A stretch of 64,000 nt of DNA from Alphaproteobacteria bacterium (GTDB lineage: Bacteria; Pseudomonadota; Alphaproteobacteria; UBA828), in the NCBI GenBank assembly GCA_965214705.1, contig OZ243972.1, forward strand, positions 3,072,001 through 3,136,000. The letters run 5' to 3'. The notes below the pieces were generated by a model, which had not been told where the DNA came from, searched no databases, and saw only the letters and a program-made list of their open reading frames with translations. The translations under genes were made by a program, and so were the position numbers. Shown one piece after another: positions 1 to 64,000 of the stretch (positions are counted from its first letter, which is position 1; each line of letters starts with the position of its first letter).

Positions 1-156
1 GAACGCGGTCCCCGGGTCGGGCCGCACCTGCTCCCTGCCGGGACAGCGGAAGGCGCGGTTTTCCGCGATGACTTCGCTCGCGGCGGCGGGGTCGATGCCG
101 ATCTCGGCGAGCAGGTCGCCGGTGGGGACGTCGAAATGGGTATCGGGGTCGAACAT
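1..156 (-). CDS. hypothetical protein, runs off the window edge
   Basis: AGGGAGG RBS then ATG at 156; open frame MFDPDTHFDVPTGDLLAEIGIDP... to position 1. Confidence 0.5.
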   Translation of the reverse strand, partial: MFDPDTHFDVPTGDLLAEIGIDPAAASEVIAENRAFRCPGREQVRPDPGTAF

Positions 157-409
157 GGCCGGAGCCTCCCTTGGCCTGCCCGGCGCCGGCGAGGGAAACC
201 GCTCCCTCCGCTCTCCGGGCGATCGCCCGAAGCGCGCTCTTCTCCAACTCCGCGAAGGGGACGCCACGCGGGACGCATTCGCCCGCCGCATGCGCGGAGC
301 GGCGGTGGTGCCGGAATGGGCGGACCGTGGGCCGCATGGCCTGCCCCCGCCGCCGGCCCGGCGGTTCAGTGCGGGGCGCCGTTGCCGGCGCGACGGGACC
401 GGCCCGGCG

Positions 410-640
410 CTACAGGCGCTCCGCGGCGAAGGCGGTCCAGTTCTCCCGTGTCCAGCCGAGCGGCCGGTTCAGCCTGTCCGCGATCTCCAGGGCCTCGTCG
501 ACGCCCAACACGATCAGCGACGTGCCGATGGCCACATCCATCCCGTCGACGACGATGCGGATCTGCTGGAACCCCGTGTCGGGGTCCTCGACGGGCACGA
601 AGGCGTAGACGGGATTGTCGGGCATCGTGGCGTTGCTCAT
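410..640 (-). CDS. small hypothetical protein (76 aa)
   Basis: GGGAGA RBS, protein-like composition, co-oriented with neighbours. Confidence 0.6.
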   Translation of the reverse strand: MSNATMPDNPVYAFVPVEDPDTGFQQIRIVVDGMDVAIGTSLIVLGVDEALEIADRLNRPLGWTRENWTAFAAERL

Positions 641-906
641 GTGCTCGTTTCTCCCTGTGGGCCGCCGGGACGGGCCGCCCGCCCGCCGGCTATATGTATG
701 GCGGACGCCGGGCCGGCGGTACGGACGGGCGCTGGCGGCGAACCGGCCCCGCCCGATTGAACATCGTTCACGCCCAGGCCGTGAAGCTCGCGGTGACCGG
801 GGCGTCCCGGATCACCTCGACCTGCTCCGAGGACAGCTTGGCGAAGGCGAGGCAGAGAACGACGTCGGCCATGCTGTCATAGGGTGTAGGTCTGGCATGG
901 CGATCG

Positions 907-919
907 TAAGTCATTGATT
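907..919 (-). promoter_or_regulatory. IHF-like binding site inside the IS left end
   Basis: reverse strand AATCAATGACTTA matches the consensus WATCAANNNNTTR. Confidence 0.5.
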
Positions 920-1105
920 TAGCGCGATTGGCGGGTGGCCGTAGGCAGCCAGAATCGGGTTTTCGTGACAATCGGCCGGTGCAGGGCCGGATTTTGTCAC
1001 AACGGCGGCATCCAGCAGTGGTGGGTGGGAACGCTCCGCACCGCGAGATGCGGTAGGATGCCGCGCCGACAACCCAACATCAGACCCAACATCAGGAGCG
1101 TTCCC

Positions 1106-2491
1106 ATGCCAGTGTCGCAGTCTCTCATCGCCTCGTCCATCGACCTTTTGGGCCTGCCTGCCGAAGTCGCCGAAGCGGTCGCCCAGGTGGTGGAGTTCTG
1201 TCGCGAACAGGCTGGGTCTGACCCGTCTGCCGAGACGTTCGAAACGGTTGAGACGGGGCTGCGGGACGCCATGAACGGCTTGGGTTGCAAGCTCCTTGGG
1301 GCCTTCGCCGAGAGCCGCGACGACGGTGCGAGCCGGATCGAGCGCGACGGACAGAGCTGGGTCCGGGTGGCGGCGACGCCGAAGACGATCATGACGACGC
1401 TCGGTCCCGTGACCTATCGGCGTGCGCGCTATCGCAGCGGCGCGAGCAGCACGTCGCTGGTGCCGGTGGACGAGAGCCTGGGCCTCATCGACGACTACCT
1501 GACGCGGCCGGCGGCGCAGCTCGGGCTGATGATGATGGGCCACTGTACGCCGCGTGAAGCGGAGGAGTTCTTCGCGAAAATGGGCGGAATGACGCCGTCG
1601 GTGAGCACGCTGCAGCGCCTGGCCCTGAGCATGCATGAGCACTGGGAGAGCGTCGCCCCGGAGACGCTGGCCAGCATCCGTGAAACCCAGGGCATACCGC
1701 CCGATGCGGTCACCGCGTCCGTCTCCCTTGACGGCGTCATGGTGGCGCTGCGGGCCGGCGAGGACGGCCGTGCCGAGGCGTGCTGGCGCGAGGCCTCTTG
1801 CGGCACGGTCTCCTTCCACGACGCCGAGGGCCAACGGCTGAAGACCCTCTATCTCGGCCGTATGCCCGAGAGCGGCAAGGCCGCGCTGAAAGCGCAACTT
1901 GCAAGCGAGGTCGCCCATATCCGCCGTGTGAGCCCGAAGATCAGGATCGGCGCCGTCGCCGACGGGGCCGCCGACAACTGGACCTTCCTCGAAAGCCTCT
2001 CGCCCGAGACCGAGGTCATCGACTTCTGGCACGCTTGCGAGCATCTCCGCGTGGCCTCTGACCATGCGGTGGCGCGCCACTGGTTCGAGAAGCACCGCGA
2101 AATCCTGCGCCACGACCCCCGCGGCGTCGACAAGGTGATCCGGGCACTGCGCTACCTCCTGGACAGGGCAAAGGGGGACCCGGCCGAGATCGAGCGCGAA
2201 CTGGCCTTCTTCCGAAAGCACCGCCATCGGATGCGCTACCACGCCCTGAAGGAAGAGGGCATCGCCATCGGCTCGGGTGTGGTCGAGGCGGCCTGCAAGA
2301 CCCTCGTCGCGCAGCGCTTGAAACGCTCGGGCATGCGCTGGCGGATCGACGGCGGGCAGGCGGTTCTGACCTTCCGCGCCCTGATCAAATCCGGCCTCTT
2401 CGACCGGGCATGGGATGCGCTCATGGACGCCCGATCCGGACCAGCTAACGACAACATCAGCCCAACCGAAGTCCTGGCACTCGCTGCTTGA
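1106..2491 (+). CDS. ISKra4/UPF0236-family DDE transposase
   Basis: AGGAG RBS before ATG 1106; motifs SLDG, ADGA..W, DFWHACEHL, IGSGVVEAACK..QRLKRSGMRW. Confidence 0.9.
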   Translation: MPVSQSLIASSIDLLGLPAEVAEAVAQVVEFCREQAGSDPSAETFETVETGLRDAMNGLGCKLLGAFAESRDDGASRIERDGQSWVRVAATPKTIMTTLGPVTYRRARYRSGASSTSLVPVDESLGLIDDYLTRPAAQLGLMMMGHCTPREAEEFFAKMGGMTPSVSTLQRLALSMHEHWESVAPETLASIRETQGIPPDAVTASVSLDGVMVALRAGEDGRAEACWREASCGTVSFHDAEGQRLKTLYLGRMPESGKAALKAQLASEVAHIRRVSPKIRIGAVADGAADNWTFLESLSPETEVIDFWHACEHLRVASDHAVARHWFEKHREILRHDPRGVDKVIRALRYLLDRAKGDPAEIERELAFFRKHRHRMRYHALKEEGIAIGSGVVEAACKTLVAQRLKRSGMRWRIDGGQAVLTFRALIKSGLFDRAWDALMDARSGPANDNISPTEVLALAA

Positions 2492-3831
2492 CCAAAATGA
2501 ACCAGCCCATATCCTTTAGCGCCATCACGACTGGCATATCGCCATACGAGAATCACACCCCTGTCATAGGTGCCGTGCTCGATTCCCGTCTCGAGTTCGA
2601 CGACCGTGTATTGCGGCTCATGGACCGGGATGCCGCGAAACGCCCCCGATCCTTCACGGTGCCTGATCGAACAGGGCTCGCAGCGCGCCACCCCGGGCGA
2701 GGGCGCATCGCACTCGACGCAACGGCCCCTGGCGCGCCTGTCGGCATACCGCCGGCGCCGCTCGGCATACTCCGCCTCGCGGTCTCGGCGCTCGTTCTTG
2801 GCGACGGCGCAGGGCGCGCAGTAGGCCGTGCCGTCGAATACCGGGGTCTTGCACTTGACGCAGACCCCGGCGGCGCGGCGGGCGTGGTAGCGCTCGCGCG
2901 CGGCGTCGCAGCAGGCGCGGCACTCGGCCGCCCCGTTGGCGGGCTTTCCGCAGGTGGTGCAATCGCCCCTGGCGCGCCGCTCGGCATAGCGCCGCCGGTC
3001 GGCCTCACGTCTGGCTTCCGGGTTGCGCTTCCGCCGCTTGTTCCGGGCCTCGCCGCAGGGGTCGCAATAGGCCCTCCCGCCGGGCGCGGGCATCGCACAT
3101 TTCACGCACAATCCGGCGGCGCGGCGTTCGGCATGGCGCGCGCGTTTCGCGGCCCGCCGGTTCTCGCGGCACGGCTCGCACATGGACCGGCCCTCCGCGG
3201 GCGGGGCATGTCCGCAGCGGATACAGATGCCGGCCTCCCGGCGGGCTTCGGCGCGCCGGCGGCTGCGCTTCCGGCCGGCCCGCCGCTTGGCTTCCGGATC
3301 GCGGCCGCCATAGGCCAGGCCCCGGGCCTTGGCGCGGGCATGACGGGCGCGGTCGTGCGCGCGATGCTGCTCCGCGCAGGGCTCGCAGGTCGTCCGGTCC
3401 GGGCGTGCCGGAGCCCTGCCGCACTTCGTGCAGATGCCGGCGGCTTTCCTCTCGATGTGCAGCCGGCGGCCGCGCTCGCGCTCGTACTGTTTTGCCTTGG
3501 CAGGATCACGCCTGGGTTTTCCCTCGGCGCGCAGCCTGGCGTTGCGGGCGCGATCGGCGGCGTTGCGCTTCTCGGCGCAGGGCGCGCAGAGCGTGCGCTC
3601 GGGTTCGGGCTCGGTCCGGCCGCAATTCAGGCAGAGGCCGGCCGCCCGGCGGGCTTCGGTCCGCCGGCGGTAGCGTTCCAGGTCGCGAGCGCGCCGAACG
3701 CTGATGTCCTTGTACGCCATGACGGCGCTCTCCCTGCCGATGTGGAATTCGGGACGGAGGACGTCCGGCCGGCTGCCCATGCCCCCGAACCGGGGACGGC
3801 GGGCCGGCTGGACGTCCCAGGGAGGAAGGGG

Positions 3832-4158
3832 TCAGCCCTTCTGGCGGCGGTCGCAGAACAAGGACGTCGATACGCTTCCCCAGTACTGGACCCCGCCGCG
3901 GCTCTTGAGGCCGGTGCAGACGATGATCTCGTTGGGAGCGGGCCGCATCTCCTTGACCGCCTTCAGCGTGGCGGTGAAGACCTTCGCCCTGCGGTTCCTG
4001 CCACCCTTCGGCGCCGGATCGGGGCAGCGCCGAATCTCGCCGTCCGCCATCGCCCGGAACTTCTCGACCGCATAGCGATCGTCGGCCAGGCCGGGTCCGA
4101 AGAAATGGGTGAGAAAGGTCGCCGCCGTGTTGCCGGGCAATGCGATCGCTGCGCTCAT
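3832..4158 (-). CDS. hypothetical protein (108 aa)
   Basis: GGAG RBS; co-oriented upstream of the zinc-repeat gene. Confidence 0.6.
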   Translation of the reverse strand: MSAAIALPGNTAATFLTHFFGPGLADDRYAVEKFRAMADGEIRRCPDPAPKGGRNRRAKVFTATLKAVKEMRPAPNEIIVCTGLKSRGGVQYWGSVSTSLFCDRRQKG

Positions 4159-4368
4159 GATGCCGTCTCCATCGTGCCGTGGTGGAAATCGGCGGCAGCG
4201 CCCCGCCCTCCGAAGCGCCGACCGCCGCCCCGCTCACGGCCAAGCCTCTTCTCCTGCCGGCGAGAGGCGCGCAGGTGGAGACGACGGCAGGATGGCTGCG
4301 TAGCGGGCAGGGGCACGGCGCGAGTTGAAAAGCCACACCGGGTATCATAAAAGGAGCCATGAAGGCGG

Positions 4369-4776
4369 ATGCGCGCGAGGGTCGGGTTGCAGACGTTCAA
4401 GACCAAGGCCTTCGCCCGTTTCGCCGACCGCGAAGGGCTGGAGGATACAGCCTTGTGCGAGGCCGTCCGGCGCGCCGGGGAAGGGCTGATCGACGCCGAC
4501 CTCGGCGGCGGCGTCATCAAGCAGCGCATCGCCCGCAAGGGAGGCGGCCGGTCCGGCGGGTTCCGCACGATCGTGCTGTTCCGCCGGGGCGCGCTGGCGT
4601 TCTTCGTCTACGGTTTCGCCAAGAGCGACCGCGAGAACCTGCGCCGGGACGAGCTCGAGACCTACAGGCTGTTGGCCGACGGGTATCTGGCGCTGGACAG
4701 GAAGGGCCTGGCGGCCGCGCAGGCGACTGGATCGATAATCGAGGTGGAATGCGATGACCAAGCAATACAAGAGTGA
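4369..4776 (+). CDS. higB: type II TA toxin, RelE/ParE (HigB-2-like) family
   Basis: FKTKAFARFA...DADLGGGVIKQRIARKGGGRSGGFRTI...FFVYGFAKSDRENL; start could be TTG 4387. Confidence 0.88.
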   Translation: MRARVGLQTFKTKAFARFADREGLEDTALCEAVRRAGEGLIDADLGGGVIKQRIARKGGGRSGGFRTIVLFRRGALAFFVYGFAKSDRENLRRDELETYRLLADGYLALDRKGLAAAQATGSIIEVECDDQAIQE

Positions 4777-5071
4777 GGCGCTCGCGGCTGCGCACGAGGC
4801 GGCGCTCGGCCTGGCCGAGGCGGGCCTGATGTCGAAACGGACCATGCGGAAGTTCGACGAGATGTGCCTCACGCCCGTCAAGGAGATGACGCCGGAGGAC
4901 ATTCGCGAGCTTCGGCTGCGCGAGCATGCGAGCCAGGCGGTGTTCGCGCGCTACCTCAACGTGACGACGGGTCTGGTGAGCCAGTGGGAGCGCGGCGAGA
5001 AGCGCCCCCGGGGCACCTCGCTCAAGCTGCTGACACTGGTCGCCAAGAACGGTCTTGGGGCGGTCGCGTGA
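4754..5071 (+). CDS. higA: XRE-HTH antitoxin (HigA-2-like)
   Basis: IRELRLREHASQAVFARYLNVTTGLVSQWERGEKRP HTH; overlaps the toxin 3' end; toxin-first order. Confidence 0.88.
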   Translation: MTKQYKSEALAAAHEAALGLAEAGLMSKRTMRKFDEMCLTPVKEMTPEDIRELRLREHASQAVFARYLNVTTGLVSQWERGEKRPRGTSLKLLTLVAKNGLGAVA

Positions 5072-5182
5072 CGGGCAGATACGCTCTGGCGCGCTGCAAT
5101 ACTATTGAATCCGCTTTCGGTTTGATCTCGGATCAGGTCAGGAAAGAGAATAATTGTTGTATTTAGGTGAGTTAGATGGATA

Positions 5183-5575
5183 GCGGTTCTTACCGACAGC
5201 AAGACGGGGCCGCGAAAGGTTCCTCTCAACAGCCAGGCCCGACGCGTCCTGGAGCGACAGCCGCGTGTGGGAAGCCCATTCGTGTTCCCGTCGCCGCGCG
5301 ATCCGTCGCGACCGCGCGGCGTTGACCTTCCGCTGTGGTATTCGGCGCGCCGGGAGGCCGGCATCGAGGATGTCCGGCTTCACGACCTCAGACACACCCA
5401 CGCCAGCCACGCGGTGATGAACGGAGTGCCGGTGCCGGTGGTCTCGCGGCTCCTCGGCCATTCCAACGTCCGCATGACGCTCCGCTACGCCCATCTCGGG
5501 GACCGCGACATCGAGGCCGCCGCCGAGAGGGTCGGACAGGCCGTTGCCGACATCATGGGTATCGGAAGCGACTGA
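5183..5575 (+). pseudogene. tyrosine recombinase/integrase C-terminal remnant
   Basis: LTDSKTGPR...HDLRHTHAS...LLGHSNVRMTLRYAHL; N-terminal part including the first catalytic Arg is missing. Confidence 0.85.
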
Positions 5576-5944
5576 TCCGTTTGCGGTGAACCTCGTTTGC
5601 CTACACTCGCCACAATCCGGTTCGGTCATGGCGCAGACGTACCTTACCAATCCCCATTTCATTACCTTTGGAGATCACTTGGGCGTCCTCCGGCGTCTCC
5701 TTCAGCCAGCGCGCCGGAACCGAAATCCGACCGATCACTGTCCCGTCGAACGGCGACGTTAGTTCGACCGCAATGTCCACTGTCCTGTCGCTCGAGGCGG
5801 GTGACAATCCTCTCGTTGACCTTGGCCTGAGTGGCTTTACCGGTGAGTGTTGGTGGAGCTTCCCCCGGAGGAACCTCCTGCTGAGAGAGTGGTCCTTCTA
5901 CAGGATCCCAGATTGAATTAGTCTTTCCTCCACGGGAGGCTGAC

Positions 5945-7159
5945 ATGGCTAACGGATCTCCGACGGAGGTCTCCGCCGAGGCCCTGGTTGAGGCGGCCCG
6001 CGACTTGGTACCGAAGCTCGCCGCCGGTGCAGCGGACCGCGACAGGAACCGCACATTGCCGCTCGACGAGGTCGATCTCGTGCGCCGGTCGCGTGTCCTG
6101 ACCGCACGGGTTCCCGAGCGTTTCGGTGGTCCGGGCGCCAGCTTCGAGTCATTCGCCGAGATCACAATGTCGCTCTCCGAAGGCGACTGCAACGTCGCCC
6201 AATCGGTCGGCCCGAGCTGCGTCATGCTGGAGCTGTTCCGGCTGGAATCGACCGAGGCCCAAATGCGCAGGTACTACGGGAAGGTTCTGGACGGCGTCAT
6301 CTATACCAACGCGATGGCGGAGCGTGGAGGCAAGTTCGTCGGCGACCTCAAGACGACGATCGCCCCGGACGGCGACGTCTATCGCATCAACGGCACTAAG
6401 TTCTACTGCACCGGAAGCCAGGTGTGCGACGAAATCATCGCGAACGGTCTGATGCCGGACGGCTCCCTCGGCTATGTCCTGTTGCCGGTCGGCAGTGCGG
6501 GCGTGACCATCGAAGACGACTGGGACGGCATGGGGCAACGCACCACCTCAAGCGGCACGATCCGGTTCGACAATGTGGCGGTGGTGCCGGACGACGTGGT
6601 CCCCGCGCCCGATGCGCACACCCGGCGCGCCTATGTCGGGGCCGGCTTTCAACTCTTTCAGGCGGCGATCGACGCGGGAATTACACGCGCCGCCCTGACC
6701 GATGCGATCGATTACGCCCGAACCAAGGCCCGCCCGGTACCGGAAGCGGGCGTGACGCGCCAGGCCGATGACCCGTATGTCATTTCGGCGATCGGCGAAA
6801 TGGCGACCTTTTCGCACGGTGCAGACTCGATGGTGCGGCGCGCTGCGAGGGTTGTCGACCAGGCGTCGGAAGCGCAGATCACGGGAAGCCTCGCCGGGGA
6901 CGCGCTCGACAGGCAGCTGAGCGAGGGCTCCATCGCGGTCTGCGAAGCCAAGATCGCGGCAACCCATGCCGCGCTCAGGGTCAGCGAAATGCTGTTTCAA
7001 GTCGCCGGCGCTTCCGCTTCGCTCCGGCGCTACGACCTGGACCGTCATTGGCGCAACGCGCGCACTCACACGCTGCACGATCCCGTGTCCTACAAGTACC
7101 GGGCGGTCGGCGACTTCCTTCTGAACGGCCGGCCGCCGCCGATTTCCACCAAGTACTGA
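5945..7159 (+). CDS. acyl-CoA dehydrogenase-like flavin monooxygenase (SfnB/DszC type)
   Basis: NGTKFYCTGS, DDWDGMGQRTTSSGT, DRHWRNARTHTLHDPV; GGGAGG RBS. Confidence 0.88.
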   Translation: MANGSPTEVSAEALVEAARDLVPKLAAGAADRDRNRTLPLDEVDLVRRSRVLTARVPERFGGPGASFESFAEITMSLSEGDCNVAQSVGPSCVMLELFRLESTEAQMRRYYGKVLDGVIYTNAMAERGGKFVGDLKTTIAPDGDVYRINGTKFYCTGSQVCDEIIANGLMPDGSLGYVLLPVGSAGVTIEDDWDGMGQRTTSSGTIRFDNVAVVPDDVVPAPDAHTRRAYVGAGFQLFQAAIDAGITRAALTDAIDYARTKARPVPEAGVTRQADDPYVISAIGEMATFSHGADSMVRRAARVVDQASEAQITGSLAGDALDRQLSEGSIAVCEAKIAATHAALRVSEMLFQVAGASASLRRYDLDRHWRNARTHTLHDPVSYKYRAVGDFLLNGRPPPISTKY

Positions 7160-7225
7160 GTTGCGGCCCAGCGCGGCTTTCGGGGACGCAGCCTTCTTCC
7201 TATCGAACCGTCGGGAGGCAACGGC

Positions 7226-7999
7226 ATGGCGACATTCGACGACTACGCCGAACGGTACCGGCACATCAAGATGGAGCGGCGAAACGGCATTTTGCAGATC
7301 ACCCTTCATAGCGGTGGCGACAGCCTTCGCTGGAGTCTCGGCCCGCATGAGGAGATCGGGCACGCGTTTGCGGATATCGGCGGGGATCCCGACAACGAGG
7401 TCGTGATCATGACCGGGACCGGCGCCGAGTTCTCCGGCCCGAGGGCGTCGGCAGCGACCCGCTCTCCCGCGCACGGCGTCACGGCGCGGGAATGGGGCAG
7501 TATCTACCGGGACGGCAAACAGTTGCTGATGAACCTGCTCAATATCGAAATGCCGATGATCAGCGCCATCAACGGCCCCGCGTGGCGCCACTCGGAGCTC
7601 CCACTGCTCTGCGACATCGTGCTCGCCGCCGAGGATGCCGCATTCCAGGACTCGGCGCACTTCCAGGGTGGTCTCGTCCCGGGAGACGGCGTCCACGTCA
7701 TCTACCCATTGATCATGGGCCTCAACCGGGGCCGCTACTTCCTGCTCACTGGCCAGACGCTCGACGCCCACGAAGCGAAGAACGTGGGCCTCGTCAACGA
7801 AGTGCTGCCACGGGGCGAGGTGCTGCCCCGCGCCTGGGAACTGGCGGAGCAAATGATGCAACAGTCCTCTCTCGTGCGGCGCTACACCCGGGTCATGCTC
7901 ACCCAGTACGTCAAGAGGGCGATGCACGATCTCCTGGGGTACGGGCTCGCGCTGGAGGGGCTCGCCGTCCTGGAGGCGGCGGAGGACGGCGAATCATAG
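7226..7999 (+). CDS. camK: crotonase-family beta-diketone hydrolase (6-oxocamphor hydrolase-like)
   Basis: FQDSAHFQGGLVPGDGVHV...NRGRYFLLTGQTLDA closely resembles CamK; catalytic His/Asp retained. Confidence 0.82.
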   Translation: MATFDDYAERYRHIKMERRNGILQITLHSGGDSLRWSLGPHEEIGHAFADIGGDPDNEVVIMTGTGAEFSGPRASAATRSPAHGVTAREWGSIYRDGKQLLMNLLNIEMPMISAINGPAWRHSELPLLCDIVLAAEDAAFQDSAHFQGGLVPGDGVHVIYPLIMGLNRGRYFLLTGQTLDAHEAKNVGLVNEVLPRGEVLPRAWELAEQMMQQSSLVRRYTRVMLTQYVKRAMHDLLGYGLALEGLAVLEAAEDGES

Positions 8000-8074
8000 A
8001 TATCAGGAACTGGCAAGTGCGGACGAGCCTCGGAGCAGGTCGGTCACGCGACCCTTGTGATCAGGATATCGGCC

Positions 8075-9322
8075 TCAGAAGCGGTCGGCTCGAAACGGCG
8101 TCATGTCGGCGACCGTGGAGCGGCCCGCCGCCATGTCCGCGATGGCCCGGCCGGTGGCCGCTGCCAGCGTCAGGCCGATATGGCCGTGGCCGAAGGCCAG
8201 AAGGACACCGGGCTCGCCCTCGATACCTGAAATGACCGGCTTCGAATCGGGAAAGGAGGGCCGCGGACCCATCCAGCGCTCGACCTGTGCGGTTCCAAGC
8301 CCCGGATAGAATCGGGAGGCATGTTTGAGCAAGACCTCGGCGCGCGCATCGTTCGGCGGCGCGTCGAGGCCGGCGAGCTCGACCGTGCCGGCGACACGCA
8401 GGCCATCGGCCATCGGCGTGCAGTAGAAGCCGCGCGCCTCGGACCCGACGGGTATCCGGAGATCGAGACCCGGATCCCGCAGCATGACGTGATAGCCCCG
8501 CTCCGTATCGAGGGGCAGCCTTGCGCCGAGCGGTCGGACAAGCGCGCGCGACCATGCTCCGGCGGCGACGACCACGAGTTCGGCGTCGACGGGGTCCTCT
8601 CCGGTCACGACCTGGCGCAGTCCCGGTTCCTTCGTAACGATGCCGCGCGCCTCGGCTCTGACCATGCTGCCGCCCTTGCGGAAGAAATCTGCGGCAAGGG
8701 CCCGTGTAAGGCGCACGGGGCTCGCCACGCTGTTGACGTCGGGCCGATAGGTGCCTCCCTTGAAGATCGCTGCAAGCGCGGGCTCGATCTGGCGAATCTC
8801 GTCCGCGCTGACTTCTTCGGTCTTACCGCCGTGGCGTTGTCGCAATGCGCGGTCGCCGCGAGCGAATTCTAACTCTGCTTCCGTCTCATGGACGAGGAGC
8901 GCGCCCCGCCGATAGATCAGGTCTTCTGCGCCGGCGTTCTTGATGAGCGGCGCGTAGGCCTCCTCGGACTGGCTGGTCAGGGTCGCCACCTCTGCGGTGA
9001 TCGTCTCTACACGCTCAGCCGTCCCCGCCCGGATGAAGCGCCAGAGCCAGGGCGCGGCACGCGGCACATAAGTCCAGCGCACCGCGAAAGGCCCCAGCGA
9101 GTCCAGCAGCATGGCCGGTACACGCCGGAGCAGGCCCGGCCTAGCGATTGGGGGCACTGCGCTCGTCGCGATCAGGCCCGCGTTGCCGAACGAGCACGCC
9201 TCCCCCGGCTCTCGCGGGTCGATCAGCGTGACCCGCCAGCCGTCACGCTGAAGATAGAGCGCACAGCAGGTGCCGACGATACCGGCACCGATCACTGCCG
9301 CCCTTTTCCCATCCGCCGTCAT
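8075..9322 (-). CDS. FAD-dependent D-amino acid dehydrogenase (DadA-like)
   Basis: GAGIVG Rossmann motif, CSFGNAG, ERGYH, WMGPRPSFPDSKPVI, FGHGHIGLT. Confidence 0.88.
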   Translation of the reverse strand: MTADGKRAAVIGAGIVGTCCALYLQRDGWRVTLIDPREPGEACSFGNAGLIATSAVPPIARPGLLRRVPAMLLDSLGPFAVRWTYVPRAAPWLWRFIRAGTAERVETITAEVATLTSQSEEAYAPLIKNAGAEDLIYRRGALLVHETEAELEFARGDRALRQRHGGKTEEVSADEIRQIEPALAAIFKGGTYRPDVNSVASPVRLTRALAADFFRKGGSMVRAEARGIVTKEPGLRQVVTGEDPVDAELVVVAAGAWSRALVRPLGARLPLDTERGYHVMLRDPGLDLRIPVGSEARGFYCTPMADGLRVAGTVELAGLDAPPNDARAEVLLKHASRFYPGLGTAQVERWMGPRPSFPDSKPVISGIEGEPGVLLAFGHGHIGLTLAAATGRAIADMAAGRSTVADMTPFRADRF

Positions 9323-9386
9323 CGTTCAGGGATCCGGGACGGAGCCTCCGGCTCGTGAGCGCCGCTGACCACAGAGATGCGAGTCT

Positions 9387-9408
9387 CCGGCATACGGTTT
9401 GCAAACCG
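9387..9408 (+). promoter_or_regulatory. candidate sigma-54 promoter overlapping a 14-bp palindromic operator
   Basis: CCGGCATACGGTTTGCA (GG-N10-GC); perfect palindrome CGGTTTGCAAACCG at 9395-9408 in a divergent intergenic region. Confidence 0.35.
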
Positions 9409-9647
9409 GGGCCATCGGTGCGAAGTGCGGCGGACGCAGTTTCCATGCTACAGTATCGGCTGGCCGGGGGAGCGCAAGATGCCGATTCTGACCGGCGTGA
9501 GACGCGGCGCCCGCCATGGCTCGGCCGCGCACCAAAGTGCAGCGAGGGAGCCGGCCTCGTGAACACCGCGCGCCAAAGCGCGAACGATATCTATCAGATC
9601 AACGGTTGTGCGCCGCTCGTGCTGGCGAGCGGCGGGAGGGTTCAGGG

Positions 9648-11327
9648 ATGAACGTATCGTCGCGGGCGAATGCGTCTGACCCGATCACGCTCGAGGTCGT
9701 TCGGCACAAGCTCGACGGCATCGCGAACGAGATGGAGGTGACGCTCCTGAAGAGCTCGTTTTCTCCGATTGTGAAGGAGGGCCAGGACGCATCTGCGACA
9801 CTGTTCACGGTGGAGGGGGAGACCCTGGCGCAGGCGATTGCGATCCCGATTCACATGGCGACCCTGATCCCGATCGTTCGGACGATCCTGCGCACCCATC
9901 CGCTGTCAGACGTGCGCGCGGGCGACATCTACATCATGAACGACCCCTATCTGGGGGGCACGCATCTGCCGGACATCGCGTTGGTGATGCCGGTATTTCA
10001 CGAAGGGACGGCGGTGGCGCTGAGCGCGTGTCTCACGCATCACCAGGACGTTGGCGGCATGACGCCGGGATCGATCCCGACGAACGCAACGGAGATTTTC
10101 CAGGAGGGCGTCCGAATTCCGCCGCTGAAGCTGTGGGACGCGGGCCGGGTGAACGAGACGCTGGTGGGACTGTTGAAGCGCAATGTTCGTGCGCCGGAAA
10201 TATTCATGGGCGATCTGAACGCGCAGATTGCAGCATGCACGGTTGGCGCGCGGCGAGTACGTGAGCTTGCGTCGCGTTATGGCCACAACCGCCTGGTTGG
10301 GATATTCGCAGAGCTGCTGGATCGGTCGGAGGCGATGACGCGGGCGGCGTTGAGCCGGATCCCGCCAGGTACGTATCGCAATGTGGACCATCTGGACAAT
10401 GACGGGATCGAACTCGACCGTCGGGTTCGGGTTGAGGTTGCGGTGACTGTCGGTGACGGCGCGGTGTCGTGCGACTTCACGGGGACGTCGGACCAGGTGA
10501 AGGGACCGATGAATTGCGTGCCGTCCGGCTCCTATGCGGCGGCGTACTTTGCGGTTCGCGCCGTGACGGACCCGAGCATTCCGACCAACGGCGGCTGCTT
10601 CCGGCCGGTCGAGCTGACGCTCCCGGAAGGTAGTCTCGTCAATCCCATCGAACCCGCACCGGTCAATGCGAGGACTCCCACGATCAAGCTGATCACGAAC
10701 ACCATCCTGGGCGCTCTGAGGGACGCATTGCCAGATAGGATTCCGGCGGACAGCGCCGGCGAGACGATCACGCAGGTCTTCGGAATGAAACGCGCCGACG
10801 GCGCCTCATTCGTCGCGGGCGAGATGCTGGCGGGCGGCAGCGGCGCGAGCAACGGCGACGATGGCATCGACGTGATCGATACCGACGCGACCAACTGCAT
10901 GAACCTGCCGGTCGAGTCCTTGGAGACGGACCTGCCGATACGTCTCAGGCGCTTCGAGCTGGTCTGCGATTCGGGCGGGGCCGGGCGCCGGCGAGGTGGC
11001 CTCGGCAGCATCCGGGAATACGAAATTCTGGACGGGGAGATCACCTTCAGCCACCGGGGCGAGCGCTACTTCCAGGCCTGCGCCGGCTCATCGGGCGGCG
11101 AGGCCGGAGCGTCGGCAAGCGGCAGCGTCTATCGAGCGGACGGGGGTGAGGAGACGGTCCCATCCAAGCTCGCGGGCGTGCTCCGCAAGGGTGACCGTCT
11201 GGTGCTCAAGACGCCGGGCGGGGGCGGCTTCGGCGATCCCAAGGAACGCGACCGTGCCCTCGTCGAGGACGACGTTCGGAACGGCAAGGTCAGCGACAAG
11301 GCTGCGCGGGAGGTCTACGGCCTGTAG
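9648..11327 (+). CDS. hyuB: hydantoinase B/oxoprolinase family subunit
   Basis: DPITLEV, SPIVKE, NDPYLGGTHLPD, HHQDVGG, TPGGGGFGDP. Confidence 0.92.
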   Translation: MNVSSRANASDPITLEVVRHKLDGIANEMEVTLLKSSFSPIVKEGQDASATLFTVEGETLAQAIAIPIHMATLIPIVRTILRTHPLSDVRAGDIYIMNDPYLGGTHLPDIALVMPVFHEGTAVALSACLTHHQDVGGMTPGSIPTNATEIFQEGVRIPPLKLWDAGRVNETLVGLLKRNVRAPEIFMGDLNAQIAACTVGARRVRELASRYGHNRLVGIFAELLDRSEAMTRAALSRIPPGTYRNVDHLDNDGIELDRRVRVEVAVTVGDGAVSCDFTGTSDQVKGPMNCVPSGSYAAAYFAVRAVTDPSIPTNGGCFRPVELTLPEGSLVNPIEPAPVNARTPTIKLITNTILGALRDALPDRIPADSAGETITQVFGMKRADGASFVAGEMLAGGSGASNGDDGIDVIDTDATNCMNLPVESLETDLPIRLRRFELVCDSGGAGRRRGGLGSIREYEILDGEITFSHRGERYFQACAGSSGGEAGASASGSVYRADGGEETVPSKLAGVLRKGDRLVLKTPGGGGFGDPKERDRALVEDDVRNGKVSDKAAREVYGL

Positions 11328-11399
11328 ACCACGAGTGGATAACCAAGAGAACACCGACAAAGAATTACTCAGGGAAATGAAGATAGGGAGGCCTAACCA

Positions 11400-12599
11400 A
11401 TGCGCAAGATAACGATGCTGGGCGCAATCGCTGCGCTCGTAGCCGGTGGCTTGGTTCAGACCGCGGCCGCCGAGGAGGAATCCATAACGGTGGGCTTCGC
11501 GATCGCACAATCCGGCTGGATGCAACCGTACGACATTGGGCCGGCGCGCATGGCAGAGCTTGCCATCGAGGAGATCAATCAACGCGGCGGCTTGCTCGGG
11601 CGACAGCTTGTGACCAGCTATGCCGACACCAAGACCGACGTGGCGCAGAGCGCGAAGGCCGGCGGAGAGCTCATCGATGAAGGCGCCGACTTCCTGGTCC
11701 TGAGCTGCGACTACGACTACGGCTCGCCGGCCGCGCTTGCCGCCGAGGATGCCGGCGTCGTGTCAATGTCAACCTGCGCGGGCGACCCCCTCATGGGCAT
11801 TCAGGGCGTTGGACCGCACACCTTTACCGCGGCGCTCGCGGCACAGGTCCAGGGCGCCGTCGCCGCGGAATGGGGCTATCAGACGAAGGGCTATCGCAAC
11901 GCCTACGTTCTTCTCGATACCTTCATCGAGTTCAACAAGTCGGTCTGCGCGGGGTTTGACTGGGCCTGGGAGCGTTTACCTGACGCCAAGGTCGCGGGCA
12001 ACGATACTTTCCATTTCAATGATCCGTCGATTGCTTCGCAGATCACGCGCATCAAGAACAGCGCCGAGCAGCCGGACGTCATCATGATCTGCTCGTTCCC
12101 ACCCGGTGGCGCGACGGCGATCCGCCAGATGCGGGCGGCCGGTATCGACGTGCCGATCCTCGCGGGGCAGGGCTTCGAGGGTAACTTCTGGCTCGAATCC
12201 GTGCCGAATCTTGGTGAGTTCTATCTGATGGGCGTCGGGTCGGTCTACGGCAATGACCCGCGCGAAAAGGTTCGCGAAGTGGTCGACAACTACAAGAAGA
12301 AGTACGACGAGCCGCCGGTCTCGGCCCATAGCCTGACCGGCTATCTGGTCATCGAGATGTGGGCGAACGCGGTGGAGAAGGCGGGAACGACGGAAGGCGG
12401 AGCGGTGGTCGCTGCGCTCGAGTCCTTTCGAGACGAGTCGACTTTCGTTGGCCCGAGGACGTTCACCGACGAACTCCATATCGCAAATCAGGGCACATTC
12501 CTCATGCTCGAGGTCGTCGACGGACAGCACAACGCGCTCGACCTCTTCACCAACCAGGATCCGGTGCCCGAGAACGTGCTCTTCCGGGTCAAGGAGTAA
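11400..12599 (+). CDS. branched-chain amino acid-type ABC substrate-binding protein
   Basis: signal peptide; LAIEEINQRGGLLGRQL; LivJ/K-like. Confidence 0.88.
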   Translation: MRKITMLGAIAALVAGGLVQTAAAEEESITVGFAIAQSGWMQPYDIGPARMAELAIEEINQRGGLLGRQLVTSYADTKTDVAQSAKAGGELIDEGADFLVLSCDYDYGSPAALAAEDAGVVSMSTCAGDPLMGIQGVGPHTFTAALAAQVQGAVAAEWGYQTKGYRNAYVLLDTFIEFNKSVCAGFDWAWERLPDAKVAGNDTFHFNDPSIASQITRIKNSAEQPDVIMICSFPPGGATAIRQMRAAGIDVPILAGQGFEGNFWLESVPNLGEFYLMGVGSVYGNDPREKVREVVDNYKKKYDEPPVSAHSLTGYLVIEMWANAVEKAGTTEGGAVVAALESFRDESTFVGPRTFTDELHIANQGTFLMLEVVDGQHNALDLFTNQDPVPENVLFRVKE

Positions 12600-12664
12600 A
12601 CTTAGGCGGTATTTGTAACGTTCGCGCGGGGCAAGCCGGACGCTGGGTCCCAACTGCCCCGCGC

Positions 12665-14464
12665 TTACGTCTGGTCCAGGTCGGCGCGGCAATCGCGCGT
12701 TGCGTCGTCGTCGACGGCAAGCGAGTCGTCCGAGGCCGAGCCTGTCAGCACCACGCCGTACACGTCGCGAGCGCGCTCCGGCGTTTCCCAATCCTCCAGC
12801 ACGTCGTGCAGCACCCGCGTGGGCGTGCGTTCCAGCGGGTCACCGTAGCCGGCACCGCCGCCCTCGAGACCGCGAATCAATTCGTTGGGCACGACATCGA
12901 CCTGCACGAAGTTCGCGAGCTTGGTCTCATCACCGTTCGCGCTGATCTTGTAGGTCGCAGCCAGATAGCCGTCTTCTCCGCCGCGCGCGCCCTTGGGCGC
13001 GAAGTGCTGGCCGTCGGACGGGATTATGACCGTCATGGTATGCGCCTTCGGCCCGTAGATCACCTCGGTTGCCGGTGCCCCGCGGTAGCGCCCGGCGCCA
13101 CCCGTGCCCGCGACGATCCTGATCGATTGCACTTCTATGGGATACTTCGCCTCGTTGAGCTCGACGCTGTCGCGGTAGACCATGCCCGAGCCCGTCGGCA
13201 TGCAATAATTCAGCCAGCCGTCGGCTTCGGGCCCGCCGGGTCCGCCGCCGAGGCTCAGGAACAACTGGTTGATGTAGGGTTCGTTGCCGCGGCGCGCGTC
13301 GTACCCGGAGACCACGGCCATCGCCGCACCCATGCTTACGGCGCCTTCTGCCAGACCATAGCCGTCGCCCAGCATGGCAAAGGCGCCCTGCGTCGCATTG
13401 ACCAGGCGCTCGCCGACATTCGTCGTCGAGACCGAGCAGCTATGTGGGAAAGATGGGCGGCCAACGACGCAGCCGTCCCTCAGATGCACGTTGATACGAC
13501 GGAACGAGCCGGAGTTGTGCGGGATGTCGGATTCGACGCAATTGAAGATGCCGGTGACGACATTGTTGAGGCTGCACACCTCCGACTCGTTGAGCCCGCA
13601 GTCGACGCAGTCGATGTTGTCGCGCAGGTCGATATCGATCATCGCGCTGTCCGGATCGACTTCGACGATGACCTTGACCGGGATTCCATCCGGAAGAATC
13701 GGTTCCAGCGGGTCGTGGGCGCCCGTGTTGACGAGCCGCGCCTTCGGCAGCTCGCGGATGGCCTGGGCCATCCGCTCCTCGGAGTAGTCCAGCCACGTCT
13801 CCGTGAAGGACTTGATCGCGTCCTTGCCGTACTTGGCACAGAATTGCTTCAGGCGGCGTTCCCCGATACGGGCCGCTCCCAGCGCCGCGAGGAAGTCGCC
13901 GTACCATTGCTCGGGCACGCGAATTCGCGTGCGGCACATGCGAATGATGTCGTCGACCATATCATAGTCGCGCTGAACACGGACGCAGGGGAAGATGAGC
14001 GCGCCCTCCTCGTAAATGTCCTTTGCGAATGCGTGATAGGTCGACGGAACGCTGTTGCCGATGTCCGCCTGATGGGCCTTCGCACAGACCGTGAAGAGCT
14101 GCTCGCCTTCAAAGAACACTGGCACCATGACGGTCTGATCCGCGGCGTGAGTGTTGCCGAGATAGGGATCGTTATGGAGAAAGGCATCGCCTTCCGCCAA
14201 GTCGTCATGCAGATCGTGCATGGACTTGGTCTGATAATGGGAGCCAAAGATATGCACCGGCAGCCCCTCGGCGACCGAAATAAGCTGGTCATCCGCAGTA
14301 ACGACAGCGCAAGAAAAATCCCGCGCGGCGGCAATTACGTTGGAGCGTGCCGCGCGCAATAGCGTGTTGGACATCTCGCGCACGATGCCGTCGAGGCGGT
14401 TGGCCAGGACAGCGGTGAGCACAGTATCGCTACCAAGGCGGCGAGACCCTTGTTCAGCAGCCAT
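12665..14464 (-). CDS. hyuB: hydantoinase B/oxoprolinase family subunit (HQADIGN subtype)
   Basis: NDPYLGNTHAAD, KAHQADIGNS, GGGAGYGDPLER. Confidence 0.9.
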   Translation of the reverse strand: MAAEQGSRRLGSDTVLTAVLANRLDGIVREMSNTLLRAARSNVIAAARDFSCAVVTADDQLISVAEGLPVHIFGSHYQTKSMHDLHDDLAEGDAFLHNDPYLGNTHAADQTVMVPVFFEGEQLFTVCAKAHQADIGNSVPSTYHAFAKDIYEEGALIFPCVRVQRDYDMVDDIIRMCRTRIRVPEQWYGDFLAALGAARIGERRLKQFCAKYGKDAIKSFTETWLDYSEERMAQAIRELPKARLVNTGAHDPLEPILPDGIPVKVIVEVDPDSAMIDIDLRDNIDCVDCGLNESEVCSLNNVVTGIFNCVESDIPHNSGSFRRINVHLRDGCVVGRPSFPHSCSVSTTNVGERLVNATQGAFAMLGDGYGLAEGAVSMGAAMAVVSGYDARRGNEPYINQLFLSLGGGPGGPEADGWLNYCMPTGSGMVYRDSVELNEAKYPIEVQSIRIVAGTGGAGRYRGAPATEVIYGPKAHTMTVIIPSDGQHFAPKGARGGEDGYLAATYKISANGDETKLANFVQVDVVPNELIRGLEGGGAGYGDPLERTPTRVLHDVLEDWETPERARDVYGVVLTGSASDDSLAVDDDATRDCRADLDQT

Positions 14465-14477
14465 GTTTCCCGTTCTC

Positions 14478-16583
14478 CTATTCTGCGCCCGTCTCGTCGT
14501 CCGTCCCCCTGATCGTGAGAAGGAAGTTGCCGGCTCCGCTGAGCCGGGCGGACATTCCCGGATAGACGACGATGGTTGTGGTCGGCTCTTCGACGATGGC
14601 GGGCCCTTGGACCCGGCTTCCGGGGGCGAACGCGGCGCCCAGGTAGATCGGGACTTCGGTCGTTCCCCCCTCGCCGAAGAAGGCCTCGCGTCTGCTGTGC
14701 ACCGGGGGCTCGCCGGCGGCTTCCGGTTCGCCGACACGGTCTCCTTGAGCACGCGAGAGATGCACCGTGATCCTGCCCTTCCAGTTCAGGCACTCGACCG
14801 GGTTGCCCTCGTCGACGACGGCAAAGACGCGCTCGTGGACAGCATGGAACGCAGCTATCAGCTTGTCCACGTCGGCAACGCTGCGAAACCGCCGACTCGG
14901 CAATGCCACGTCGAGTTCCCAGACCTGATAGAGGTAGCGCGCTTCGACGAAGAGCTCCAACTCGAAGGATTCCAGGCCGCGGCCCTCGAGCGTCGTCTTG
15001 AACCGCATGAGCTCGTCCTCGATGCTCTGCAGCACGCCGTTAACACCGTCGTAATCGAAGTCGTTGGTGATCGTGAGGCGGCTCACGCTGTGCTCGGCGA
15101 CGATGTCCGACAGCTGCATCCCCCACGCGCTCAGCGCGCCGGCGGTGCGCGGCAGGACGATGCTCTCGCAGCCGAGCTCCCTGGCGATCGGCATGATGCT
15201 CAACCCTGCAGCGCCGCCACCTGCGACGAGGGTGCTCTCCTGCGGGTTGATTCCCTGATTGATGGTGATTTCCTGGATCGCCTTGATCATATGCTCGTTG
15301 GCGAGGGTCATGATCGAGAACGCTGCCTGCTCTACCGACTGATCGAGATTCTCCGCCACACCCGTGACGACCCGGCGTGCGGCGACGGTGTCGAGCTTCA
15401 TGCGCCCGCCCAGGAAGTAGTCGGGATCGAGGTAGCCGAGCACGAGCGCCGCGTCCGTTACCGTGGGCTCGTCGCCGCCGCGTCCGTAGCAGGCGGGACC
15501 CGGGTCGGCGCCGGCGCTTTGCGGCCCGACTCGCAACAGACCCCCCGAATCAATCCAGGCGATCGACCCTCCGCCCGCCCCGATACTCCGGACATCGACC
15601 GAGGACATGCTGATGATGTGACCGGTCCATTGGCCTCCGAGCCACGTGTCGCGGGTGAACACCAGCCGGCCATCCCGCACCAGGCCGACATCGAACGTGG
15701 TGCCGCCAGTGTCACAAATCACGACGTCGTCGGCGAGGTCCTCGACCTCGGCACACGCGCGGCCCGCGACCGGTGCCATCGCCGGGCCCGACTTGATGCT
15801 GTGTATCGGCCTCTCAGCAAGCGCCTCGACATGCATGCAGCCGCCTACGGAGGTGCTGATGAGGACTTCGCCCTGGTAGCCGGCGGCGCGCAAGTCCTGA
15901 TTCATCTCGCGCAGATGGCTCTGCATGAGCGGCTTCAGGGAGGCGTCGATCGCCGTCGCCGAAGCGCGACGGTATTCGCGGATGATGGGGATGAGCTTGT
16001 GGGAGAGCGTGTAGGGCACGTCTGGCAGGTGTTTCTCGATCAAGTCGGCCATAGCCAGTTCATGAACCGGATTGACGTTGGACCAGAGAAAACACACGGC
16101 GACCGCTTCGAAATTCTGCGCATTAAGTCTCTCGATAATCTCGGTCGCGCTGGCGACATCGAGCGGGATCCTGACCTCAGCCTCCGAGCTGATCCGCTCC
16201 GACACCTCGAACGTGTAGCGCCGCGGGATATAGGGCTCAGGATAATCGATGCTGAAGTCGTGAGGGTGGTACTTGCCACCTTCGCGGAAAACGAGAATGT
16301 CCCGGAAGCCTTCGGTGGTGACCAGGGCCGTCTTGGCGACGGTGTTCTGGACGATCGCATTGGCTGCCCGCGTGGTGCCGTAAATCAGGATGGTCGTCTG
16401 GCCGAGCAGCTCGTCGAGCCCCATGTCCAGACCGGCCGCAGCAGCCTCCATCGCCGCCCGCATACCGCTGAATATGCGATCCGGCGTCGTCAGCGCCTTC
16501 TCCGTGAGGAGCACGCCCGTCTCGTCGGCGACCACGACATCGGTGAAGGTGCCGCCCGTATCCACAGAGATTCGGTAAGCCAT
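14478..16583 (-). CDS. hyuA: hydantoinase A/oxoprolinase family subunit
   Basis: VDTGGTFTD, SGPAMAP, DTGGTTFDV, GAGGGSIA, GPQSAGADPGPACY. Confidence 0.92.
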   Translation of the reverse strand: MAYRISVDTGGTFTDVVVADETGVLLTEKALTTPDRIFSGMRAAMEAAAAGLDMGLDELLGQTTILIYGTTRAANAIVQNTVAKTALVTTEGFRDILVFREGGKYHPHDFSIDYPEPYIPRRYTFEVSERISSEAEVRIPLDVASATEIIERLNAQNFEAVAVCFLWSNVNPVHELAMADLIEKHLPDVPYTLSHKLIPIIREYRRASATAIDASLKPLMQSHLREMNQDLRAAGYQGEVLISTSVGGCMHVEALAERPIHSIKSGPAMAPVAGRACAEVEDLADDVVICDTGGTTFDVGLVRDGRLVFTRDTWLGGQWTGHIISMSSVDVRSIGAGGGSIAWIDSGGLLRVGPQSAGADPGPACYGRGGDEPTVTDAALVLGYLDPDYFLGGRMKLDTVAARRVVTGVAENLDQSVEQAAFSIMTLANEHMIKAIQEITINQGINPQESTLVAGGGAAGLSIMPIARELGCESIVLPRTAGALSAWGMQLSDIVAEHSVSRLTITNDFDYDGVNGVLQSIEDELMRFKTTLEGRGLESFELELFVEARYLYQVWELDVALPSRRFRSVADVDKLIAAFHAVHERVFAVVDEGNPVECLNWKGRITVHLSRAQGDRVGEPEAAGEPPVHSRREAFFGEGGTTEVPIYLGAAFAPGSRVQGPAIVEEPTTTIVVYPGMSARLSGAGNFLLTIRGTDDETGAE

Positions 16584-16597
16584 GCTCGATCTCCCGG

Positions 16598-17671
16598 TCA
16601 TCGCTTCGGCAGGGCCGTGCCGATCGGGCGCGCCCTATAGGTGTAGTCGCGCCACGGCCACAGGACCTCCCGGTTCCGCGTCAGCCCGCCCCGGCGAAAC
16701 AGCAGGATGAGCAGCATCACGATGGCGAGACCGATTTCCTGCCCACCGAGCGGGATCGATAGCGCGGCACCAGCAACGTCGACGCCCCCCTCCAGTTGCC
16801 GCAGCAGCTCGATCAGCGTGGACAAGATTACTACACCCACGACGGCGCCCGTTAGGCTTCTCATGCCGCCCACCACCAGCATCGCAAGCGTGATGAAGGT
16901 CAGATCCAGGTAAAAGGAATTGACGATGAGGGCGCCAATGAAGTGCGCGTGCAGCACGCCCCCGATCCCTGCAAAGAATGCGCTGAGCGTGAACGCGATG
17001 AGACGCTGGCGAAGCACGTCAACGCCGGCCGATCTCGCCGCTGTCTCGTCCTCCCGGGAGGATTGCAGCGCGAGACCGTAGCGCGAGATCTGGTAGAGCT
17101 GCGCGGCGGCGATTGCGGCAACGGCCCAGGCGAGGGCGACCCAGGCATCAACATACTTCGGAATGCCCACGATCGAGCTCGTGCCAGCAGTCACAGATTC
17201 CCAGTTGCTGTAGACGATGTGGACGATGGCGAGAAAGCTGAACGTGCCGATGGCGGCTGCGAGACCGCGAAGGCGCATCAGCACCAAGCCGATGAGGAAG
17301 CCCACCAAGGCGGCAAGCAGGCCGGACATTATCGCGGCCGGAAAGAGGGGCACCGTCGTGTCGATGAGTGCATCCGGCAGGCCCGTCAGCTTGAGCTTCT
17401 TGAGCGACGGTCGGCACGTCTGCCAGGCAACTGCGTAAGCGCCGATTGCGGTGAAGGCGATATGACCGAAGGAGAGCACGCCCGAATTGCCGACGAAGAT
17501 GTAGAGTGCGACGACCAGCACAATGCGGATCAGCCCCTCGGTGACGGTCCTCTCCAGGCCCCGGTCACCGAAGCTCGCTACCAGCGCAACGATGACGAGG
17601 AGCCCTGCGGACAAAACCAGAAACGGCCAAATCCGTTGAGCCAGACCAACGAGTAGCGCGGCGCGGATCAT
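16598..17671 (-). CDS. livM: branched-chain amino acid ABC permease
   Basis: hydrophobic; SFGHIAF, REDETAARSAGV, VVGGMRSLTGAVVG. Confidence 0.88.
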   Translation of the reverse strand: MIRAALLVGLAQRIWPFLVLSAGLLVIVALVASFGDRGLERTVTEGLIRIVLVVALYIFVGNSGVLSFGHIAFTAIGAYAVAWQTCRPSLKKLKLTGLPDALIDTTVPLFPAAIMSGLLAALVGFLIGLVLMRLRGLAAAIGTFSFLAIVHIVYSNWESVTAGTSSIVGIPKYVDAWVALAWAVAAIAAAQLYQISRYGLALQSSREDETAARSAGVDVLRQRLIAFTLSAFFAGIGGVLHAHFIGALIVNSFYLDLTFITLAMLVVGGMRSLTGAVVGVVILSTLIELLRQLEGGVDVAGAALSIPLGGQEIGLAIVMLLILLFRRGGLTRNREVLWPWRDYTYRARPIGTALPKR

Positions 17672-18586
17672 CTAGATGCGTTCCTCGAACGCCCTCACGC
17701 GGATCAACCCCTGAGGGCGGAACAGCAGGATCAGGATGACGAAGAGGAACACGAAAGCGTCGCGGTATGGTCTTAGCTCGATCGGGAGCAGCGCCTGGAG
17801 CAGAACACTGCCGACGCCAACGACGAACCCGCCAAGCGTGGCACCGACCAGGCTGCCCATACCACCGATCACCGTGGAGACGAAGGCGACCAGAAGCAGC
17901 GGCAGTCCCATCTGGTAGCCGAGCACGCCGGTCTGAGTCACGAGCAGCAAGGAGACGACCCCGGCCAGCGCGCCGCTCATCCCGAACGCTATGCCGATGA
18001 TCACGTTCGCCCGAATGCCGAGCATTCGAGCCATCCTGAAATCCTCGGAGGCCGCACGCATCTGAATGCCGTGAGGGGTGTAGCGCAGGAACAGGCCGAA
18101 CGTGATCATGAGCGCGAGAGTCGTCGCGACGGTGACAATCTCCAGCTTCGGTATGCGCAAACCCACGACCTCGATCGGCACATTGAGGTCGGACCACAGA
18201 TTCACGGCCTTCGGGCGGCTGCTGTAGACGGCGAGGATGACGTGCTGGATCAGATAGCTCAGCGCGAACGCGCCGATCATCATGGTGGAAGGATCCGCCG
18301 TCCGCAGCGGCCGGAAGACAATAATTTCGGTGAGAAGCGCAAGAGTAACCACCGTCGCGATGATGGCGGGCACGAGAAAATGCGCCGGCAGGTCGCCGAC
18401 CACCAGGACCGCGATCGGGTTGAGAGAAGGCAGGATCAGCGCGTAACAGCCGACCGTTATGAAGTCGCCGTGCGCAAAGTTGACCAGCCGCAGGACGCCG
18501 AAAATAAGGCCGATTCCGAGAGCGGCCAGCGCGTAGAGACTGCCGAGGCTAATCGCGTCGATGAGATGCTGCAGGGCAATCGTCAC
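17672..18586 (-). CDS. livH: branched-chain amino acid ABC permease
   Basis: GSLYALAALGIGLIFGVLRLVNFAHGDF; FRPQGL; GTG start inferred. Confidence 0.88.
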   Translation of the reverse strand: MTIALQHLIDAISLGSLYALAALGIGLIFGVLRLVNFAHGDFITVGCYALILPSLNPIAVLVVGDLPAHFLVPAIIATVVTLALLTEIIVFRPLRTADPSTMMIGAFALSYLIQHVILAVYSSRPKAVNLWSDLNVPIEVVGLRIPKLEIVTVATTLALMITFGLFLRYTPHGIQMRAASEDFRMARMLGIRANVIIGIAFGMSGALAGVVSLLLVTQTGVLGYQMGLPLLLVAFVSTVIGGMGSLVGATLGGFVVGVGSVLLQALLPIELRPYRDAFVFLFVILILLFRPQGLIRVRAFEERI

Positions 18587-18753
18587 CGCAGGCCCCCGCC
18601 TGTCCGCTTTCGGCCTCAACCGAGCCGGGTCGAACGCGAACAGTCTATCCGAACCTCGGGGAGCTTGAAATTCGGCGGCCTCGTTCAACCGCATCGCAAG
18701 AGACGCTACTCTGCGATGGATCGTCAGCTGGGCGAGAGCGAGGAGCGAGTCGC

Positions 18754-20811
18754 ATGACGGCAGCCAGGCAGGTCGCGGAGATCGGCGTCGACGTTGGGGG
18801 CACATTTACCGATGTCGTCTGCCGACGCCCTGGTCTGCCTCCGACCATCATCAAGGTGCCAACGACGCGCGACGATCCTTCCTTGGGCGTGCTCTCTTCG
18901 CTCGCCCGCCTGAAGGAGGAATTTCAGGTTGGAGCCGAGGAAGTGGTCCGCTTCGTGCACGGGACGACCGTCGCCACGAACGCCGTCATCGAGCGCAAGG
19001 GCGCGCCGGTCGGCATGCTCACGACGGAGGGTTTTCGGGACAGCCTCGAGATCGGCCGCCAGATTCGGCGCGCTGTCTACAGCATCATTTTGAAGCCCGA
19101 GACCCCGACGTTCCTCGCCCCGCGCGCGCGCCGGAAGGGCGTGAAAGAGCGCATCGCGGCGGACGGAAGCATTCTCGTTCCGCTCCATGAGGACACCGTG
19201 CGCCGTGCCGCCGCCGAGCTGGTGGAAGATGGCGTCACGGCCATCGCGATATGCTTCCTGTTCTCGTTCCTCAACCCCGCGCACGAGCGGCGCGCCCGCG
19301 ACGTCATAAACGAGAGCTTTCCGGACCTGGACGTATCGATCTCGTCGGAGGTCGATCCGGCCTTCCGCGAGTATGAGCGGACGGTGGTGACCGCCTTCGA
19401 CGCCTACATCAAGCCGGTGGTGGACGGGTATCTGCATCGCCTGTCGGAGCGCCTGGAGCAAGAGGGCATCAGGGCACCGCTCCAGATCATGCAGTCCCGC
19501 GGCGGCATCTTTTCTGCCTCGATCGCACGACAGCGGCCGGTGCGCCTCTTTCTCTCCGGCCCGGCGGCGGGCGTTATCGGCGCGCGTGTCGTCGGCCAGG
19601 CGGCCGGCGTCGAGAATCTCATCACGATCGATATCGGCGGTACGAGCTGCGACACATCGCTGATCAGGGCCGGGCAACCCACGCTCCGCTCCGAAGGCGT
19701 GATCGACAACTTTCCGGTGCGGGTGCCGATGGTCGACGTCAACACCTTCGGTGCGGGCGGCGGCAGCATCGCGTGGCTCGACGAAGGCGGCGGGCTTCGC
19801 GTGGGGCCGCAGTCGGCCGGTGCCGAGCCTGGCCCCGCCTGCTATGGACGAGGCGGCGAGGAAGCGACCGTCACAGATGCCTCGCTTGTCCTCGGCTACA
19901 TCAATCCCGACTACTTTGCCGGCGGCACCGTGCAGCTGCAGCCTGCGCTGGCCAGGGAGGTCATCGCCGAGAAGGTGGCTGGGCCCCTCTCACTGACGAT
20001 CGAGCAAGCCGCGCTAGGCATCCATCGGGTGCTCAATGCCCAGATATCGGAGGGCATTCGCCTGGTCTCGGTTCGACAAGGCCTGGATCCGCGCGACTTC
20101 GCCTTGATTGCACTGGGCGGGGCTGGGCCGTTGCATGCGACGGCGCTCGCCAGCGATCTCAGCATTTCGACGATCATCGTGCCGCAGCATCCGGGCGTGC
20201 TCTCCGCAGCCGGCCTGCTGGCGGCGCAGACCGAGCACGAGCTGTCGACAGCTTTCCCGCGCATGATGGAGGGCCTCGCCGTGAGCGACATGCGCGAGAC
20301 GCTGGAAGCGCTCGACAAGCGATGTGCGGCGCTCATGGAGACGGAGCGGGTCGCTGCCGCCAACGTAGATATCTACTACTTCGCCGACATGTGCTACGTC
20401 GGACAGGGTTACCATCTGGAGATCCCGCTCGACCTGGCCGCGGACGACCCCATCGCGCGGCTCTACGAGGACTTTCTGGAGGTTCATGACCGCGTATTCG
20501 GACACAGCACCCGAAGCCCCGCACGGATCGTCAATCTTCGGTCCGTTCATCGGGCCGGAGTCCCGGGGGCGGCCGCCGACTCGCCAGTGCTTCCCGCGAC
20601 AGGCCGGGCGCGGAAGGGGACACGATCAATTCTGCTTCCGGAGACCGACGGCGCGACCGAGGCAGCGATCTACGAACGCGCCCAGCTCAAGGAGGCAGAT
20701 GACATCGACGGGCCCGCAATCATCGAGCAGCACGACACGACCACGCTGATCGAGCCCGGTTGGTGCGGCCGGTTGGATGGCTGCGGCAACCTCGTCATCA
20801 CGCGCGCCTGA
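18754..20811 (+). CDS. hyuA: hydantoinase A/oxoprolinase family subunit
   Basis: GVDVGGTFTD, HGTTVATNA, SGPAAGV, DIGGTSCD. Confidence 0.92.
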   Translation: MTAARQVAEIGVDVGGTFTDVVCRRPGLPPTIIKVPTTRDDPSLGVLSSLARLKEEFQVGAEEVVRFVHGTTVATNAVIERKGAPVGMLTTEGFRDSLEIGRQIRRAVYSIILKPETPTFLAPRARRKGVKERIAADGSILVPLHEDTVRRAAAELVEDGVTAIAICFLFSFLNPAHERRARDVINESFPDLDVSISSEVDPAFREYERTVVTAFDAYIKPVVDGYLHRLSERLEQEGIRAPLQIMQSRGGIFSASIARQRPVRLFLSGPAAGVIGARVVGQAAGVENLITIDIGGTSCDTSLIRAGQPTLRSEGVIDNFPVRVPMVDVNTFGAGGGSIAWLDEGGGLRVGPQSAGAEPGPACYGRGGEEATVTDASLVLGYINPDYFAGGTVQLQPALAREVIAEKVAGPLSLTIEQAALGIHRVLNAQISEGIRLVSVRQGLDPRDFALIALGGAGPLHATALASDLSISTIIVPQHPGVLSAAGLLAAQTEHELSTAFPRMMEGLAVSDMRETLEALDKRCAALMETERVAAANVDIYYFADMCYVGQGYHLEIPLDLAADDPIARLYEDFLEVHDRVFGHSTRSPARIVNLRSVHRAGVPGAAADSPVLPATGRARKGTRSILLPETDGATEAAIYERAQLKEADDIDGPAIIEQHDTTTLIEPGWCGRLDGCGNLVITRA

Positions 20812-21592
20812 GAGGTCGGAGGGATCAAGGTTGTGCGCAGTCGGTGCGCCGCACCCGGCATTGCTGCCTGATCGTCATGTATCGCATCGGCTTCGATGTC
20901 GGCGGAACGTTCACCGACCTGACGGTGCTGAACGAAGGAACTGGCGCCCTCCACCACTTCAAGGTCCCCTCCAGTCAGGACGATCCGTCCGAGGCCATTC
21001 AGGCCGGGATAAGGCGCGCCATCGACACCCTTGCCATCGACCCGGATGACGTCGGGTTTCTCGGCCACGGCACGACCATTGCGACCAACATGGTGATCGA
21101 ACGGAAAGGCTCGCCAAGCGCGGTCCTGACCACGGCGGGCTTCCGTGACGTCCTCGAGATCGGTCGCCAGGAACGGCCGCACGTCTATGACTACACGCGG
21201 GGCAAGCCGCCGCCCCTGGTGCCGCGCGAGCACCGGTACGAGGTGCGGGAACGGATCGACGCGGCGGGCCGGGTGCTCGTCCCACTCGATGAAGAGGCGC
21301 TTGACGCGACCCTGGCGTCGCTTCAGCAGGAAGGCATCGAGGCGGTCGCGGTCTGCTTCCTGCACAGCTATCTCAATTCCGACCACGAGACCCGGACGGG
21401 AGCCGCCGTCGCCAAACGGCTCCCCGACACTTTCCTCAGTCTGTCTTGCGAGGTGCTGCCCGAGTTTCGCGAGTTCGAGCGCCTGTCGACGACGGCCGCC
21501 AACGCCTACATCGTAAGCGGTACGCAGACCCCATACCGGAATCTGGCTTGACTACGACGGGGATTTCTTGAGGAGCGCCGTGAGCGCGCGAG

Positions 21593-23308
21593 TCATTTTG
21601 CCTCGGGCTGGAAGTTCCACGGCAGAAGCTCCTGGATGCCCGACTGCGGGTGGCCCTTGGCGATCTTCTCGAGCGTGCTCCGCATCCAGGCGTAGGGCTC
21701 GACGCCGTTCATCTTGCAGGTCTCGATCAGCGAGGCGATGCGGGCCCAGGCTTGCGCACCCTCGTCGTTGCCGGCGAAGAGCGCGTTCTTGGCGGTGAGC
21801 TTCAGCGGCCGGATTCGGTTTTCCACCAGGTTCGAGTCGATCTCGACACGACCGTCGTGCAGGAACTCCAGCAGCCCGTCCCACTGGTTGGCGATATAGG
21901 TCAGCTTCTCGCCGAGACGCGAGCGCGGTGAGACGCGCGAGCGCTGCTCGTCGAGCCAGACACCGAAGGTGTTCACGATCGGCGCCGACTCCTCCCAACG
22001 GATCGCGCGGCGCTCCGCCGGCGGCTTGCCCCGGATCTTCTTCTCGATCGCATAGAGCTTCGCGATCCGATTCAGACCGGCCAGCGCGATCGGCGATGCG
22101 CTCGAGTCGTATACCTCTTTCAGCTTCCGTCTTACATGCGCCCAACAGAGGGCCCGCGTCACAGGGCCTTCCGCCCGGTCCGGCCGCGCCAGGATGTTGT
22201 GGCCCGAGTAGCCGTCGAGCTGCACCGTCCCCGAAAAGCCCTCCATAAGCTCGGCGCCATACTTGCCGCCGCGGCCGGGCGCATAGCGATAGACGACGCC
22301 CGGCGGGTCCGTGCCGCTCCAGTGGCGCTCGTCACGCACAAGGGTCCACATGTAGCCCGTCTTCGTCTTGCCCCGGCCCGGGTCGAGAACGCGGATCGTG
22401 GTCTCGTCCAGACCCAGGTGATCCGACTTCTTCAGCTCATCCTCCAGGCAAGCGACCACGGGGCGCAGGTGAAACGACGCCTGGCCCACCCACGTCGCCA
22501 GCGTCGCACGGTGAACCTCGATCCCCGAGCGCTCGTAGATCTGCGACTGGCGATAGAGCGGGCAATGATCGCCGTACTTCGCGATCAGCACCTGCGCCAG
22601 AAGAGCCTCGGTGGGAAGGCCGCCCTCGACCAGAGCGGCCGGCGCCGGCGACTGCACCACCCCGCCCCCCTTGCACTTGTTGCAGGCGTAGCGGGGGCGC
22701 ACGGTCTCGATGACGGTGAACTTCGCCGGCTCATAGTCCAGCCGCTCGCTGCGGTCCTCGCCGATCTTCGTCATCTCGCCGCAGCCGCAGGGGCACATGA
22801 TCGTGTCCGGCTCGATCACCTCCTCGCGCCGGTCGACCTGGGGCCCGAAGCGCACCCCGCTGCGCGACCCCCGGGAAGAGCGCCGCCGGCGCTTGCCGCC
22901 AGCCCCCTCGTCCTGCTCCTGGTCATCTGCCTCGGGCCGACCGCCGGCTTCAGCGATCGCCGCCCAAAACTCCTCGAACGTAAGCTGGCGCTCGTCCTCG
23001 CCGAGCTTCTCGGAGCGCGGACCGAACAGCGCCTTCCTGAGCTCCTTGTTGAGATGCTCAAGCCGGCTGATCTGCTCCGCGCTCTGCGCGTTCTCGGCCT
23101 CCAGCCGTGCCGCCCGCGCTTCCGCCGTCTGCCTCGCCGCCTCCGCCGCGCCGCGTGCCTGCTCCGCTTCGCATAGGGCTGCTTCCGTCGCCCGGCGCGC
23201 CGCGCGCTCGTCGTCAAGCTCCGCATGCAGGGCCGCCAGCGCCGCCGAAACCACCGCAGGCGACGGCGAACCGGCGCTGCTGAGGGGTGAGGGCGTGACC
23301 TTCGGCAT
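21593..23308 (-). CDS. tnpC: IS66 transposase TnpC
   Basis: LFGPRSEK, CPCGCG zinc motif, KYGDHCPLYRQ, DET, CWAHVRRK, IDSNLVENRIRP. Confidence 0.95.
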   Translation of the reverse strand: MPKVTPSPLSSAGSPSPAVVSAALAALHAELDDERAARRATEAALCEAEQARGAAEAARQTAEARAARLEAENAQSAEQISRLEHLNKELRKALFGPRSEKLGEDERQLTFEEFWAAIAEAGGRPEADDQEQDEGAGGKRRRRSSRGSRSGVRFGPQVDRREEVIEPDTIMCPCGCGEMTKIGEDRSERLDYEPAKFTVIETVRPRYACNKCKGGGVVQSPAPAALVEGGLPTEALLAQVLIAKYGDHCPLYRQSQIYERSGIEVHRATLATWVGQASFHLRPVVACLEDELKKSDHLGLDETTIRVLDPGRGKTKTGYMWTLVRDERHWSGTDPPGVVYRYAPGRGGKYGAELMEGFSGTVQLDGYSGHNILARPDRAEGPVTRALCWAHVRRKLKEVYDSSASPIALAGLNRIAKLYAIEKKIRGKPPAERRAIRWEESAPIVNTFGVWLDEQRSRVSPRSRLGEKLTYIANQWDGLLEFLHDGRVEIDSNLVENRIRPLKLTAKNALFAGNDEGAQAWARIASLIETCKMNGVEPYAWMRSTLEKIAKGHPQSGIQELLPWNFQPEAK

Positions 23309-23401
23309 GGGCCACCCCTTAATCCGATTCGCCAATGCATGACCAGGGAAAAGTGCAGGCGGGACCGCGACCGAAATCTGCGGCCCCGCCTGCGTGCCGC
23401 C

Positions 23402-23752
23402 TCACTCCGCCGCCAGCGGGCGGCGAACCGGGCGGGCCTTCACCCGGCGCCAGTCCAGACCCTCGAAGAGGGCCTCGAACTGGCCCTTCGTAAGGCGCAT
23501 CACACCATCCTCGATCCGAGGCCAGGCGAAGCGGCCCTGCTCCAGACGCTTGTAGGTCATCACCAGACCGCTGCCGTCCCACGCAAGGAGCTTGAGCCTG
23601 TCGCCGCGGCGCGAGCGGAAGATCACGATCACCCCGGAATAGATATCGAGGTCCAGCTCCCCCGCCGCCGTCGCCGCAAGCGCGTCGTGGCCGCGACGAA
23701 AATCAACCGGCCGCGTCGCCAACACGATGCGAAGCGAGGGGGCCGCGATCAT
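23402..23752 (-). CDS. tnpB: IS66 accessory protein TnpB
   Basis: PVDFRRGHDAL, FRSRRGDRLKLLAWDGSG, KRLEQGRFAWP. Confidence 0.95.
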   Translation of the reverse strand: MIAAPSLRIVLATRPVDFRRGHDALAATAAGELDLDIYSGVIVIFRSRRGDRLKLLAWDGSGLVMTYKRLEQGRFAWPRIEDGVMRLTKGQFEALFEGLDWRRVKARPVRRPLAAE

Positions 23753-24174
23753 GACGACGCCCGGCCCAGGCCCGAGGCCACCGCAACAATCCGATCGACC
23801 GCGCTCTCCACCGGAAGGCGAACGACCACGCCTAGCGCCTCGATCGCCACCGTCCGCTCGGACGTCACGCTATCAACCACCACGGGAACAAATGGCGGTG
23901 CAGAGCCACCAATCCGAGCGCCCGGAAGAGTTCCCTCCCGCGCGCGCCGCCGCCACTTGGTCAGGGTCGTATCGCTGACGCCATGGCGGCGCGCGACCGC
24001 CGCAACCGAAGAGCCCGGCTCAAAGCTCTCCGAGACAATCCGCGCCTTCTCATCGTCCGGCCAGCGTCGCATGGGGGCCGGCTCAGACGGAGCCGGGGCG
24101 GCTCCCTCAGAAGCTGGGATCTCAACCGAAGCAACAGCGACACCGTCGCCAGATGCCAAAATCGAATCTGTCAT
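23749..24174 (-). CDS. tnpA: IS66 TnpA (HTH)
   Basis: RRWPDDEKARIVSESFEPGSSVAAVARRHGV; AGGAG RBS. Confidence 0.9.
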   Translation of the reverse strand: MTDSILASGDGVAVASVEIPASEGAAPAPSEPAPMRRWPDDEKARIVSESFEPGSSVAAVARRHGVSDTTLTKWRRRAREGTLPGARIGGSAPPFVPVVVDSVTSERTVAIEALGVVVRLPVESAVDRIVAVASGLGRASS

Positions 24175-25666
24175 CGCGATCTCTCCTGTGTGGCTCGTGG
24201 TCAAGGCGGAGAGTCAGCCCCGAAATCAGATCCGCTGGAAGTATGGGGGCCCGATACCGCTTACCCTACATCGGGCCGCGGATGTCACGCTACCTCGAGA
24301 CGCTGGTGGGCCGCCTGCAGGAACTCGGGGTCTCCGTTGCGCCGCATACCATTCATTCCAACGGCGGCATGATGTCCCTCGACACCGCCCGTCGCTTCCC
24401 CGTTCGAACCTGCCTGTCCGGCCCGGCGGCAGGCGTGATCGGGGCTACGGAGGCGGCCAGGCAGGCGGGGTTTCCGCATATCGTGACCTTCGACGTCGGC
24501 GGTACGAGCACCGACGTCTCGCTGGTACGGGATTCCACCCCGCGCTTCTCGACCCGGCGCCTCGTCGCCGGCTTTCCCATCGCCGTGCCGATGCTCGACA
24601 TCCACGTCATCGGCGCCGGCGGTGGCAGCATCGCTACAGTGGACGATGCCGGTGCGCTCAAGGTCGGGCCGCGCAGCGCAGGGGCGGCGCCGGGCCCGGT
24701 GGCCTACGGGCTCGGAGGGAGCGAGCCGACGCTGACCGACGCGAATCTGGCGTTGGGACGCCTCGGCGCCGGCGGTCTGGCAGGGGGCAGCTTGGCGATT
24801 GACCGTGACGCTGCCACGCGCGCAATCGAGGAGCGGATCGCGCGACCGCTTGCCATCGGCACCACCGCCGCTGCTGCCGGCATCATCCGTATCGCCGTCG
24901 CCAACATGGCGCGAGCCATCCGCGCCATCTCCACCGAGCGAGGCCATGACGTCGCCGACGTCGCCCTGTTTGCGTACGGCGGCGCGGGCCCACTTCATGC
25001 GGCCGAGGTGGCGCGCGAGTGCGGGCTTTCCCGCATCGTCGTCCCGCCCGAGGCCGGCACCGTGTGCGCCCGCGGCATTCTCACGTCCGACATCAGCCTC
25101 GACTTCGTGCGGAGCGAGATTTGCACGTTGACCGAGACGACCTGGACCGACATCAACCGCCGCATCGCAGCCATGACTAAGGAGGCTGACGCCTGGCTCG
25201 AGACCGAGAGGGTCGATGCCGAGCGACGGCGCTTCCACGTCGTGATCGACGCGCGATACCGTGGGCAGAACCACGAGGTTCGGGTTGACCTCGGAGATCG
25301 AAAGCGCTGTTCCATTGAAATGTTCCGCGACGGTTTCGCGCGCTCTCACCGGAGCGAACACGGCTACCTCGTGCACGATCGCGACATCGAGATCGTGAAC
25401 TGCCGGGTCCAGGCCATCGGTGCCGTCGTCAAGGCGGACACTCGCCCGTACGCCGGCGGCGGCCAGCCGCAGGCGGCCGAAGTGCGAAGCGTCTGGTTCG
25501 AGGAAGGTTGGCGTGTGACGCCCGTCTACTCGCGTGAGGCAATCGGCGCCGATGCGATAGTGGAAGGACCGGCGGTCGTCGAGGAGATGAGCTCGACAGC
25601 GATCGTTCAGCCTGGGCAGCGCGGGCGCACCGACGAAGCGGGCAACCTGATCATCGAGCCTTCCGA

Positions 25667-27406
25667 ATGATGGCCGTCGGAACAAACCCACCGCTGCCCG
25701 GAACGGCCGAACACCTCGTCGACCCGATCGCCATGGAGGTATTCAGCAGCCGCCTCATGTCGATCGTGGACGACATGCTGAACACCCTGGTCCGCGCCTC
25801 GTTCTCGACCAACATAAAGGAGCGGCGCGACTGCACCGTCGGCCTGTTCGACGCCCAGGGCCGAATCCTGGCGCAGACAGATCACGCGCCGCTGCATCTC
25901 GGCTCCCTGTTGGGTGCCATCGAGTCACTGCACGCCGAAATCGATCCCGCCGACATGGAAGACGGCGATGCCTTCATCTTCAACGACCCCTACCTCGCCG
26001 GCGGCACCCACCTTCCTGACATCACCATCGTCACGCCGGTCTTCCACAAGGGCGCCCTCGCCTTCTACACCGCCTGCATCGCGCACCACGCCGATGTCGG
26101 CGGCTTGGTCCCCGGCTCCATCAGCGGCGGTGCCACGAGCATCTTTCAGGAGGGCATCCGCATTCCGCTGTGTCGCATTCGCCGCGCGGGCGAAACGGAC
26201 GACGAGCTTATCCGGCTGATCGCCACCAACACTCGCGATCCCGAGGAGCGCCGGCTCGACCTCGGCGTTCAGCTCGCCAGCAATGATCACGGCGCCGCGA
26301 TGGCCCGCCTGTTGCTCGACCACATGGGCGCAGAGACCATACGCCGTGCGATCGAGGACCTGTTGAGCTACACCGCCCGACGCCTCGCCGGTCGGATCGC
26401 CGCGCTGCCCGACGGGGAGAGTACCCACGTCGCGTTCATGGACGACGACGGCCTCGGGGGCGATCCCGTCAGGATTGTCGCGACGACACATATCGCCGGC
26501 CCCCGATTGAGCGTGGACTTCGAGGGATCGAGCGGTGAAGCACGGGGCGCGATGAACGTGCCCTTCAGCGCCCTGCGGGCCACGGTGTACTACGTCGTCA
26601 AGACCCTCCTCGATCGCGGACTGATGCCCAATCAGGGATTGTTCGCGCCCGTGCAAATCGCCGCGCCCGAAGGCACCATCGTCCGCCCCTGTCATCCGGC
26701 GGCCGTCGGCGCCCGAAGCATCACAGCCAACAAGATCGCGCGGGCCGTCATCGGCGCGCTCGGCGCGCTGCTGCCGCCGGATCGAGGACTGGCGGCGGGG
26801 CAGGACGTCGTGCCGGCCGTCTGTTTTTCCGGTACGCGCCCGGCGGGTGACGGACAGTTCGTCTATCTGGAGACCGTGGGCGGCGGCGCTGGTGCCACCG
26901 CGCTCAACGACGGCATGGACGGCGTTCAGGTGCACATGACCAACACCTCCAACCTGCCGATCGAGGCGCTCGAGCACGAATATGGTCTGTTGGTCGATGA
27001 GTACGCGCTGATTCCGGATTCAGGCGGTGCCGGCGTCCATCGCGGCGGGCTCGGCATCGCCCGTCAGGTTCGCGCCGTGACTGAAGGGATCGTCTTTTCC
27101 GCCCGCTCGGACGGGCACGAGTTTCCCGCACCCGGCCTTGAGGGCGGGGGAGAGGGACGCACCGCCCGGCTGATCCGCAACCCCGGCACCGATCGCGAGG
27201 AGACGCTTCCCTCGAAAATAGCGGGCACCACCCTCGCGCCGGGCGAGAGCGTGCGGATCGAAACGCCGGGCGGCGGCGGCCATGGCGCGCCGGCCGCGCG
27301 AGAGCCGCACCTGCTCGCAGCAGATCTTCGCGGCGGCAAGGTGTCGCTGTCGGCTGCCGAAGCGGACTACGGCAGAGATCTCGTGCGCGCGGCGCTCGGG
27401 GAATAG
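25667..27406 (+). CDS. hyuB: hydantoinase B/oxoprolinase family subunit
   Basis: DPIAMEV, STNIKERRD, NDPYLAGGTHLPD, HHADVGG, ETPGGGGHG; ATGA overlap with hyuA. Confidence 0.92.
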   Translation: MMAVGTNPPLPGTAEHLVDPIAMEVFSSRLMSIVDDMLNTLVRASFSTNIKERRDCTVGLFDAQGRILAQTDHAPLHLGSLLGAIESLHAEIDPADMEDGDAFIFNDPYLAGGTHLPDITIVTPVFHKGALAFYTACIAHHADVGGLVPGSISGGATSIFQEGIRIPLCRIRRAGETDDELIRLIATNTRDPEERRLDLGVQLASNDHGAAMARLLLDHMGAETIRRAIEDLLSYTARRLAGRIAALPDGESTHVAFMDDDGLGGDPVRIVATTHIAGPRLSVDFEGSSGEARGAMNVPFSALRATVYYVVKTLLDRGLMPNQGLFAPVQIAAPEGTIVRPCHPAAVGARSITANKIARAVIGALGALLPPDRGLAAGQDVVPAVCFSGTRPAGDGQFVYLETVGGGAGATALNDGMDGVQVHMTNTSNLPIEALEHEYGLLVDEYALIPDSGGAGVHRGGLGIARQVRAVTEGIVFSARSDGHEFPAPGLEGGGEGRTARLIRNPGTDREETLPSKIAGTTLAPGESVRIETPGGGGHGAPAAREPHLLAADLRGGKVSLSAAEADYGRDLVRAALGE

Positions 27407-27467
27407 GTTGCCCGGTCGTCCGACGACACGCTCCGCCGGCCGCACTGCCCGGGCAGTCCATGAGCCG

Positions 27468-28391
27468 ATGGTGGCTTCACGGAAGACCGGTCCCACGGTG
27501 GCCGAGGTTGCCGAGCGCTACCTCGACGAACACGTGGCGGTGCGCTGCAAGCCAAGGACGGCAGAGGCCTACAGCTCGGTCAACAGGAGACACATCGTGC
27601 CGATGTTCGGTGACATGTCCCTTGCGGCGGTGGGGCGCAAGCACGTCACGGACCTGCACTACGCGCTGCGGGACGTTCCCTCGACGGCGAACCGTTCGGT
27701 GGACGTGTTGTCCCGGCTGTTCGCCATGGGGGAGGCGTTGGGCCTGATTCCCGAGGGAGCCAACCCATGCCGATACGTGGTGAAGTACAGGGAACGCCCG
27801 CGCGAGAGGTTTCTGACCGAAGAGGAGCTGCGTCGATTGGGCCGGGTGCTGAGAGAGGCGAAGGACGAAGGCGGCGCGTCGATGTACGCGGTTGCGGCGA
27901 TCCGGCTTCTGCTGCTCACAGGATGTCGGCGGAACGAAATCCTGACGCTGCGCTGGGCCGATGTGGATCTGGACGGGGGCGAGTTGAGCCTTGCCGATAG
28001 CAAGACGGGGGCGCGTTCGGTTTGCCTGCCTCCTGCGGCGGTGAAGATTCTGGCTGACCTGCCGCGCGTTCGCGGCAACCCGTGGGTGATTGTTGGCAGG
28101 AAGCGGGGCACGCACATGCGGGACCTGAGCGACGCGTGGGAGACGGTGCGGAAGCGGGCGGACCTCGAGGATGTAAGGCTTCATGACCTACGGCATTCGT
28201 ATGCCAGCCGAGCGCTGGCGCTCGGGGAGAGCCTGCCGGTGATTGGGAAACTTCTCGGGCACACTCAGGTCGAGACGACGGCGCGCTACGCGCATTTGGC
28301 GCGGGACTCCGTCAGGGAGTCGGCTGCGGGGATCGCCGCCAGCATCAGAGCGGACCTTCACGCCGCAAAGGGCGTCAGCAACGGCGCCTGA
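27468..28391 (+). CDS. tyrosine recombinase/integrase, apparently lacking the N-terminal arm-binding domain
   Basis: TGCRRNEI, DSKTG, HDLRHSYAS, LLGH, TARY catalytic set; begins directly at the core-binding region. Confidence 0.85.
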   Translation: MVASRKTGPTVAEVAERYLDEHVAVRCKPRTAEAYSSVNRRHIVPMFGDMSLAAVGRKHVTDLHYALRDVPSTANRSVDVLSRLFAMGEALGLIPEGANPCRYVVKYRERPRERFLTEEELRRLGRVLREAKDEGGASMYAVAAIRLLLLTGCRRNEILTLRWADVDLDGGELSLADSKTGARSVCLPPAAVKILADLPRVRGNPWVIVGRKRGTHMRDLSDAWETVRKRADLEDVRLHDLRHSYASRALALGESLPVIGKLLGHTQVETTARYAHLARDSVRESAAGIAASIRADLHAAKGVSNGA

Positions 28392-28400
28392 TCATCCTCT

Positions 28401-28492
28401 TGTTGTTCGGCACGTCGGTTGCACGCCGATCGGCGCGATAAGCTATTGAAGTGGCTCGATACTGGGGGGTCACAATTGCACGCCGAGCAACA
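28401..28492. mobile_element. 92-bp MITE-like element with IS21-like ends
   Basis: terminal IR TGTTGTTCGGC / TGTTGCTCGGC; internal direct repeat TTGCACGCCGA x2; no clear TSD. Confidence 0.55.
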
Positions 28493-28824
28493 TCCTGGGG
28501 CCGGCGCGATCGCTCTACCTGATCGCCGGCACTCGCTGGGTCGACGCCGAGATCGAGGCACGGCACATCAACCGGGCCTTCGATATCGCTGGGTCGAGAG
28601 GCGCGGAGCGCACTTTGAATCCGTGGCTGATCGGGATCGGCGTCGAGTTCGGGGGCGTCGCAAGTTGCTTCGACTTGCGGCTGAGCTACGCGGCCGATGA
28701 CGTCGCCTTCGGGTTCGGCGGCGGTGCGGCGGATGATCCGAGGCTCGGCTATACCTTCGATGTCCGAGAATGGACGGTGTCCCTGGGCTATGTCGTGCTG
28801 GCGGCGAACGGCAAGGCAGCTCCG

Positions 28825-29070
28825 TCGAACCGGCTGGACACGGAATTCGGCTACGGCCTGCCGGTGTTCGGGGACCGCTTCACGGGCACGCCGAATGTCG
28901 GGTTCGGGATGTCGGAGGCGGCGCGCGACTGGCGCATCGAATGGCGGCTGAACCCGGCGGCGCCCAACGCCTTCGGCTTCGAGGTCAGTCTTGACGCGGT
29001 GCGCCGCGAGCCGGCGAACGATAACGGCGCCGAGCACGGGGTGATGCTCCGAAGCCTGCTTCGCTGGTAG
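28825..29070 (+). pseudogene. C-terminal beta-barrel fragment of an autotransporter-like surface protein
   Basis: RLDTEFGYGLPVFGDRFTGTPNVGFG...RREPANDNGAEHGVMLRSLLRW; amphipathic strands with terminal Trp. Confidence 0.65.
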
Positions 29071-29179
29071 GGCGCGCCCCGCCTTCGGGACGCGCTTCCA
29101 GCCGCGCCAGTCCTCGGCAAGCCAGATCGGCCTCACCTCAACCGCGCAGTCATGCTGATGGCGGCGAAGGAAGGCTACC

Positions 29180-29481
29180 GTGCCAGCGTCCAGGCCGGTG
29201 ATCGTCTCGGTCAGCCTGTTCCCGGTGCGCGTCCAGGCGGTGAACGCGCTGCTGCCCTGCTGCCGGTATTGCAGCGCATAGCCGACAATCGCCGGACGGC
29301 CCACATTGTCAGGCGCGGCCCACGTCACCGTCAGGCTGTCGATCGCGCCCGATGCCGTCGGCGTGGCCGGCGCAAGGAGCGGCTCCATGTCTGTCAGATT
29401 TGTCGTCACGGCTATGCTGGCGTCGATGGCCGCGTCCACGCTGCCATCGCCCGCCTTGCCGTCGCTCACCTCGACCGTATC
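29180..29481 (-). pseudogene. cadherin-end plus fibronectin type III domain fragment
   Basis: VEVSDGK..IDASIAVT; SLTVTWAAPDNVGRPAIVGYALQYRQQG..TITGLDAGT; no start or end of gene. Confidence 0.65.
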
Positions 29482-29525
29482 TGGGTCTGGACGGCGCTGG
29501 AAGCAGGGAGCAAGTTGTTGATCGC

Positions 29526-29764
29526 TTACCGAGTGCGCGCGCAGTGGCAGTTGGGCTTTCCGCATTTTCTATTCTGTGCCCTCAGCGACCCCTGGCGGAG
29601 ATCGCCGATGCCCGCGAGTTCTTCGAGCAACTTCCCGCGCTGTTCGGCGAGATCGTTGTGAACCTGCGCTGCCATGCCCGACTCCGTCTGTTTCCTGATA
29701 CAGGAAACAGACATCGTAGCGGATACATGGCATTTCTTAACTCATCACAAAGCGGAGTGCACCC
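29526..29764 (-). mobile_element. truncated IS left end with accessory Zn-finger ORF fragment (DUF6788-like, ATG 29675)
   Basis: end GGGTGCACTCC; LAGIGDLRQGSL...KCGKPNCHCA, truncated. Confidence 0.55.
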
Positions 29765-29833
29765 CCCCGGCAGTTCGGGTTAGGATTGGACATTCAATAA
29801 GAATCCAATAATCGCCAGCGAAGGGAGGTCACC

Positions 29834-30991
29834 ATGAAAAGCGCCATTAAGACGACTGGGAGTCGCGGCACAACGCGTCGTCGCTTTCTAAAGCAGGTTG
29901 CTGCGGGCGCCGGTATCGCAGCGCTCGCGACGGGCGTTTCGACGATCCGGCGTGCACGGGCCAAGTCCTACGAGGGTGTGGAGTTGAACATTCTCAGCTG
30001 GCCCGGTTGGGGCGATCCTCACGTCACGACCATGTTTGAGGAGCGCACCGGCGCCAAGGTGGTCGTGAAGGAGTATATCGGAGGCGAAGCCATGATGGCG
30101 GTTCTCGCCCAGACGCCGCCGGGCTCCTTCGACCTTATCCTTTCCGACCACGAATACCTTACGCAGCTACGGGCGGCGGACCAGATCGTCCCGCTGGATC
30201 CCGCTAACTATCACTTCGATCACTATTGGCCAGAGTTTCAACGCTTTGAGCCTCACTGGAGTGACGGCCAGATGTATGCGGTGCTCACCTCGTTCGGCTA
30301 CATCGGTCTCGCATACAACTCGGACAAATTGACAGAGGCCGATGTCGCTTCCTACGAGATTCTTTGGGACCCCAAGGTCAAGGGCAAGTTCGGTTGGTTC
30401 GATTGGTATCTGCCGAACATGGGCTGCCTGAGCCTCTACAACGGCAATCGGCCACCCTACGACATCGATGACGCCGCCTTCGCCAAGCTGAAGGAAACCC
30501 TGAACTCGCTGCAATCGCAGGAAGGAGCCTTCTTGAGCATGGCGGACGTCTTCTCGTCCTTCACGAACGGGGAGATGTGGATCTCGCCTGGAATCGGCGA
30601 CTGGGTCGCTCAAATTCTACAGGCGGGAGGCCTGCCCATTGCCGCGAATGTTCCCAAGGAAGGCGGCGTCATGTGGAGTGACTCCTGGGCGGTGGCGAAG
30701 ACTGCGAAGACTCCCGAGCTCGCGGTAGAGTGGATTCGTTACGTCGCCTCACCCGAGGGGCAGATCAGGGCCGCGACCTTGCCGGCCTTTGCCCGCAACA
30801 TTCCCAACAAGGAAGGTTGGAAGCTTCTCAACGAGCGGATGCCGGAGTGGGCAACTCGGCTGCGCCACCATTTCGACTCGCGCAACATTGTCGACGAATA
30901 CAGAGAGGGCAATATATTTGCGCGCGGTCTTCCGGTCCAGCAGAGTGCAGAGGAGTGGGGCGAGGCCTGGACCGAGTTCAAGAGTACGTAA
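29834..30991 (+). CDS. PotD/PotF-like ABC substrate-binding protein with Tat signal
   Basis: TRRRFLK; FEERTGAKV, VPKEGGVMWSDSWAV; GGGAGG RBS. Confidence 0.88.
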   Translation: MKSAIKTTGSRGTTRRRFLKQVAAGAGIAALATGVSTIRRARAKSYEGVELNILSWPGWGDPHVTTMFEERTGAKVVVKEYIGGEAMMAVLAQTPPGSFDLILSDHEYLTQLRAADQIVPLDPANYHFDHYWPEFQRFEPHWSDGQMYAVLTSFGYIGLAYNSDKLTEADVASYEILWDPKVKGKFGWFDWYLPNMGCLSLYNGNRPPYDIDDAAFAKLKETLNSLQSQEGAFLSMADVFSSFTNGEMWISPGIGDWVAQILQAGGLPIAANVPKEGGVMWSDSWAVAKTAKTPELAVEWIRYVASPEGQIRAATLPAFARNIPNKEGWKLLNERMPEWATRLRHHFDSRNIVDEYREGNIFARGLPVQQSAEEWGEAWTEFKST

Positions 30992-31017
30992 CCTATCTGG
31001 AGGCAGCAGCTGCACCT

Positions 31018-33220
31018 CAGGGCAAATTTGTCCAAGCGGCTGGTAGGCAGTTGAGTTCTGGCCACGGGTTGTGCGGATCGGCTTTGTTGCGGGGTTTGCG
31101 GCGGGGTCTGGCCGAGCATCCGGTTCGGTCAGACGGTTCTGGCATTACCGTGTGGGCGGTGCGGGCGGTGCCGTCGCGATTTGGCGGTGCCCCGACATGA
31201 TGGATCGCGCCACCGGCGTGGTCGGGAGCGAGGGCAGGTACGATCTTTGCGCCCGGCTTGCCGGGCGCCGGGGTTCAGGCCGGCGCGGCGCGCTTTGCGG
31301 TCCTCGGCTGGGTGTTCCCGGTCATTTTCAGGAAGTCGAGGACGGCGCGGACGTTGCGGGCGAGCCTGCGCACGGTCGAGGCGACCTCGAGCCCCCGGCC
31401 CTTGATCAGGCCGATGGCGAAGCGCCGCAGGCGGGTCATGTTCTCGGGGCCGAAGCCTGTGCGTATGCGGCTGCGGTCCTCGTCCCAGGTCCAGTCGAGG
31501 CAGTGGTGCGAGCTGTTCTCGATGCACCAGTGGCCGCGGTTGAGGGCGAGCAGGCTCTGCGCGTTGGCCGTGCCGGGCGTGTGGCTGGAGATCCCGTAGG
31601 CGGTCTCGGTGCCGGTCTCGCCGGTCTTCTTGTCCTGGCGGGAGCGCTCGATCATGAAGACCTGGCCGACGCCCGGGAAGTCGAGAAAGCCGTTCAACTC
31701 CGTGCTCGTCCAGATTGCCCGCTGCTCGATGCGTCCGTGCGACAGCGCGGCCTCCTCCTCGAAGTCGGGCTCACGCTCCGGCGCCTCTTCGAAGAGCAGC
31801 GTCACATCGTCCCGCATGGTCTTCTGGTTCCCTTTCACGATGAACATGAAGTGCGCGCCCCGGTCGAGCAGGTAGCGGGCGAACTTGCGCTGGGTTAGCA
31901 GCGCGTCCGTCGTGACCGTCTTGCCCGCGATGTTCGGGATCAGGTCCACCAGCGCCGTCACGGTGCCGATCTCGTTGGTGCGCTTTGTCTCCTCGTCGGC
32001 CCCGACTTTCAGGAGAAGTTTTTTTGGGCGAGCGTGGCCTTGGTCTCGTGCCCGACCGCGCTCATGACATGAGCCTGGGTCCCGTCCTCGTCGATGGCCC
32101 CCCTCAGGGTCTTGCCGTCGATGGCAAGCGCCGCGTCGCCTGAGCCGTGGGCCTCCTGCCACTTGCGCAACGCCTCGTCCAACTGGTCCGGGTCCACCCG
32201 GATCACCACATTGCGGATGGTCGACATCGAAGGCGGCCGGCGCACCCCGTCGCGCAGCCGCACGCCGAAGCGGGCCAGCGCCTTCTCGCCGAGATCGTCG
32301 ACCCACTCGGAGATGGCCTTCCAGCCTCGCATGCCGCAGAGCGTCGCGCCACTCGCAAGCGCGAGCACGCTGGGCAGCGAATGCCGCCGTCCCTTGCGCG
32401 TGCGGGGGTCGTCGATGTCCTTGAAGTAGGCGTAGAGCGACTCTTGCTGAGCGGCGCTGATCATGGTTCTCGGAACTCCTTTCTTCCACAACTCCCGATC
32501 CAGCCCGGCAGCGGACAGCCGGCGGCAGGCGTCGGGAACCAGGGGGCGCAGCAGCACAAGCTTCGGCGTCGAGCCGGCGACATAGCCCGAGCGGTGGCGC
32601 CGGAAGCCGCGGGTCTGGCCGACCGCCAGCCATCCAGCCGCCCGGTAGACCGTGCCCCGGAACCTCGCCGCGTCCACGAATGTTTCCAGCATCAGCACGG
32701 GGTGGCCGAAGCGGGCCGGCCAGTCGCGCGCCAAGCGCCGCGCGCAAAGCCCCAGCACCCGCGAGCCGAGGTTCGGAACACCCCGTCCCGGCAGGATCAG
32801 GAAGCGCGCGTTGTTCGCGATCAGATGCAGCCGCCCGTGCTGCGTGCGGAAGTCCCAGCCGATCCACTCGTCCCGCGCCCGGCACTTGCGCGCCGCAGCC
32901 GAAAACACGGCCAGCGCCAGCCACTCGCCGCGCCGATGGGCGACGTACCACGCCGTCGCCCCCACCTTCGCAGACGCACCCAGGTAGTGATGCCCCTCCA
33001 TCAGCGCGCGGAACCGGGCCTCGTCCTCCGGCCGGACAGCAGCGACATCGACCTCGGAAAGATCCACCGTAGAAACCGTCCCCCTGCTCGAAGCCGATCC
33101 GCAGCAGAACACCGCGAATCCAGTCGCCTCAATCCATAGCAGGGTTGGCGCGCGCTGACCAGACCCAAGGTCAACTCGTAGCGCAGAACTCAAAAATCAG
33201 GCTTGGACAAATTCGCCCTG
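31018..33220 (-). mobile_element. ISAs1-family element carrying a DUF4338-transposase fusion
   Basis: 20-bp IRs CAGGGCAAATTTGTCCAAGC / CAGGGCGAATTTGTCCAAGC; 10-bp TSD AGCTGCACCT at 31008-31017 and 33221-33230. Confidence 0.93.
31275..33067 (-). CDS. DUF4338 (DruA-like) domain fused to ISAs1 transposase; two frames joined by a probable -1 frameshift at ~32018-32025
   Basis: ORF1 (33067-32009): HHYLG, ANNARFLILP, PNLGSRVL, LETFVD, GTVYRAAGW, then DPRTRKGRRH, AIDGKTLRG; ORF2: NEI, TTDALLTQ, VKGNQ, HGRIEQR, RGHWCIEN, EDRSRIR; junction CAA AAA AAC. Confidence 0.85.
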
Positions 33221-33282
33221 AGCTGCACCTTGACTAACGAGGCGCCGTGGCTAGGAATTACCCACCGCGCCGCTCCTTTTCG

Positions 33283-34961
33283 GGGTGTAGGTCTGGCATG
33301 GCGATCGTAAGTCATTGATTTAGCGCGATTGGCGGGTGGCCGTAGGCAGCCAGAATCGGGTTTTCGTGACAATCGGCCGGTGCAGGGCCGGATTTTGTCA
33401 CAACGGCGGCATCCAGCAGTGGTGGGTGGGAACGCTCCGCACCGCGAGATGCGGTAGGATGCCGCGCCGACAACCCAACATCAGACCCAACATCAGGAGC
33501 GTTCCCATGCCAGTGTCGCAGTCTCTCATCGCCTCGTCCATCGACCTTTTGGGCCTGCCTGCCGAAGTCGCCGAAGCGGTCGCCCAGGTGGTGGAGTTCT
33601 GTCGCGAACAGGCTGGGTCTGACCCGTCTGCCGAGACGTTCGAAACGGTTGAGACGGGGCTGCGGGACGCCATGAACGGCTTGGGTTGCAAGCTCCTTGG
33701 GGCCTTCGCCGAGAGCCGCGACGACGGTGCGAGCCGGATCGAGCGCGACGGACAGAGCTGGGTCCGGGTGGCGGCGACGCCGAAGACGATCATGACGACG
33801 CTCGGTCCCGTGACCTATCGGCGTGCGCGCTATCGCAGCGGCGCGAGCAGCACGTCGCTGGTGCCGGTGGACGAGAGCCTGGGCCTCATCGACGACTACC
33901 TGACGCGGCCGGCGGCGCAGCTCGGGCTGATGATGATGGGCCACTGTACGCCGCGTGAAGCGGAGGAGTTCTTCGCGAAAATGGGCGGAATGACGCCGTC
34001 GGTGAGCACGCTGCAGCGCCTGGCCCTGAGCATGCATGAGCACTGGGAGAGCGTCGCCCCGGAGACGCTGGCCAGCATCCGTGAAACCCAGGGCATACCG
34101 CCCGATGCGGTCACCGCGTCCGTCTCCCTTGACGGCGTCATGGTGGCGCTGCGGGCCGGCGAGGACGGCCGTGCCGAGGCGTGCTGGCGCGAGGCCTCTT
34201 GCGGCACGGTCTCCTTCCACGACGCCGAGGGCCAACGGCTGAAGACCCTCTATCTCGGCCGTATGCCCGAGAGCGGCAAGGCCGCGCTGAAAGCGCAACT
34301 TGCAAGCGAGGTCGCCCATATCCGCCGTGTGAGCCCGAAGATCAGGATCGGCGCCGTCGCCGACGGGGCCGCCGACAACTGGACCTTCCTCGAAAGCCTC
34401 TCGCCCGAGACCGAGGTCATCGACTTCTGGCACGCTTGCGAGCATCTCCGCGTGGCCTCTGACCATGCGGTGGCGCGCCACTGGTTCGAGAAGCACCGCG
34501 AAATCCTGCGCCACGACCCCCGCGGCGTCGACAAGGTGATCCGGGCACTGCGCTACCTCCTGGACAGGGCAAAGGGGGACCCGGCCGAGATCGAGCGCGA
34601 GCTGGCCTTCTTCCGAAAGCACCGCCATCGGATGCGCTACCACGCCCTGAAGGAAGAGGGCATCGCCATCGGCTCGGGTGTGGTCGAGGCGGCCTGCAAG
34701 ACCCTCGTCGCGCAGCGCTTGAAACGCTCGGGCATGCGCTGGCGGATCGACGGCGGGCAGGCGGTTCTGACCTTCCGCGCCCTGATCAAATCCGGCCTCT
34801 TCGACCGGGCATGGGATGCGCTCATGGACGCCCGATCCGGACCAGCTAACGACAACATCAGCCCAACCGAAGTCCTGGCACTCGCTACTTGACCAAAATG
34901 AACCAGCCCATATCCTTTAGCGCCATCACGACTGGCATATCGCCATACGAGAATCACACCC
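33283..34961 (+). mobile_element. ISKra4-type IS, copy 2
   Basis: near-identical to 882-2560; 8-bp TSD CCTTTTCG at 33275-33282 and 34962-34969. Confidence 0.95.
33507..34892 (+). CDS. ISKra4/UPF0236-family transposase
   Basis: same protein as copy 1 except the last residue (A to T). Confidence 0.9.
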   Translation: MPVSQSLIASSIDLLGLPAEVAEAVAQVVEFCREQAGSDPSAETFETVETGLRDAMNGLGCKLLGAFAESRDDGASRIERDGQSWVRVAATPKTIMTTLGPVTYRRARYRSGASSTSLVPVDESLGLIDDYLTRPAAQLGLMMMGHCTPREAEEFFAKMGGMTPSVSTLQRLALSMHEHWESVAPETLASIRETQGIPPDAVTASVSLDGVMVALRAGEDGRAEACWREASCGTVSFHDAEGQRLKTLYLGRMPESGKAALKAQLASEVAHIRRVSPKIRIGAVADGAADNWTFLESLSPETEVIDFWHACEHLRVASDHAVARHWFEKHREILRHDPRGVDKVIRALRYLLDRAKGDPAEIERELAFFRKHRHRMRYHALKEEGIAIGSGVVEAACKTLVAQRLKRSGMRWRIDGGQAVLTFRALIKSGLFDRAWDALMDARSGPANDNISPTEVLALAT

Positions 34962-34974
34962 CCTTTTCGTGTGC

Positions 34975-35673
34975 CTAGACGACAGTTTCGAGGACGTGCT
35001 CCGATGAGGATACGGCGCCCAACTGCCCGCCATTGGACTTGGTGATGCGAACGACTGCTTCGTGATTCGCGACCTCCGAAGCGGCGCAGCAATCTTCAAG
35101 CAGCAGGCATTCGTAGCCGCGATCGTTGGCACCACGCAGCGTCGTGTAGACGCAACAATCGGTCGTTACCCCTGCGAAGATCAGATTGCGAATTCCACGT
35201 TGCCGAAGAATCTGATCCAGATCAGTTGCGTAGAAGCTGCCCTTGCCAGGCTTGTCAATGATGGGCTCTCCCGGCTGGGGGGCGAGTTCTGGCACGATTT
35301 CCCAACCCGGCTCACCGCGCACCAGGATGCGGCCGAGGGGACCTTGCGATCCGATTTCGGCGCCGTTACGGGCGGAGCGCCAGCGCTTGTTCTTGTTAAG
35401 GTCCGACAAGTCCGCCCGGTGTCCCTCGCGGGTATGCAGGATATGAAAATCGTGCGCGCGCATTCGTTCGAGCACCATTTGCAAGGGCTCGATCGGCCTG
35501 CGAGTGAGTGACATGTCGATCCCCATCTGGTCGCAGTAGCCACCGTAGCCGCAAAAGTCCATCTGCATGTCGATGACGATCAGACCCGTGTTTGTCGGCT
35601 CGAGAGTGCCGTCGGAGGGCCAGTCGTAGGGATCGGCCGAGATGCGGGCATATGCCGTCCGACTTTGCATCAT
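34975..35673 (-). CDS. isochorismatase-family cysteine hydrolase, biuret hydrolase-like clade
   Basis: ADPYDWP, IDMQMDFCG, HTREGH, DKPGKGSF, TTDCCV, ANDRGYECLLLEDC. Confidence 0.9.
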   Translation of the reverse strand: MMQSRTAYARISADPYDWPSDGTLEPTNTGLIVIDMQMDFCGYGGYCDQMGIDMSLTRRPIEPLQMVLERMRAHDFHILHTREGHRADLSDLNKNKRWRSARNGAEIGSQGPLGRILVRGEPGWEIVPELAPQPGEPIIDKPGKGSFYATDLDQILRQRGIRNLIFAGVTTDCCVYTTLRGANDRGYECLLLEDCCAASEVANHEAVVRITKSNGGQLGAVSSSEHVLETVV

Positions 35674-36347
35674 TCGATCGCCTTTAAGAGTGCTGCCGAG
35701 TGCGCGATGGAGCCGTAAAGCCCGTTGAGAATGCTTAGCATTTCCAGGGTCGCCTTGCCGTCTTGCGGTACGGCGGCGCCGCAACAGTCTTCCAGCAGCA
35801 AGCACTCGTATCCGCGGTCGTTGGCGTCGCGCAACGTGGCTTGCACACTGCCCTCGGCCGTGACGCCGCCTACGATTAGGTTTCTTATTCCCTGCCCACG
35901 CAGCACCTGTTCGAGCTCGCTGGCGTAGAAGCCACTCATCCCCGGCTTGTCGATTACCGGCTCGCCGGACTGCGGCGCAAGCTCCGGCACGATGTCGGTA
36001 CCGGGTTGGCCTCGAACCAGGACACGCCCGTTGGCGCCGTTCGCTCCGATGGCCACGCCTCGATGCGTCGTGCGCCACAGTTTTGTGCGGTTGAGATCGG
36101 AGAGGTCTGGCCGATAACTCTCCCGCAAGTAGATCGTGCGAAAGCCTGAACTCCGCGAGGCATTCAACACGCGGCGGAGCGGATCTAGCGGCCGCCTGAG
36201 TGCCGTCAAATCGACGCCAAGTTGGTCGAGCCAGCCGCCCGGCGCGCAGAAATCGACCTGCATGTCTACGATCAGCAGGGCGGTGTTGTCCTTCTCCAGG
36301 CGGCCATCGAAGGGCCAGGGATAGGAGCCTTCAACGGAAATCGGCAT
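35670..36347 (-). CDS. BiuH-like paralogue with the catalytic Cys replaced by Ser
   Basis: YPWPFDG, VDMQVDFC, DKPGMSGF, VTAEGSV; AAGGAG RBS; 4-bp overlap with the downstream paralogue. Confidence 0.88.
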   Translation of the reverse strand: MPISVEGSYPWPFDGRLEKDNTALLIVDMQVDFCAPGGWLDQLGVDLTALRRPLDPLRRVLNASRSSGFRTIYLRESYRPDLSDLNRTKLWRTTHRGVAIGANGANGRVLVRGQPGTDIVPELAPQSGEPVIDKPGMSGFYASELEQVLRGQGIRNLIVGGVTAEGSVQATLRDANDRGYECLLLEDCCGAAVPQDGKATLEMLSILNGLYGSIAHSAALLKAIE

Positions 36348-37095
36348 CTCGCTCCTTTCCATTTTCGCTGGCCCCGCAGGACGCGCGAGAGCGGTTGCGC
36401 GGATCAAGGCCGCGTCTTCAGACTTCCGACTCCCGGTTTACGAACGCTCATTCAGGTTCCCAAACAACGCATTTGGGATCGCGTGGCACCCCACCACTTG
36501 ACGATAGTGCCCAGCTTAGTGTCGAGGTGCAATCGCTTTGAGCCTCACGAAAGTGGATTGGCCCGGCGCTCCCCGAACGCGTTCGCAATGGCGTGAGCTG
36601 CAGCAACGCGGACGCCGGCATCGCCGTCCACGCCGAGCGCTAACGTCGAAAGGCTCTAAACCCATTGGTTTGATACGAACTATAATGATCTCAGTCGCGC
36701 TGCGTCCGTTCATCATCGGACCAGCCATGCGGGGCGACATTCTCTTGCAGGAATCGCTGACTGCCACTTAATGCGCTGACGTCAGATATCGAAGCAGACG
36801 ATGACCACTCGCTTGACGCGTGAACTGTAGTTCTCTTGTCAGCACGTTCGGCAAATTGTCTTCGTCCACAGCGCCGCTCGAACCAGCCCCATGCCGTACC
36901 AAACCCTCATCACTGGATGAGGATCAGGGATAAGCAGGAAAGATTTAGCCCCGTCCGCCGGTGAGCGTCGATGACGGAAAATACTTGGACATACTTCGGG
37001 CTGGGAGAGCGGGAAGGTGCCCGCTGGTTGCTGCTATCGCGCGTCCGCGTCCAACTTCTTGTCCTCCACCGGCGACGGATGGTTCAACGCGCCCA

Positions 37096-38051
37096 TCACG
37101 TCGCTCGGCGCTCCTGTGTCTGCCGCTCCATGAACGCCGCCACTTGGTTGCGGTTGGGCTGGGGGGCGATGGCGCCGACACCGGTCGTGGTCAAGGCGCC
37201 GACTGCGTTTGCAAACCGTCCCGCTTCGTCGGGCGCTGCGCCCCGCAGCCACGACAGAATGAACCCGGCGCTGAAGGCATCGCCCGCGCCGGTCGCATCG
37301 ATCGCCTCGACTGTCCAGCCGGGCACGTACAATCGGGTGCCGGCGTCACCACCAATGAGGCAACCGCGTGCGCCCAGCTTAGCGATGGCGAGCGTGGGCT
37401 GCTCGCCCAGAATCCGGTCGAGGGCGACCTCGACCGGGGAGTCGTCGTAGAGGTATGCGATATCCTCCTCGCTCACGAAAACGATGTCAGCGAGCGAAAG
37501 CGCCTGCGCGAAATTGCCTCGCAGGCTCTCTGCGGTCCCGAGCGCCGGGCGCACGTTGGCGTCATAACTCACCGTCGTGCCAGCAGCACGCGCGATAGTC
37601 ATCGCCGTCTCGACTGCGTCTGCGGAGGGGCGCGAAATCGCCTGCGAGATGCCGCTCGCGTGCAGGACGCGGGCGCCTCCGATATAGAGGGGATCGATAT
37701 CGCCACCGGCAAGATGACTCGCCGCCGAATCGCGGCGAAGGTACGTGAACCGGTGCTGTCGTTCGTCTGTGTAGGACACAAATAAACGCCGGTGTGGTGC
37801 GCCGCGTCGATTCCTACCTGGCTGGCATCGATGCCGTTGCGCTCAAGAAGGGCGACGAAGGCGCGACCGAATTCGTCGTCGCCGACCCGCGTGACATAGC
37901 CGCAGGCCCCGCCTAGGCGGGCGGCGGCCAGCAGACAATTTGCCGTGTCTCCGCCCCAGCCGCGCCGGAAACGTTCCACATCGCCCAACCGGCCGGTGGA
38001 CTCTGCGGCCAGCTCGACGAGCGGCTCTCCGATTGCGATCAAGTCAATCAT
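37096..38051 (-). pseudogene. PfkB-family sugar kinase (KdgK-like), 1-bp frameshift near 37780
   Basis: IGEPLVE, GGDTAN, VGDDEFG in one frame; YDANVRP, DATGAGDAF in another; TATTTGTG lacks one T relative to YFV. Confidence 0.85.
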
Positions 38052-38250
38052 CGGCAGGCTCCGGTTTCAGCCCGACGAGCTCTCGTCCAGCCAGACCGAC
38101 TGGTCCGGACGCGGACGGCGTCTTCGACATTATCGGCGATGGGGTCGGTGCCAAAGGGACAGGGGCCGAATGGCGGCTTCGTTGCGCGGGCCGTATCCGG
38201 CGGAGAGAACCTCACCGTTCGTCCTTTGCTGACGTGGCTTCAGTGCTCCA

Positions 38251-39423
38251 TCAAGCCTCGGTTCGATACCTGCTGACTACCTCGTCGTTTACCGTGATAC
38301 CGAGGCCGTGGCCACTGGGCACGGCGAGGCAGCCGTCCTCCAGCGCGATGGTCTCCACAAGTAGCTCGTCGCGCAGGGAATTGGGCTGCCGGTCGTACTC
38401 GACCACCGGCTCGTTCTCGATCGGCACCGGGTTGTCGGTGTGCGGCGTCGGCGGCACCACAGCGAGCGCATGCAGCGCGGTCGCGAGCGCGACACCTGAG
38501 CCCCAGACGTGGGGAATGGTCAGCACGCTGTGCGCCGAGGCCAGAGCCTGGATCTTCAACCACTCCGAGTACCCGCCGCAGACGCAGAGGTCGGGTTGGG
38601 CAATGTCGACGCATTCGCCTTCGAAAAGATCGCGGAAGCCGTAGCGCGTGAACTCGCACTCGCCACCGGCTACGGGGATGGAGAGCGCGTCCCGCACCCG
38701 GCGGTAGCCGGCACGGTCTTCCGGCACCACCGGCTCTTCGAACCAGCCCACCTGCCAACGCTCCAACTCGCGACCCATGCGGATGGCGCCCGCCGCGTTG
38801 TACGCGTGATTGGCATCCACGAGCAGTGCGACATCCGGCCCGATCGCCTCGCGCACAGCAGCAACTCGCTTGCCGTCTTGCGCGATCGACAGCAGGCCGA
38901 TCTTCATCTTGAGTGTGGAGAAGCCTGAGCGGATGTGCTCCTCGGCCTCGGCCGCGAGGGCATCGAGCATCGCGGCGCCGGTGCCGATGTCTTCGGGATA
39001 GTAGCAGCCAGTTGCGTAGGCATGGACCCTGTCGCGAAAGGCGCCGCCGAGGAGGGCGTGGATCGGTTGGCCGAGCGCCTTTCCCCAAATGTCCCAATGG
39101 GCGATGTCGAGCGCGCTCAATGCCTCGATATAGGTGCCTTTCTGGCCAAAATCGCGGCTGTGGGTGTAGAGTTGCTCCCATAGCCTCACCGGCTCGCAGA
39201 ACGGGCGCTCGACGATCAGCGGAGCGAGCACCCTATCGATGCACGCCGCCACCGGCCCCGGAGGGCCGTATTGGCCGCCCTCGCCCCAGCCGACGATGCC
39301 GTCGCTGGTCGTGACCTGAACGAGTAGCGAGTTGCGCTCGGGAAACTTGGCCTGTGACGAGCGGAAGGTCTTGGATCCCAGCGGGACGCGCAGGATGAAT
39401 GTCTCAACCTTGCTGATCCGCAC
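38251..39423 (-). CDS. mandelate racemase/muconate lactonizing (enolase superfamily) enzyme
   Basis: DIAHWDIWGKALGQP, KMKIG, VDANHAY, WFEEP, GGECE, QPD, PHVWG. Confidence 0.9.
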   Translation of the reverse strand: MRISKVETFILRVPLGSKTFRSSQAKFPERNSLLVQVTTSDGIVGWGEGGQYGPPGPVAACIDRVLAPLIVERPFCEPVRLWEQLYTHSRDFGQKGTYIEALSALDIAHWDIWGKALGQPIHALLGGAFRDRVHAYATGCYYPEDIGTGAAMLDALAAEAEEHIRSGFSTLKMKIGLLSIAQDGKRVAAVREAIGPDVALLVDANHAYNAAGAIRMGRELERWQVGWFEEPVVPEDRAGYRRVRDALSIPVAGGECEFTRYGFRDLFEGECVDIAQPDLCVCGGYSEWLKIQALASAHSVLTIPHVWGSGVALATALHALAVVPPTPHTDNPVPIENEPVVEYDRQPNSLRDELLVETIALEDGCLAVPSGHGLGITVNDEVVSRYRTEA

Positions 39424-40105
39424 CAGCGATCCTTTCGTCGGTGTGTGCGGCCGCTCTCCCGTCGAGGACCATCGCGATCCGGTTGTAAGAGTTTTCCAGA
39501 TGTGTCCGCATGGCCGCAGCGGCCCTTTCGCCATCGCGCGCGCATAGTGCCTCGGCGATCTCGATATGCTCCGGCAGTGCCTCTGCGTAGGGGCGTTCTA
39601 GATGGCTGATCAGCGTGCTTCGGCTCCAGTTGATCAGTGCCCGGAGATTCTCGATGAGCTCGATGAGCCGGCGATTGCCGCAGTACTCGACGGCGAGATC
39701 GTGGATTAGCGCATCGATGTCGCGCAGGATATGCTCGCGATCCTGCTCGTCGGGCGCTTCCTTGGCCGACCTGTAGAGGCTGAGCGCCCTTTCCGCCTCG
39801 GCTTCCGGCATCCGCGCGGTCGCCGATCGTATCGCCAGGCTTTCGAGGGCTGTCCGCAGCTCGAAGATCTCGCGCAGCTCCTGTCGGTCGATCTCGGAGA
39901 CGAACACGCCGCGCCGGGGCGAGACCTCGACGAGGCCGGCCGCCTCCAGCCGCTTCACCGCATCGCGCATCGGCGTCGAGCTGACATTCCAGCTCGACGC
40001 GTATCTGCCTATGTCGATCCGCTGCCTCGGGGCGAGGCGCCCGGACAGGATTTCGTCCTTCAGCGCTTCGGCAACCTGTTCTCCGAGCGAGCTCTTCTCA
40101 AACAA
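39404..40105 (-). CDS. GntR (FCD) transcriptional regulator
   Basis: EILSGRLAP, VSSTPMRDAVKRLEAAGLV, C-terminal FCD with EH..I..A...RD. Confidence 0.9.
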   Translation of the reverse strand: MFEKSSLGEQVAEALKDEILSGRLAPRQRIDIGRYASSWNVSSTPMRDAVKRLEAAGLVEVSPRRGVFVSEIDRQELREIFELRTALESLAIRSATARMPEAEAERALSLYRSAKEAPDEQDREHILRDIDALIHDLAVEYCGNRRLIELIENLRALINWSRSTLISHLERPYAEALPEHIEIAEALCARDGERAAAAMRTHLENSYNRIAMVLDGRAAAHTDERIAGADQQG

Positions 40106-40240
40106 GCGCCGTCACCTCCTGGCAGTGAGCCGCTGACCCGCCGCCCCGATGCTGTTGCGGACGCAGCACCCGACCGGTCCCGTCGGATACCGCACCAGGG
40201 TGTGCGTCGAATTGAGTGTACACACCCGATGACATGATGC

Positions 40241-40270
40241 TTGACAGCGTACCATATCTGATGTCTGATG
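40241..40270 (+). promoter_or_regulatory. candidate sigma-70 promoter with a TCTGATG direct repeat (possible GntR site)
   Basis: TTGACA-17 bp-TCTGAT; tandem TCTGATG TCTGATG. Confidence 0.4.
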
Positions 40271-40347
40271 CAAAATATTTCTATATGATCGTGAATGCGG
40301 ACGCCTCGGAAGGATCGCGTCCCTGCACCAATGAGGGAGGAATGGGC

Positions 40348-41049
40348 GTGTCTTCACTCGACTACACCTACGAGCATCTCGATGAGGTCGTCTCGCGCGA
40401 CGCCTTCGTGGCGCCGGAATTCGACACGTCGCGAACCGCTCTGTTGGCGATGGACATCCAGAAGCTCTGTGTGGATCCCGCCGGGGCCGCCTATATCCCG
40501 AGCGTCGCCGGTGCGCCGGAAGGCAAGGACGTCATCGAGCCGATCTGCCGGGTCATCGACCACTGCCGTTCGATCGGCATCCCGGTGTTCTATTCCGCGT
40601 GGGGCCTGCGCGGCGACGGTGCCGACAAGGGCATCTGCGCCCTCAAGTGGCCAGGCATGAATCCGGGGACCCCGGACTCGCCGGCGACCTGGGGAGGACG
40701 TGATGCCGAGCTCGACAACGCGATCAAGCCGGCCGACAACGAAATCCTCATGCGAAAGAGCCGCTTCAGCTCGTTCTACAACACCGAGTTCGACGAGTAT
40801 CTGCGGGAGCTGGGCTGCGACACCGTCGTGATCGCCGGCGTGACCAGCGCCAACTGCGCGCATGCGACCTGCATCGACGGCTGGAACAAGACCTACAAGA
40901 TGGTGGTGCTTGCGGATTGCACCACCTCGATTCCCCATTCAGGCCAGGGGCAACCCATGGGAACCGGGCAGCACTGGGAGGCGCTGCGCAATATCCAGAT
41001 GAATTACGGAGACGTTCGGACCAGCAAGGAGTTCATCGACCTGACGTGA
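40348..41049 (+). CDS. isochorismatase-family cysteine hydrolase
   Basis: ALLAMDIQ, KSRFSSFY, GVTSANCA (D-K-C triad); GAGGGAGG RBS. Confidence 0.88.
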   Translation: MSSLDYTYEHLDEVVSRDAFVAPEFDTSRTALLAMDIQKLCVDPAGAAYIPSVAGAPEGKDVIEPICRVIDHCRSIGIPVFYSAWGLRGDGADKGICALKWPGMNPGTPDSPATWGGRDAELDNAIKPADNEILMRKSRFSSFYNTEFDEYLRELGCDTVVIAGVTSANCAHATCIDGWNKTYKMVVLADCTTSIPHSGQGQPMGTGQHWEALRNIQMNYGDVRTSKEFIDLT

Positions 41050-41098
41050 GCGAGTGTCGCCGAGCGTCCGCACAACGAGCAGAAAGGGAGTGACAGGC

Positions 41099-42268
41099 AT
41101 GGCTAGGAGACGAATTCCCAGCAAGTGGTACGACATGGAGAATGCGCCCAACACCGTGACGCGGCGTTCGGTGATGAAGGGCGCGGCAGTAGCGACCGCC
41201 GGCGCGGGCCTCGTCGCCGGCGGGGTTGCCGGCGGTAGCAGCCCGGCGGTGGCCGACAGTCATTTGAGCGGCGGGTTCGCGATTCCCGAATATGACGCGA
41301 TCATCCGCTCGATGGCCGAGGGGAGGACCCTGAAGGTCGGCTTCACGCCGCCCGTTCTCTCCGAGTTCTTCGACGAGATCGAGCATGCGTGCTGGCGCAA
41401 GTGCCACGAATACACCGAGCGCTTCGGTGTCCAGTGGTCATGGCACAGGGCGGCGCCGACCGGCGACTTCGATACCGTCGAGGAACACTTCGACCTGATC
41501 CAGAACTGGGTTACGGCCGGCATGGACGCCATCATTATCTGCACGGCGGGCGACTTCAAAGCCATGCAGAAGGTGTTCTCGGACGCGCGGGCAAAGGGCA
41601 CACGGATCATCCAGCTCAACATGCCGATGGAGCTCTGGCCGATCGACGAGGTGCAGTCGGATACAGCCGTCGGTTACAACAACGCTCTCCAGGCTGGATA
41701 CATCGCCGGCGAGTACATCGCCAAGCAGCTCGGTGGCGAGGGCAAGATGCTTCAGGTCTGGGGGCCGTCCGGCCACTGGGCGGAATCCCGCGACAACGGG
41801 CTGAAGCTCGCGCTCGAGAGTTATCCGGGTCTCGAGATCGTCGGCAAGGCAGACGGCGGCTATGTCCGGGACAAGGGCTTCGCCGCTGCACAGAACCTCC
41901 TGAGTGCCAATCCCAACGTAAACGCCGTCTACGGCGAGAACGAGGAGATGGGCCTGGGCGCCTCTCTCGCGATCTCGTCGCTCGGGCTCAAGCATTGGGA
42001 CGGCACCGACGGAATTCTCACCATCGGCGCCGACGGCCTGCGCTCGGGCTACCAGGAAATCCGCGACGGCCGGCTCACCGCGACAATCGACGTGGGTACG
42101 GTCGATCAGGGTCTGGAGTCGGTGCGGATGGCGTTCGAGCTCGTCGTCTTGCAGCACACCGTCGGCAGGCTGCATAATCAGCCGACCAAGGTGGTTGACA
42201 AGACCAACGTCGAATACGCCGACGCGTACGTGACGTGGGCGTTAGGCGCCGAGGAAATTTCCGGATAG
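41099..42268 (+). CDS. RbsB-like sugar ABC substrate-binding protein, Tat-like signal
   Basis: TRRSVMKG; NPNVNAVYGENEEMGLGA; IGADG. Confidence 0.88.
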   Translation: MARRRIPSKWYDMENAPNTVTRRSVMKGAAVATAGAGLVAGGVAGGSSPAVADSHLSGGFAIPEYDAIIRSMAEGRTLKVGFTPPVLSEFFDEIEHACWRKCHEYTERFGVQWSWHRAAPTGDFDTVEEHFDLIQNWVTAGMDAIIICTAGDFKAMQKVFSDARAKGTRIIQLNMPMELWPIDEVQSDTAVGYNNALQAGYIAGEYIAKQLGGEGKMLQVWGPSGHWAESRDNGLKLALESYPGLEIVGKADGGYVRDKGFAAAQNLLSANPNVNAVYGENEEMGLGASLAISSLGLKHWDGTDGILTIGADGLRSGYQEIRDGRLTATIDVGTVDQGLESVRMAFELVVLQHTVGRLHNQPTKVVDKTNVEYADAYVTWALGAEEISG

Positions 42269-42329
42269 AAGCGGGAACGGGCGCCGGACGTGATTGCCGG
42301 CGCCCGCTTTCCCTTATACGGAGGCTCAG

Positions 42330-42884
42330 ATGGATCTGACTGGCAAGCGAGTGGCTCTCCTCGTCGAGGAGGAATATCAGGAACTGGAGGTCTGGTACCC
42401 GAACCTGCGGCTGCAGGAGGCGGGCGCCACGGTGGTGACCGTCGGCAGTGGCCGCAAGACGACCTTCGGCAGCAAGCTAGGTTACCTGATCGACGCCGAC
42501 AAGTCGGCGGATGAGGTCAGCGCCGACGAATTTGACGCGGTTATCGTGCCGGGCGGCTTCGCGCCCGACTACATGCGCCTCAGCCGACCCATGGTCGATC
42601 TCGTCAAGGACGTCTACGAGGATGGCAAGCTGGTCGCCGCTATCTGCCATGGCGGCTGGATGCTCGTGTCTGCGGGGGCCGTAAACGGGCGCCGGGCAAC
42701 GGGATACGACCCGATCCGCGTCGATGTCGAGAATGCCGGCGGCACTTGGGTGGACGAAGAGGTGGTGATTGACGGCAACGTGATCACCTCGCGGACCCCG
42801 CCGGACCTGCCCGCCTTCGCCCGCGAGATCATCCGCTATCTGGCGGAGGAGCAGACGTCGCAGAAGGCCGCAGCAGCCGAGTAG
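42330..42884 (+). CDS. DJ-1/PfpI-family protein
   Basis: YQELEVWYP, VPGGFAPD, AICHGGW, ITSRTPPDLPAF. Confidence 0.92.
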   Translation: MDLTGKRVALLVEEEYQELEVWYPNLRLQEAGATVVTVGSGRKTTFGSKLGYLIDADKSADEVSADEFDAVIVPGGFAPDYMRLSRPMVDLVKDVYEDGKLVAAICHGGWMLVSAGAVNGRRATGYDPIRVDVENAGGTWVDEEVVIDGNVITSRTPPDLPAFAREIIRYLAEEQTSQKAAAAE

Positions 42885-42929
42885 AGCCGTGGTGCGGCCG
42901 AACCTTCCAGTCACGGCGCCGGGGTGACC

Positions 42930-44615
42930 ATGAACTACCATGCCGCGAAACCGGAGCCGGTGGACGCCGTGATCGTCGGCTGCGGTGCCTCCGGCTCCAC
43001 GGCTGCCAAGGTCCTGAGCGAGGCAGGGTTCAAGGTTGTGGGCCTGGATCGGGGCCCCTGGCTGAAGCCGGAGGACTATTCCGGGGACGAGCTGAAATAC
43101 GTCAACCGGAACTTTCTGTGGCCCGATCCCACGCTGAAGCCGCGGACCGTCCGGGAGGACGAGGACTCGCCCACGGAGTTGTTCCCGTTCTCGCCGCTCC
43201 CCCAGCTCGTCGGTGGCGGAACTGTACATTGGGCGGGCTGGCTTCCCCGCCCGATGCCGTCGGACTTCATCCAGCGCACTCTGCACGGCGACTTGTCGGA
43301 CGCGAGCTTGGCTGACTGGCCATTCCTTTACGACGACCTCGAGCCCTACCTGAGCAAGGTCGAGTGGGAGTTCGGCTGCACCGGCCTCGACGGGGCGGAC
43401 AAGTACGCGCCACCTCGCAGCAAACCCTACCCAAGCCCGCCGCTGCCGCCCACGAAGTTCGCGAAGGTGTTCTACGACGCCTGTGCCAAGCTCGACATCA
43501 ACGGGTTCCCCTTGCCGCACGCCATGGTTTCGACGGCTCACAAGGGGCGCAACCCGTCCAACTGGACGGGGTTCTGGAACCAGTATGGCGATCCCACGAC
43601 GACGCGCTCCAACGCAGCGACCACGTTCATTCCCGAGGCGCTCGCAACCGGGAACTACGAGCTGCGGCCCGAATGCTTCGTCACTCGTGTGAGCACACGG
43701 CCGGATGGCACGGCGAAGGGCGTGGTCTATCTCGACATCGACGGGCGGGAGGTGGAGCAGGAAGCCCGCCTCGTGCTTCTGTGTCAGGGCGCGATCGAGT
43801 CCGCCCGGCTCCTGCTGCTCTCGGAGTCTGCCGCCTTCCCGGACGGTTTGGCGAACGCGAGTGGACTGGTGGGCAAGAATGCCACCTTCCACGAGTATCT
43901 CTACGCCGTCGGCCTGTTCGAGCGTGAGCTATACGGGCCGCTGTGCGGCTTTACCGGCAACTATATCAGCGGCGGCTCAATGCAATTCTACGAGACCGAC
44001 GAGGGGCGCGGCCATATCGGGGGCTGCATCATCGCCGCGTCGCAGGTGGGTCACCCGATAAACTGGAATTTCCCCGGCCGGCCGCTCTGGGGCGAGGCGG
44101 CGAAGGACGGCGATCGGGAGTTCTACAACTACTCGATGAAGATCGGGCTGATCCTTCACGACATGCCCGTGGAGAGCAATCGGGTCGACCTAGACCCCGA
44201 GATCACGGACGCCTGGGGTCTGCCCGTCGCGCGCATCACCCACAAGCCGCACCCGAACGATGTGAAGATGGCCAAGTGGCAGGTCGACAAGAACCAGGAG
44301 ATCCTAGGCGCGGCCGGTGCGGCCAAGACCATTCCGGTCTACCTGGAGCGCAGCACCGGCAACACCTGCCATCAGCACGGCACGCTGCGCATGGGCTTCG
44401 ACCCTGACAAGTCGGTCCTGAACGAGTGGTGCCGGAGCCATCAGGTTCCCAACCTCTATGTCCTCGACGGCAGCGGCTTCCCCACCGCTCTCGGGGTCAA
44501 CCCGACTCTCACCATGATGGCCAATGCGTGGCGCTGCTCCGAATACATCGTCGAACACCACGCGAACGGGAACGAGGTTCGCCTCGACAAGCCCAAGGTG
44601 GAGGTTTCCGCCTGA
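42930..44615 (+). CDS. GMC oxidoreductase (gluconate 2-dehydrogenase flavoprotein-like)
   Basis: VGCGASG, VGGGTVHW, HQHGTLRMG, NPTLTMMA. Confidence 0.92.
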   Translation: MNYHAAKPEPVDAVIVGCGASGSTAAKVLSEAGFKVVGLDRGPWLKPEDYSGDELKYVNRNFLWPDPTLKPRTVREDEDSPTELFPFSPLPQLVGGGTVHWAGWLPRPMPSDFIQRTLHGDLSDASLADWPFLYDDLEPYLSKVEWEFGCTGLDGADKYAPPRSKPYPSPPLPPTKFAKVFYDACAKLDINGFPLPHAMVSTAHKGRNPSNWTGFWNQYGDPTTTRSNAATTFIPEALATGNYELRPECFVTRVSTRPDGTAKGVVYLDIDGREVEQEARLVLLCQGAIESARLLLLSESAAFPDGLANASGLVGKNATFHEYLYAVGLFERELYGPLCGFTGNYISGGSMQFYETDEGRGHIGGCIIAASQVGHPINWNFPGRPLWGEAAKDGDREFYNYSMKIGLILHDMPVESNRVDLDPEITDAWGLPVARITHKPHPNDVKMAKWQVDKNQEILGAAGAAKTIPVYLERSTGNTCHQHGTLRMGFDPDKSVLNEWCRSHQVPNLYVLDGSGFPTALGVNPTLTMMANAWRCSEYIVEHHANGNEVRLDKPKVEVSA

Positions 44616-44630
44616 ACACGGAGGACGCGT

Positions 44631-45329
44631 ATGGCGAGCAAGGCGGAGTGGCCAGCGGCGCCTGCCGATCTCACGCAAGAATCCAATGAGCGCCTGTTCT
44701 TCAGCGATCACGAGTGGGAGACGATTGACGCGGCGACGGCGCGCATCTATCCCACCGATCACCAACCCGGCGCGCGCGAAGCCCGGGTCGTCCGTTTCAT
44801 TGACCGCTACCTCTCGGGCATCGACTATATCTATGCGAGCGCGGACGGGAGCGGCTTCCTGCAGATGAGCGGGAAGCTCGCCGACGCTTGGCGCGCCCGC
44901 AACGCCGCCATGCGGCGCACCTATCGCGACGGGATCGCGGAACTCGACCGCATCGCCGTCCGGCGCCACAGCAAGCCCTTCGCTGAGCTGACGGAAGCGG
45001 AGCAGGACGGTGTGCTCGAGGAGCTGTCGGGAGCGCCGAAGCCGAAACCGGTTACGCTGACCGATACCGGGCCGCTCGGCACCATGTTGCAGGGGGTCGC
45101 CGACGACGGAATGGGATTCTTCGATGCGCTTTGCCTGCACACCCGCCAGGGCATGTATTCCGATCCCGCCTACGGAGGAAACAGGGACCATGTGGGTTGG
45201 GAGATCGTCGAATTTCCAGGACCGAAGTCGCTCGCCGACACCAACGACTGCAGCTACAGCGTCAAGGAATACTTCGTTCACGATTACGGGTGGGAAGACC
45301 TGATCCCCTTCATGAGGAAAAAGGGGTAG
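44631..45329 (+). CDS. gluconate 2-dehydrogenase subunit 3 family protein
   Basis: ARIYPTD..PGAREARVVRFID; GMYSDPAYGGNRDHVGW...FPG. Confidence 0.9.
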   Translation: MASKAEWPAAPADLTQESNERLFFSDHEWETIDAATARIYPTDHQPGAREARVVRFIDRYLSGIDYIYASADGSGFLQMSGKLADAWRARNAAMRRTYRDGIAELDRIAVRRHSKPFAELTEAEQDGVLEELSGAPKPKPVTLTDTGPLGTMLQGVADDGMGFFDALCLHTRQGMYSDPAYGGNRDHVGWEIVEFPGPKSLADTNDCSYSVKEYFVHDYGWEDLIPFMRKKG

Positions 45330-45333
45330 GCAG

Positions 45334-46944
45334 GTGACTGCGGCCGCCGAGACCGCGCCGGAGGAAACCCGATCCGTGGCCGAGGTGCTGGCGATCGACC
45401 ACCTGGTGAAGCGGTTTCCCGGCACGGTCGCGGTCGATGATGTGAGCTTCGCCATCGAGCGCGGCGCCATTCACGCGCTGGTCGGCGAGAACGGCGCAGG
45501 CAAGTCGACCATCATCAAGGTTCTCTCCGGCGTCTACCAGCCGGATGGCGGGCAGGTTCTGGTGCGCGGGGAGCCAACGCGCATACGTTCGCCCCACCAC
45601 GCCCAGGAGCTGGGCGTCACCACGATCCACCAGGAACAGACCCTCATCGACAGCCTGACGGCGATCGAGAACGTGTTCCTGGGACGCGAGCATCTGCGCG
45701 GGCCGCTCCGGCTCCGACGGGTGCTGAACATCGTCGATACCGGCCGCATGCGCCAGGAGGTTCTCTCCCTCTTCGAAGACTTCGAGTTCGACACCACGCA
45801 GCTCGGTCGCTCCGTCCGTAATCTCTCCGGCCTGGATAAGCAGATCGTCGAGATCGTCAAGGCCCTCGCCTTCCGCTCCGAGGTCATCATCATGGACGAA
45901 CCGACCGCCGGGCTGACGGAGCACGAGCGCGTAGCACTGTTCCGTCACATGCGCCGGCTTCAGGATCGGGAGACAGCCATCCTCTGGGTGACCCACCGCC
46001 TGGAGGAGCTGGAGGGGATGGCCGACCGCGTGCATGTCCTGCGCGACGCCCGGTTGGTCGGCACGCTCACGAAGGAAGAAGTGACGCCCGCCCGCGTCGT
46101 CAGAATGATGATCGGGCGCGACGTCGAATCCATGGAAAGCCTCGTCGCTGAGCAGAAGGGTACGGCGGCGGAGACGGCCGACCACGACGAGGTCCTGCGC
46201 GTCGAAGGTCTTTCGAGAGGCCGGGACTTCACAGATGTTTCTTTCGTGGTCCGCCGCGGCGAAATTTTCGGGATCGGCGGCCTCGCCGGGGCCGGGCGCA
46301 CTGCGCTCGCGCGGGCCGTCATCGGCGCGGATCGCCTGGATTCGGGCGAGATCCGCATCCAAAACAAGCGAGTCGGCATCCGCAACACGGCCCGCGCACT
46401 AACGGCTGGCATCGCCTATGTCCCGAAGGAGCGGAAGACGCAGGGGATCCTGCCCGAGTTCAGCGTGACCCGGAACATCACGATGTCGGCGCTCGAGCGC
46501 TTTCGTCGCGCCGGCCTTCTCAATTCCCGAATGGAGTCCGACGAAGCAGATCGCTACATCGGGGACCTGCAGATCCGGGCGCGCAGCAACCGCCAGCCGA
46601 TCTCCTCGCTGAGCGGCGGCAACCAGCAGAAGGCGATCATCGCCCGCGCGCTCTCGGCCGGTCCGGCGGTGATCATCTTCGACGAGCCGACGCAGGGCGT
46701 CGATATCGGCGCCAAGATGGAGATCTTCAAGCTGATCAACGACTACGTGGCCGGCGGCGGCAGCGCGGTGATCATCTCATCGGAGATGGTCGAGCTCCTG
46801 GGCCTGTGCAGCCGCGTTCTGGTGATGCGCAAAGGGCAGGTCGTCGGCGAGCTGCCGGGCTATCAGACGGCCGGCGGCGAGACGGACGTCCATTCACTCG
46901 AGGAACGCTTCATGGCTCTCGCGGTGGGGGCTAGGCCCGCCTGA
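45334..46944 (+). CDS. sugar ABC ATP-binding protein (RbsA-like, two NBDs)
   Basis: GENGAGKST, MDEPT, LSGGNQQK, FDEPTQGVDIGAK. Confidence 0.93.
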   Translation: MTAAAETAPEETRSVAEVLAIDHLVKRFPGTVAVDDVSFAIERGAIHALVGENGAGKSTIIKVLSGVYQPDGGQVLVRGEPTRIRSPHHAQELGVTTIHQEQTLIDSLTAIENVFLGREHLRGPLRLRRVLNIVDTGRMRQEVLSLFEDFEFDTTQLGRSVRNLSGLDKQIVEIVKALAFRSEVIIMDEPTAGLTEHERVALFRHMRRLQDRETAILWVTHRLEELEGMADRVHVLRDARLVGTLTKEEVTPARVVRMMIGRDVESMESLVAEQKGTAAETADHDEVLRVEGLSRGRDFTDVSFVVRRGEIFGIGGLAGAGRTALARAVIGADRLDSGEIRIQNKRVGIRNTARALTAGIAYVPKERKTQGILPEFSVTRNITMSALERFRRAGLLNSRMESDEADRYIGDLQIRARSNRQPISSLSGGNQQKAIIARALSAGPAVIIFDEPTQGVDIGAKMEIFKLINDYVAGGGSAVIISSEMVELLGLCSRVLVMRKGQVVGELPGYQTAGGETDVHSLEERFMALAVGARPA

Positions 46945-46946
46945 TC

Positions 46947-48008
46947 ATGCGCCGTTATCTCGGACAGGCATTCGCCGCCGACGGTGTGGCGATCGGCCTC
47001 GCCCTGATCATTGCCGTGCTCGCCTTCTCGATCCTCGAGCCGGCGTTCTGGTCGATCGACAACGTGCTGAACGTCATCGTCCAGTCCGCCTTCATCATGC
47101 TGCTCGCGGTGGGGATGACCTTCGTGCTGACTGCCGGCGGCATCGACCTCTCGGTCGGCACGGTGCTGGGGTTCAGCGCCGGTGTCTCCATGTACGTAAT
47201 GGGCGAAGGCTACTGGTTCGGCATAGCCATCCTCGCGGGCTTCGGCACGGGCATTTTCTTCGGCCTGCTCAACGGCTTCCTCGTCGCCCGTCTCGGGCTC
47301 AACGACTTCATCGTGACACTCGGCTCGCTCGGCGTGGCCGGCGGCGCGCTCCGGCTCCTCGACTCCATTCGACCGCTCCGGCTCGAACGCGTGGTGGAGG
47401 AGACCGAGGCGTTCACCTTCCTCGCCCACGGCAAAGTGATCGGCATCCCGGTCCCGATCATCATCGCGGTCGGCGTGGTCATCGGCCTCGAGGTCCTGCT
47501 CAGGCGCTCGCCATTCGGGCGCCGCGTCCAGGCCGTCGGGATGCAGCGGGACGCCGCCGAACTCGCGGGCATCAACGTCGCGCGCATCCGCCACACGGTC
47601 TTCATCATGGCGGGGCTGCTCGCCGCCGTCGCCGGTGTGCTGATGGCTGCGCGGCTCTCGTCCGTGCCGGCGCGGCTGGGCCTCGGCTTCGAACTGCAGG
47701 CCATCGCCGCTGCTGTTCTCGGCGGTACCAGCCTGTTCGGCGGACGCGGCACCGTGGTCGGGACCGCTCTTGCGGCGCTGCTTCTCGCAACCCTCAACGC
47801 CGGACTGCAGATCTCCGGCGTGGATGCCACCTGGTATCGGGTGATTCTGGGCGTCGGCATTGTCGCTGCGGTTGCCTTCCATCAGTGGACGGTGCGCTTC
47901 TCGGCGGCCCAGGCGCTCGGCCCAGCGCTGACGCGCCCGCCCCCGCGCTCTGATGGAAGATCAAGTGACGCCGGCCAAGAGGATGCCCGCGGGGAGGCCG
48001 GACGATGA
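46947..48008 (+). CDS. sugar ABC permease (RbsC-like)
   Basis: GGIDLSVG, ELQAIAAAVLGGTSLFGGRG. Confidence 0.92.
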   Translation: MRRYLGQAFAADGVAIGLALIIAVLAFSILEPAFWSIDNVLNVIVQSAFIMLLAVGMTFVLTAGGIDLSVGTVLGFSAGVSMYVMGEGYWFGIAILAGFGTGIFFGLLNGFLVARLGLNDFIVTLGSLGVAGGALRLLDSIRPLRLERVVEETEAFTFLAHGKVIGIPVPIIIAVGVVIGLEVLLRRSPFGRRVQAVGMQRDAAELAGINVARIRHTVFIMAGLLAAVAGVLMAARLSSVPARLGLGFELQAIAAAVLGGTSLFGGRGTVVGTALAALLLATLNAGLQISGVDATWYRVILGVGIVAAVAFHQWTVRFSAAQALGPALTRPPPRSDGRSSDAGQEDARGEAGR

Positions 48009-49009
48009 ACGCGCTGGGCTTCGCCCGCCGCTCGGCGCGGTGGGCATTCGCTCAACCGTGGAGCGGCATCGCGCTCTTCCTGATCGTGGTCTTTGTGGTG
48101 ATGAGCTTCGCCTCGCCGGTTTTCCTCACCTCGATCAACCTGCTCAACATCCTCAACCAGTCGGCCTTCCTCATGATTCTGGCAGCTGGCATGGCGATCG
48201 TGCTCATGGGAGGCGGCATTGACCTCTCGGTGGGCGCGATTGCCGGGCTGGTGGGCGGGGTCGCCGCTTGGCTGATTGCCGAGACAGGCACGCCGCTGTT
48301 CGGCGCCATCCTGGTCGGTCTGGTGGTGGCGCTTGGCCTCGGCACGCTCAACGCGCTCATCATCATTCACCTGCGCATCCCGGACTTCATCGCGACACTC
48401 GCCATGCTGGGCTTCGTGCGCGGGCTGTTGCACGTCTGGACCGAAGGCGTGCCCTTCATCAATTACAGCAGCAACGACTTCCGTATCCTCGGCGGTCTCT
48501 TCCGCCTTATCGGTGGCGTCACGGCGCCCGAGGTCATCGCCCTCTTCATCGTCGTTGGCGCGATCCTGATCCTCCTCTTCACCAAGTTCGGCCGGCACCT
48601 GCGGGCGACCGGCGACAACCCGGATATCGCGCGCCTTTCCGGCGTCAACGTCATCCGCACGAAGTACACCATCTACCTCATTTCCGGCTTTCTAGCCGGC
48701 GTCGTCGGCATCCTGCTGGCGGGCCGTCTGATGACGGTCCAGGCGAACATGGGTCTCGGAATGGAGATCAAGGCGCTGGCCGCGGCGATCATGGGCGGTG
48801 CGGTCTTGACCGGCGGGCGCGGAAGCATTCTGGGCGCCGTGCTCGGCGCGCTCGCGCTCACGATAATTCAGAACATCATCAACCTGTTCGGCATCGAACC
48901 GGCCTGGGAGACCCTGGTCGTGGGCGCGATCATCCTGATCGTAGTCTTCTCGGGCAAGGCGCCCGAGCTCCTCGCCACGTCCCGTCGTGTACCGAAGGCG
49001 CCCGATTAG
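48005..49009 (+). CDS. sugar ABC permease (RbsC-like)
   Basis: GGIDLSVG, FGRHLRATGDN, AIMGGAVLTGGRGS. Confidence 0.92.
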   Translation: MNALGFARRSARWAFAQPWSGIALFLIVVFVVMSFASPVFLTSINLLNILNQSAFLMILAAGMAIVLMGGGIDLSVGAIAGLVGGVAAWLIAETGTPLFGAILVGLVVALGLGTLNALIIIHLRIPDFIATLAMLGFVRGLLHVWTEGVPFINYSSNDFRILGGLFRLIGGVTAPEVIALFIVVGAILILLFTKFGRHLRATGDNPDIARLSGVNVIRTKYTIYLISGFLAGVVGILLAGRLMTVQANMGLGMEIKALAAAIMGGAVLTGGRGSILGAVLGALALTIIQNIINLFGIEPAWETLVVGAIILIVVFSGKAPELLATSRRVPKAPD

Positions 49010-49079
49010 CTGCCGTTTGGCCGCCTGTCACCGCACCGCCGTCGCCGATCGATGGGAAGGTCCGGGTGAGAGGGGCCCC

Positions 49080-49228
49080 AACGGCCGATGCCAAACCGTC
49101 GGCCCGCCTCGTGATGTCTCAGACCCTCATCGACAACCGCCAGCCGAAACGCCGCGCGGAGTTCCACGCCGAGCATCCCCCACTCCGTGCCCGGGCACAC
49201 ATGGCGATATAGTTGGCGCACTCTTACG
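49080..49228 (-). pseudogene. IS21-family istA N-terminal remnant with degenerate left end
   Basis: GGAG RBS, ATG 49176: MLGVELRAAFRLAVVDEGLRHHEAGRRFGI resembles the IstA N-terminal HTH. Confidence 0.55.
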
Positions 49229-49414
49229 GTGCCGCGATCGCACCGCCCGGCCGCCTCGCGTGCCGCATCGTCCCTCCGCCGTCAACATGCCCGCCTTGTG
49301 CCGCGCAACGAGCCGTTCCGGCAGACCGGCGACTGCCGGCACACAGTCAGCAGGAGACATACGGCTCTCACCCAGACTGAAGCAACGCAGTCACACGAGG
49401 TTTCTCGTCTCCAC

Positions 49415-50197
49415 TCAGCCCTCGAATCGCATGCCGCCGTTGATGTGCAGAATCTGGCCCGTGATGAAGGACGACAGGTCCGACAACAGGAACGCGACCG
49501 CATTGCCGATGTCGTCCGGTCGCCCCAGGCGGCGAAGCGGGATGATTTCGGCCCAGCTATCGACGGTCGCCTCGCCGAAGGGATCGAGCATGGGCGTTCG
49601 AATGATGCCCGGCGCAATCCCGTTGACCCGAATGCCCTCCGGGGCGAGTACGCGGGCATAAGTCTTCGTGACGCAATTCAAACCTGCCTTGGACACGTTG
49701 TAGGGAATGCCCTCGGGCCCGGCGCCTTCATTGGCCGAAATGGAGGAGCTGATATTGATCACGCATCCCGAACGCTGCTCGCGCAGATGGCCGAGCACTG
49801 CGTTGGTCAGGAACACCGGTCCGCGCAAGTTAACCGAGAGAGTCCGGTCCCACGAACCTTCGGTGAGTTCCTCGAGCGGAAAGAGCTCAATGATCCCGGC
49901 GTTGTTGACCAGATGATCGATACGGCCGAACGTATCTAGCGCTTCCCGGACGAATCGTTTCCCGTCGTCTATGCTGGCGGTGTCGCCTTCCACGACCACG
50001 GCATTGCCGCCGAGTTCGACCACCTCATCGCGCAGCCGCACGGCATCGTCGGCCCCGCTGTGCGTGTGCAGAACGAGATTGCTGTCGCAGCGGGCAAGCA
50101 CTTTCGCGATTCCCTGCCCGATCCCGCCAGTCGCGCCGGTGACGATCGTGGTCTTCCCCGACAAGTCGAATGCAATCTGAGAGGTTCCGTCCGTCAT
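49415..50197 (-). CDS. SDR-family oxidoreductase
   Basis: TGATGGIG, NNAG, YNVSK, VNGIAPG. Confidence 0.92.
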   Translation of the reverse strand: MTDGTSQIAFDLSGKTTIVTGATGGIGQGIAKVLARCDSNLVLHTHSGADDAVRLRDEVVELGGNAVVVEGDTASIDDGKRFVREALDTFGRIDHLVNNAGIIELFPLEELTEGSWDRTLSVNLRGPVFLTNAVLGHLREQRSGCVINISSSISANEGAGPEGIPYNVSKAGLNCVTKTYARVLAPEGIRVNGIAPGIIRTPMLDPFGEATVDSWAEIIPLRRLGRPDDIGNAVAFLLSDLSSFITGQILHINGGMRFEG

Positions 50198-50253
50198 CGT
50201 CCTTGCTCCTTTCTCTTCACGCCGGTCCTGCCAAGCGGACTCGCAACTGCCGT

Positions 50254-51447
50254 TCAGTCGGCGGCGGCGATCGCACCGTCGACAAATGCCAAGAGAAGCC
50301 TGCCAACCTCGTCGGGCTGTTCCTGCTGCACCCAATGACCTGCGTTCTCGATCAGATGACAGCCGACCATCCGAGTGCAGGCATTGCCCTGCATGCGTTC
50401 GAGTGCGCCAGGCACCTGGTAGTTGCCCCAGTCATGAAATCCCGCCATGTACATCGCCGGAATGTCGATCGTGCGACCGGAATACAGCGAGAGCTCCGCG
50501 TCGTTATGTCCTTCAGTCCTGTTGCGGTACCACTGTAGCCCGCCCTGAAAACCCGTGTGCGCGAACGCGGCGCTGTAGACCGCCAATTCATCTTCGGGAA
50601 GCCAAGAGCACCGCGAAATGTCGGCAGCGGACGGCATCTCGGTCGCCACTGTTTCCGCCATATTTTTCTTGCGATCCATGATGTAGTAGGTGGGCATCTT
50701 TGCCAGTTCTTCGGCGGACCAAGACGCGAGAGGAGAGGGCTGGTTTCCTGGCCAGTCTGCGCTCTTGTGATGGAAATACGCCCGCAAGAACCGGTGGATA
50801 CCTTGGGTGCATTTCACCATGTCGGACTGCGCTTGCCGGGTCGAATAATACCACTGGTAGTGCTTTCGCGGCCGCTCGAGTCGCGCCAGAGCCTCATCAA
50901 TTGGCGGCGACTTCGGCTTCGGCACGGACCCCAGGTCCTGAGTGCCGAACGGCAGAGCCGGGGCGCCCGCGAAGGGCGCGCTCATCAAGACGACCGAGCG
51001 AAACATGTCGGGCCGCATGAGGGCGCACCAGGCTGCGACCGACGCGCCGAAGTCATGACCCACGACACAGGCGATACTGCGGTACCCGAGGGCAAGCGTC
51101 AGGGCTACGGTGTCCTTCACGAGGTTGAGGAGGCGGAACGATGCGAGGTCGCCGTCATATCGACTGTCCCACCCCGTCGTGCGGCCGTATCCCCTTTGGT
51201 CAGGCGCAATCACGTGATATCCCGCCGCCGCCAATGGCGCCATGATTTTTCGCCAGGAATAGGACAGCTCCGGAAATCCGTGAAGCAGAATCACGCAGGG
51301 CGCCTGCAAGTGCTCGTGCCCTGCCTCCAGGACATGCATCCGCAAGCCGTTGACGCCCTCGACGAAGCGGGAACGGATGCCAGTTGGCAGAGGCGCATAG
51401 TCCGGCAGCTCAGACACGGGCACCCGGTCCGTCGTCTTGCGCCGCAA
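50254..51447 (-). CDS. alpha/beta hydrolase (epoxide hydrolase-like)
   Basis: LLHGFPE, PDQRGYG, GHDFGA, AGHWVQQEQP; start may be GTG 51417. Confidence 0.9.
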   Translation of the reverse strand: MRRKTTDRVPVSELPDYAPLPTGIRSRFVEGVNGLRMHVLEAGHEHLQAPCVILLHGFPELSYSWRKIMAPLAAAGYHVIAPDQRGYGRTTGWDSRYDGDLASFRLLNLVKDTVALTLALGYRSIACVVGHDFGASVAAWCALMRPDMFRSVVLMSAPFAGAPALPFGTQDLGSVPKPKSPPIDEALARLERPRKHYQWYYSTRQAQSDMVKCTQGIHRFLRAYFHHKSADWPGNQPSPLASWSAEELAKMPTYYIMDRKKNMAETVATEMPSAADISRCSWLPEDELAVYSAAFAHTGFQGGLQWYRNRTEGHNDAELSLYSGRTIDIPAMYMAGFHDWGNYQVPGALERMQGNACTRMVGCHLIENAGHWVQQEQPDEVGRLLLAFVDGAIAAAD

Positions 51448-51532
51448 CCGCTAGCGAACGCATGGCGTGCCCCGGACCTCGCGCTTGCTCACGGTGCGTA
51501 ATTGTTTGGATCCTCGATGACCGGCCCCGCGA

Positions 51533-51898
51533 TCACCGCAATTCGTTCGACCCAGCCGTTTGCTCGGTCACGGTCGCGCGTGTCATCTCGCGGATACGCC
51601 TGATCACCGATGGCGCCGCGGCGGTCCGGGGCGGCTCGATGTGGGTCACGCCGTCGATCCTCGCAAGGGCCGGTTCCACCGCGGCATGGAAGGTGAATGC
51701 CTGCGCCGGACATCCGCGACAGGCGCCCAGAAACTCCAGCGTGACACGGCCGTCATCGACACTGTCGATAACGACGTCTCCGGCGTGCCCCCTTATCCGC
51801 GCTCGCACGTCAGTCAGGGCGACATTGAGCGTGCGCCGCAAAGACTCGTCTTCCGGTCTTTCGGGAGCTTGCCGTTGCAGCGTTGTCACCCGAGCCAT
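51533..51898 (-). CDS. NifU C-terminal domain protein
   Basis: HAGDV...LEFLGACRGCP. Confidence 0.8.
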   Translation of the reverse strand: MARVTTLQRQAPERPEDESLRRTLNVALTDVRARIRGHAGDVVIDSVDDGRVTLEFLGACRGCPAQAFTFHAAVEPALARIDGVTHIEPPRTAAAPSVIRRIREMTRATVTEQTAGSNELR

Positions 51899-51901
51899 CG
51901 C

Positions 51902-52909
51902 CTAGACTGCCGGGCCCGCCAGAGCCTTCGCCTTCGCCTCGATATCGATGCCCATCATGTTGGCGAAGCTCAATCCGAAGATCTTCCGCCTGACCTCGTC
52001 GGTGATCGCGGGATAACCGTATTGGTCCTGGAGTTCCTCGGGCATTTCGAGAGTAGCAAGCGTATCGATATAGGCCTGAACGCCGGGCCACACGAAGGCA
52101 TCGGTGCCGTAGCAGACCCTGTCGGGGCCGACGAGAAGCAGGGACTGACCGAGGCGGTGAAGCATTTCGCGCGGCTGGACGAAGTAGAGATTGAACCAGA
52201 TGGGCATGACGATGAAGACGTTGGAAAAGCGGCTGGCGATGTTGATCATCTCGGCAACGTAGGGGTCGCCAAAATGATGCGCGCCGAAATGCAGGTCCGG
52301 AAAATCATAGGCCGCTTGCTGGAGATCGTTGGGGGCTAGATCCTCGACGCGCTGCCAGCCCAGCGGTAGGCCCTTGTGGAACTGGACGGCCTTGATTCCC
52401 AGCTTCAGAGCCCTTTCGTACAGCGGATAGGCCAGCTTCTCGTCGTCGGCCCGCCAGCTGTTGCGCATGTCCTGGGCCTGGTAGAATTTGAACCCGACCG
52501 CGCCCCACTCCTCGACTTGGCGATCCATCTCGTCGAGCCCCGCTTCGACCCCGCGATGCAGCGGGTCCACGCCACCGCAGAAGAACAGCCGGGACGGGTT
52601 TGAGCTGGCCAGCTCGTAGCTCAGCCGCGCAGGGGACATCCCTTCCTCGAACAGGCTCATCAGCGGCACCGTCTGAACCATGGCGAAGTCGGTATCCGAT
52701 TCGTCGAAGAGAACTCGGTTCGCCCACTCGTGGCTGGGCGGATTCTCCACCACCTCATGGGATACCGTGTGTCCCCCCCGATGGACCGTCCAGTCGAGCG
52801 CGCCATGGACCGCATCCTTGAGATGGTGCGCGTCATCGTTCCTCATGTTTGTGGCGCGAAAGTCGTGCGGATGGACGACCGCGTCGAAGACCAGCATATC
52901 GTTGTGCAT
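51902..52909 (-). CDS. amidohydrolase 2 family metallo-enzyme
   Basis: VFDAVVH, GFKFY, FHKG, AHHFG, YGTD. Confidence 0.88.
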   Translation of the reverse strand: MHNDMLVFDAVVHPHDFRATNMRNDDAHHLKDAVHGALDWTVHRGGHTVSHEVVENPPSHEWANRVLFDESDTDFAMVQTVPLMSLFEEGMSPARLSYELASSNPSRLFFCGGVDPLHRGVEAGLDEMDRQVEEWGAVGFKFYQAQDMRNSWRADDEKLAYPLYERALKLGIKAVQFHKGLPLGWQRVEDLAPNDLQQAAYDFPDLHFGAHHFGDPYVAEMINIASRFSNVFIVMPIWFNLYFVQPREMLHRLGQSLLLVGPDRVCYGTDAFVWPGVQAYIDTLATLEMPEELQDQYGYPAITDEVRRKIFGLSFANMMGIDIEAKAKALAGPAV

Positions 52910-52980
52910 TGCACGTCACCCTTCCGACGGATTCCGATCGAATCCGCATCCGCCCTGCGAACCGAGCGACTGCGCGTATC

Positions 52981-54132
52981 TCAGTCCGAACGTCTTCGCA
53001 TGGCCTCGTCGAAGGAATTCAGGCGATGACCGGACTCGCGATCGAACAGATGGAGCGCTGTAGGCCGATAGCCCAGGCGGTGCTGATCGCCTGACAGATC
53101 CCGCGCTTCCCTGCGGCGTTGCACCACCGTCAGCAGCTGCCCCTTAAGGTCCACGGTGAGGACCGAGATTTCTCCGAGCTGCTCGGAGCGCACGAACTGC
53201 GCCGGGCTCTCGAAGACATGTTCCATCTCTCCATCATCCGCAAAGAACAATTCCGACGGCCGCACCCCGAGCAGAAGGTCGTTCGCGCGCTCGCTGATGT
53301 GGGCGCCTTGGGGCAGCCCGATTTCCACACCGGTCTCGGCGACCAGCGGTGCTGAGGATCCGTTCTCGAACCGGCAAGGGATGAAATTCATCGGTGGCTC
53401 GCCGACGAAGTCCGCGACGAAAAGATTTGAGGGTCGCATGACAATGTCCGACGGCGTGCCCAACTGTTGAAGCAGGCCGTCGTTCAGGACGATCACGCGA
53501 TCGGCCAGTTCGAGCGCCTCCTCCTGATCGTGCGTAATCAGGATCATCGTCAGGCCGTGCTCCTGCTGCAGCGACTTGAGTTTTGCAACGACCTCGTTGC
53601 GAAACTGAAGGTCGAGATGCGACAGGGGCTCATCGAGGATGTGGACATCGGCCGGCTTGATGAGCGCCCGGCCCAGCGACACCATTTGCCGATGACCGCC
53701 GCTCAGCGCGGCCGGCTTGCTGTTGGCGACGTCGCCGAGGTTCAGATACTCGAGGATTTCGTGAACGCGTGCCCTGATTGCCTGCCGGTCGTATTTCTTC
53801 AGGTTCTTGAGCGGAAATCCAAGGTTCTGCTGGACGGTCATAGCCGGATAGAGGGCATAGTTCTCGAAGGCCAGCGATACGTTGCGCCGTTGCGGGGGCA
53901 CATCGTTGACGCGCTGACCGCTGATCGTGACCTCGCCGGCACTCGCCTGCTCGAGCCCCGCGATCATCCGCATCAGCGAGCTCTTGCCGGAGCCTGATGG
54001 GCCGAGAACCGACAGGATCTCGCCGCTGCGACATTCGAGATCCACGCCCCGGACTGCGTGCAACGGCCCCTTGCTGGTGGGATAGATCTTGTGGACGTCG
54101 TTGAGGCCGACAACGATTTCGTCGTTGCTCAT
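52981..54132 (-). CDS. MalK-like ABC ATP-binding protein
   Basis: GPSGSGKSS, LSGGHRQ, LDEPLS. Confidence 0.92.
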   Translation of the reverse strand: MSNDEIVVGLNDVHKIYPTSKGPLHAVRGVDLECRSGEILSVLGPSGSGKSSLMRMIAGLEQASAGEVTISGQRVNDVPPQRRNVSLAFENYALYPAMTVQQNLGFPLKNLKKYDRQAIRARVHEILEYLNLGDVANSKPAALSGGHRQMVSLGRALIKPADVHILDEPLSHLDLQFRNEVVAKLKSLQQEHGLTMILITHDQEEALELADRVIVLNDGLLQQLGTPSDIVMRPSNLFVADFVGEPPMNFIPCRFENGSSAPLVAETGVEIGLPQGAHISERANDLLLGVRPSELFFADDGEMEHVFESPAQFVRSEQLGEISVLTVDLKGQLLTVVQRRREARDLSGDQHRLGYRPTALHLFDRESGHRLNSFDEAMRRRSD

Positions 54133-55283
54133 GCCGGGGCCCCTTGGACCGCGATATCGCCGAGACGACGCTCGGTGAGCTGCTCGAAAACGAGAATTTT
54201 CGAGAGATCGAGCTGGATGTTGATCTTCTCGCCGAATGCCGGATGGGCCTGCGCGGCCAGTGTCGCCTGGACCACCTCCCGTCCGGTGTCCGCGATGACC
54301 GATTGCGCGGCATCCTGCTGCACCTTGACGGCTCGAACGGTGGCGCTTAGTCCGCCGTTCCGGTTGCTGCCGTCCCACCAGCAGTCCATCGGCCGGATTC
54401 CAAGCCAGACGGGGCCTCCCTCGAAGGCGTTGCCGGACTGAACGTTCAACGCGCCGAGCGCCCGGTGATCGTCATCCTCGGCACTCCCCAGTCGAACCAA
54501 CCCGTCCTCGACGAAGCCGCCGACGACATTCATGGGCGGATTGCCGACGAACCGCGCGACAAAAAGGGTCGAGGGTTGCTCGAATATCTCCTCCTGGGTT
54601 CCGACCTGCTCGATAACGCCTTCCCGAATGACCGCGATCCGATCGCCCAGTGCGAACGCCTCGCGATAGTCATGCGTGACATAGATCATGGTGGCCCGAA
54701 GGCTTGACACCATGCGCTTGAACTCGGTGCGCATCGACATGCGCAGCTTGGCATCGAGATGCGCAAGCGGCTCGTCAAGCAGATAGATGGAGGCGTCGCG
54801 CACGAGGCACCGAGCCAGAGACACGCGCTGGCGCTGCCCGCCGCTCAATTGATCGGTCTGACGGTCCAGCAGGTGGTGGATGCCTAACATTTCGGTGATT
54901 TGCTTGATCCGGTCCTCAATCTCGCTCTCGCTCATCCCGGCGACCTCCGCCCTCTTCGACCGAAGCGGGAAGGCGATGTTGTCGTGGACCGAAAGATGCG
55001 GATACAGGGCATAGTGTTCGAAGGTCATGCCGACCCGGCGGGCCCAGGGGCCGTCCTTGGTGGCGAGCTTTCCCTCGAACATGACCGCTCCATCGTCGGC
55101 CCTCTCCAGCCCGGCGATGACGCGCAGCATCGTAGTTTTTCCGGCACCTGACGGGCCCGCGAGCACCAGGCATTCGCCCTTTTGCACCGAGATGCTCACC
55201 TCGTTCAGCGCGACGGTCTTGTCGAACCGTTTCGAGACTGCGCGGAGCTCGACGACGTCCTGCGCTTCGCGCTCCGTTCTCAC
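54129..55283 (-). CDS. MalK-like ABC ATP-binding protein
   Basis: GPSGAGKTT, LSGGQRQRV, LDEPLAHLDAKLR. Confidence 0.92.
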   Translation of the reverse strand: MRTEREAQDVVELRAVSKRFDKTVALNEVSISVQKGECLVLAGPSGAGKTTMLRVIAGLERADDGAVMFEGKLATKDGPWARRVGMTFEHYALYPHLSVHDNIAFPLRSKRAEVAGMSESEIEDRIKQITEMLGIHHLLDRQTDQLSGGQRQRVSLARCLVRDASIYLLDEPLAHLDAKLRMSMRTEFKRMVSSLRATMIYVTHDYREAFALGDRIAVIREGVIEQVGTQEEIFEQPSTLFVARFVGNPPMNVVGGFVEDGLVRLGSAEDDDHRALGALNVQSGNAFEGGPVWLGIRPMDCWWDGSNRNGGLSATVRAVKVQQDAAQSVIADTGREVVQATLAAQAHPAFGEKINIQLDLSKILVFEQLTERRLGDIAVQGAPA

Positions 55284-55286
55284 GGC

Positions 55287-56201
55287 CTAACCCCTCACGC
55301 CGCCGAGGCCGACGCCCTTGGCGAGAAACGCCACGACAATTCCGTAGAGTATGAGCACCGGTACGATCGCGAGGGTAGACAGCGCCATGATCTTTCCCCA
55401 CTCGACCCCCCACGGCGAGCCGGCAAGCGTTGCCAGGGCCAGCGGCAGCGTGCCCGCCCCCGCCATCGTCGTGGTGATGAGGGCGAACAGGAACTCGTTC
55501 CACGCGAAAATGAATATGAAGATCGAGGTGGTGGCGATGCCGACCGTAAGCAGCGGCAGGGTCACTTTTCGGAATACGGCGAACGGCCGGTAGCCGTCGA
55601 CATGCGCGGCCTCCTCCAACTCTACCGGCACGCTCCGCACGAATGAGCGCATGATCCAGACGGCCAGCGGCAGGTTGAAGACGGTGTAGAGCAGGATCAG
55701 CGCCAGCAGCGTGTCGTTGACACCGATGAAGCGAATGAGGAGGAGGATCGGGATCGCGATGGCGATGGGCGGCATCATTCTCTGGCTCAGAATGAAGAAC
55801 GCCAGATCCTCGCGCCCGCGGAAGCGGTACCGCTCCAAGCCATAGGCCGCGAGCGTGCCGATACCGACCGCGAGTATGGTGCTGACGACGCCGGCGATCA
55901 GGCTGTTCATGATCCCGGGCATCAGGTGGCTCTCGAAGACCACGATGTAGTTCTCGTACGTAATCTCCTCGGGCCAGAGGATCGAGCCGGCGGTCGAGAT
56001 CGCGGCCTGGGGACGGATGCTCGTGATGAACATCCAGTAGAGCGGAAACAGCACGATGAACCCGAATATCGCGAGCACGATATGCGCCAGGATGCGCCCG
56101 ACCGTCCACTTCGCCTTCTGCTCAGTGGTGTCCGGCATCGGAACGTCGACGTGGGTGTGCTTAAGCTCGAAATGACCCGACGTCGACGTGGTTGCGGTCA
56201 T
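55287..56201 (-). CDS. carbohydrate ABC permease (MalG-like)
   Basis: ELEEAAHVDG, FAWNEFLFA. Confidence 0.92.
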   Translation of the reverse strand: MTATTSTSGHFELKHTHVDVPMPDTTEQKAKWTVGRILAHIVLAIFGFIVLFPLYWMFITSIRPQAAISTAGSILWPEEITYENYIVVFESHLMPGIMNSLIAGVVSTILAVGIGTLAAYGLERYRFRGREDLAFFILSQRMMPPIAIAIPILLLIRFIGVNDTLLALILLYTVFNLPLAVWIMRSFVRSVPVELEEAAHVDGYRPFAVFRKVTLPLLTVGIATTSIFIFIFAWNEFLFALITTTMAGAGTLPLALATLAGSPWGVEWGKIMALSTLAIVPVLILYGIVVAFLAKGVGLGGVRG

Positions 56202-56237
56202 CGGGGATTCCCCTCGGGTGCTGCCACTATCCTGCGG

Positions 56238-57122
56238 TTACACACTGAAGAGCTTCTTTCCGAAACTCTTGAACAGAACCATCGCTGCGATCACCACCGC
56301 GATCAGAAGGACCCAGGCGATCGCGGCGCCGTAGCTCAACTGGAAGGTCTTGAAGCCGACCTGATAGGCATAGAACGACAGCGTTTCGGTCGCGTTTCCC
56401 GGGCCCCCGGATGTGAGGGCGAAGATGATGTCGAACAACTTGACGATCTCGATGCCTCGAATCACCAACATGATCACGAACAAGGAGACGATCGCGGGAA
56501 AGGTTATCGCCCGAAACACCTGCCACGGATTGGCGCGATCGAGAAGGGCCGCCTCGTAGGGCTCGCTGCGGATGCTGATGATTCCCGCGACAAACACGAC
56601 GGTCAGGAACGGTGTCCATTGCCACGTGTCGGTCACCAGCACCGCGATCAGCGCCGGCCCGGACTGGCCGACCCAGTCGATGTTGATGTCCTGCTGGGTG
56701 ATCGCGCTCAGGAATGCATTGATCGGCCCACCCTGCGGACTGAACAGAAGGCGGAATATGTACCCTGTTGCGATGGGATTGATGAAGGCGGGGAGGAACG
56801 CGATCACCAGCAGGACGCGCCGCCCGATGATGTCCTTACGCGCCAGCAGCAGCGCGAGGCCTAGTGCGATCGTGCCCTGAAGAAACAGGCCGCCCGCGAG
56901 AAGAATGACCGTCACGCGGATCCCGTTGAAGAACCGCGGGTCGCTAAATGCGCTTTCGAAGTTGCCGCCACCGACAAAGGGTGGGTTGGCAGCCGTCAGC
57001 GGAGACCAGTTGTGGACCGCCAACCATACTGCGTAGCCCAATGGAAAAATGGAAATGGCGAGGATCAGGATCATCGCCGGCGCGAGATAGAGTACCCATT
57101 CGGGCACCGCGCCGCGTCTCAT
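56238..57122 (-). CDS. carbohydrate ABC permease (MalF-like)
   Basis: DTWQWTPF, YEAALLD, TSGGPGNATETL. Confidence 0.92.
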   Translation of the reverse strand: MRRGAVPEWVLYLAPAMILILAISIFPLGYAVWLAVHNWSPLTAANPPFVGGGNFESAFSDPRFFNGIRVTVILLAGGLFLQGTIALGLALLLARKDIIGRRVLLVIAFLPAFINPIATGYIFRLLFSPQGGPINAFLSAITQQDINIDWVGQSGPALIAVLVTDTWQWTPFLTVVFVAGIISIRSEPYEAALLDRANPWQVFRAITFPAIVSLFVIMLVIRGIEIVKLFDIIFALTSGGPGNATETLSFYAYQVGFKTFQLSYGAAIAWVLLIAVVIAAMVLFKSFGKKLFSV

Positions 57123-57159
57123 CCGTTCACCTCCCCATTTCCAGGACCGCCTGTGAGCT

Positions 57160-58806
57160 TTATGAGAGAGTGTAGCGCTGAGAGGTCTTCTGGTACCACA
57201 TCTTCAGCACATCCTTTCCCCTCTGATCGATTACCCGCGCCCACTCTTCGGCGATTGCATCGACTGCCTCCTTCGCAGTCTTGCTGCCTTCGAGAGCCGC
57301 GCCCTTGTGATTGACGATCGAGTCGTAGAGCTGCTTCTGGCCGGGTATGCGGAGATCCGGCACCGAGAGCAGCATGCTCTGCCTCTGCGCTTCGAAATAT
57401 GACGGGTTGGCGTCGGCGTAGAAGGCCACGATCTCGGGATCCTCGAACTCCCAGTCGTGGTAGATCTCGAACTCCGCATACTGGCGCAGCTCGATCGAGA
57501 CCCGCCGGGCACCGGTGCACAGCCACCGCATCAGGTCATAGGCTGCGTCGGGGTTCTCGGAGGTCGAGGCGAGCATCCAGCCCCAACCCCAGGACGCCGT
57601 CGGCATCCGCCTGACCTCAGGCAGCGTGACCCAGCTGCCCGACGCGGTGTCGAACACCTCGGCCGATCCCGGAATGATGAACGCGCCGGTCGCCTTCATC
57701 CCGTTGGGGATCTTGCTGCGGCCCGGATCGGCTGCGATCTTCTGCATTGCCGGCCAGGTCATCCCCATCGAGAGGCGCCCGCTCTGCCAGTATTCCTGGA
57801 GATCGCCCCAGTTCAGAGACTGCGCGTTCGGCGGGGAGTACCTCTCGGACGACGACATGATGAGGTCTTCCATCGCCCTGACGCCAGCCTCGTTGTTGAT
57901 TAGAGGCTCCATCGTCTCCCGATCGAAGTATACGTCGCCCGCGCGCATCTGCTCGTCGGTTCCGTGCTGAAGATAGGTGGTGTAGCGCCAGAGGAAGTGC
58001 CAGGGCGAGGCCACCGTCGCGTTGATGTCGTGATGGCCGAAGACCGTCTGGCCGTCGATTTCGCGATTGTTGAAGAACTCCGCGATATCGTAGTACTTGG
58101 GCCAAGTATCCGGGAACCAGGCGTTGTCGACCTCCAGTTCGTAACCGTACTTCTGCGCGAACTCATCGCCGTGCTGGATCCACCAGTCCTTGCGATAGAA
58201 GCCCTGGTGATTATCGCCATCGAAATTGATGTGGTAGACATGAGGCTCTTCCGTCCTCGGGTCGATGCTCCAGATAACCTGGTCGCGCAGCACCGGGAAC
58301 ACCGAATCGTACTCCACACCGCCCTCGTCGTAGCTGGCGGAAAGAGGCGCCTGCTTGATGTAGTCGTCGAGCGAGACCGCGTATCCGCCAGCGACGAGGT
58401 CGGCAGACTGGTTGAAGGGCATCAGCATCATGTCGAACGCGCTGCCGCCGGTGGCGAATTCAGCCAGAACCTTCTCGTACATTTCGCCGCCCGGCAGCTC
58501 GACCACCCTGAGCTCGGCGCCGGTGAGCTCGGCCCAATCGGCTGCCTCGATATACGCGAATGCCCCGAACTTCCCGCCCGGCTGCGCGAGGGTCAGCGTC
58601 ACGTCCTCGTACGAAGGCATGTCTGCCGCGCGCGCCGGCCGCCGCTTGAGACCCTTCACGACCGCGGCGGCCGTCGTCGCCGACATGCCGGCCGCCACCA
58701 GGCCCTTGAGCATTCCCCTACGGGTCAGCTTGCCGGCGGCAACCCCCTTGGATAGGTCGTTAAGCGTTGAAATGGGAAAAGACTTGTCGGTCAGTCTTGT
58801 CTTCAT
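57160..58806 (-). CDS. extracellular solute-binding protein (CUT1 type) with Tat signal
   Basis: LTRRGMLKGL; FYRKDW; upstream of the permeases; GGGAGG RBS. Confidence 0.88.
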   Translation of the reverse strand: MKTRLTDKSFPISTLNDLSKGVAAGKLTRRGMLKGLVAAGMSATTAAAVVKGLKRRPARAADMPSYEDVTLTLAQPGGKFGAFAYIEAADWAELTGAELRVVELPGGEMYEKVLAEFATGGSAFDMMLMPFNQSADLVAGGYAVSLDDYIKQAPLSASYDEGGVEYDSVFPVLRDQVIWSIDPRTEEPHVYHINFDGDNHQGFYRKDWWIQHGDEFAQKYGYELEVDNAWFPDTWPKYYDIAEFFNNREIDGQTVFGHHDINATVASPWHFLWRYTTYLQHGTDEQMRAGDVYFDRETMEPLINNEAGVRAMEDLIMSSSERYSPPNAQSLNWGDLQEYWQSGRLSMGMTWPAMQKIAADPGRSKIPNGMKATGAFIIPGSAEVFDTASGSWVTLPEVRRMPTASWGWGWMLASTSENPDAAYDLMRWLCTGARRVSIELRQYAEFEIYHDWEFEDPEIVAFYADANPSYFEAQRQSMLLSVPDLRIPGQKQLYDSIVNHKGAALEGSKTAKEAVDAIAEEWARVIDQRGKDVLKMWYQKTSQRYTLS

Positions 58807-58978
58807 CTCAGCCTCCCATTGTCGGTTCGTTTTGATTTGATTTGTGTGACCGTCTTCGGGCGTGTGCCGGTTATGTCGTCAGTCGATCAGCATCCCTCCC
58901 GAAACACGCCATTTGCACGGGGCAGAAGCATGCTGCGCGCTTCATGCCCGGATACGGGATGCAGGTGGCTGGATCGCA

Positions 58979-60343
58979 TCACTGGCCCGCCTCCTCGCTC
59001 GACGCCAGATCGATGTAGCCGCCGCGCGAGCGTATCTCTGCCTGCACTTCGGAAACCGATATCGAGGGCACATCGACGTTGCGGGCGGCAACCATGCCAG
59101 CCGTCACCCCGGCGCCTTCGCCGGTGACCATGCACGCCCCCATGTTGCGGGTGGACGCATGCGCCACCGAGTCGACCGAGATGCACCGCCCCGCGACCAG
59201 GAGATTGGAGAAGCCCGCCGGAATGAGACATCGGAGCGGAATGCCGAACGATCCGTCCCCTCCGATCTCCACGAACGAGGCTTGCCCGGTGTCCGGATCA
59301 TGTATGTCAACCGGGAAGCACGCCTCACCGATGGAATCGTCGAACTTCCGTCCGCTGAGCACGTCATTGCGTACGATCTGATAGTGCCCCTTAATGTTGC
59401 GGGTTTCGCGCACGCCCGCGAAAGCTGATGGCACGTAATGGACTCCTTGGAAGCCGTCGACGTTGCGCTTGAGGAACTCGCCGATCCGGGCCGTCTGTCG
59501 AATCAACTGGACACTCGCCCGCGACAGCGCGATCGGGTCGGTCCCATCAATTCCGAAGACTGCCGCGGTGTTGACATTCAATTGATTCGGCCAAACCGAA
59601 TTGAAGAAAACCATCTGATCGCAATTGGGAACAATCTTTTCGCGCAGCACTTGGTCGTTCCATTGCGAAAGTGATCCTCTGAAATAAACCGGGAAAGGCT
59701 CGGGATGGTCAGCCCTCGTGGCGCGGGCAATCGGGCTGTTGGCGAGCGCGCTGGCGACCTTTTCGTTATCCGTTCCGAAGCAGCGCAGAAGCATTGAAAT
59801 CGGCTGCATCTTGCCGGTTTCCTCGTGCCCCATGCGAAATTCGGCGCCCGCTGCTGCTGCGACGTCGCCGTCGCCACTGCTGTCCACCACCACTTTCGCG
59901 TCGATCGGACGGACACTGTTCTTCATCGCGACGTGGACTGTGGAAATACGTCCGTCGGACGAATCGACCCCCACAGCGTTGACGCCGTAGATGACGATCA
60001 CGCCTGCCTCGGCCAATTTCTCGGTCACTAGAATGCGGAACAGATCGCCGTCCACCGGCGTGACTGAGTGATAATGCTCTCCGTAGGGGATGTGCCCGAC
60101 GGCACCGCCGCGTTCGATCAGGTCCGAGACGATCTCCTGGCCGATGCCGAAGACGACCTGCTTGCCAAGCTTCGTCTTGAAGGCGTGAAGGCACAGGCCG
60201 GTCGTCGCATTTCCACCGACGAAGGGCTTGTTTTCGAGAAGAATGGTTTCGGCACCGCTCCGCCTGGCGGCCAGAGCGGCCACCACACCCGTGACGCCGC
60301 CACCCACAACCAGAACGTCGCACTGCAGGGTGTCGGCGCTCAT
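58979..60343 (-). CDS. FAD-dependent oxidoreductase
   Basis: DVLVVGGGVTG, VDSSGDGDVA, GVRETR, NLLVAGRCIS. Confidence 0.9.
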   Translation of the reverse strand: MSADTLQCDVLVVGGGVTGVVAALAARRSGAETILLENKPFVGGNATTGLCLHAFKTKLGKQVVFGIGQEIVSDLIERGGAVGHIPYGEHYHSVTPVDGDLFRILVTEKLAEAGVIVIYGVNAVGVDSSDGRISTVHVAMKNSVRPIDAKVVVDSSGDGDVAAAAGAEFRMGHEETGKMQPISMLLRCFGTDNEKVASALANSPIARATRADHPEPFPVYFRGSLSQWNDQVLREKIVPNCDQMVFFNSVWPNQLNVNTAAVFGIDGTDPIALSRASVQLIRQTARIGEFLKRNVDGFQGVHYVPSAFAGVRETRNIKGHYQIVRNDVLSGRKFDDSIGEACFPVDIHDPDTGQASFVEIGGDGSFGIPLRCLIPAGFSNLLVAGRCISVDSVAHASTRNMGACMVTGEGAGVTAGMVAARNVDVPSISVSEVQAEIRSRGGYIDLASSEEAGQ

Positions 60344-61005
60344 CGTCCGCCCCCCGTCTTGATGACGTCACCCCTCATGTGGCGCAACGCGACGTCGGCC
60401 CAATAGGAGATGTGCTCGCGCATGTGTTTCTCGGCGAGTTTCGAGTTCCTGTCGGCGATGGCCTGGATGACGCGCAAGTGCTGGTGCGCGGCGATCTTGG
60501 ACAGTTCGAAGGTCGCCTGGACGTAGGAGATCCTTCGGACAAGTCGAAAGCGATCGGAGATGGAGCCGCCGAATTCGATGATCATCGAATTGCCGCTGCC
60601 ATCTATGATGGCGGCGTGCAGCTGGTCTCCGAGATTGGAGAGGATCTCCGTCTCCGACGGGACGGATGCACGGATGATCGCTTGGATGGGATCGTGAAAA
60701 CGAACGAGCTCGCCGGAGTCCATGCGTTCAGCAGCCAGCCGTGCCGCCATGCCCTCGACCGCCTCGCGCACGTGGTAGAGACTCTCGATGTTGCTCGCGT
60801 TGTACTGGCAAACCCATGCGCCCCGGGTCGGCCGGATGACGACCAGCCCGTCATGCTCAAGCTTGGAGAGGGCCTCTCTGATGGGAAGCCGGCTCACGCC
60901 GAGTTCTTCTGCCAACGCTCGTTCAGCCAGCGGATCGCCCGGAGAGTAGTACCCGGAAATGATCCGTTCTCTGACGGCAGCCACAACCTCGTCCTGCTTT
61001 CGCAA
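60340..61005 (-). CDS. GntR (FCD) transcriptional regulator
   Basis: ERALAEELGVSRLPIREAL. Confidence 0.9.
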   Translation of the reverse strand: MRKQDEVVAAVRERIISGYYSPGDPLAERALAEELGVSRLPIREALSKLEHDGLVVIRPTRGAWVCQYNASNIESLYHVREAVEGMAARLAAERMDSGELVRFHDPIQAIIRASVPSETEILSNLGDQLHAAIIDGSGNSMIIEFGGSISDRFRLVRRISYVQATFELSKIAAHQHLRVIQAIADRNSKLAEKHMREHISYWADVALRHMRGDVIKTGGGR

Positions 61006-61039
61006 CGTACTGGAACCTGAAACCCCCTATGCTATACTC

Positions 61040-61049
61040 TGGTATACCA
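61040..61049. promoter_or_regulatory. GntR/FadR-type operator candidate
   Basis: perfect palindrome TGGTATACCA 35 bp upstream of gntR. Confidence 0.55.
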
Positions 61050-61130
61050 TGAGTCGTCCACCTGTCAACGAGGAGTTACCCCTTCCTCCAAGCCCCGATG
61101 CGCGGACCAACTGCGCCATTGGCGGCACTA

Positions 61131-62349
61131 GTGTCATGTCACATACGATATGTCGCCCATTTCATGATAGCTTTCTCGTCGTCGCACGACGGCGAGGAGG
61201 CTGGCATGAAGCGTTACGTGGTGACTTTGGAGAAGGAGGAGCGGGACGAGCTCGCAGAGATCACGCGCAAGGGCTCTCATCAGTCACAGAAGGTGATCAA
61301 CGCGCTGATCCTGCTCAACTGCGACGAAGGCGAGTTCAACGAGCACCGGGCGCACGGGGAGGCCATTGCGGAGATCCTGCGCATCAGTGCGCGCAAGGTG
61401 GAGCGGGTCAAGAAGCGTTTCGTCGAGGCGGGCATGGCGGCGGCGCTCGGTGGCCGGCAGGGTCGCCGTCCCAGCTACGTGCGCAAGGCCGACGGCGAGT
61501 TCGAGGCGCACTTGGTGGCGCTGAGCTGCGCCGAGCCGCCGGAGGGCCACTCGCAGTGGTCGCTGCGGTTGCTGGCGGACCGCATCGTGGAACTCGGCCA
61601 CATCGACAGCGTGTCGCACGAGACGGTGCGCCGGGTGCTAAAAAAAACGCAATCAAGCCGTGGCGGCGCGTCGGCTGGGTGATTCCCCCACAGGGCAACG
61701 CGGACTTCGCCGCGGCGATGGAGAAGGTTCTCGACGTCTACCGGCGTCCCTACGATGCAGCCTTTCCGGTGGTGTGCATGGACGAGACGCCCCGGCAACT
61801 GATCGGCGAGACACGCGAACCGGTTCCGGCAGCGCCGGGTCGGCCGGCGCGCGAAGACTACGAGTACCGACGTTGCGGAAGCTGCAACGTGTTCATGGCG
61901 ACCGAACCCCTGGCCGGGCGGCGTATGACCAAGGTGACGGCGCGCAGAACCAAAACCGACTGGGCGCACTTCCTCAACGACATCGCCGAGCGCCACCCCC
62001 GCGCCAAGAGGATCACGCTTGTGATGGACAACCTGAACACCCACCGCCCCGGCGCCCTCTACGAGGCATTTCCGCCGGACCAGGCCAAGGCGCTGTGGGA
62101 CCGCTTCGAGTTCGTCTACACGCCCAAGCACGGCAGTTGGCTCAACGTCGCCGAGGTCGAGCTCAACGTCATGATCCGTCAGTGTCTCAACCGCCGCATC
62201 GCCTCCCTCGAAGTCCTGCGCGACGAGGTCGCGGCTTGGCAGGCGTCCCGAGACCGCATCCGGGGCAACGTCAACTGGCAGTTCACCACGGACGACGCAC
62301 GGGTGAAGCTGAAACGCCTCTATCCGACAGTTGATGAATGACAGGACAC
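61131..62349 (+). mobile_element. IS630-family insertion sequence
   Basis: IRs GTGTCATGTCA / GTGTCCTGTCA; duplicated TA in a CTAG target. Confidence 0.92.
61206..62341 (+). CDS. IS630 transposase, -1 frameshift at A8 (61640-61647)
   Basis: ORF A HTH with WSLRLLA...ETVRRVLKK; ORF B with CMDE, MDNLNTH, TPKHGSWLNVAE. Confidence 0.92.
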
Positions 62350-62422
62350 TAGTCCCGGCTCGTAATGCGTTATCGTTCAACATGACTCGCTGACCTGGGC
62401 GGCGCGTGTGGAGGGCACGGTT

Positions 62423-63169
62423 GTGAGCAGCAGGGCGACGGACGTGTTCGATGCGCTCATCATCGGCGGAGGGACGTCGGGGGGTGTCGTCGCGAAGCAT
62501 CTCTCCGAGGCCGGTATGAAGGTGGTGGTGCTCGAGCAGGGTGAGTGGCCGGACCGCGACGATCTGCCCGGCGAGAAGGTCGAGTACGAGTTTCTCGCCG
62601 CGATGAAGTGGTGGCCCAATCCGAATGTTCGCGACAACCCGGCGGACTACCCGATCAACATCGACGACTCCGACACCGAAATCTGGATGTACAACGGCGT
62701 AGGGGGATCCAGCGTGCTCTGGGCGGGGTGTTGGACACGGGCCCTGCCGTCCGACTTTCGGGTCCGCACGCTCGACGGCGTCTGCGACGATTGGCCGATC
62801 ACGTATGAGGACCTGTTGCCCTTCTACCAGGAGATGGACCACGAGATCGGCGCCGCGGTGAAGCCGGGCAACACGGCGTACCCGCGCGACTCGCGGCCGG
62901 CCCCGATGGACGCCCATCCCATCAATCTGGGCGGGCGCAAGGCGGCCGAAGGCCTGAACAAGCTCGGCTGGCACTGGTGGCCGGGACATAACGGCATCCC
63001 GACGAAGGACTACAACAACCTGAAACAGTGCGAGCGCCTGGGAGTTTGCAGGATGGGATGCCCAAACAACTCCAAGTTTTCGTCAGATCTGACCCATTTT
63101 CCGATCGCGATAAAGCACGGAGCGCGCGTTGTCACCGGCGCACGAGTGTCGGAAATCACCCTGGACGAG
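62423..63169 (+). pseudogene. GMC oxidoreductase N-terminal part, interrupted by IS
   Basis: IIGGGTSG, GVGGSSVLW, DWPITYEDL; frame runs into the IS end at 63170. Confidence 0.9.
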
Positions 63170-64000
63170 GGGTGTGATTCTCGTATGGCGATATGCCAGT
63201 CGTGATGGCGCTAAAGGATATGGGCTGGTTCATTTTGGTCAAGCAGCGAGTGCCAGGACTTCGGTTGGGCTGATGTTGTCGTTAGCTGGTCCGGATCGGG
63301 CGTCCATGAGCGCATCCCATGCCCGGTCGAAGAGGCCGGATTTGATCAGGGCGCGGAAGGTCAGAACCGCCTGCCCGCCGTCGATCCGCCAGCGCATGCC
63401 CGAGCGTTTCAAGCGCTGCGCGACGAGGGTCTTGCAGGCCGCCTCGACCACACCCGAGCCGATGGCGATGCCCTCTTCCTTCAGGGCGTGGTAGCGCATC
63501 CGATGGCGGTGCTTTCGGAAGAAGGCCAGTTCGCGCTCGATCTCGGCCGGGTCCCCCTTTGCCCTGTCCAGGAGGTAGCGCAGTGCCCGGATCACCTTGT
63601 CGACGCCGCGGGGGTCGTGGCGCAGGATTTCGCGGTGCTTCTCGAACCAGTGGCGCGCCACCGCATGGTCAGAGGCCACGCGGAGATGCTCGCAAGCGTG
63701 CCAGAAGTCGATGACCTCGGTCTCGGGCGAGAGGCTTTCGAGGAAGGTCCAGTTGTCGGCGGCCCCGTCGGCGACGGCGCCGATCCTGATCTTCGGGCTC
63801 ACACGGCGGATATGGGCGACCTCGCTTGCAAGTTGCGCTTTCAGCGCGGCCTTGCCGCTCTCGGGCATACGGCCGAGATAGAGGGTCTTCAGCCGTTGGC
63901 CCTCGGCGTCGTGGAAGGAGACCGTGCCGCAAGAGGCCTCGCGCCAGCACGCCTCGGCACGGCCGTCCTCGCCGGCCCGCAGCGCCACCATGACGCCGTC
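63170..64000 (-). mobile_element. ISKra4-type IS, copy 3 (inverted; truncated by the window edge; transposase 3' part ends at 63239)
   Basis: reverse complement of the copy 1 right end (GGGTGTGATTCTCG...) and transposase. Confidence 0.95.

Follow-up and report, generated by a model that had tools for sequence, protein, structure and literature searches.

The array gene near the start of the window (the whole stretch of 64,000 nucleotides that was analysed) represents a protein family that is undescribed, real and conserved, and that is carried on conjugative islands of uncultured Alphaproteobacteria. The window copy is dead, a recently inactivated copy of the conserved gene, and its intact 421-amino acid product appears to be non-enzymatic. 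Our overall reading of this product as a low-specificity nucleic-acid binder or chaperone of conjugative DNA, with an acidic end domain that would contact a protein or fold back on the array, is about evenly poised between right and wrong.

An insertion sequence splits the array gene

The array gene lies on the minus strand, and its two parts (3720..2563 and 875..771) join into a single protein of 421 amino acids. The open reading frame runs from an ATG at 3720 through 386 codons down to 2563 and then reads into insertion sequence (IS) DNA. This 5′ part (2561..3720, the 386 codons plus 2 bases of the following codon) encodes all seven Cys4 modules and the beginning of the end domain, and 366 of its 386 residues are identical in an intact sister copy. 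The frame picks up at 875 and contributes 35 more amino acids, the remainder of the acidic end domain (3′ part, 768..881, minus strand; 35 codons from 875 to 771, stop at 770..768); this part matches the C-termini of 11 homologues from other genomes. A second in-frame ATG is present upstream at 3780, and the start was set at 3720 because the homologues begin with MAY[KR]D, equivalent to 3720. The joined pieces yield exactly the peptide YTVVELETGIEHGTYD|SMADVVLCLAFAKL, and the intact sister copy is identical in reading across the junction. The initial annotation had proposed that excising the IS would restore an open reading frame of about 420 residues with a short acidic C-terminal domain, and both were recovered in the rebuilt 421-residue protein.

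The interrupting IS (882..2560, plus strand, 1679 bp) was assigned to the ISLre2 family. Its transposase gene (935..2491) matches Pfam UPF0236/PF06782 with 32.1 bits against a cutoff of 24.3, and UPF0236 is what we take to be the transposase of the ISLre2 family. The limits of the IS were set by comparison with the 23 other full-length copies in the genome. Its ends are 23-nt imperfect inverted repeats, and the 8-bp target-site duplication CTGTCATA is found both next to the 5′ gene part (2561..2568) and next to the 3′ gene part (874..881).

Seven Cys4 modules are followed by an acidic end domain

The sister protein contains seven CxxC-x(9-11)-CxxC motifs, starting at residues 30, 97, 166, 205, 254, 287 and 334. 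Shuffling with retention of composition (n = 2000) gave sequences with no motif in 1856 cases, one motif in 139 and two in 5. Seven Cys4 units, Arg-rich helices and an acidic end domain had all been noted earlier and were found as described, except that the spacer between the CxxC pairs is 9-11 residues in the window protein and not 9-12. The N-terminal part has a pI of 10.6, with 83 Arg in 360 residues and a net charge of +55, and the last 61 residues have a pI of 4.4; the acidic end domain itself comprises 55 amino acids. In the AF2 model (pLDDT 84.8, pTM 0.34) all units are predicted to adopt a helix-knuckle-helix arrangement, and residues 370-410 form a predicted beta-beta-alpha-beta domain. 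The end domain follows the pattern [FY][RK]G[IVL]P ... TV[VI]E[LI]xTG ... [FY]D[ST] ... C[LI]xF ... VE[VI], which is common to 129 distinct tails of the family and is present in the joined window pieces.

No recognisable catalytic motif was found in the family. A Foldseek search of the PDB with the full array model returned nothing (best E 1.8), and the best match in a wide VIA-align search with the same model had a Z score of 3.9 over 41 residues. Profile searches of the PDB gave only ribosomal protein eL37 (E 0.023) and the HNH endonuclease 4h9d (E 0.13) in search A1, and nothing below E 0.27 in search A2. That eL37 was the best PDB profile match would fit an RNA-binding or ribosome-associated factor with an mRNA or rRNA target, similar to Arg-rich zinc-ribbon ribosomal proteins, as would the cold-shock-domain (CSD) proteins, binders of RNA as well as single-stranded DNA (ssDNA), that adjoin the gene block in 9 of 26 loci. 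However, the eL37 match is below significance and covers one module, DNA-transfer genes dominate the neighbourhood, and the HNH fusions described below point to DNA, and we regard an RNA target as very improbable.

Across 39 orthologues the 28 Cys columns are 99% conserved, and the variation is evenly spread, with a mean majority frequency of about 0.8 in helices, knuckle loops and end domain alike. Hypervariable "reading" positions were absent among these 39 sequences. This pattern bears on the alternative of a sequence-specific regulator, in which each module would read a few bases of a long composite operator and the genes for transfer or excision would be repressed or activated. The orthologues preserve each module position by position despite the differences between modules, and this would fit a sequence-specific role as well; the number of modules varies between element subfamilies, and in the 7-module type the array gene is located near the integrase and the end of the element. 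A majority frequency of about 0.8 throughout, with no hypervariable positions, argues against such a regulator, and the net charge of +55 over 360 residues suggests binding to the backbone. In addition, the neighbours in the common 4-module loci are SSB, primase, CSD and HU proteins and not regulators or an integrase, and an array of the same type serves HNH nucleases. We therefore consider a regulator of this kind unlikely.

The family is abundant and undescribed

Homologue searches gave 1029 matches at E ≤ 1e-3 among 8000 scored; a total of 2508 representatives passed E ≤ 1e-3, and 74 reached E ≤ 1e-30. The number of modules ranges from 4 to 8 across the family, with seven in the window gene and its sister, and dN/dS of the array gene is 0.26-0.37 (6 pairs). 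The source genome contains 33 array loci, and a class-wide sample found the family in 5 of 300 other genomes. It was absent from the 72,556 plasmids of PLSDB and is therefore not a general feature of conjugation. The protein had been called modular, which the variation in repeat number (4-8 units) among homologues bears out. It had also been compared to arrays that are rare in bacteria, and rarity does not apply to this family, given 1029 matches and 33 loci in the source genome alone.

The array protein matched nothing in Pfam, NCBIfam or the PDB sequences (Pfam at E ≤ 0.1 for both the window protein and its sister) and is known in the sources solely as "hypothetical protein", which agrees with its earlier description as uncharacterised. 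The only match in PHROGs was a weak one, to phrog_54 "DksA-like zinc-finger protein" (E 0.0077, residues 5-60 of P0003). A protein atlas returned the family's own "hypothetical protein" cluster first and then DZR_2 clusters, with scores of 0.85-0.87 that serve as leads only. The family was not described in the literature covered by full-text searches, which took in the abstract and matching passages of PMC11541004.

Distant relatives fuse the array to HNH nucleases

Two proteins, P0263 and P0265, carry an array of the family's repeat type fused to an HNH nuclease. BLASTP aligned P0270 with P0263 at 32% identity over 282 amino acids (E 8e-24), and searches from the family and from the HNH-fused arrays recover each other reciprocally. 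In 35 records the tail of P0263 matched proteins annotated as phage HNH endonucleases, and an HNH tail was detected in 68 of the 381 stored proteins. HNH endonucleases with an N-terminal array, among them uncharacterised metagenomic proteins such as P0263 and P0265 and phage genes such as gp110 of Streptomyces phage Keanu, have the same repeat unit in 2-8 copies, namely a basic helix, G-x-C-x-x-C-G, a loop of 9-11 residues, C-x-x-C and a second basic helix. Since these distant relatives fuse the array to an HNH nuclease, it probably functions as a module for binding nucleic acid.

The two groups differ at their C-termini. The HNH-fused forms end in the nuclease, whereas the array family ends in an unrelated acidic domain: comparison of a profile of 129 end domains with a profile of 68 HNH tails gave an hhalign probability of 0.6%. 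The idea that the end domain is a degenerate HNH finger that has lost its ligands, suggested by a likeness seen by eye, was rejected on this value. The window protein had no HNH match in Pfam for the catalytic domain (DH ... N ... CxxC[NH]).

Several known systems resemble the array in part. The models DZR (PF12773) and DZR_2 (PF18912) of Pfam also describe consecutive Cys4 ribbons, but include neither long Arg-rich helices separating the ribbons nor the end domain; they match relatives at 16-36 bits against a cutoff of 27, which is sub-threshold or marginal. TraR/DksA proteins, which occur on conjugative elements and phages, are similar in having a helix followed by a Cys4 finger. They possess one finger, with the longer spacing CxxC-x17-CxxC, and insert a coiled coil into RNA polymerase, whereas the array family has 4-8 fingers with spacers of 9-11 residues, and Pfam zf-dskA_traR did not match the array protein. 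Bacterial topoisomerase I binds ssDNA through C-terminal tandem Cys4 ribbons, and the array likewise consists of tandem Cys4 units with ssDNA as the proposed ligand. No sequence match was found between the array protein and zf-C4_Topoisom or topoisomerase chains, and structural matches to topoisomerases (Z 3.3-3.8) involve the end domain rather than the ribbons.

The likeness to poly-zinc-finger arrays that the initial annotation drew holds as an analogy only. C2H2 arrays use Cys2His2 ligands in beta-beta-alpha fingers of about 28 residues joined by a conserved linker, whereas the array family has Cys4 ribbons between long Arg-rich helices, with units that are spaced 33-69 residues apart, have a helix-knuckle-helix form and are devoid of hypervariable positions; Pfam zf-C2H2 gave no match to the array protein. 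Retroviral nucleocapsid protein, in which small CCHC zinc knuckles are embedded in very basic sequence, coats and chaperones a single strand entering a cell. Its resemblance to the array family is a functional analogy and not homology, since the array modules are Cys4 instead of CCHC and are larger and helical.

The array gene belongs to integrative conjugative elements

The intact sister array gene (L019:1501-2763) is 95% identical and is found 1.15 Mb away on a twin conjugative element of the F type with a TrwC relaxase. The twin integrative conjugative elements (ICEs) are 95-99% identical in DNA, and the sister ICE encodes an integrase, RelE/HTH, TrwC, TrwB and TraL/E/B/V/C/W/N. In the window, a RelE-type toxin and an HTH antitoxin are encoded on the plus strand at 4369-4776 and 4754-5071 (Pfam RelE 1.5e-43, HTH_3 1e-06). 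They are followed by the C-terminal 102 amino acids of a tyrosine integrase (5267..5575, plus strand, Pfam Phage_integrase 3.7e-14), a remnant that marks the end of the element and at whose position the sister element has an integrase of 390 amino acids. The toxin-antitoxin pair (4369-5071) and the integrase remnant (5267-5575) had both been listed as neighbours, and the Pfam matches establish both as real. Metabolic genes, including those for an acyl-CoA dehydrogenase and an enoyl-CoA hydratase, begin at 5945 beyond the element's end, and no tRNA gene was found at this end within positions 1-12000.

The source genome has 33 array loci and about 33 TrwC relaxase loci, but only 4 VirB4 loci. 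The array gene belongs to integrative conjugative and mobilisable elements of the TrwC/MOBF relaxase type. The earlier assignment to a phage- or ICE-like element stands for its second half, as the F-type T4SS, TrwB and TrwC identify an integrative conjugative element, and is dropped for phage.

The array gene is part of a conserved block

In the conserved block, up108 and the array gene are followed by SSB, frequently by a Toprim primase, and then by genes for a small protein, YAcAr and an RHH or NikA-like protein; conserved neighbours, which the initial annotation had proposed to look for, thus include up108 upstream and SSB, YAcAr and RHH downstream. The gene for up108 (3832..4158, minus strand, 108 amino acids) is directly upstream of the array gene, with which it is co-inherited, and its product is conserved and predicted to be all-beta. 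Homologues of up108 were found in 15 of 18 related loci of other genomes, and in 24 of the 33 loci of the source genome up108 starts 110-438 bp upstream of the array on the same strand. It matched no known family (none in NCBIfam or the protein atlas), its model gave a best Z of 3.6 and a best Foldseek E of 0.36 in fold searches, and a predicted complex of the array protein with up108 scored 0.00 in two runs. Directly downstream of the array gene is dn76 (410..640, minus strand, 76 amino acids), which is present in 9 of 18 related loci and is conserved alongside 7-module family members; searches of Pfam, PHROGs and NCBIfam gave no family match for it. NCBIfam likewise had no match to the small proteins of the block. 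The start of the next block gene, encoding 129 amino acids, is at 1..291 (minus strand), and the gene runs past the window start. Just outside the window are genes for SSB (L032:19319-19801), YAcAr (17543-18559) and RHH (16408-16911), as well as the small protein.

SSB is encoded downstream of the array in 20 of the 33 loci of the source genome. The 26 clustered loci of the source genome contain the array in 21 cases, up108 in 19, SSB in 17, Toprim in 13, YAcAr in 12, the small protein in 11 and CSD in 9. Genes for HU and a triple cold-shock-domain protein (Pfam) often lie upstream of the block. The Toprim partner is a DUF7146-Toprim protein. SSB, this primase and YAcAr, all encoded downstream of the array, act on ssDNA, and the RHH/NikA-like gene beyond them is of relaxosome type.

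Zinc ribbons serve as template-recognition domains in DnaG- and T7-type primases, and the array could accordingly be pictured as an accessory of complementary-strand synthesis that holds or selects the ssDNA template for the Toprim primase in trans, together with SSB. The DUF7146-Toprim gene follows SSB in 13 of the 26 clustered loci, and the source genome has 26 Toprim loci next to its 33 array loci. Unlike most 4-module blocks, however, the 7-module block shared by the window and its sister contains no Toprim gene, and a Toprim match on the sister ICE is located elsewhere (C1:1985488). A zinc domain may moreover already be present in the N-terminal region of the Toprim protein itself (a weak NCBIfam match), and neither a fused array-primase form nor any other longer fused form of the array was found, a search result that is weak evidence. 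We judge a primase accessory to be quite improbable.

Like the early-entry genes of leading regions, the array gene adjoins ssb and other establishment genes on a conjugative element. Both the common 4-module loci and the window ICE have the block pointing to the RHH/NikA-like gene, and its direction converges with that of the distant TrwC gene. For the RHH gene of the window ICE, the NikA-like match (E 0.07) is below threshold. The orientation towards the RHH/NikA-like gene is what a leading region should show, provided that oriT is located there. With oriT upstream of the F-like tra operon instead, entry of the block would come later, and the incoming strand could not serve for its transcription in that orientation. 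The single-strand fold of the intergenic DNA preceding up108 was not unusual (z = -0.11) of the kind expected for a single-strand promoter-like hairpin.

Plasmid leading regions encode ArdA, ArdC, PsiB and Acr proteins that block recipient defence or the SOS response. A leading-region factor of this sort would target a recipient nuclease, restriction enzyme, CRISPR effector or RecA. The array block contains ssb and YAcAr, and anti-defence genes adjoining ssb are enriched in the leading regions of conjugative elements (PMC11541004). The family occurs patchily and in multiple copies, as accessory mobile-element genes do, and its kinship with HNH-nuclease arrays could permit competition for a nuclease substrate. 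On the other hand, no anti-defence family of PHROGs was matched, the word zinc has no occurrence in PMC11541004, and the known DNA-mimic inhibitors are acidic whereas the array protein is strongly basic. An anti-defence or anti-SOS function therefore seems improbable, if conceivable.

A possible role during DNA transfer

In the reading that we prefer, the array would be a flexible string of seven helix/Cys4 zinc knuckle/helix modules lined with arginines that binds nucleic acid without strong sequence specificity. It may act as the transferred strand enters or leaves the cell, and could coat, protect or chaperone that strand in the manner of the zinc-knuckle protein of the retroviral nucleocapsid. 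For the acidic end domain we envisage contact with a partner protein or folding back onto the basic array. Nucleic-acid binding is suggested by the sequence and is somewhat strengthened by the HNH fusions and by the block of SSB, CSD, HU and Toprim genes; zinc binding, like the time at which the protein acts and the function of its end domain, is likewise inferred.

A more elaborate proposal, possible but in our estimate doubtful, is that the array protein and up108 constitute a new establishment factor, a nucleocapsid-like, zinc-stapled ssDNA chaperone with a lineage-set number of modules, kinship to an HNH arm and multiplication in copy number. The array would then be either a descendant or the source of the arm with which HNH nucleases bind DNA, the element lineage would set the number of modules between 4 and 8, and the elements carrying the array would be able to reach dozens of copies per genome.

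Work on the establishment of conjugative DNA has centred on plasmids of cultured bacteria, with SSB, PsiB, ArdA/ArdC and primases as the actors. In uncultured marine-type Alphaproteobacteria the array family is an unnamed, abundant and conserved member of the equivalent block; no solved structure is related to its architecture, and distant relatives link it to HNH nucleases. Should the array bind the transferred strand, a new protein class would join the establishment toolkit, and a compact natural nucleic-acid-binding scaffold of tunable length would become available. With the window copy dead, the intact, 95% identical sister copy is the natural object for experiments.

Mobile elements in the genome

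The commonest mobile element of the genome is an IS91-like element of 2.67 kb. The notion that the array family is its favoured target was rejected, as 1 of its 68 full-length copies lies in an array gene. The ISLre2-family IS that splits the window gene is present in 24 full-length copies, which are at least 99.88% identical and are each flanked by an 8-bp duplication.

Insertion into the array gene

The 5' part of the zinc-ribbon array gene is a minus-strand ORF of 386 residues that runs from the ATG at 3720 to codon 2565..2563, past which the frame continues into foreign sequence. A 3' part of 35 residues, belonging to the same family, is found on the same strand at 875..771, with its stop codon at 770..768. 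Between the two lies an ISLre2-family insertion sequence (IS) of 1679 bp (882..2560), the limits of which were fixed by its 24 full-length copies in the genome (identity at least 99.88%). The IS has imperfect 23-nt inverted ends, encodes a 518-aa transposase on the plus strand (935..2491; Pfam UPF0236, 32.1 bits versus a cutoff of 24.3), and is flanked in the array gene by an 8-bp target duplication, CTGTCATA, at 874-881 and 2561-2568. The initial annotation held that the acidic C-terminal domain could be recovered by excising the IS, and removal of the IS and one duplication copy indeed yields an open frame of 421 codons, as deduced from the pieces. An intact sister copy in the same genome (P0270, L019:1501-2763) is continuous across the junction and matches residues 1-386 of the window protein at 366 of 386 positions, and the insertion is therefore recent and the sole visible lesion. 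Most of the 24 IS copies have clean 8-bp target duplications, and the IS accordingly looks currently active. Two further copies are present in the window, at 33283-34962 (contig positions C1:3105283-3106962) and from 63168 to the window end (C1:3135168-3136849).

Architecture and spread of the array family

Seven CxxC-x(9-11)-CxxC motifs are present in the sister protein (first residues 30, 97, 166, 205, 254, 287 and 334), whereas 2000 composition-preserving shuffles gave no motif in 1856 cases, one in 139 and two in 5. Residues 1-360 of this protein include 83 Arg and have a pI of 10.6, compared with 4.4 for the final 61 residues, in agreement with the earlier description of seven tandem units in an Arg-rich basic array followed by an acidic C-terminal domain. 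An AlphaFold2 model built from a 48-sequence alignment (pLDDT 84.8, pTM 0.34) consists of locally confident helix/zinc knuckle/helix modules that are flexibly strung, followed by a β-β-α-β domain at residues 370-410. The 28 Cys columns are 99% conserved among 39 orthologues, and from the Cys4 pattern, this conservation and the model we infer that the protein binds zinc.

The protein had been called uncharacterised, and it has no sequence match in Pfam, NCBIfam or the PDB; full-text literature searches returned no paper describing the family. The closest named models are Pfam DZR and DZR_2, and the protein falls below their match level. TraR/DksA, topoisomerase I ribbons and C2H2 arrays offer analogies, but the array protein did not test as a member of any of them. 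Of 8000 proteins scored in a word-indexed search, 1029 reached E≤1e-3, and those few that have a name are labelled 'hypothetical protein'. Exhaustive HMMER searching of 1.84 billion representatives gave 2508 that pass E≤1e-3, of which 370 pass E≤1e-10 and 74 pass E≤1e-30, many of the weaker matches being fragments or frameshifted predictions. Motif number varies among the relatives, as the initial annotation had proposed to check: the 269 collected proteins anchored by the end domain include 54 with seven motifs, 27 with eight and 15 with six, and smaller numbers with fewer than six. The commonest type in this genome has four. Pairwise comparison of four orthologues gave six dN/dS values, ranging from 0.26 to 0.37.

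Eighteen loci were found in GTDB species genomes, by title 12 Alphaproteobacteria, two Paracoccaceae, one Rhodospirillaceae, one Thalassobaculaceae, one Gemmatimonadetes bin and one Dehalococcoidia (a weak 29% match). At E≤1e-10, the array family occurs in 5 of 300 other genomes sampled evenly across the class, with several matches in each, and has no match in either of the two genomes that belong to the same taxonomic family. PLSDB plasmids likewise gave no match.

Relatives fused to HNH nucleases

By sequence, the closest relatives of the family are arrays fused to HNH nucleases. These distant proteins have the same repeat unit and a different end: P0265 matched Pfam HNH models, and P0263 terminates in ...EIDHINGGGNEHR...LCPTCNKKAH, a tail matched by HNH endonucleases annotated in 35 phage records (e.g. 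Streptomyces phage Keanu gp110). P0263 and the sister protein are 32% identical over 282 residues (composition-adjusted E 8e-24) with several modules in register, and a search seeded with P0263 recovers members of the array family. A pattern search detected HNH-type tails in 68 distinct proteins among the 381 collected. Since the array forms the non-catalytic part of a DNA nuclease in these fusions, it is most simply read as a DNA-binding module, with RNA binding as a rival reading. The fusions thus provide the best, albeit indirect, evidence for the nucleic-acid binding proposed initially. The end domain of the array family is not recognisable as an HNH remnant (hhalign probability 0.6%).

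Host element

The window corresponds to C1:3072001-3136000 of a 7.9-Mb genome in three contigs. The element holding the array gene is an inverted twin of one at C1:1.92-1.98 Mb (DNA 95-99% identical), which carries a tyrosine integrase, the same RelE/HTH pair as the window, the array block (including a 108-aa gene, up108, the array gene and SSB), a type ISP restriction enzyme, CRISPR-Cas genes, a TrwC relaxase, a TrwB coupling protein and an F-type T4SS (TraL/E/B/V/C/W/N). Because the twin has the integrase, TrwC, TrwB and the T4SS, the element is an integrative conjugative element (ICE) and not a phage, which narrows the original 'phage/ICE-like' assignment to its second half. We rate the array protein as a zinc-ribbon protein that is carried on a conjugative element and probably binds nucleic acid. 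A 102-aa integrase remnant lies at 5267-5575, and metabolic genes begin beyond it at 5945.

In the twin, the array block is separated from the relaxase by the restriction-modification and CRISPR-Cas cargo (C1:1933001-1946287, loci L029/L030); the CRISPR-Cas locus encodes a Cas3-like protein, a GSU0054-family protein, a Cas4-Cas1 fusion and Cas2. The window's ICE has other cargo at this position.

Conserved gene block and proposed role

Conserved neighbours, which the initial annotation had also proposed to look for, were found. Directly upstream of the array gene is up108 (3832-4158, minus strand), which has a homologue in 15 of 18 foreign loci. In 24 of the genome's 33 family loci, up108 and the array gene share a strand and the start of up108 is 110-438 bp upstream. 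Searches gave no family match for up108, and its predicted all-beta model (pLDDT 70) gave no fold match; lacking a known family or fold, it constitutes an orphan family of its own. T14, H18, G21, G23, L24, E32, R72, P73, E77, T82 and Q91 are invariant in 25 up108 sequences. In the seven-module type of locus, the array gene is followed by a 76-aa gene (410-640), which 9 of the 18 foreign loci also have, and a 129-aa gene; next come SSB, a small protein, a YAcAr-domain protein of 338 aa and finally an RHH protein with a sub-threshold NikA-like match (E 0.07). The four-module type has the order HU, a divergent protein with three cold-shock domains (CSD), up108, array, SSB, DUF7146-Toprim protein, 112-aa protein, YAcAr and NikA-like protein (E 6.4e-07). 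Of 26 clustered loci, 21 have the array, 19 up108, 17 SSB, 13 Toprim, 12 YAcAr, 11 the small protein and 9 the CSD protein. The triple-CSD gene (L034:16040-17383, plus strand, and eight more loci of this genome) is divergent from up108 and adjoins the HU-like gene; a multi-CSD architecture is unusual on a mobile element.

Nearly all identifiable neighbours bind or process nucleic acid, mostly single strands. The array protein is probably a non-specific, multivalent nucleic-acid binder. A sequence-specific regulator would also suit the data, as each module is conserved position by position among orthologues. As a non-specific binder, the protein would act on the transferred strand with up108, the element's SSB and, where present, the primase; a role as primase accessory is a rival. 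Zinc-knuckle nucleocapsid proteins coat, protect or chaperone a strand, and the array protein could do likewise, its acidic end domain masking the basic array or contacting a partner. The block is oriented towards the RHH/NikA-like gene, and if oriT were near this gene, the block would enter first, in an orientation permitting transcription from the incoming strand. Two observations count against such a leading-region reading: in the large ICEs the block and the distant relaxase gene are transcribed towards each other, and the intergenic DNA upstream shows nothing unusual in how it folds as a single strand. A function as anti-defence factor is a further rival.

Mobile elements in the genome

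The genome contains 33 array loci (some being halves of split genes), 26 DUF7146-Toprim loci, about 33 places with TrwC relaxase domains, only four VirB4/TraC loci and five T4CP loci. Given some 33 TrwC places versus four VirB4/TraC loci, most array copies reside on mobilisable or decayed elements and not on full conjugative ones. The genome's mobile-element load is extreme, and these counts imply that a few conjugative islands serve dozens of mobilisable or decayed ones. A single tyrosine integrase query gave 137 tblastn HSPs genome-wide. Another element, 2.67 kb long, codes for a tyrosine recombinase and an IS91-type Y2 transposase (Pfam Y2_Tnp, Zn_Tnp_IS91) and has 68 full-length copies; their identity spans 97.7-100% and is at least 99.5% for 63 of them. 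Two copies, at C1:3060271-3062945 and 3063420-3066088, lie just outside the window within the same ICE, and another copy, at C1:14073-16738, splits a different array gene.
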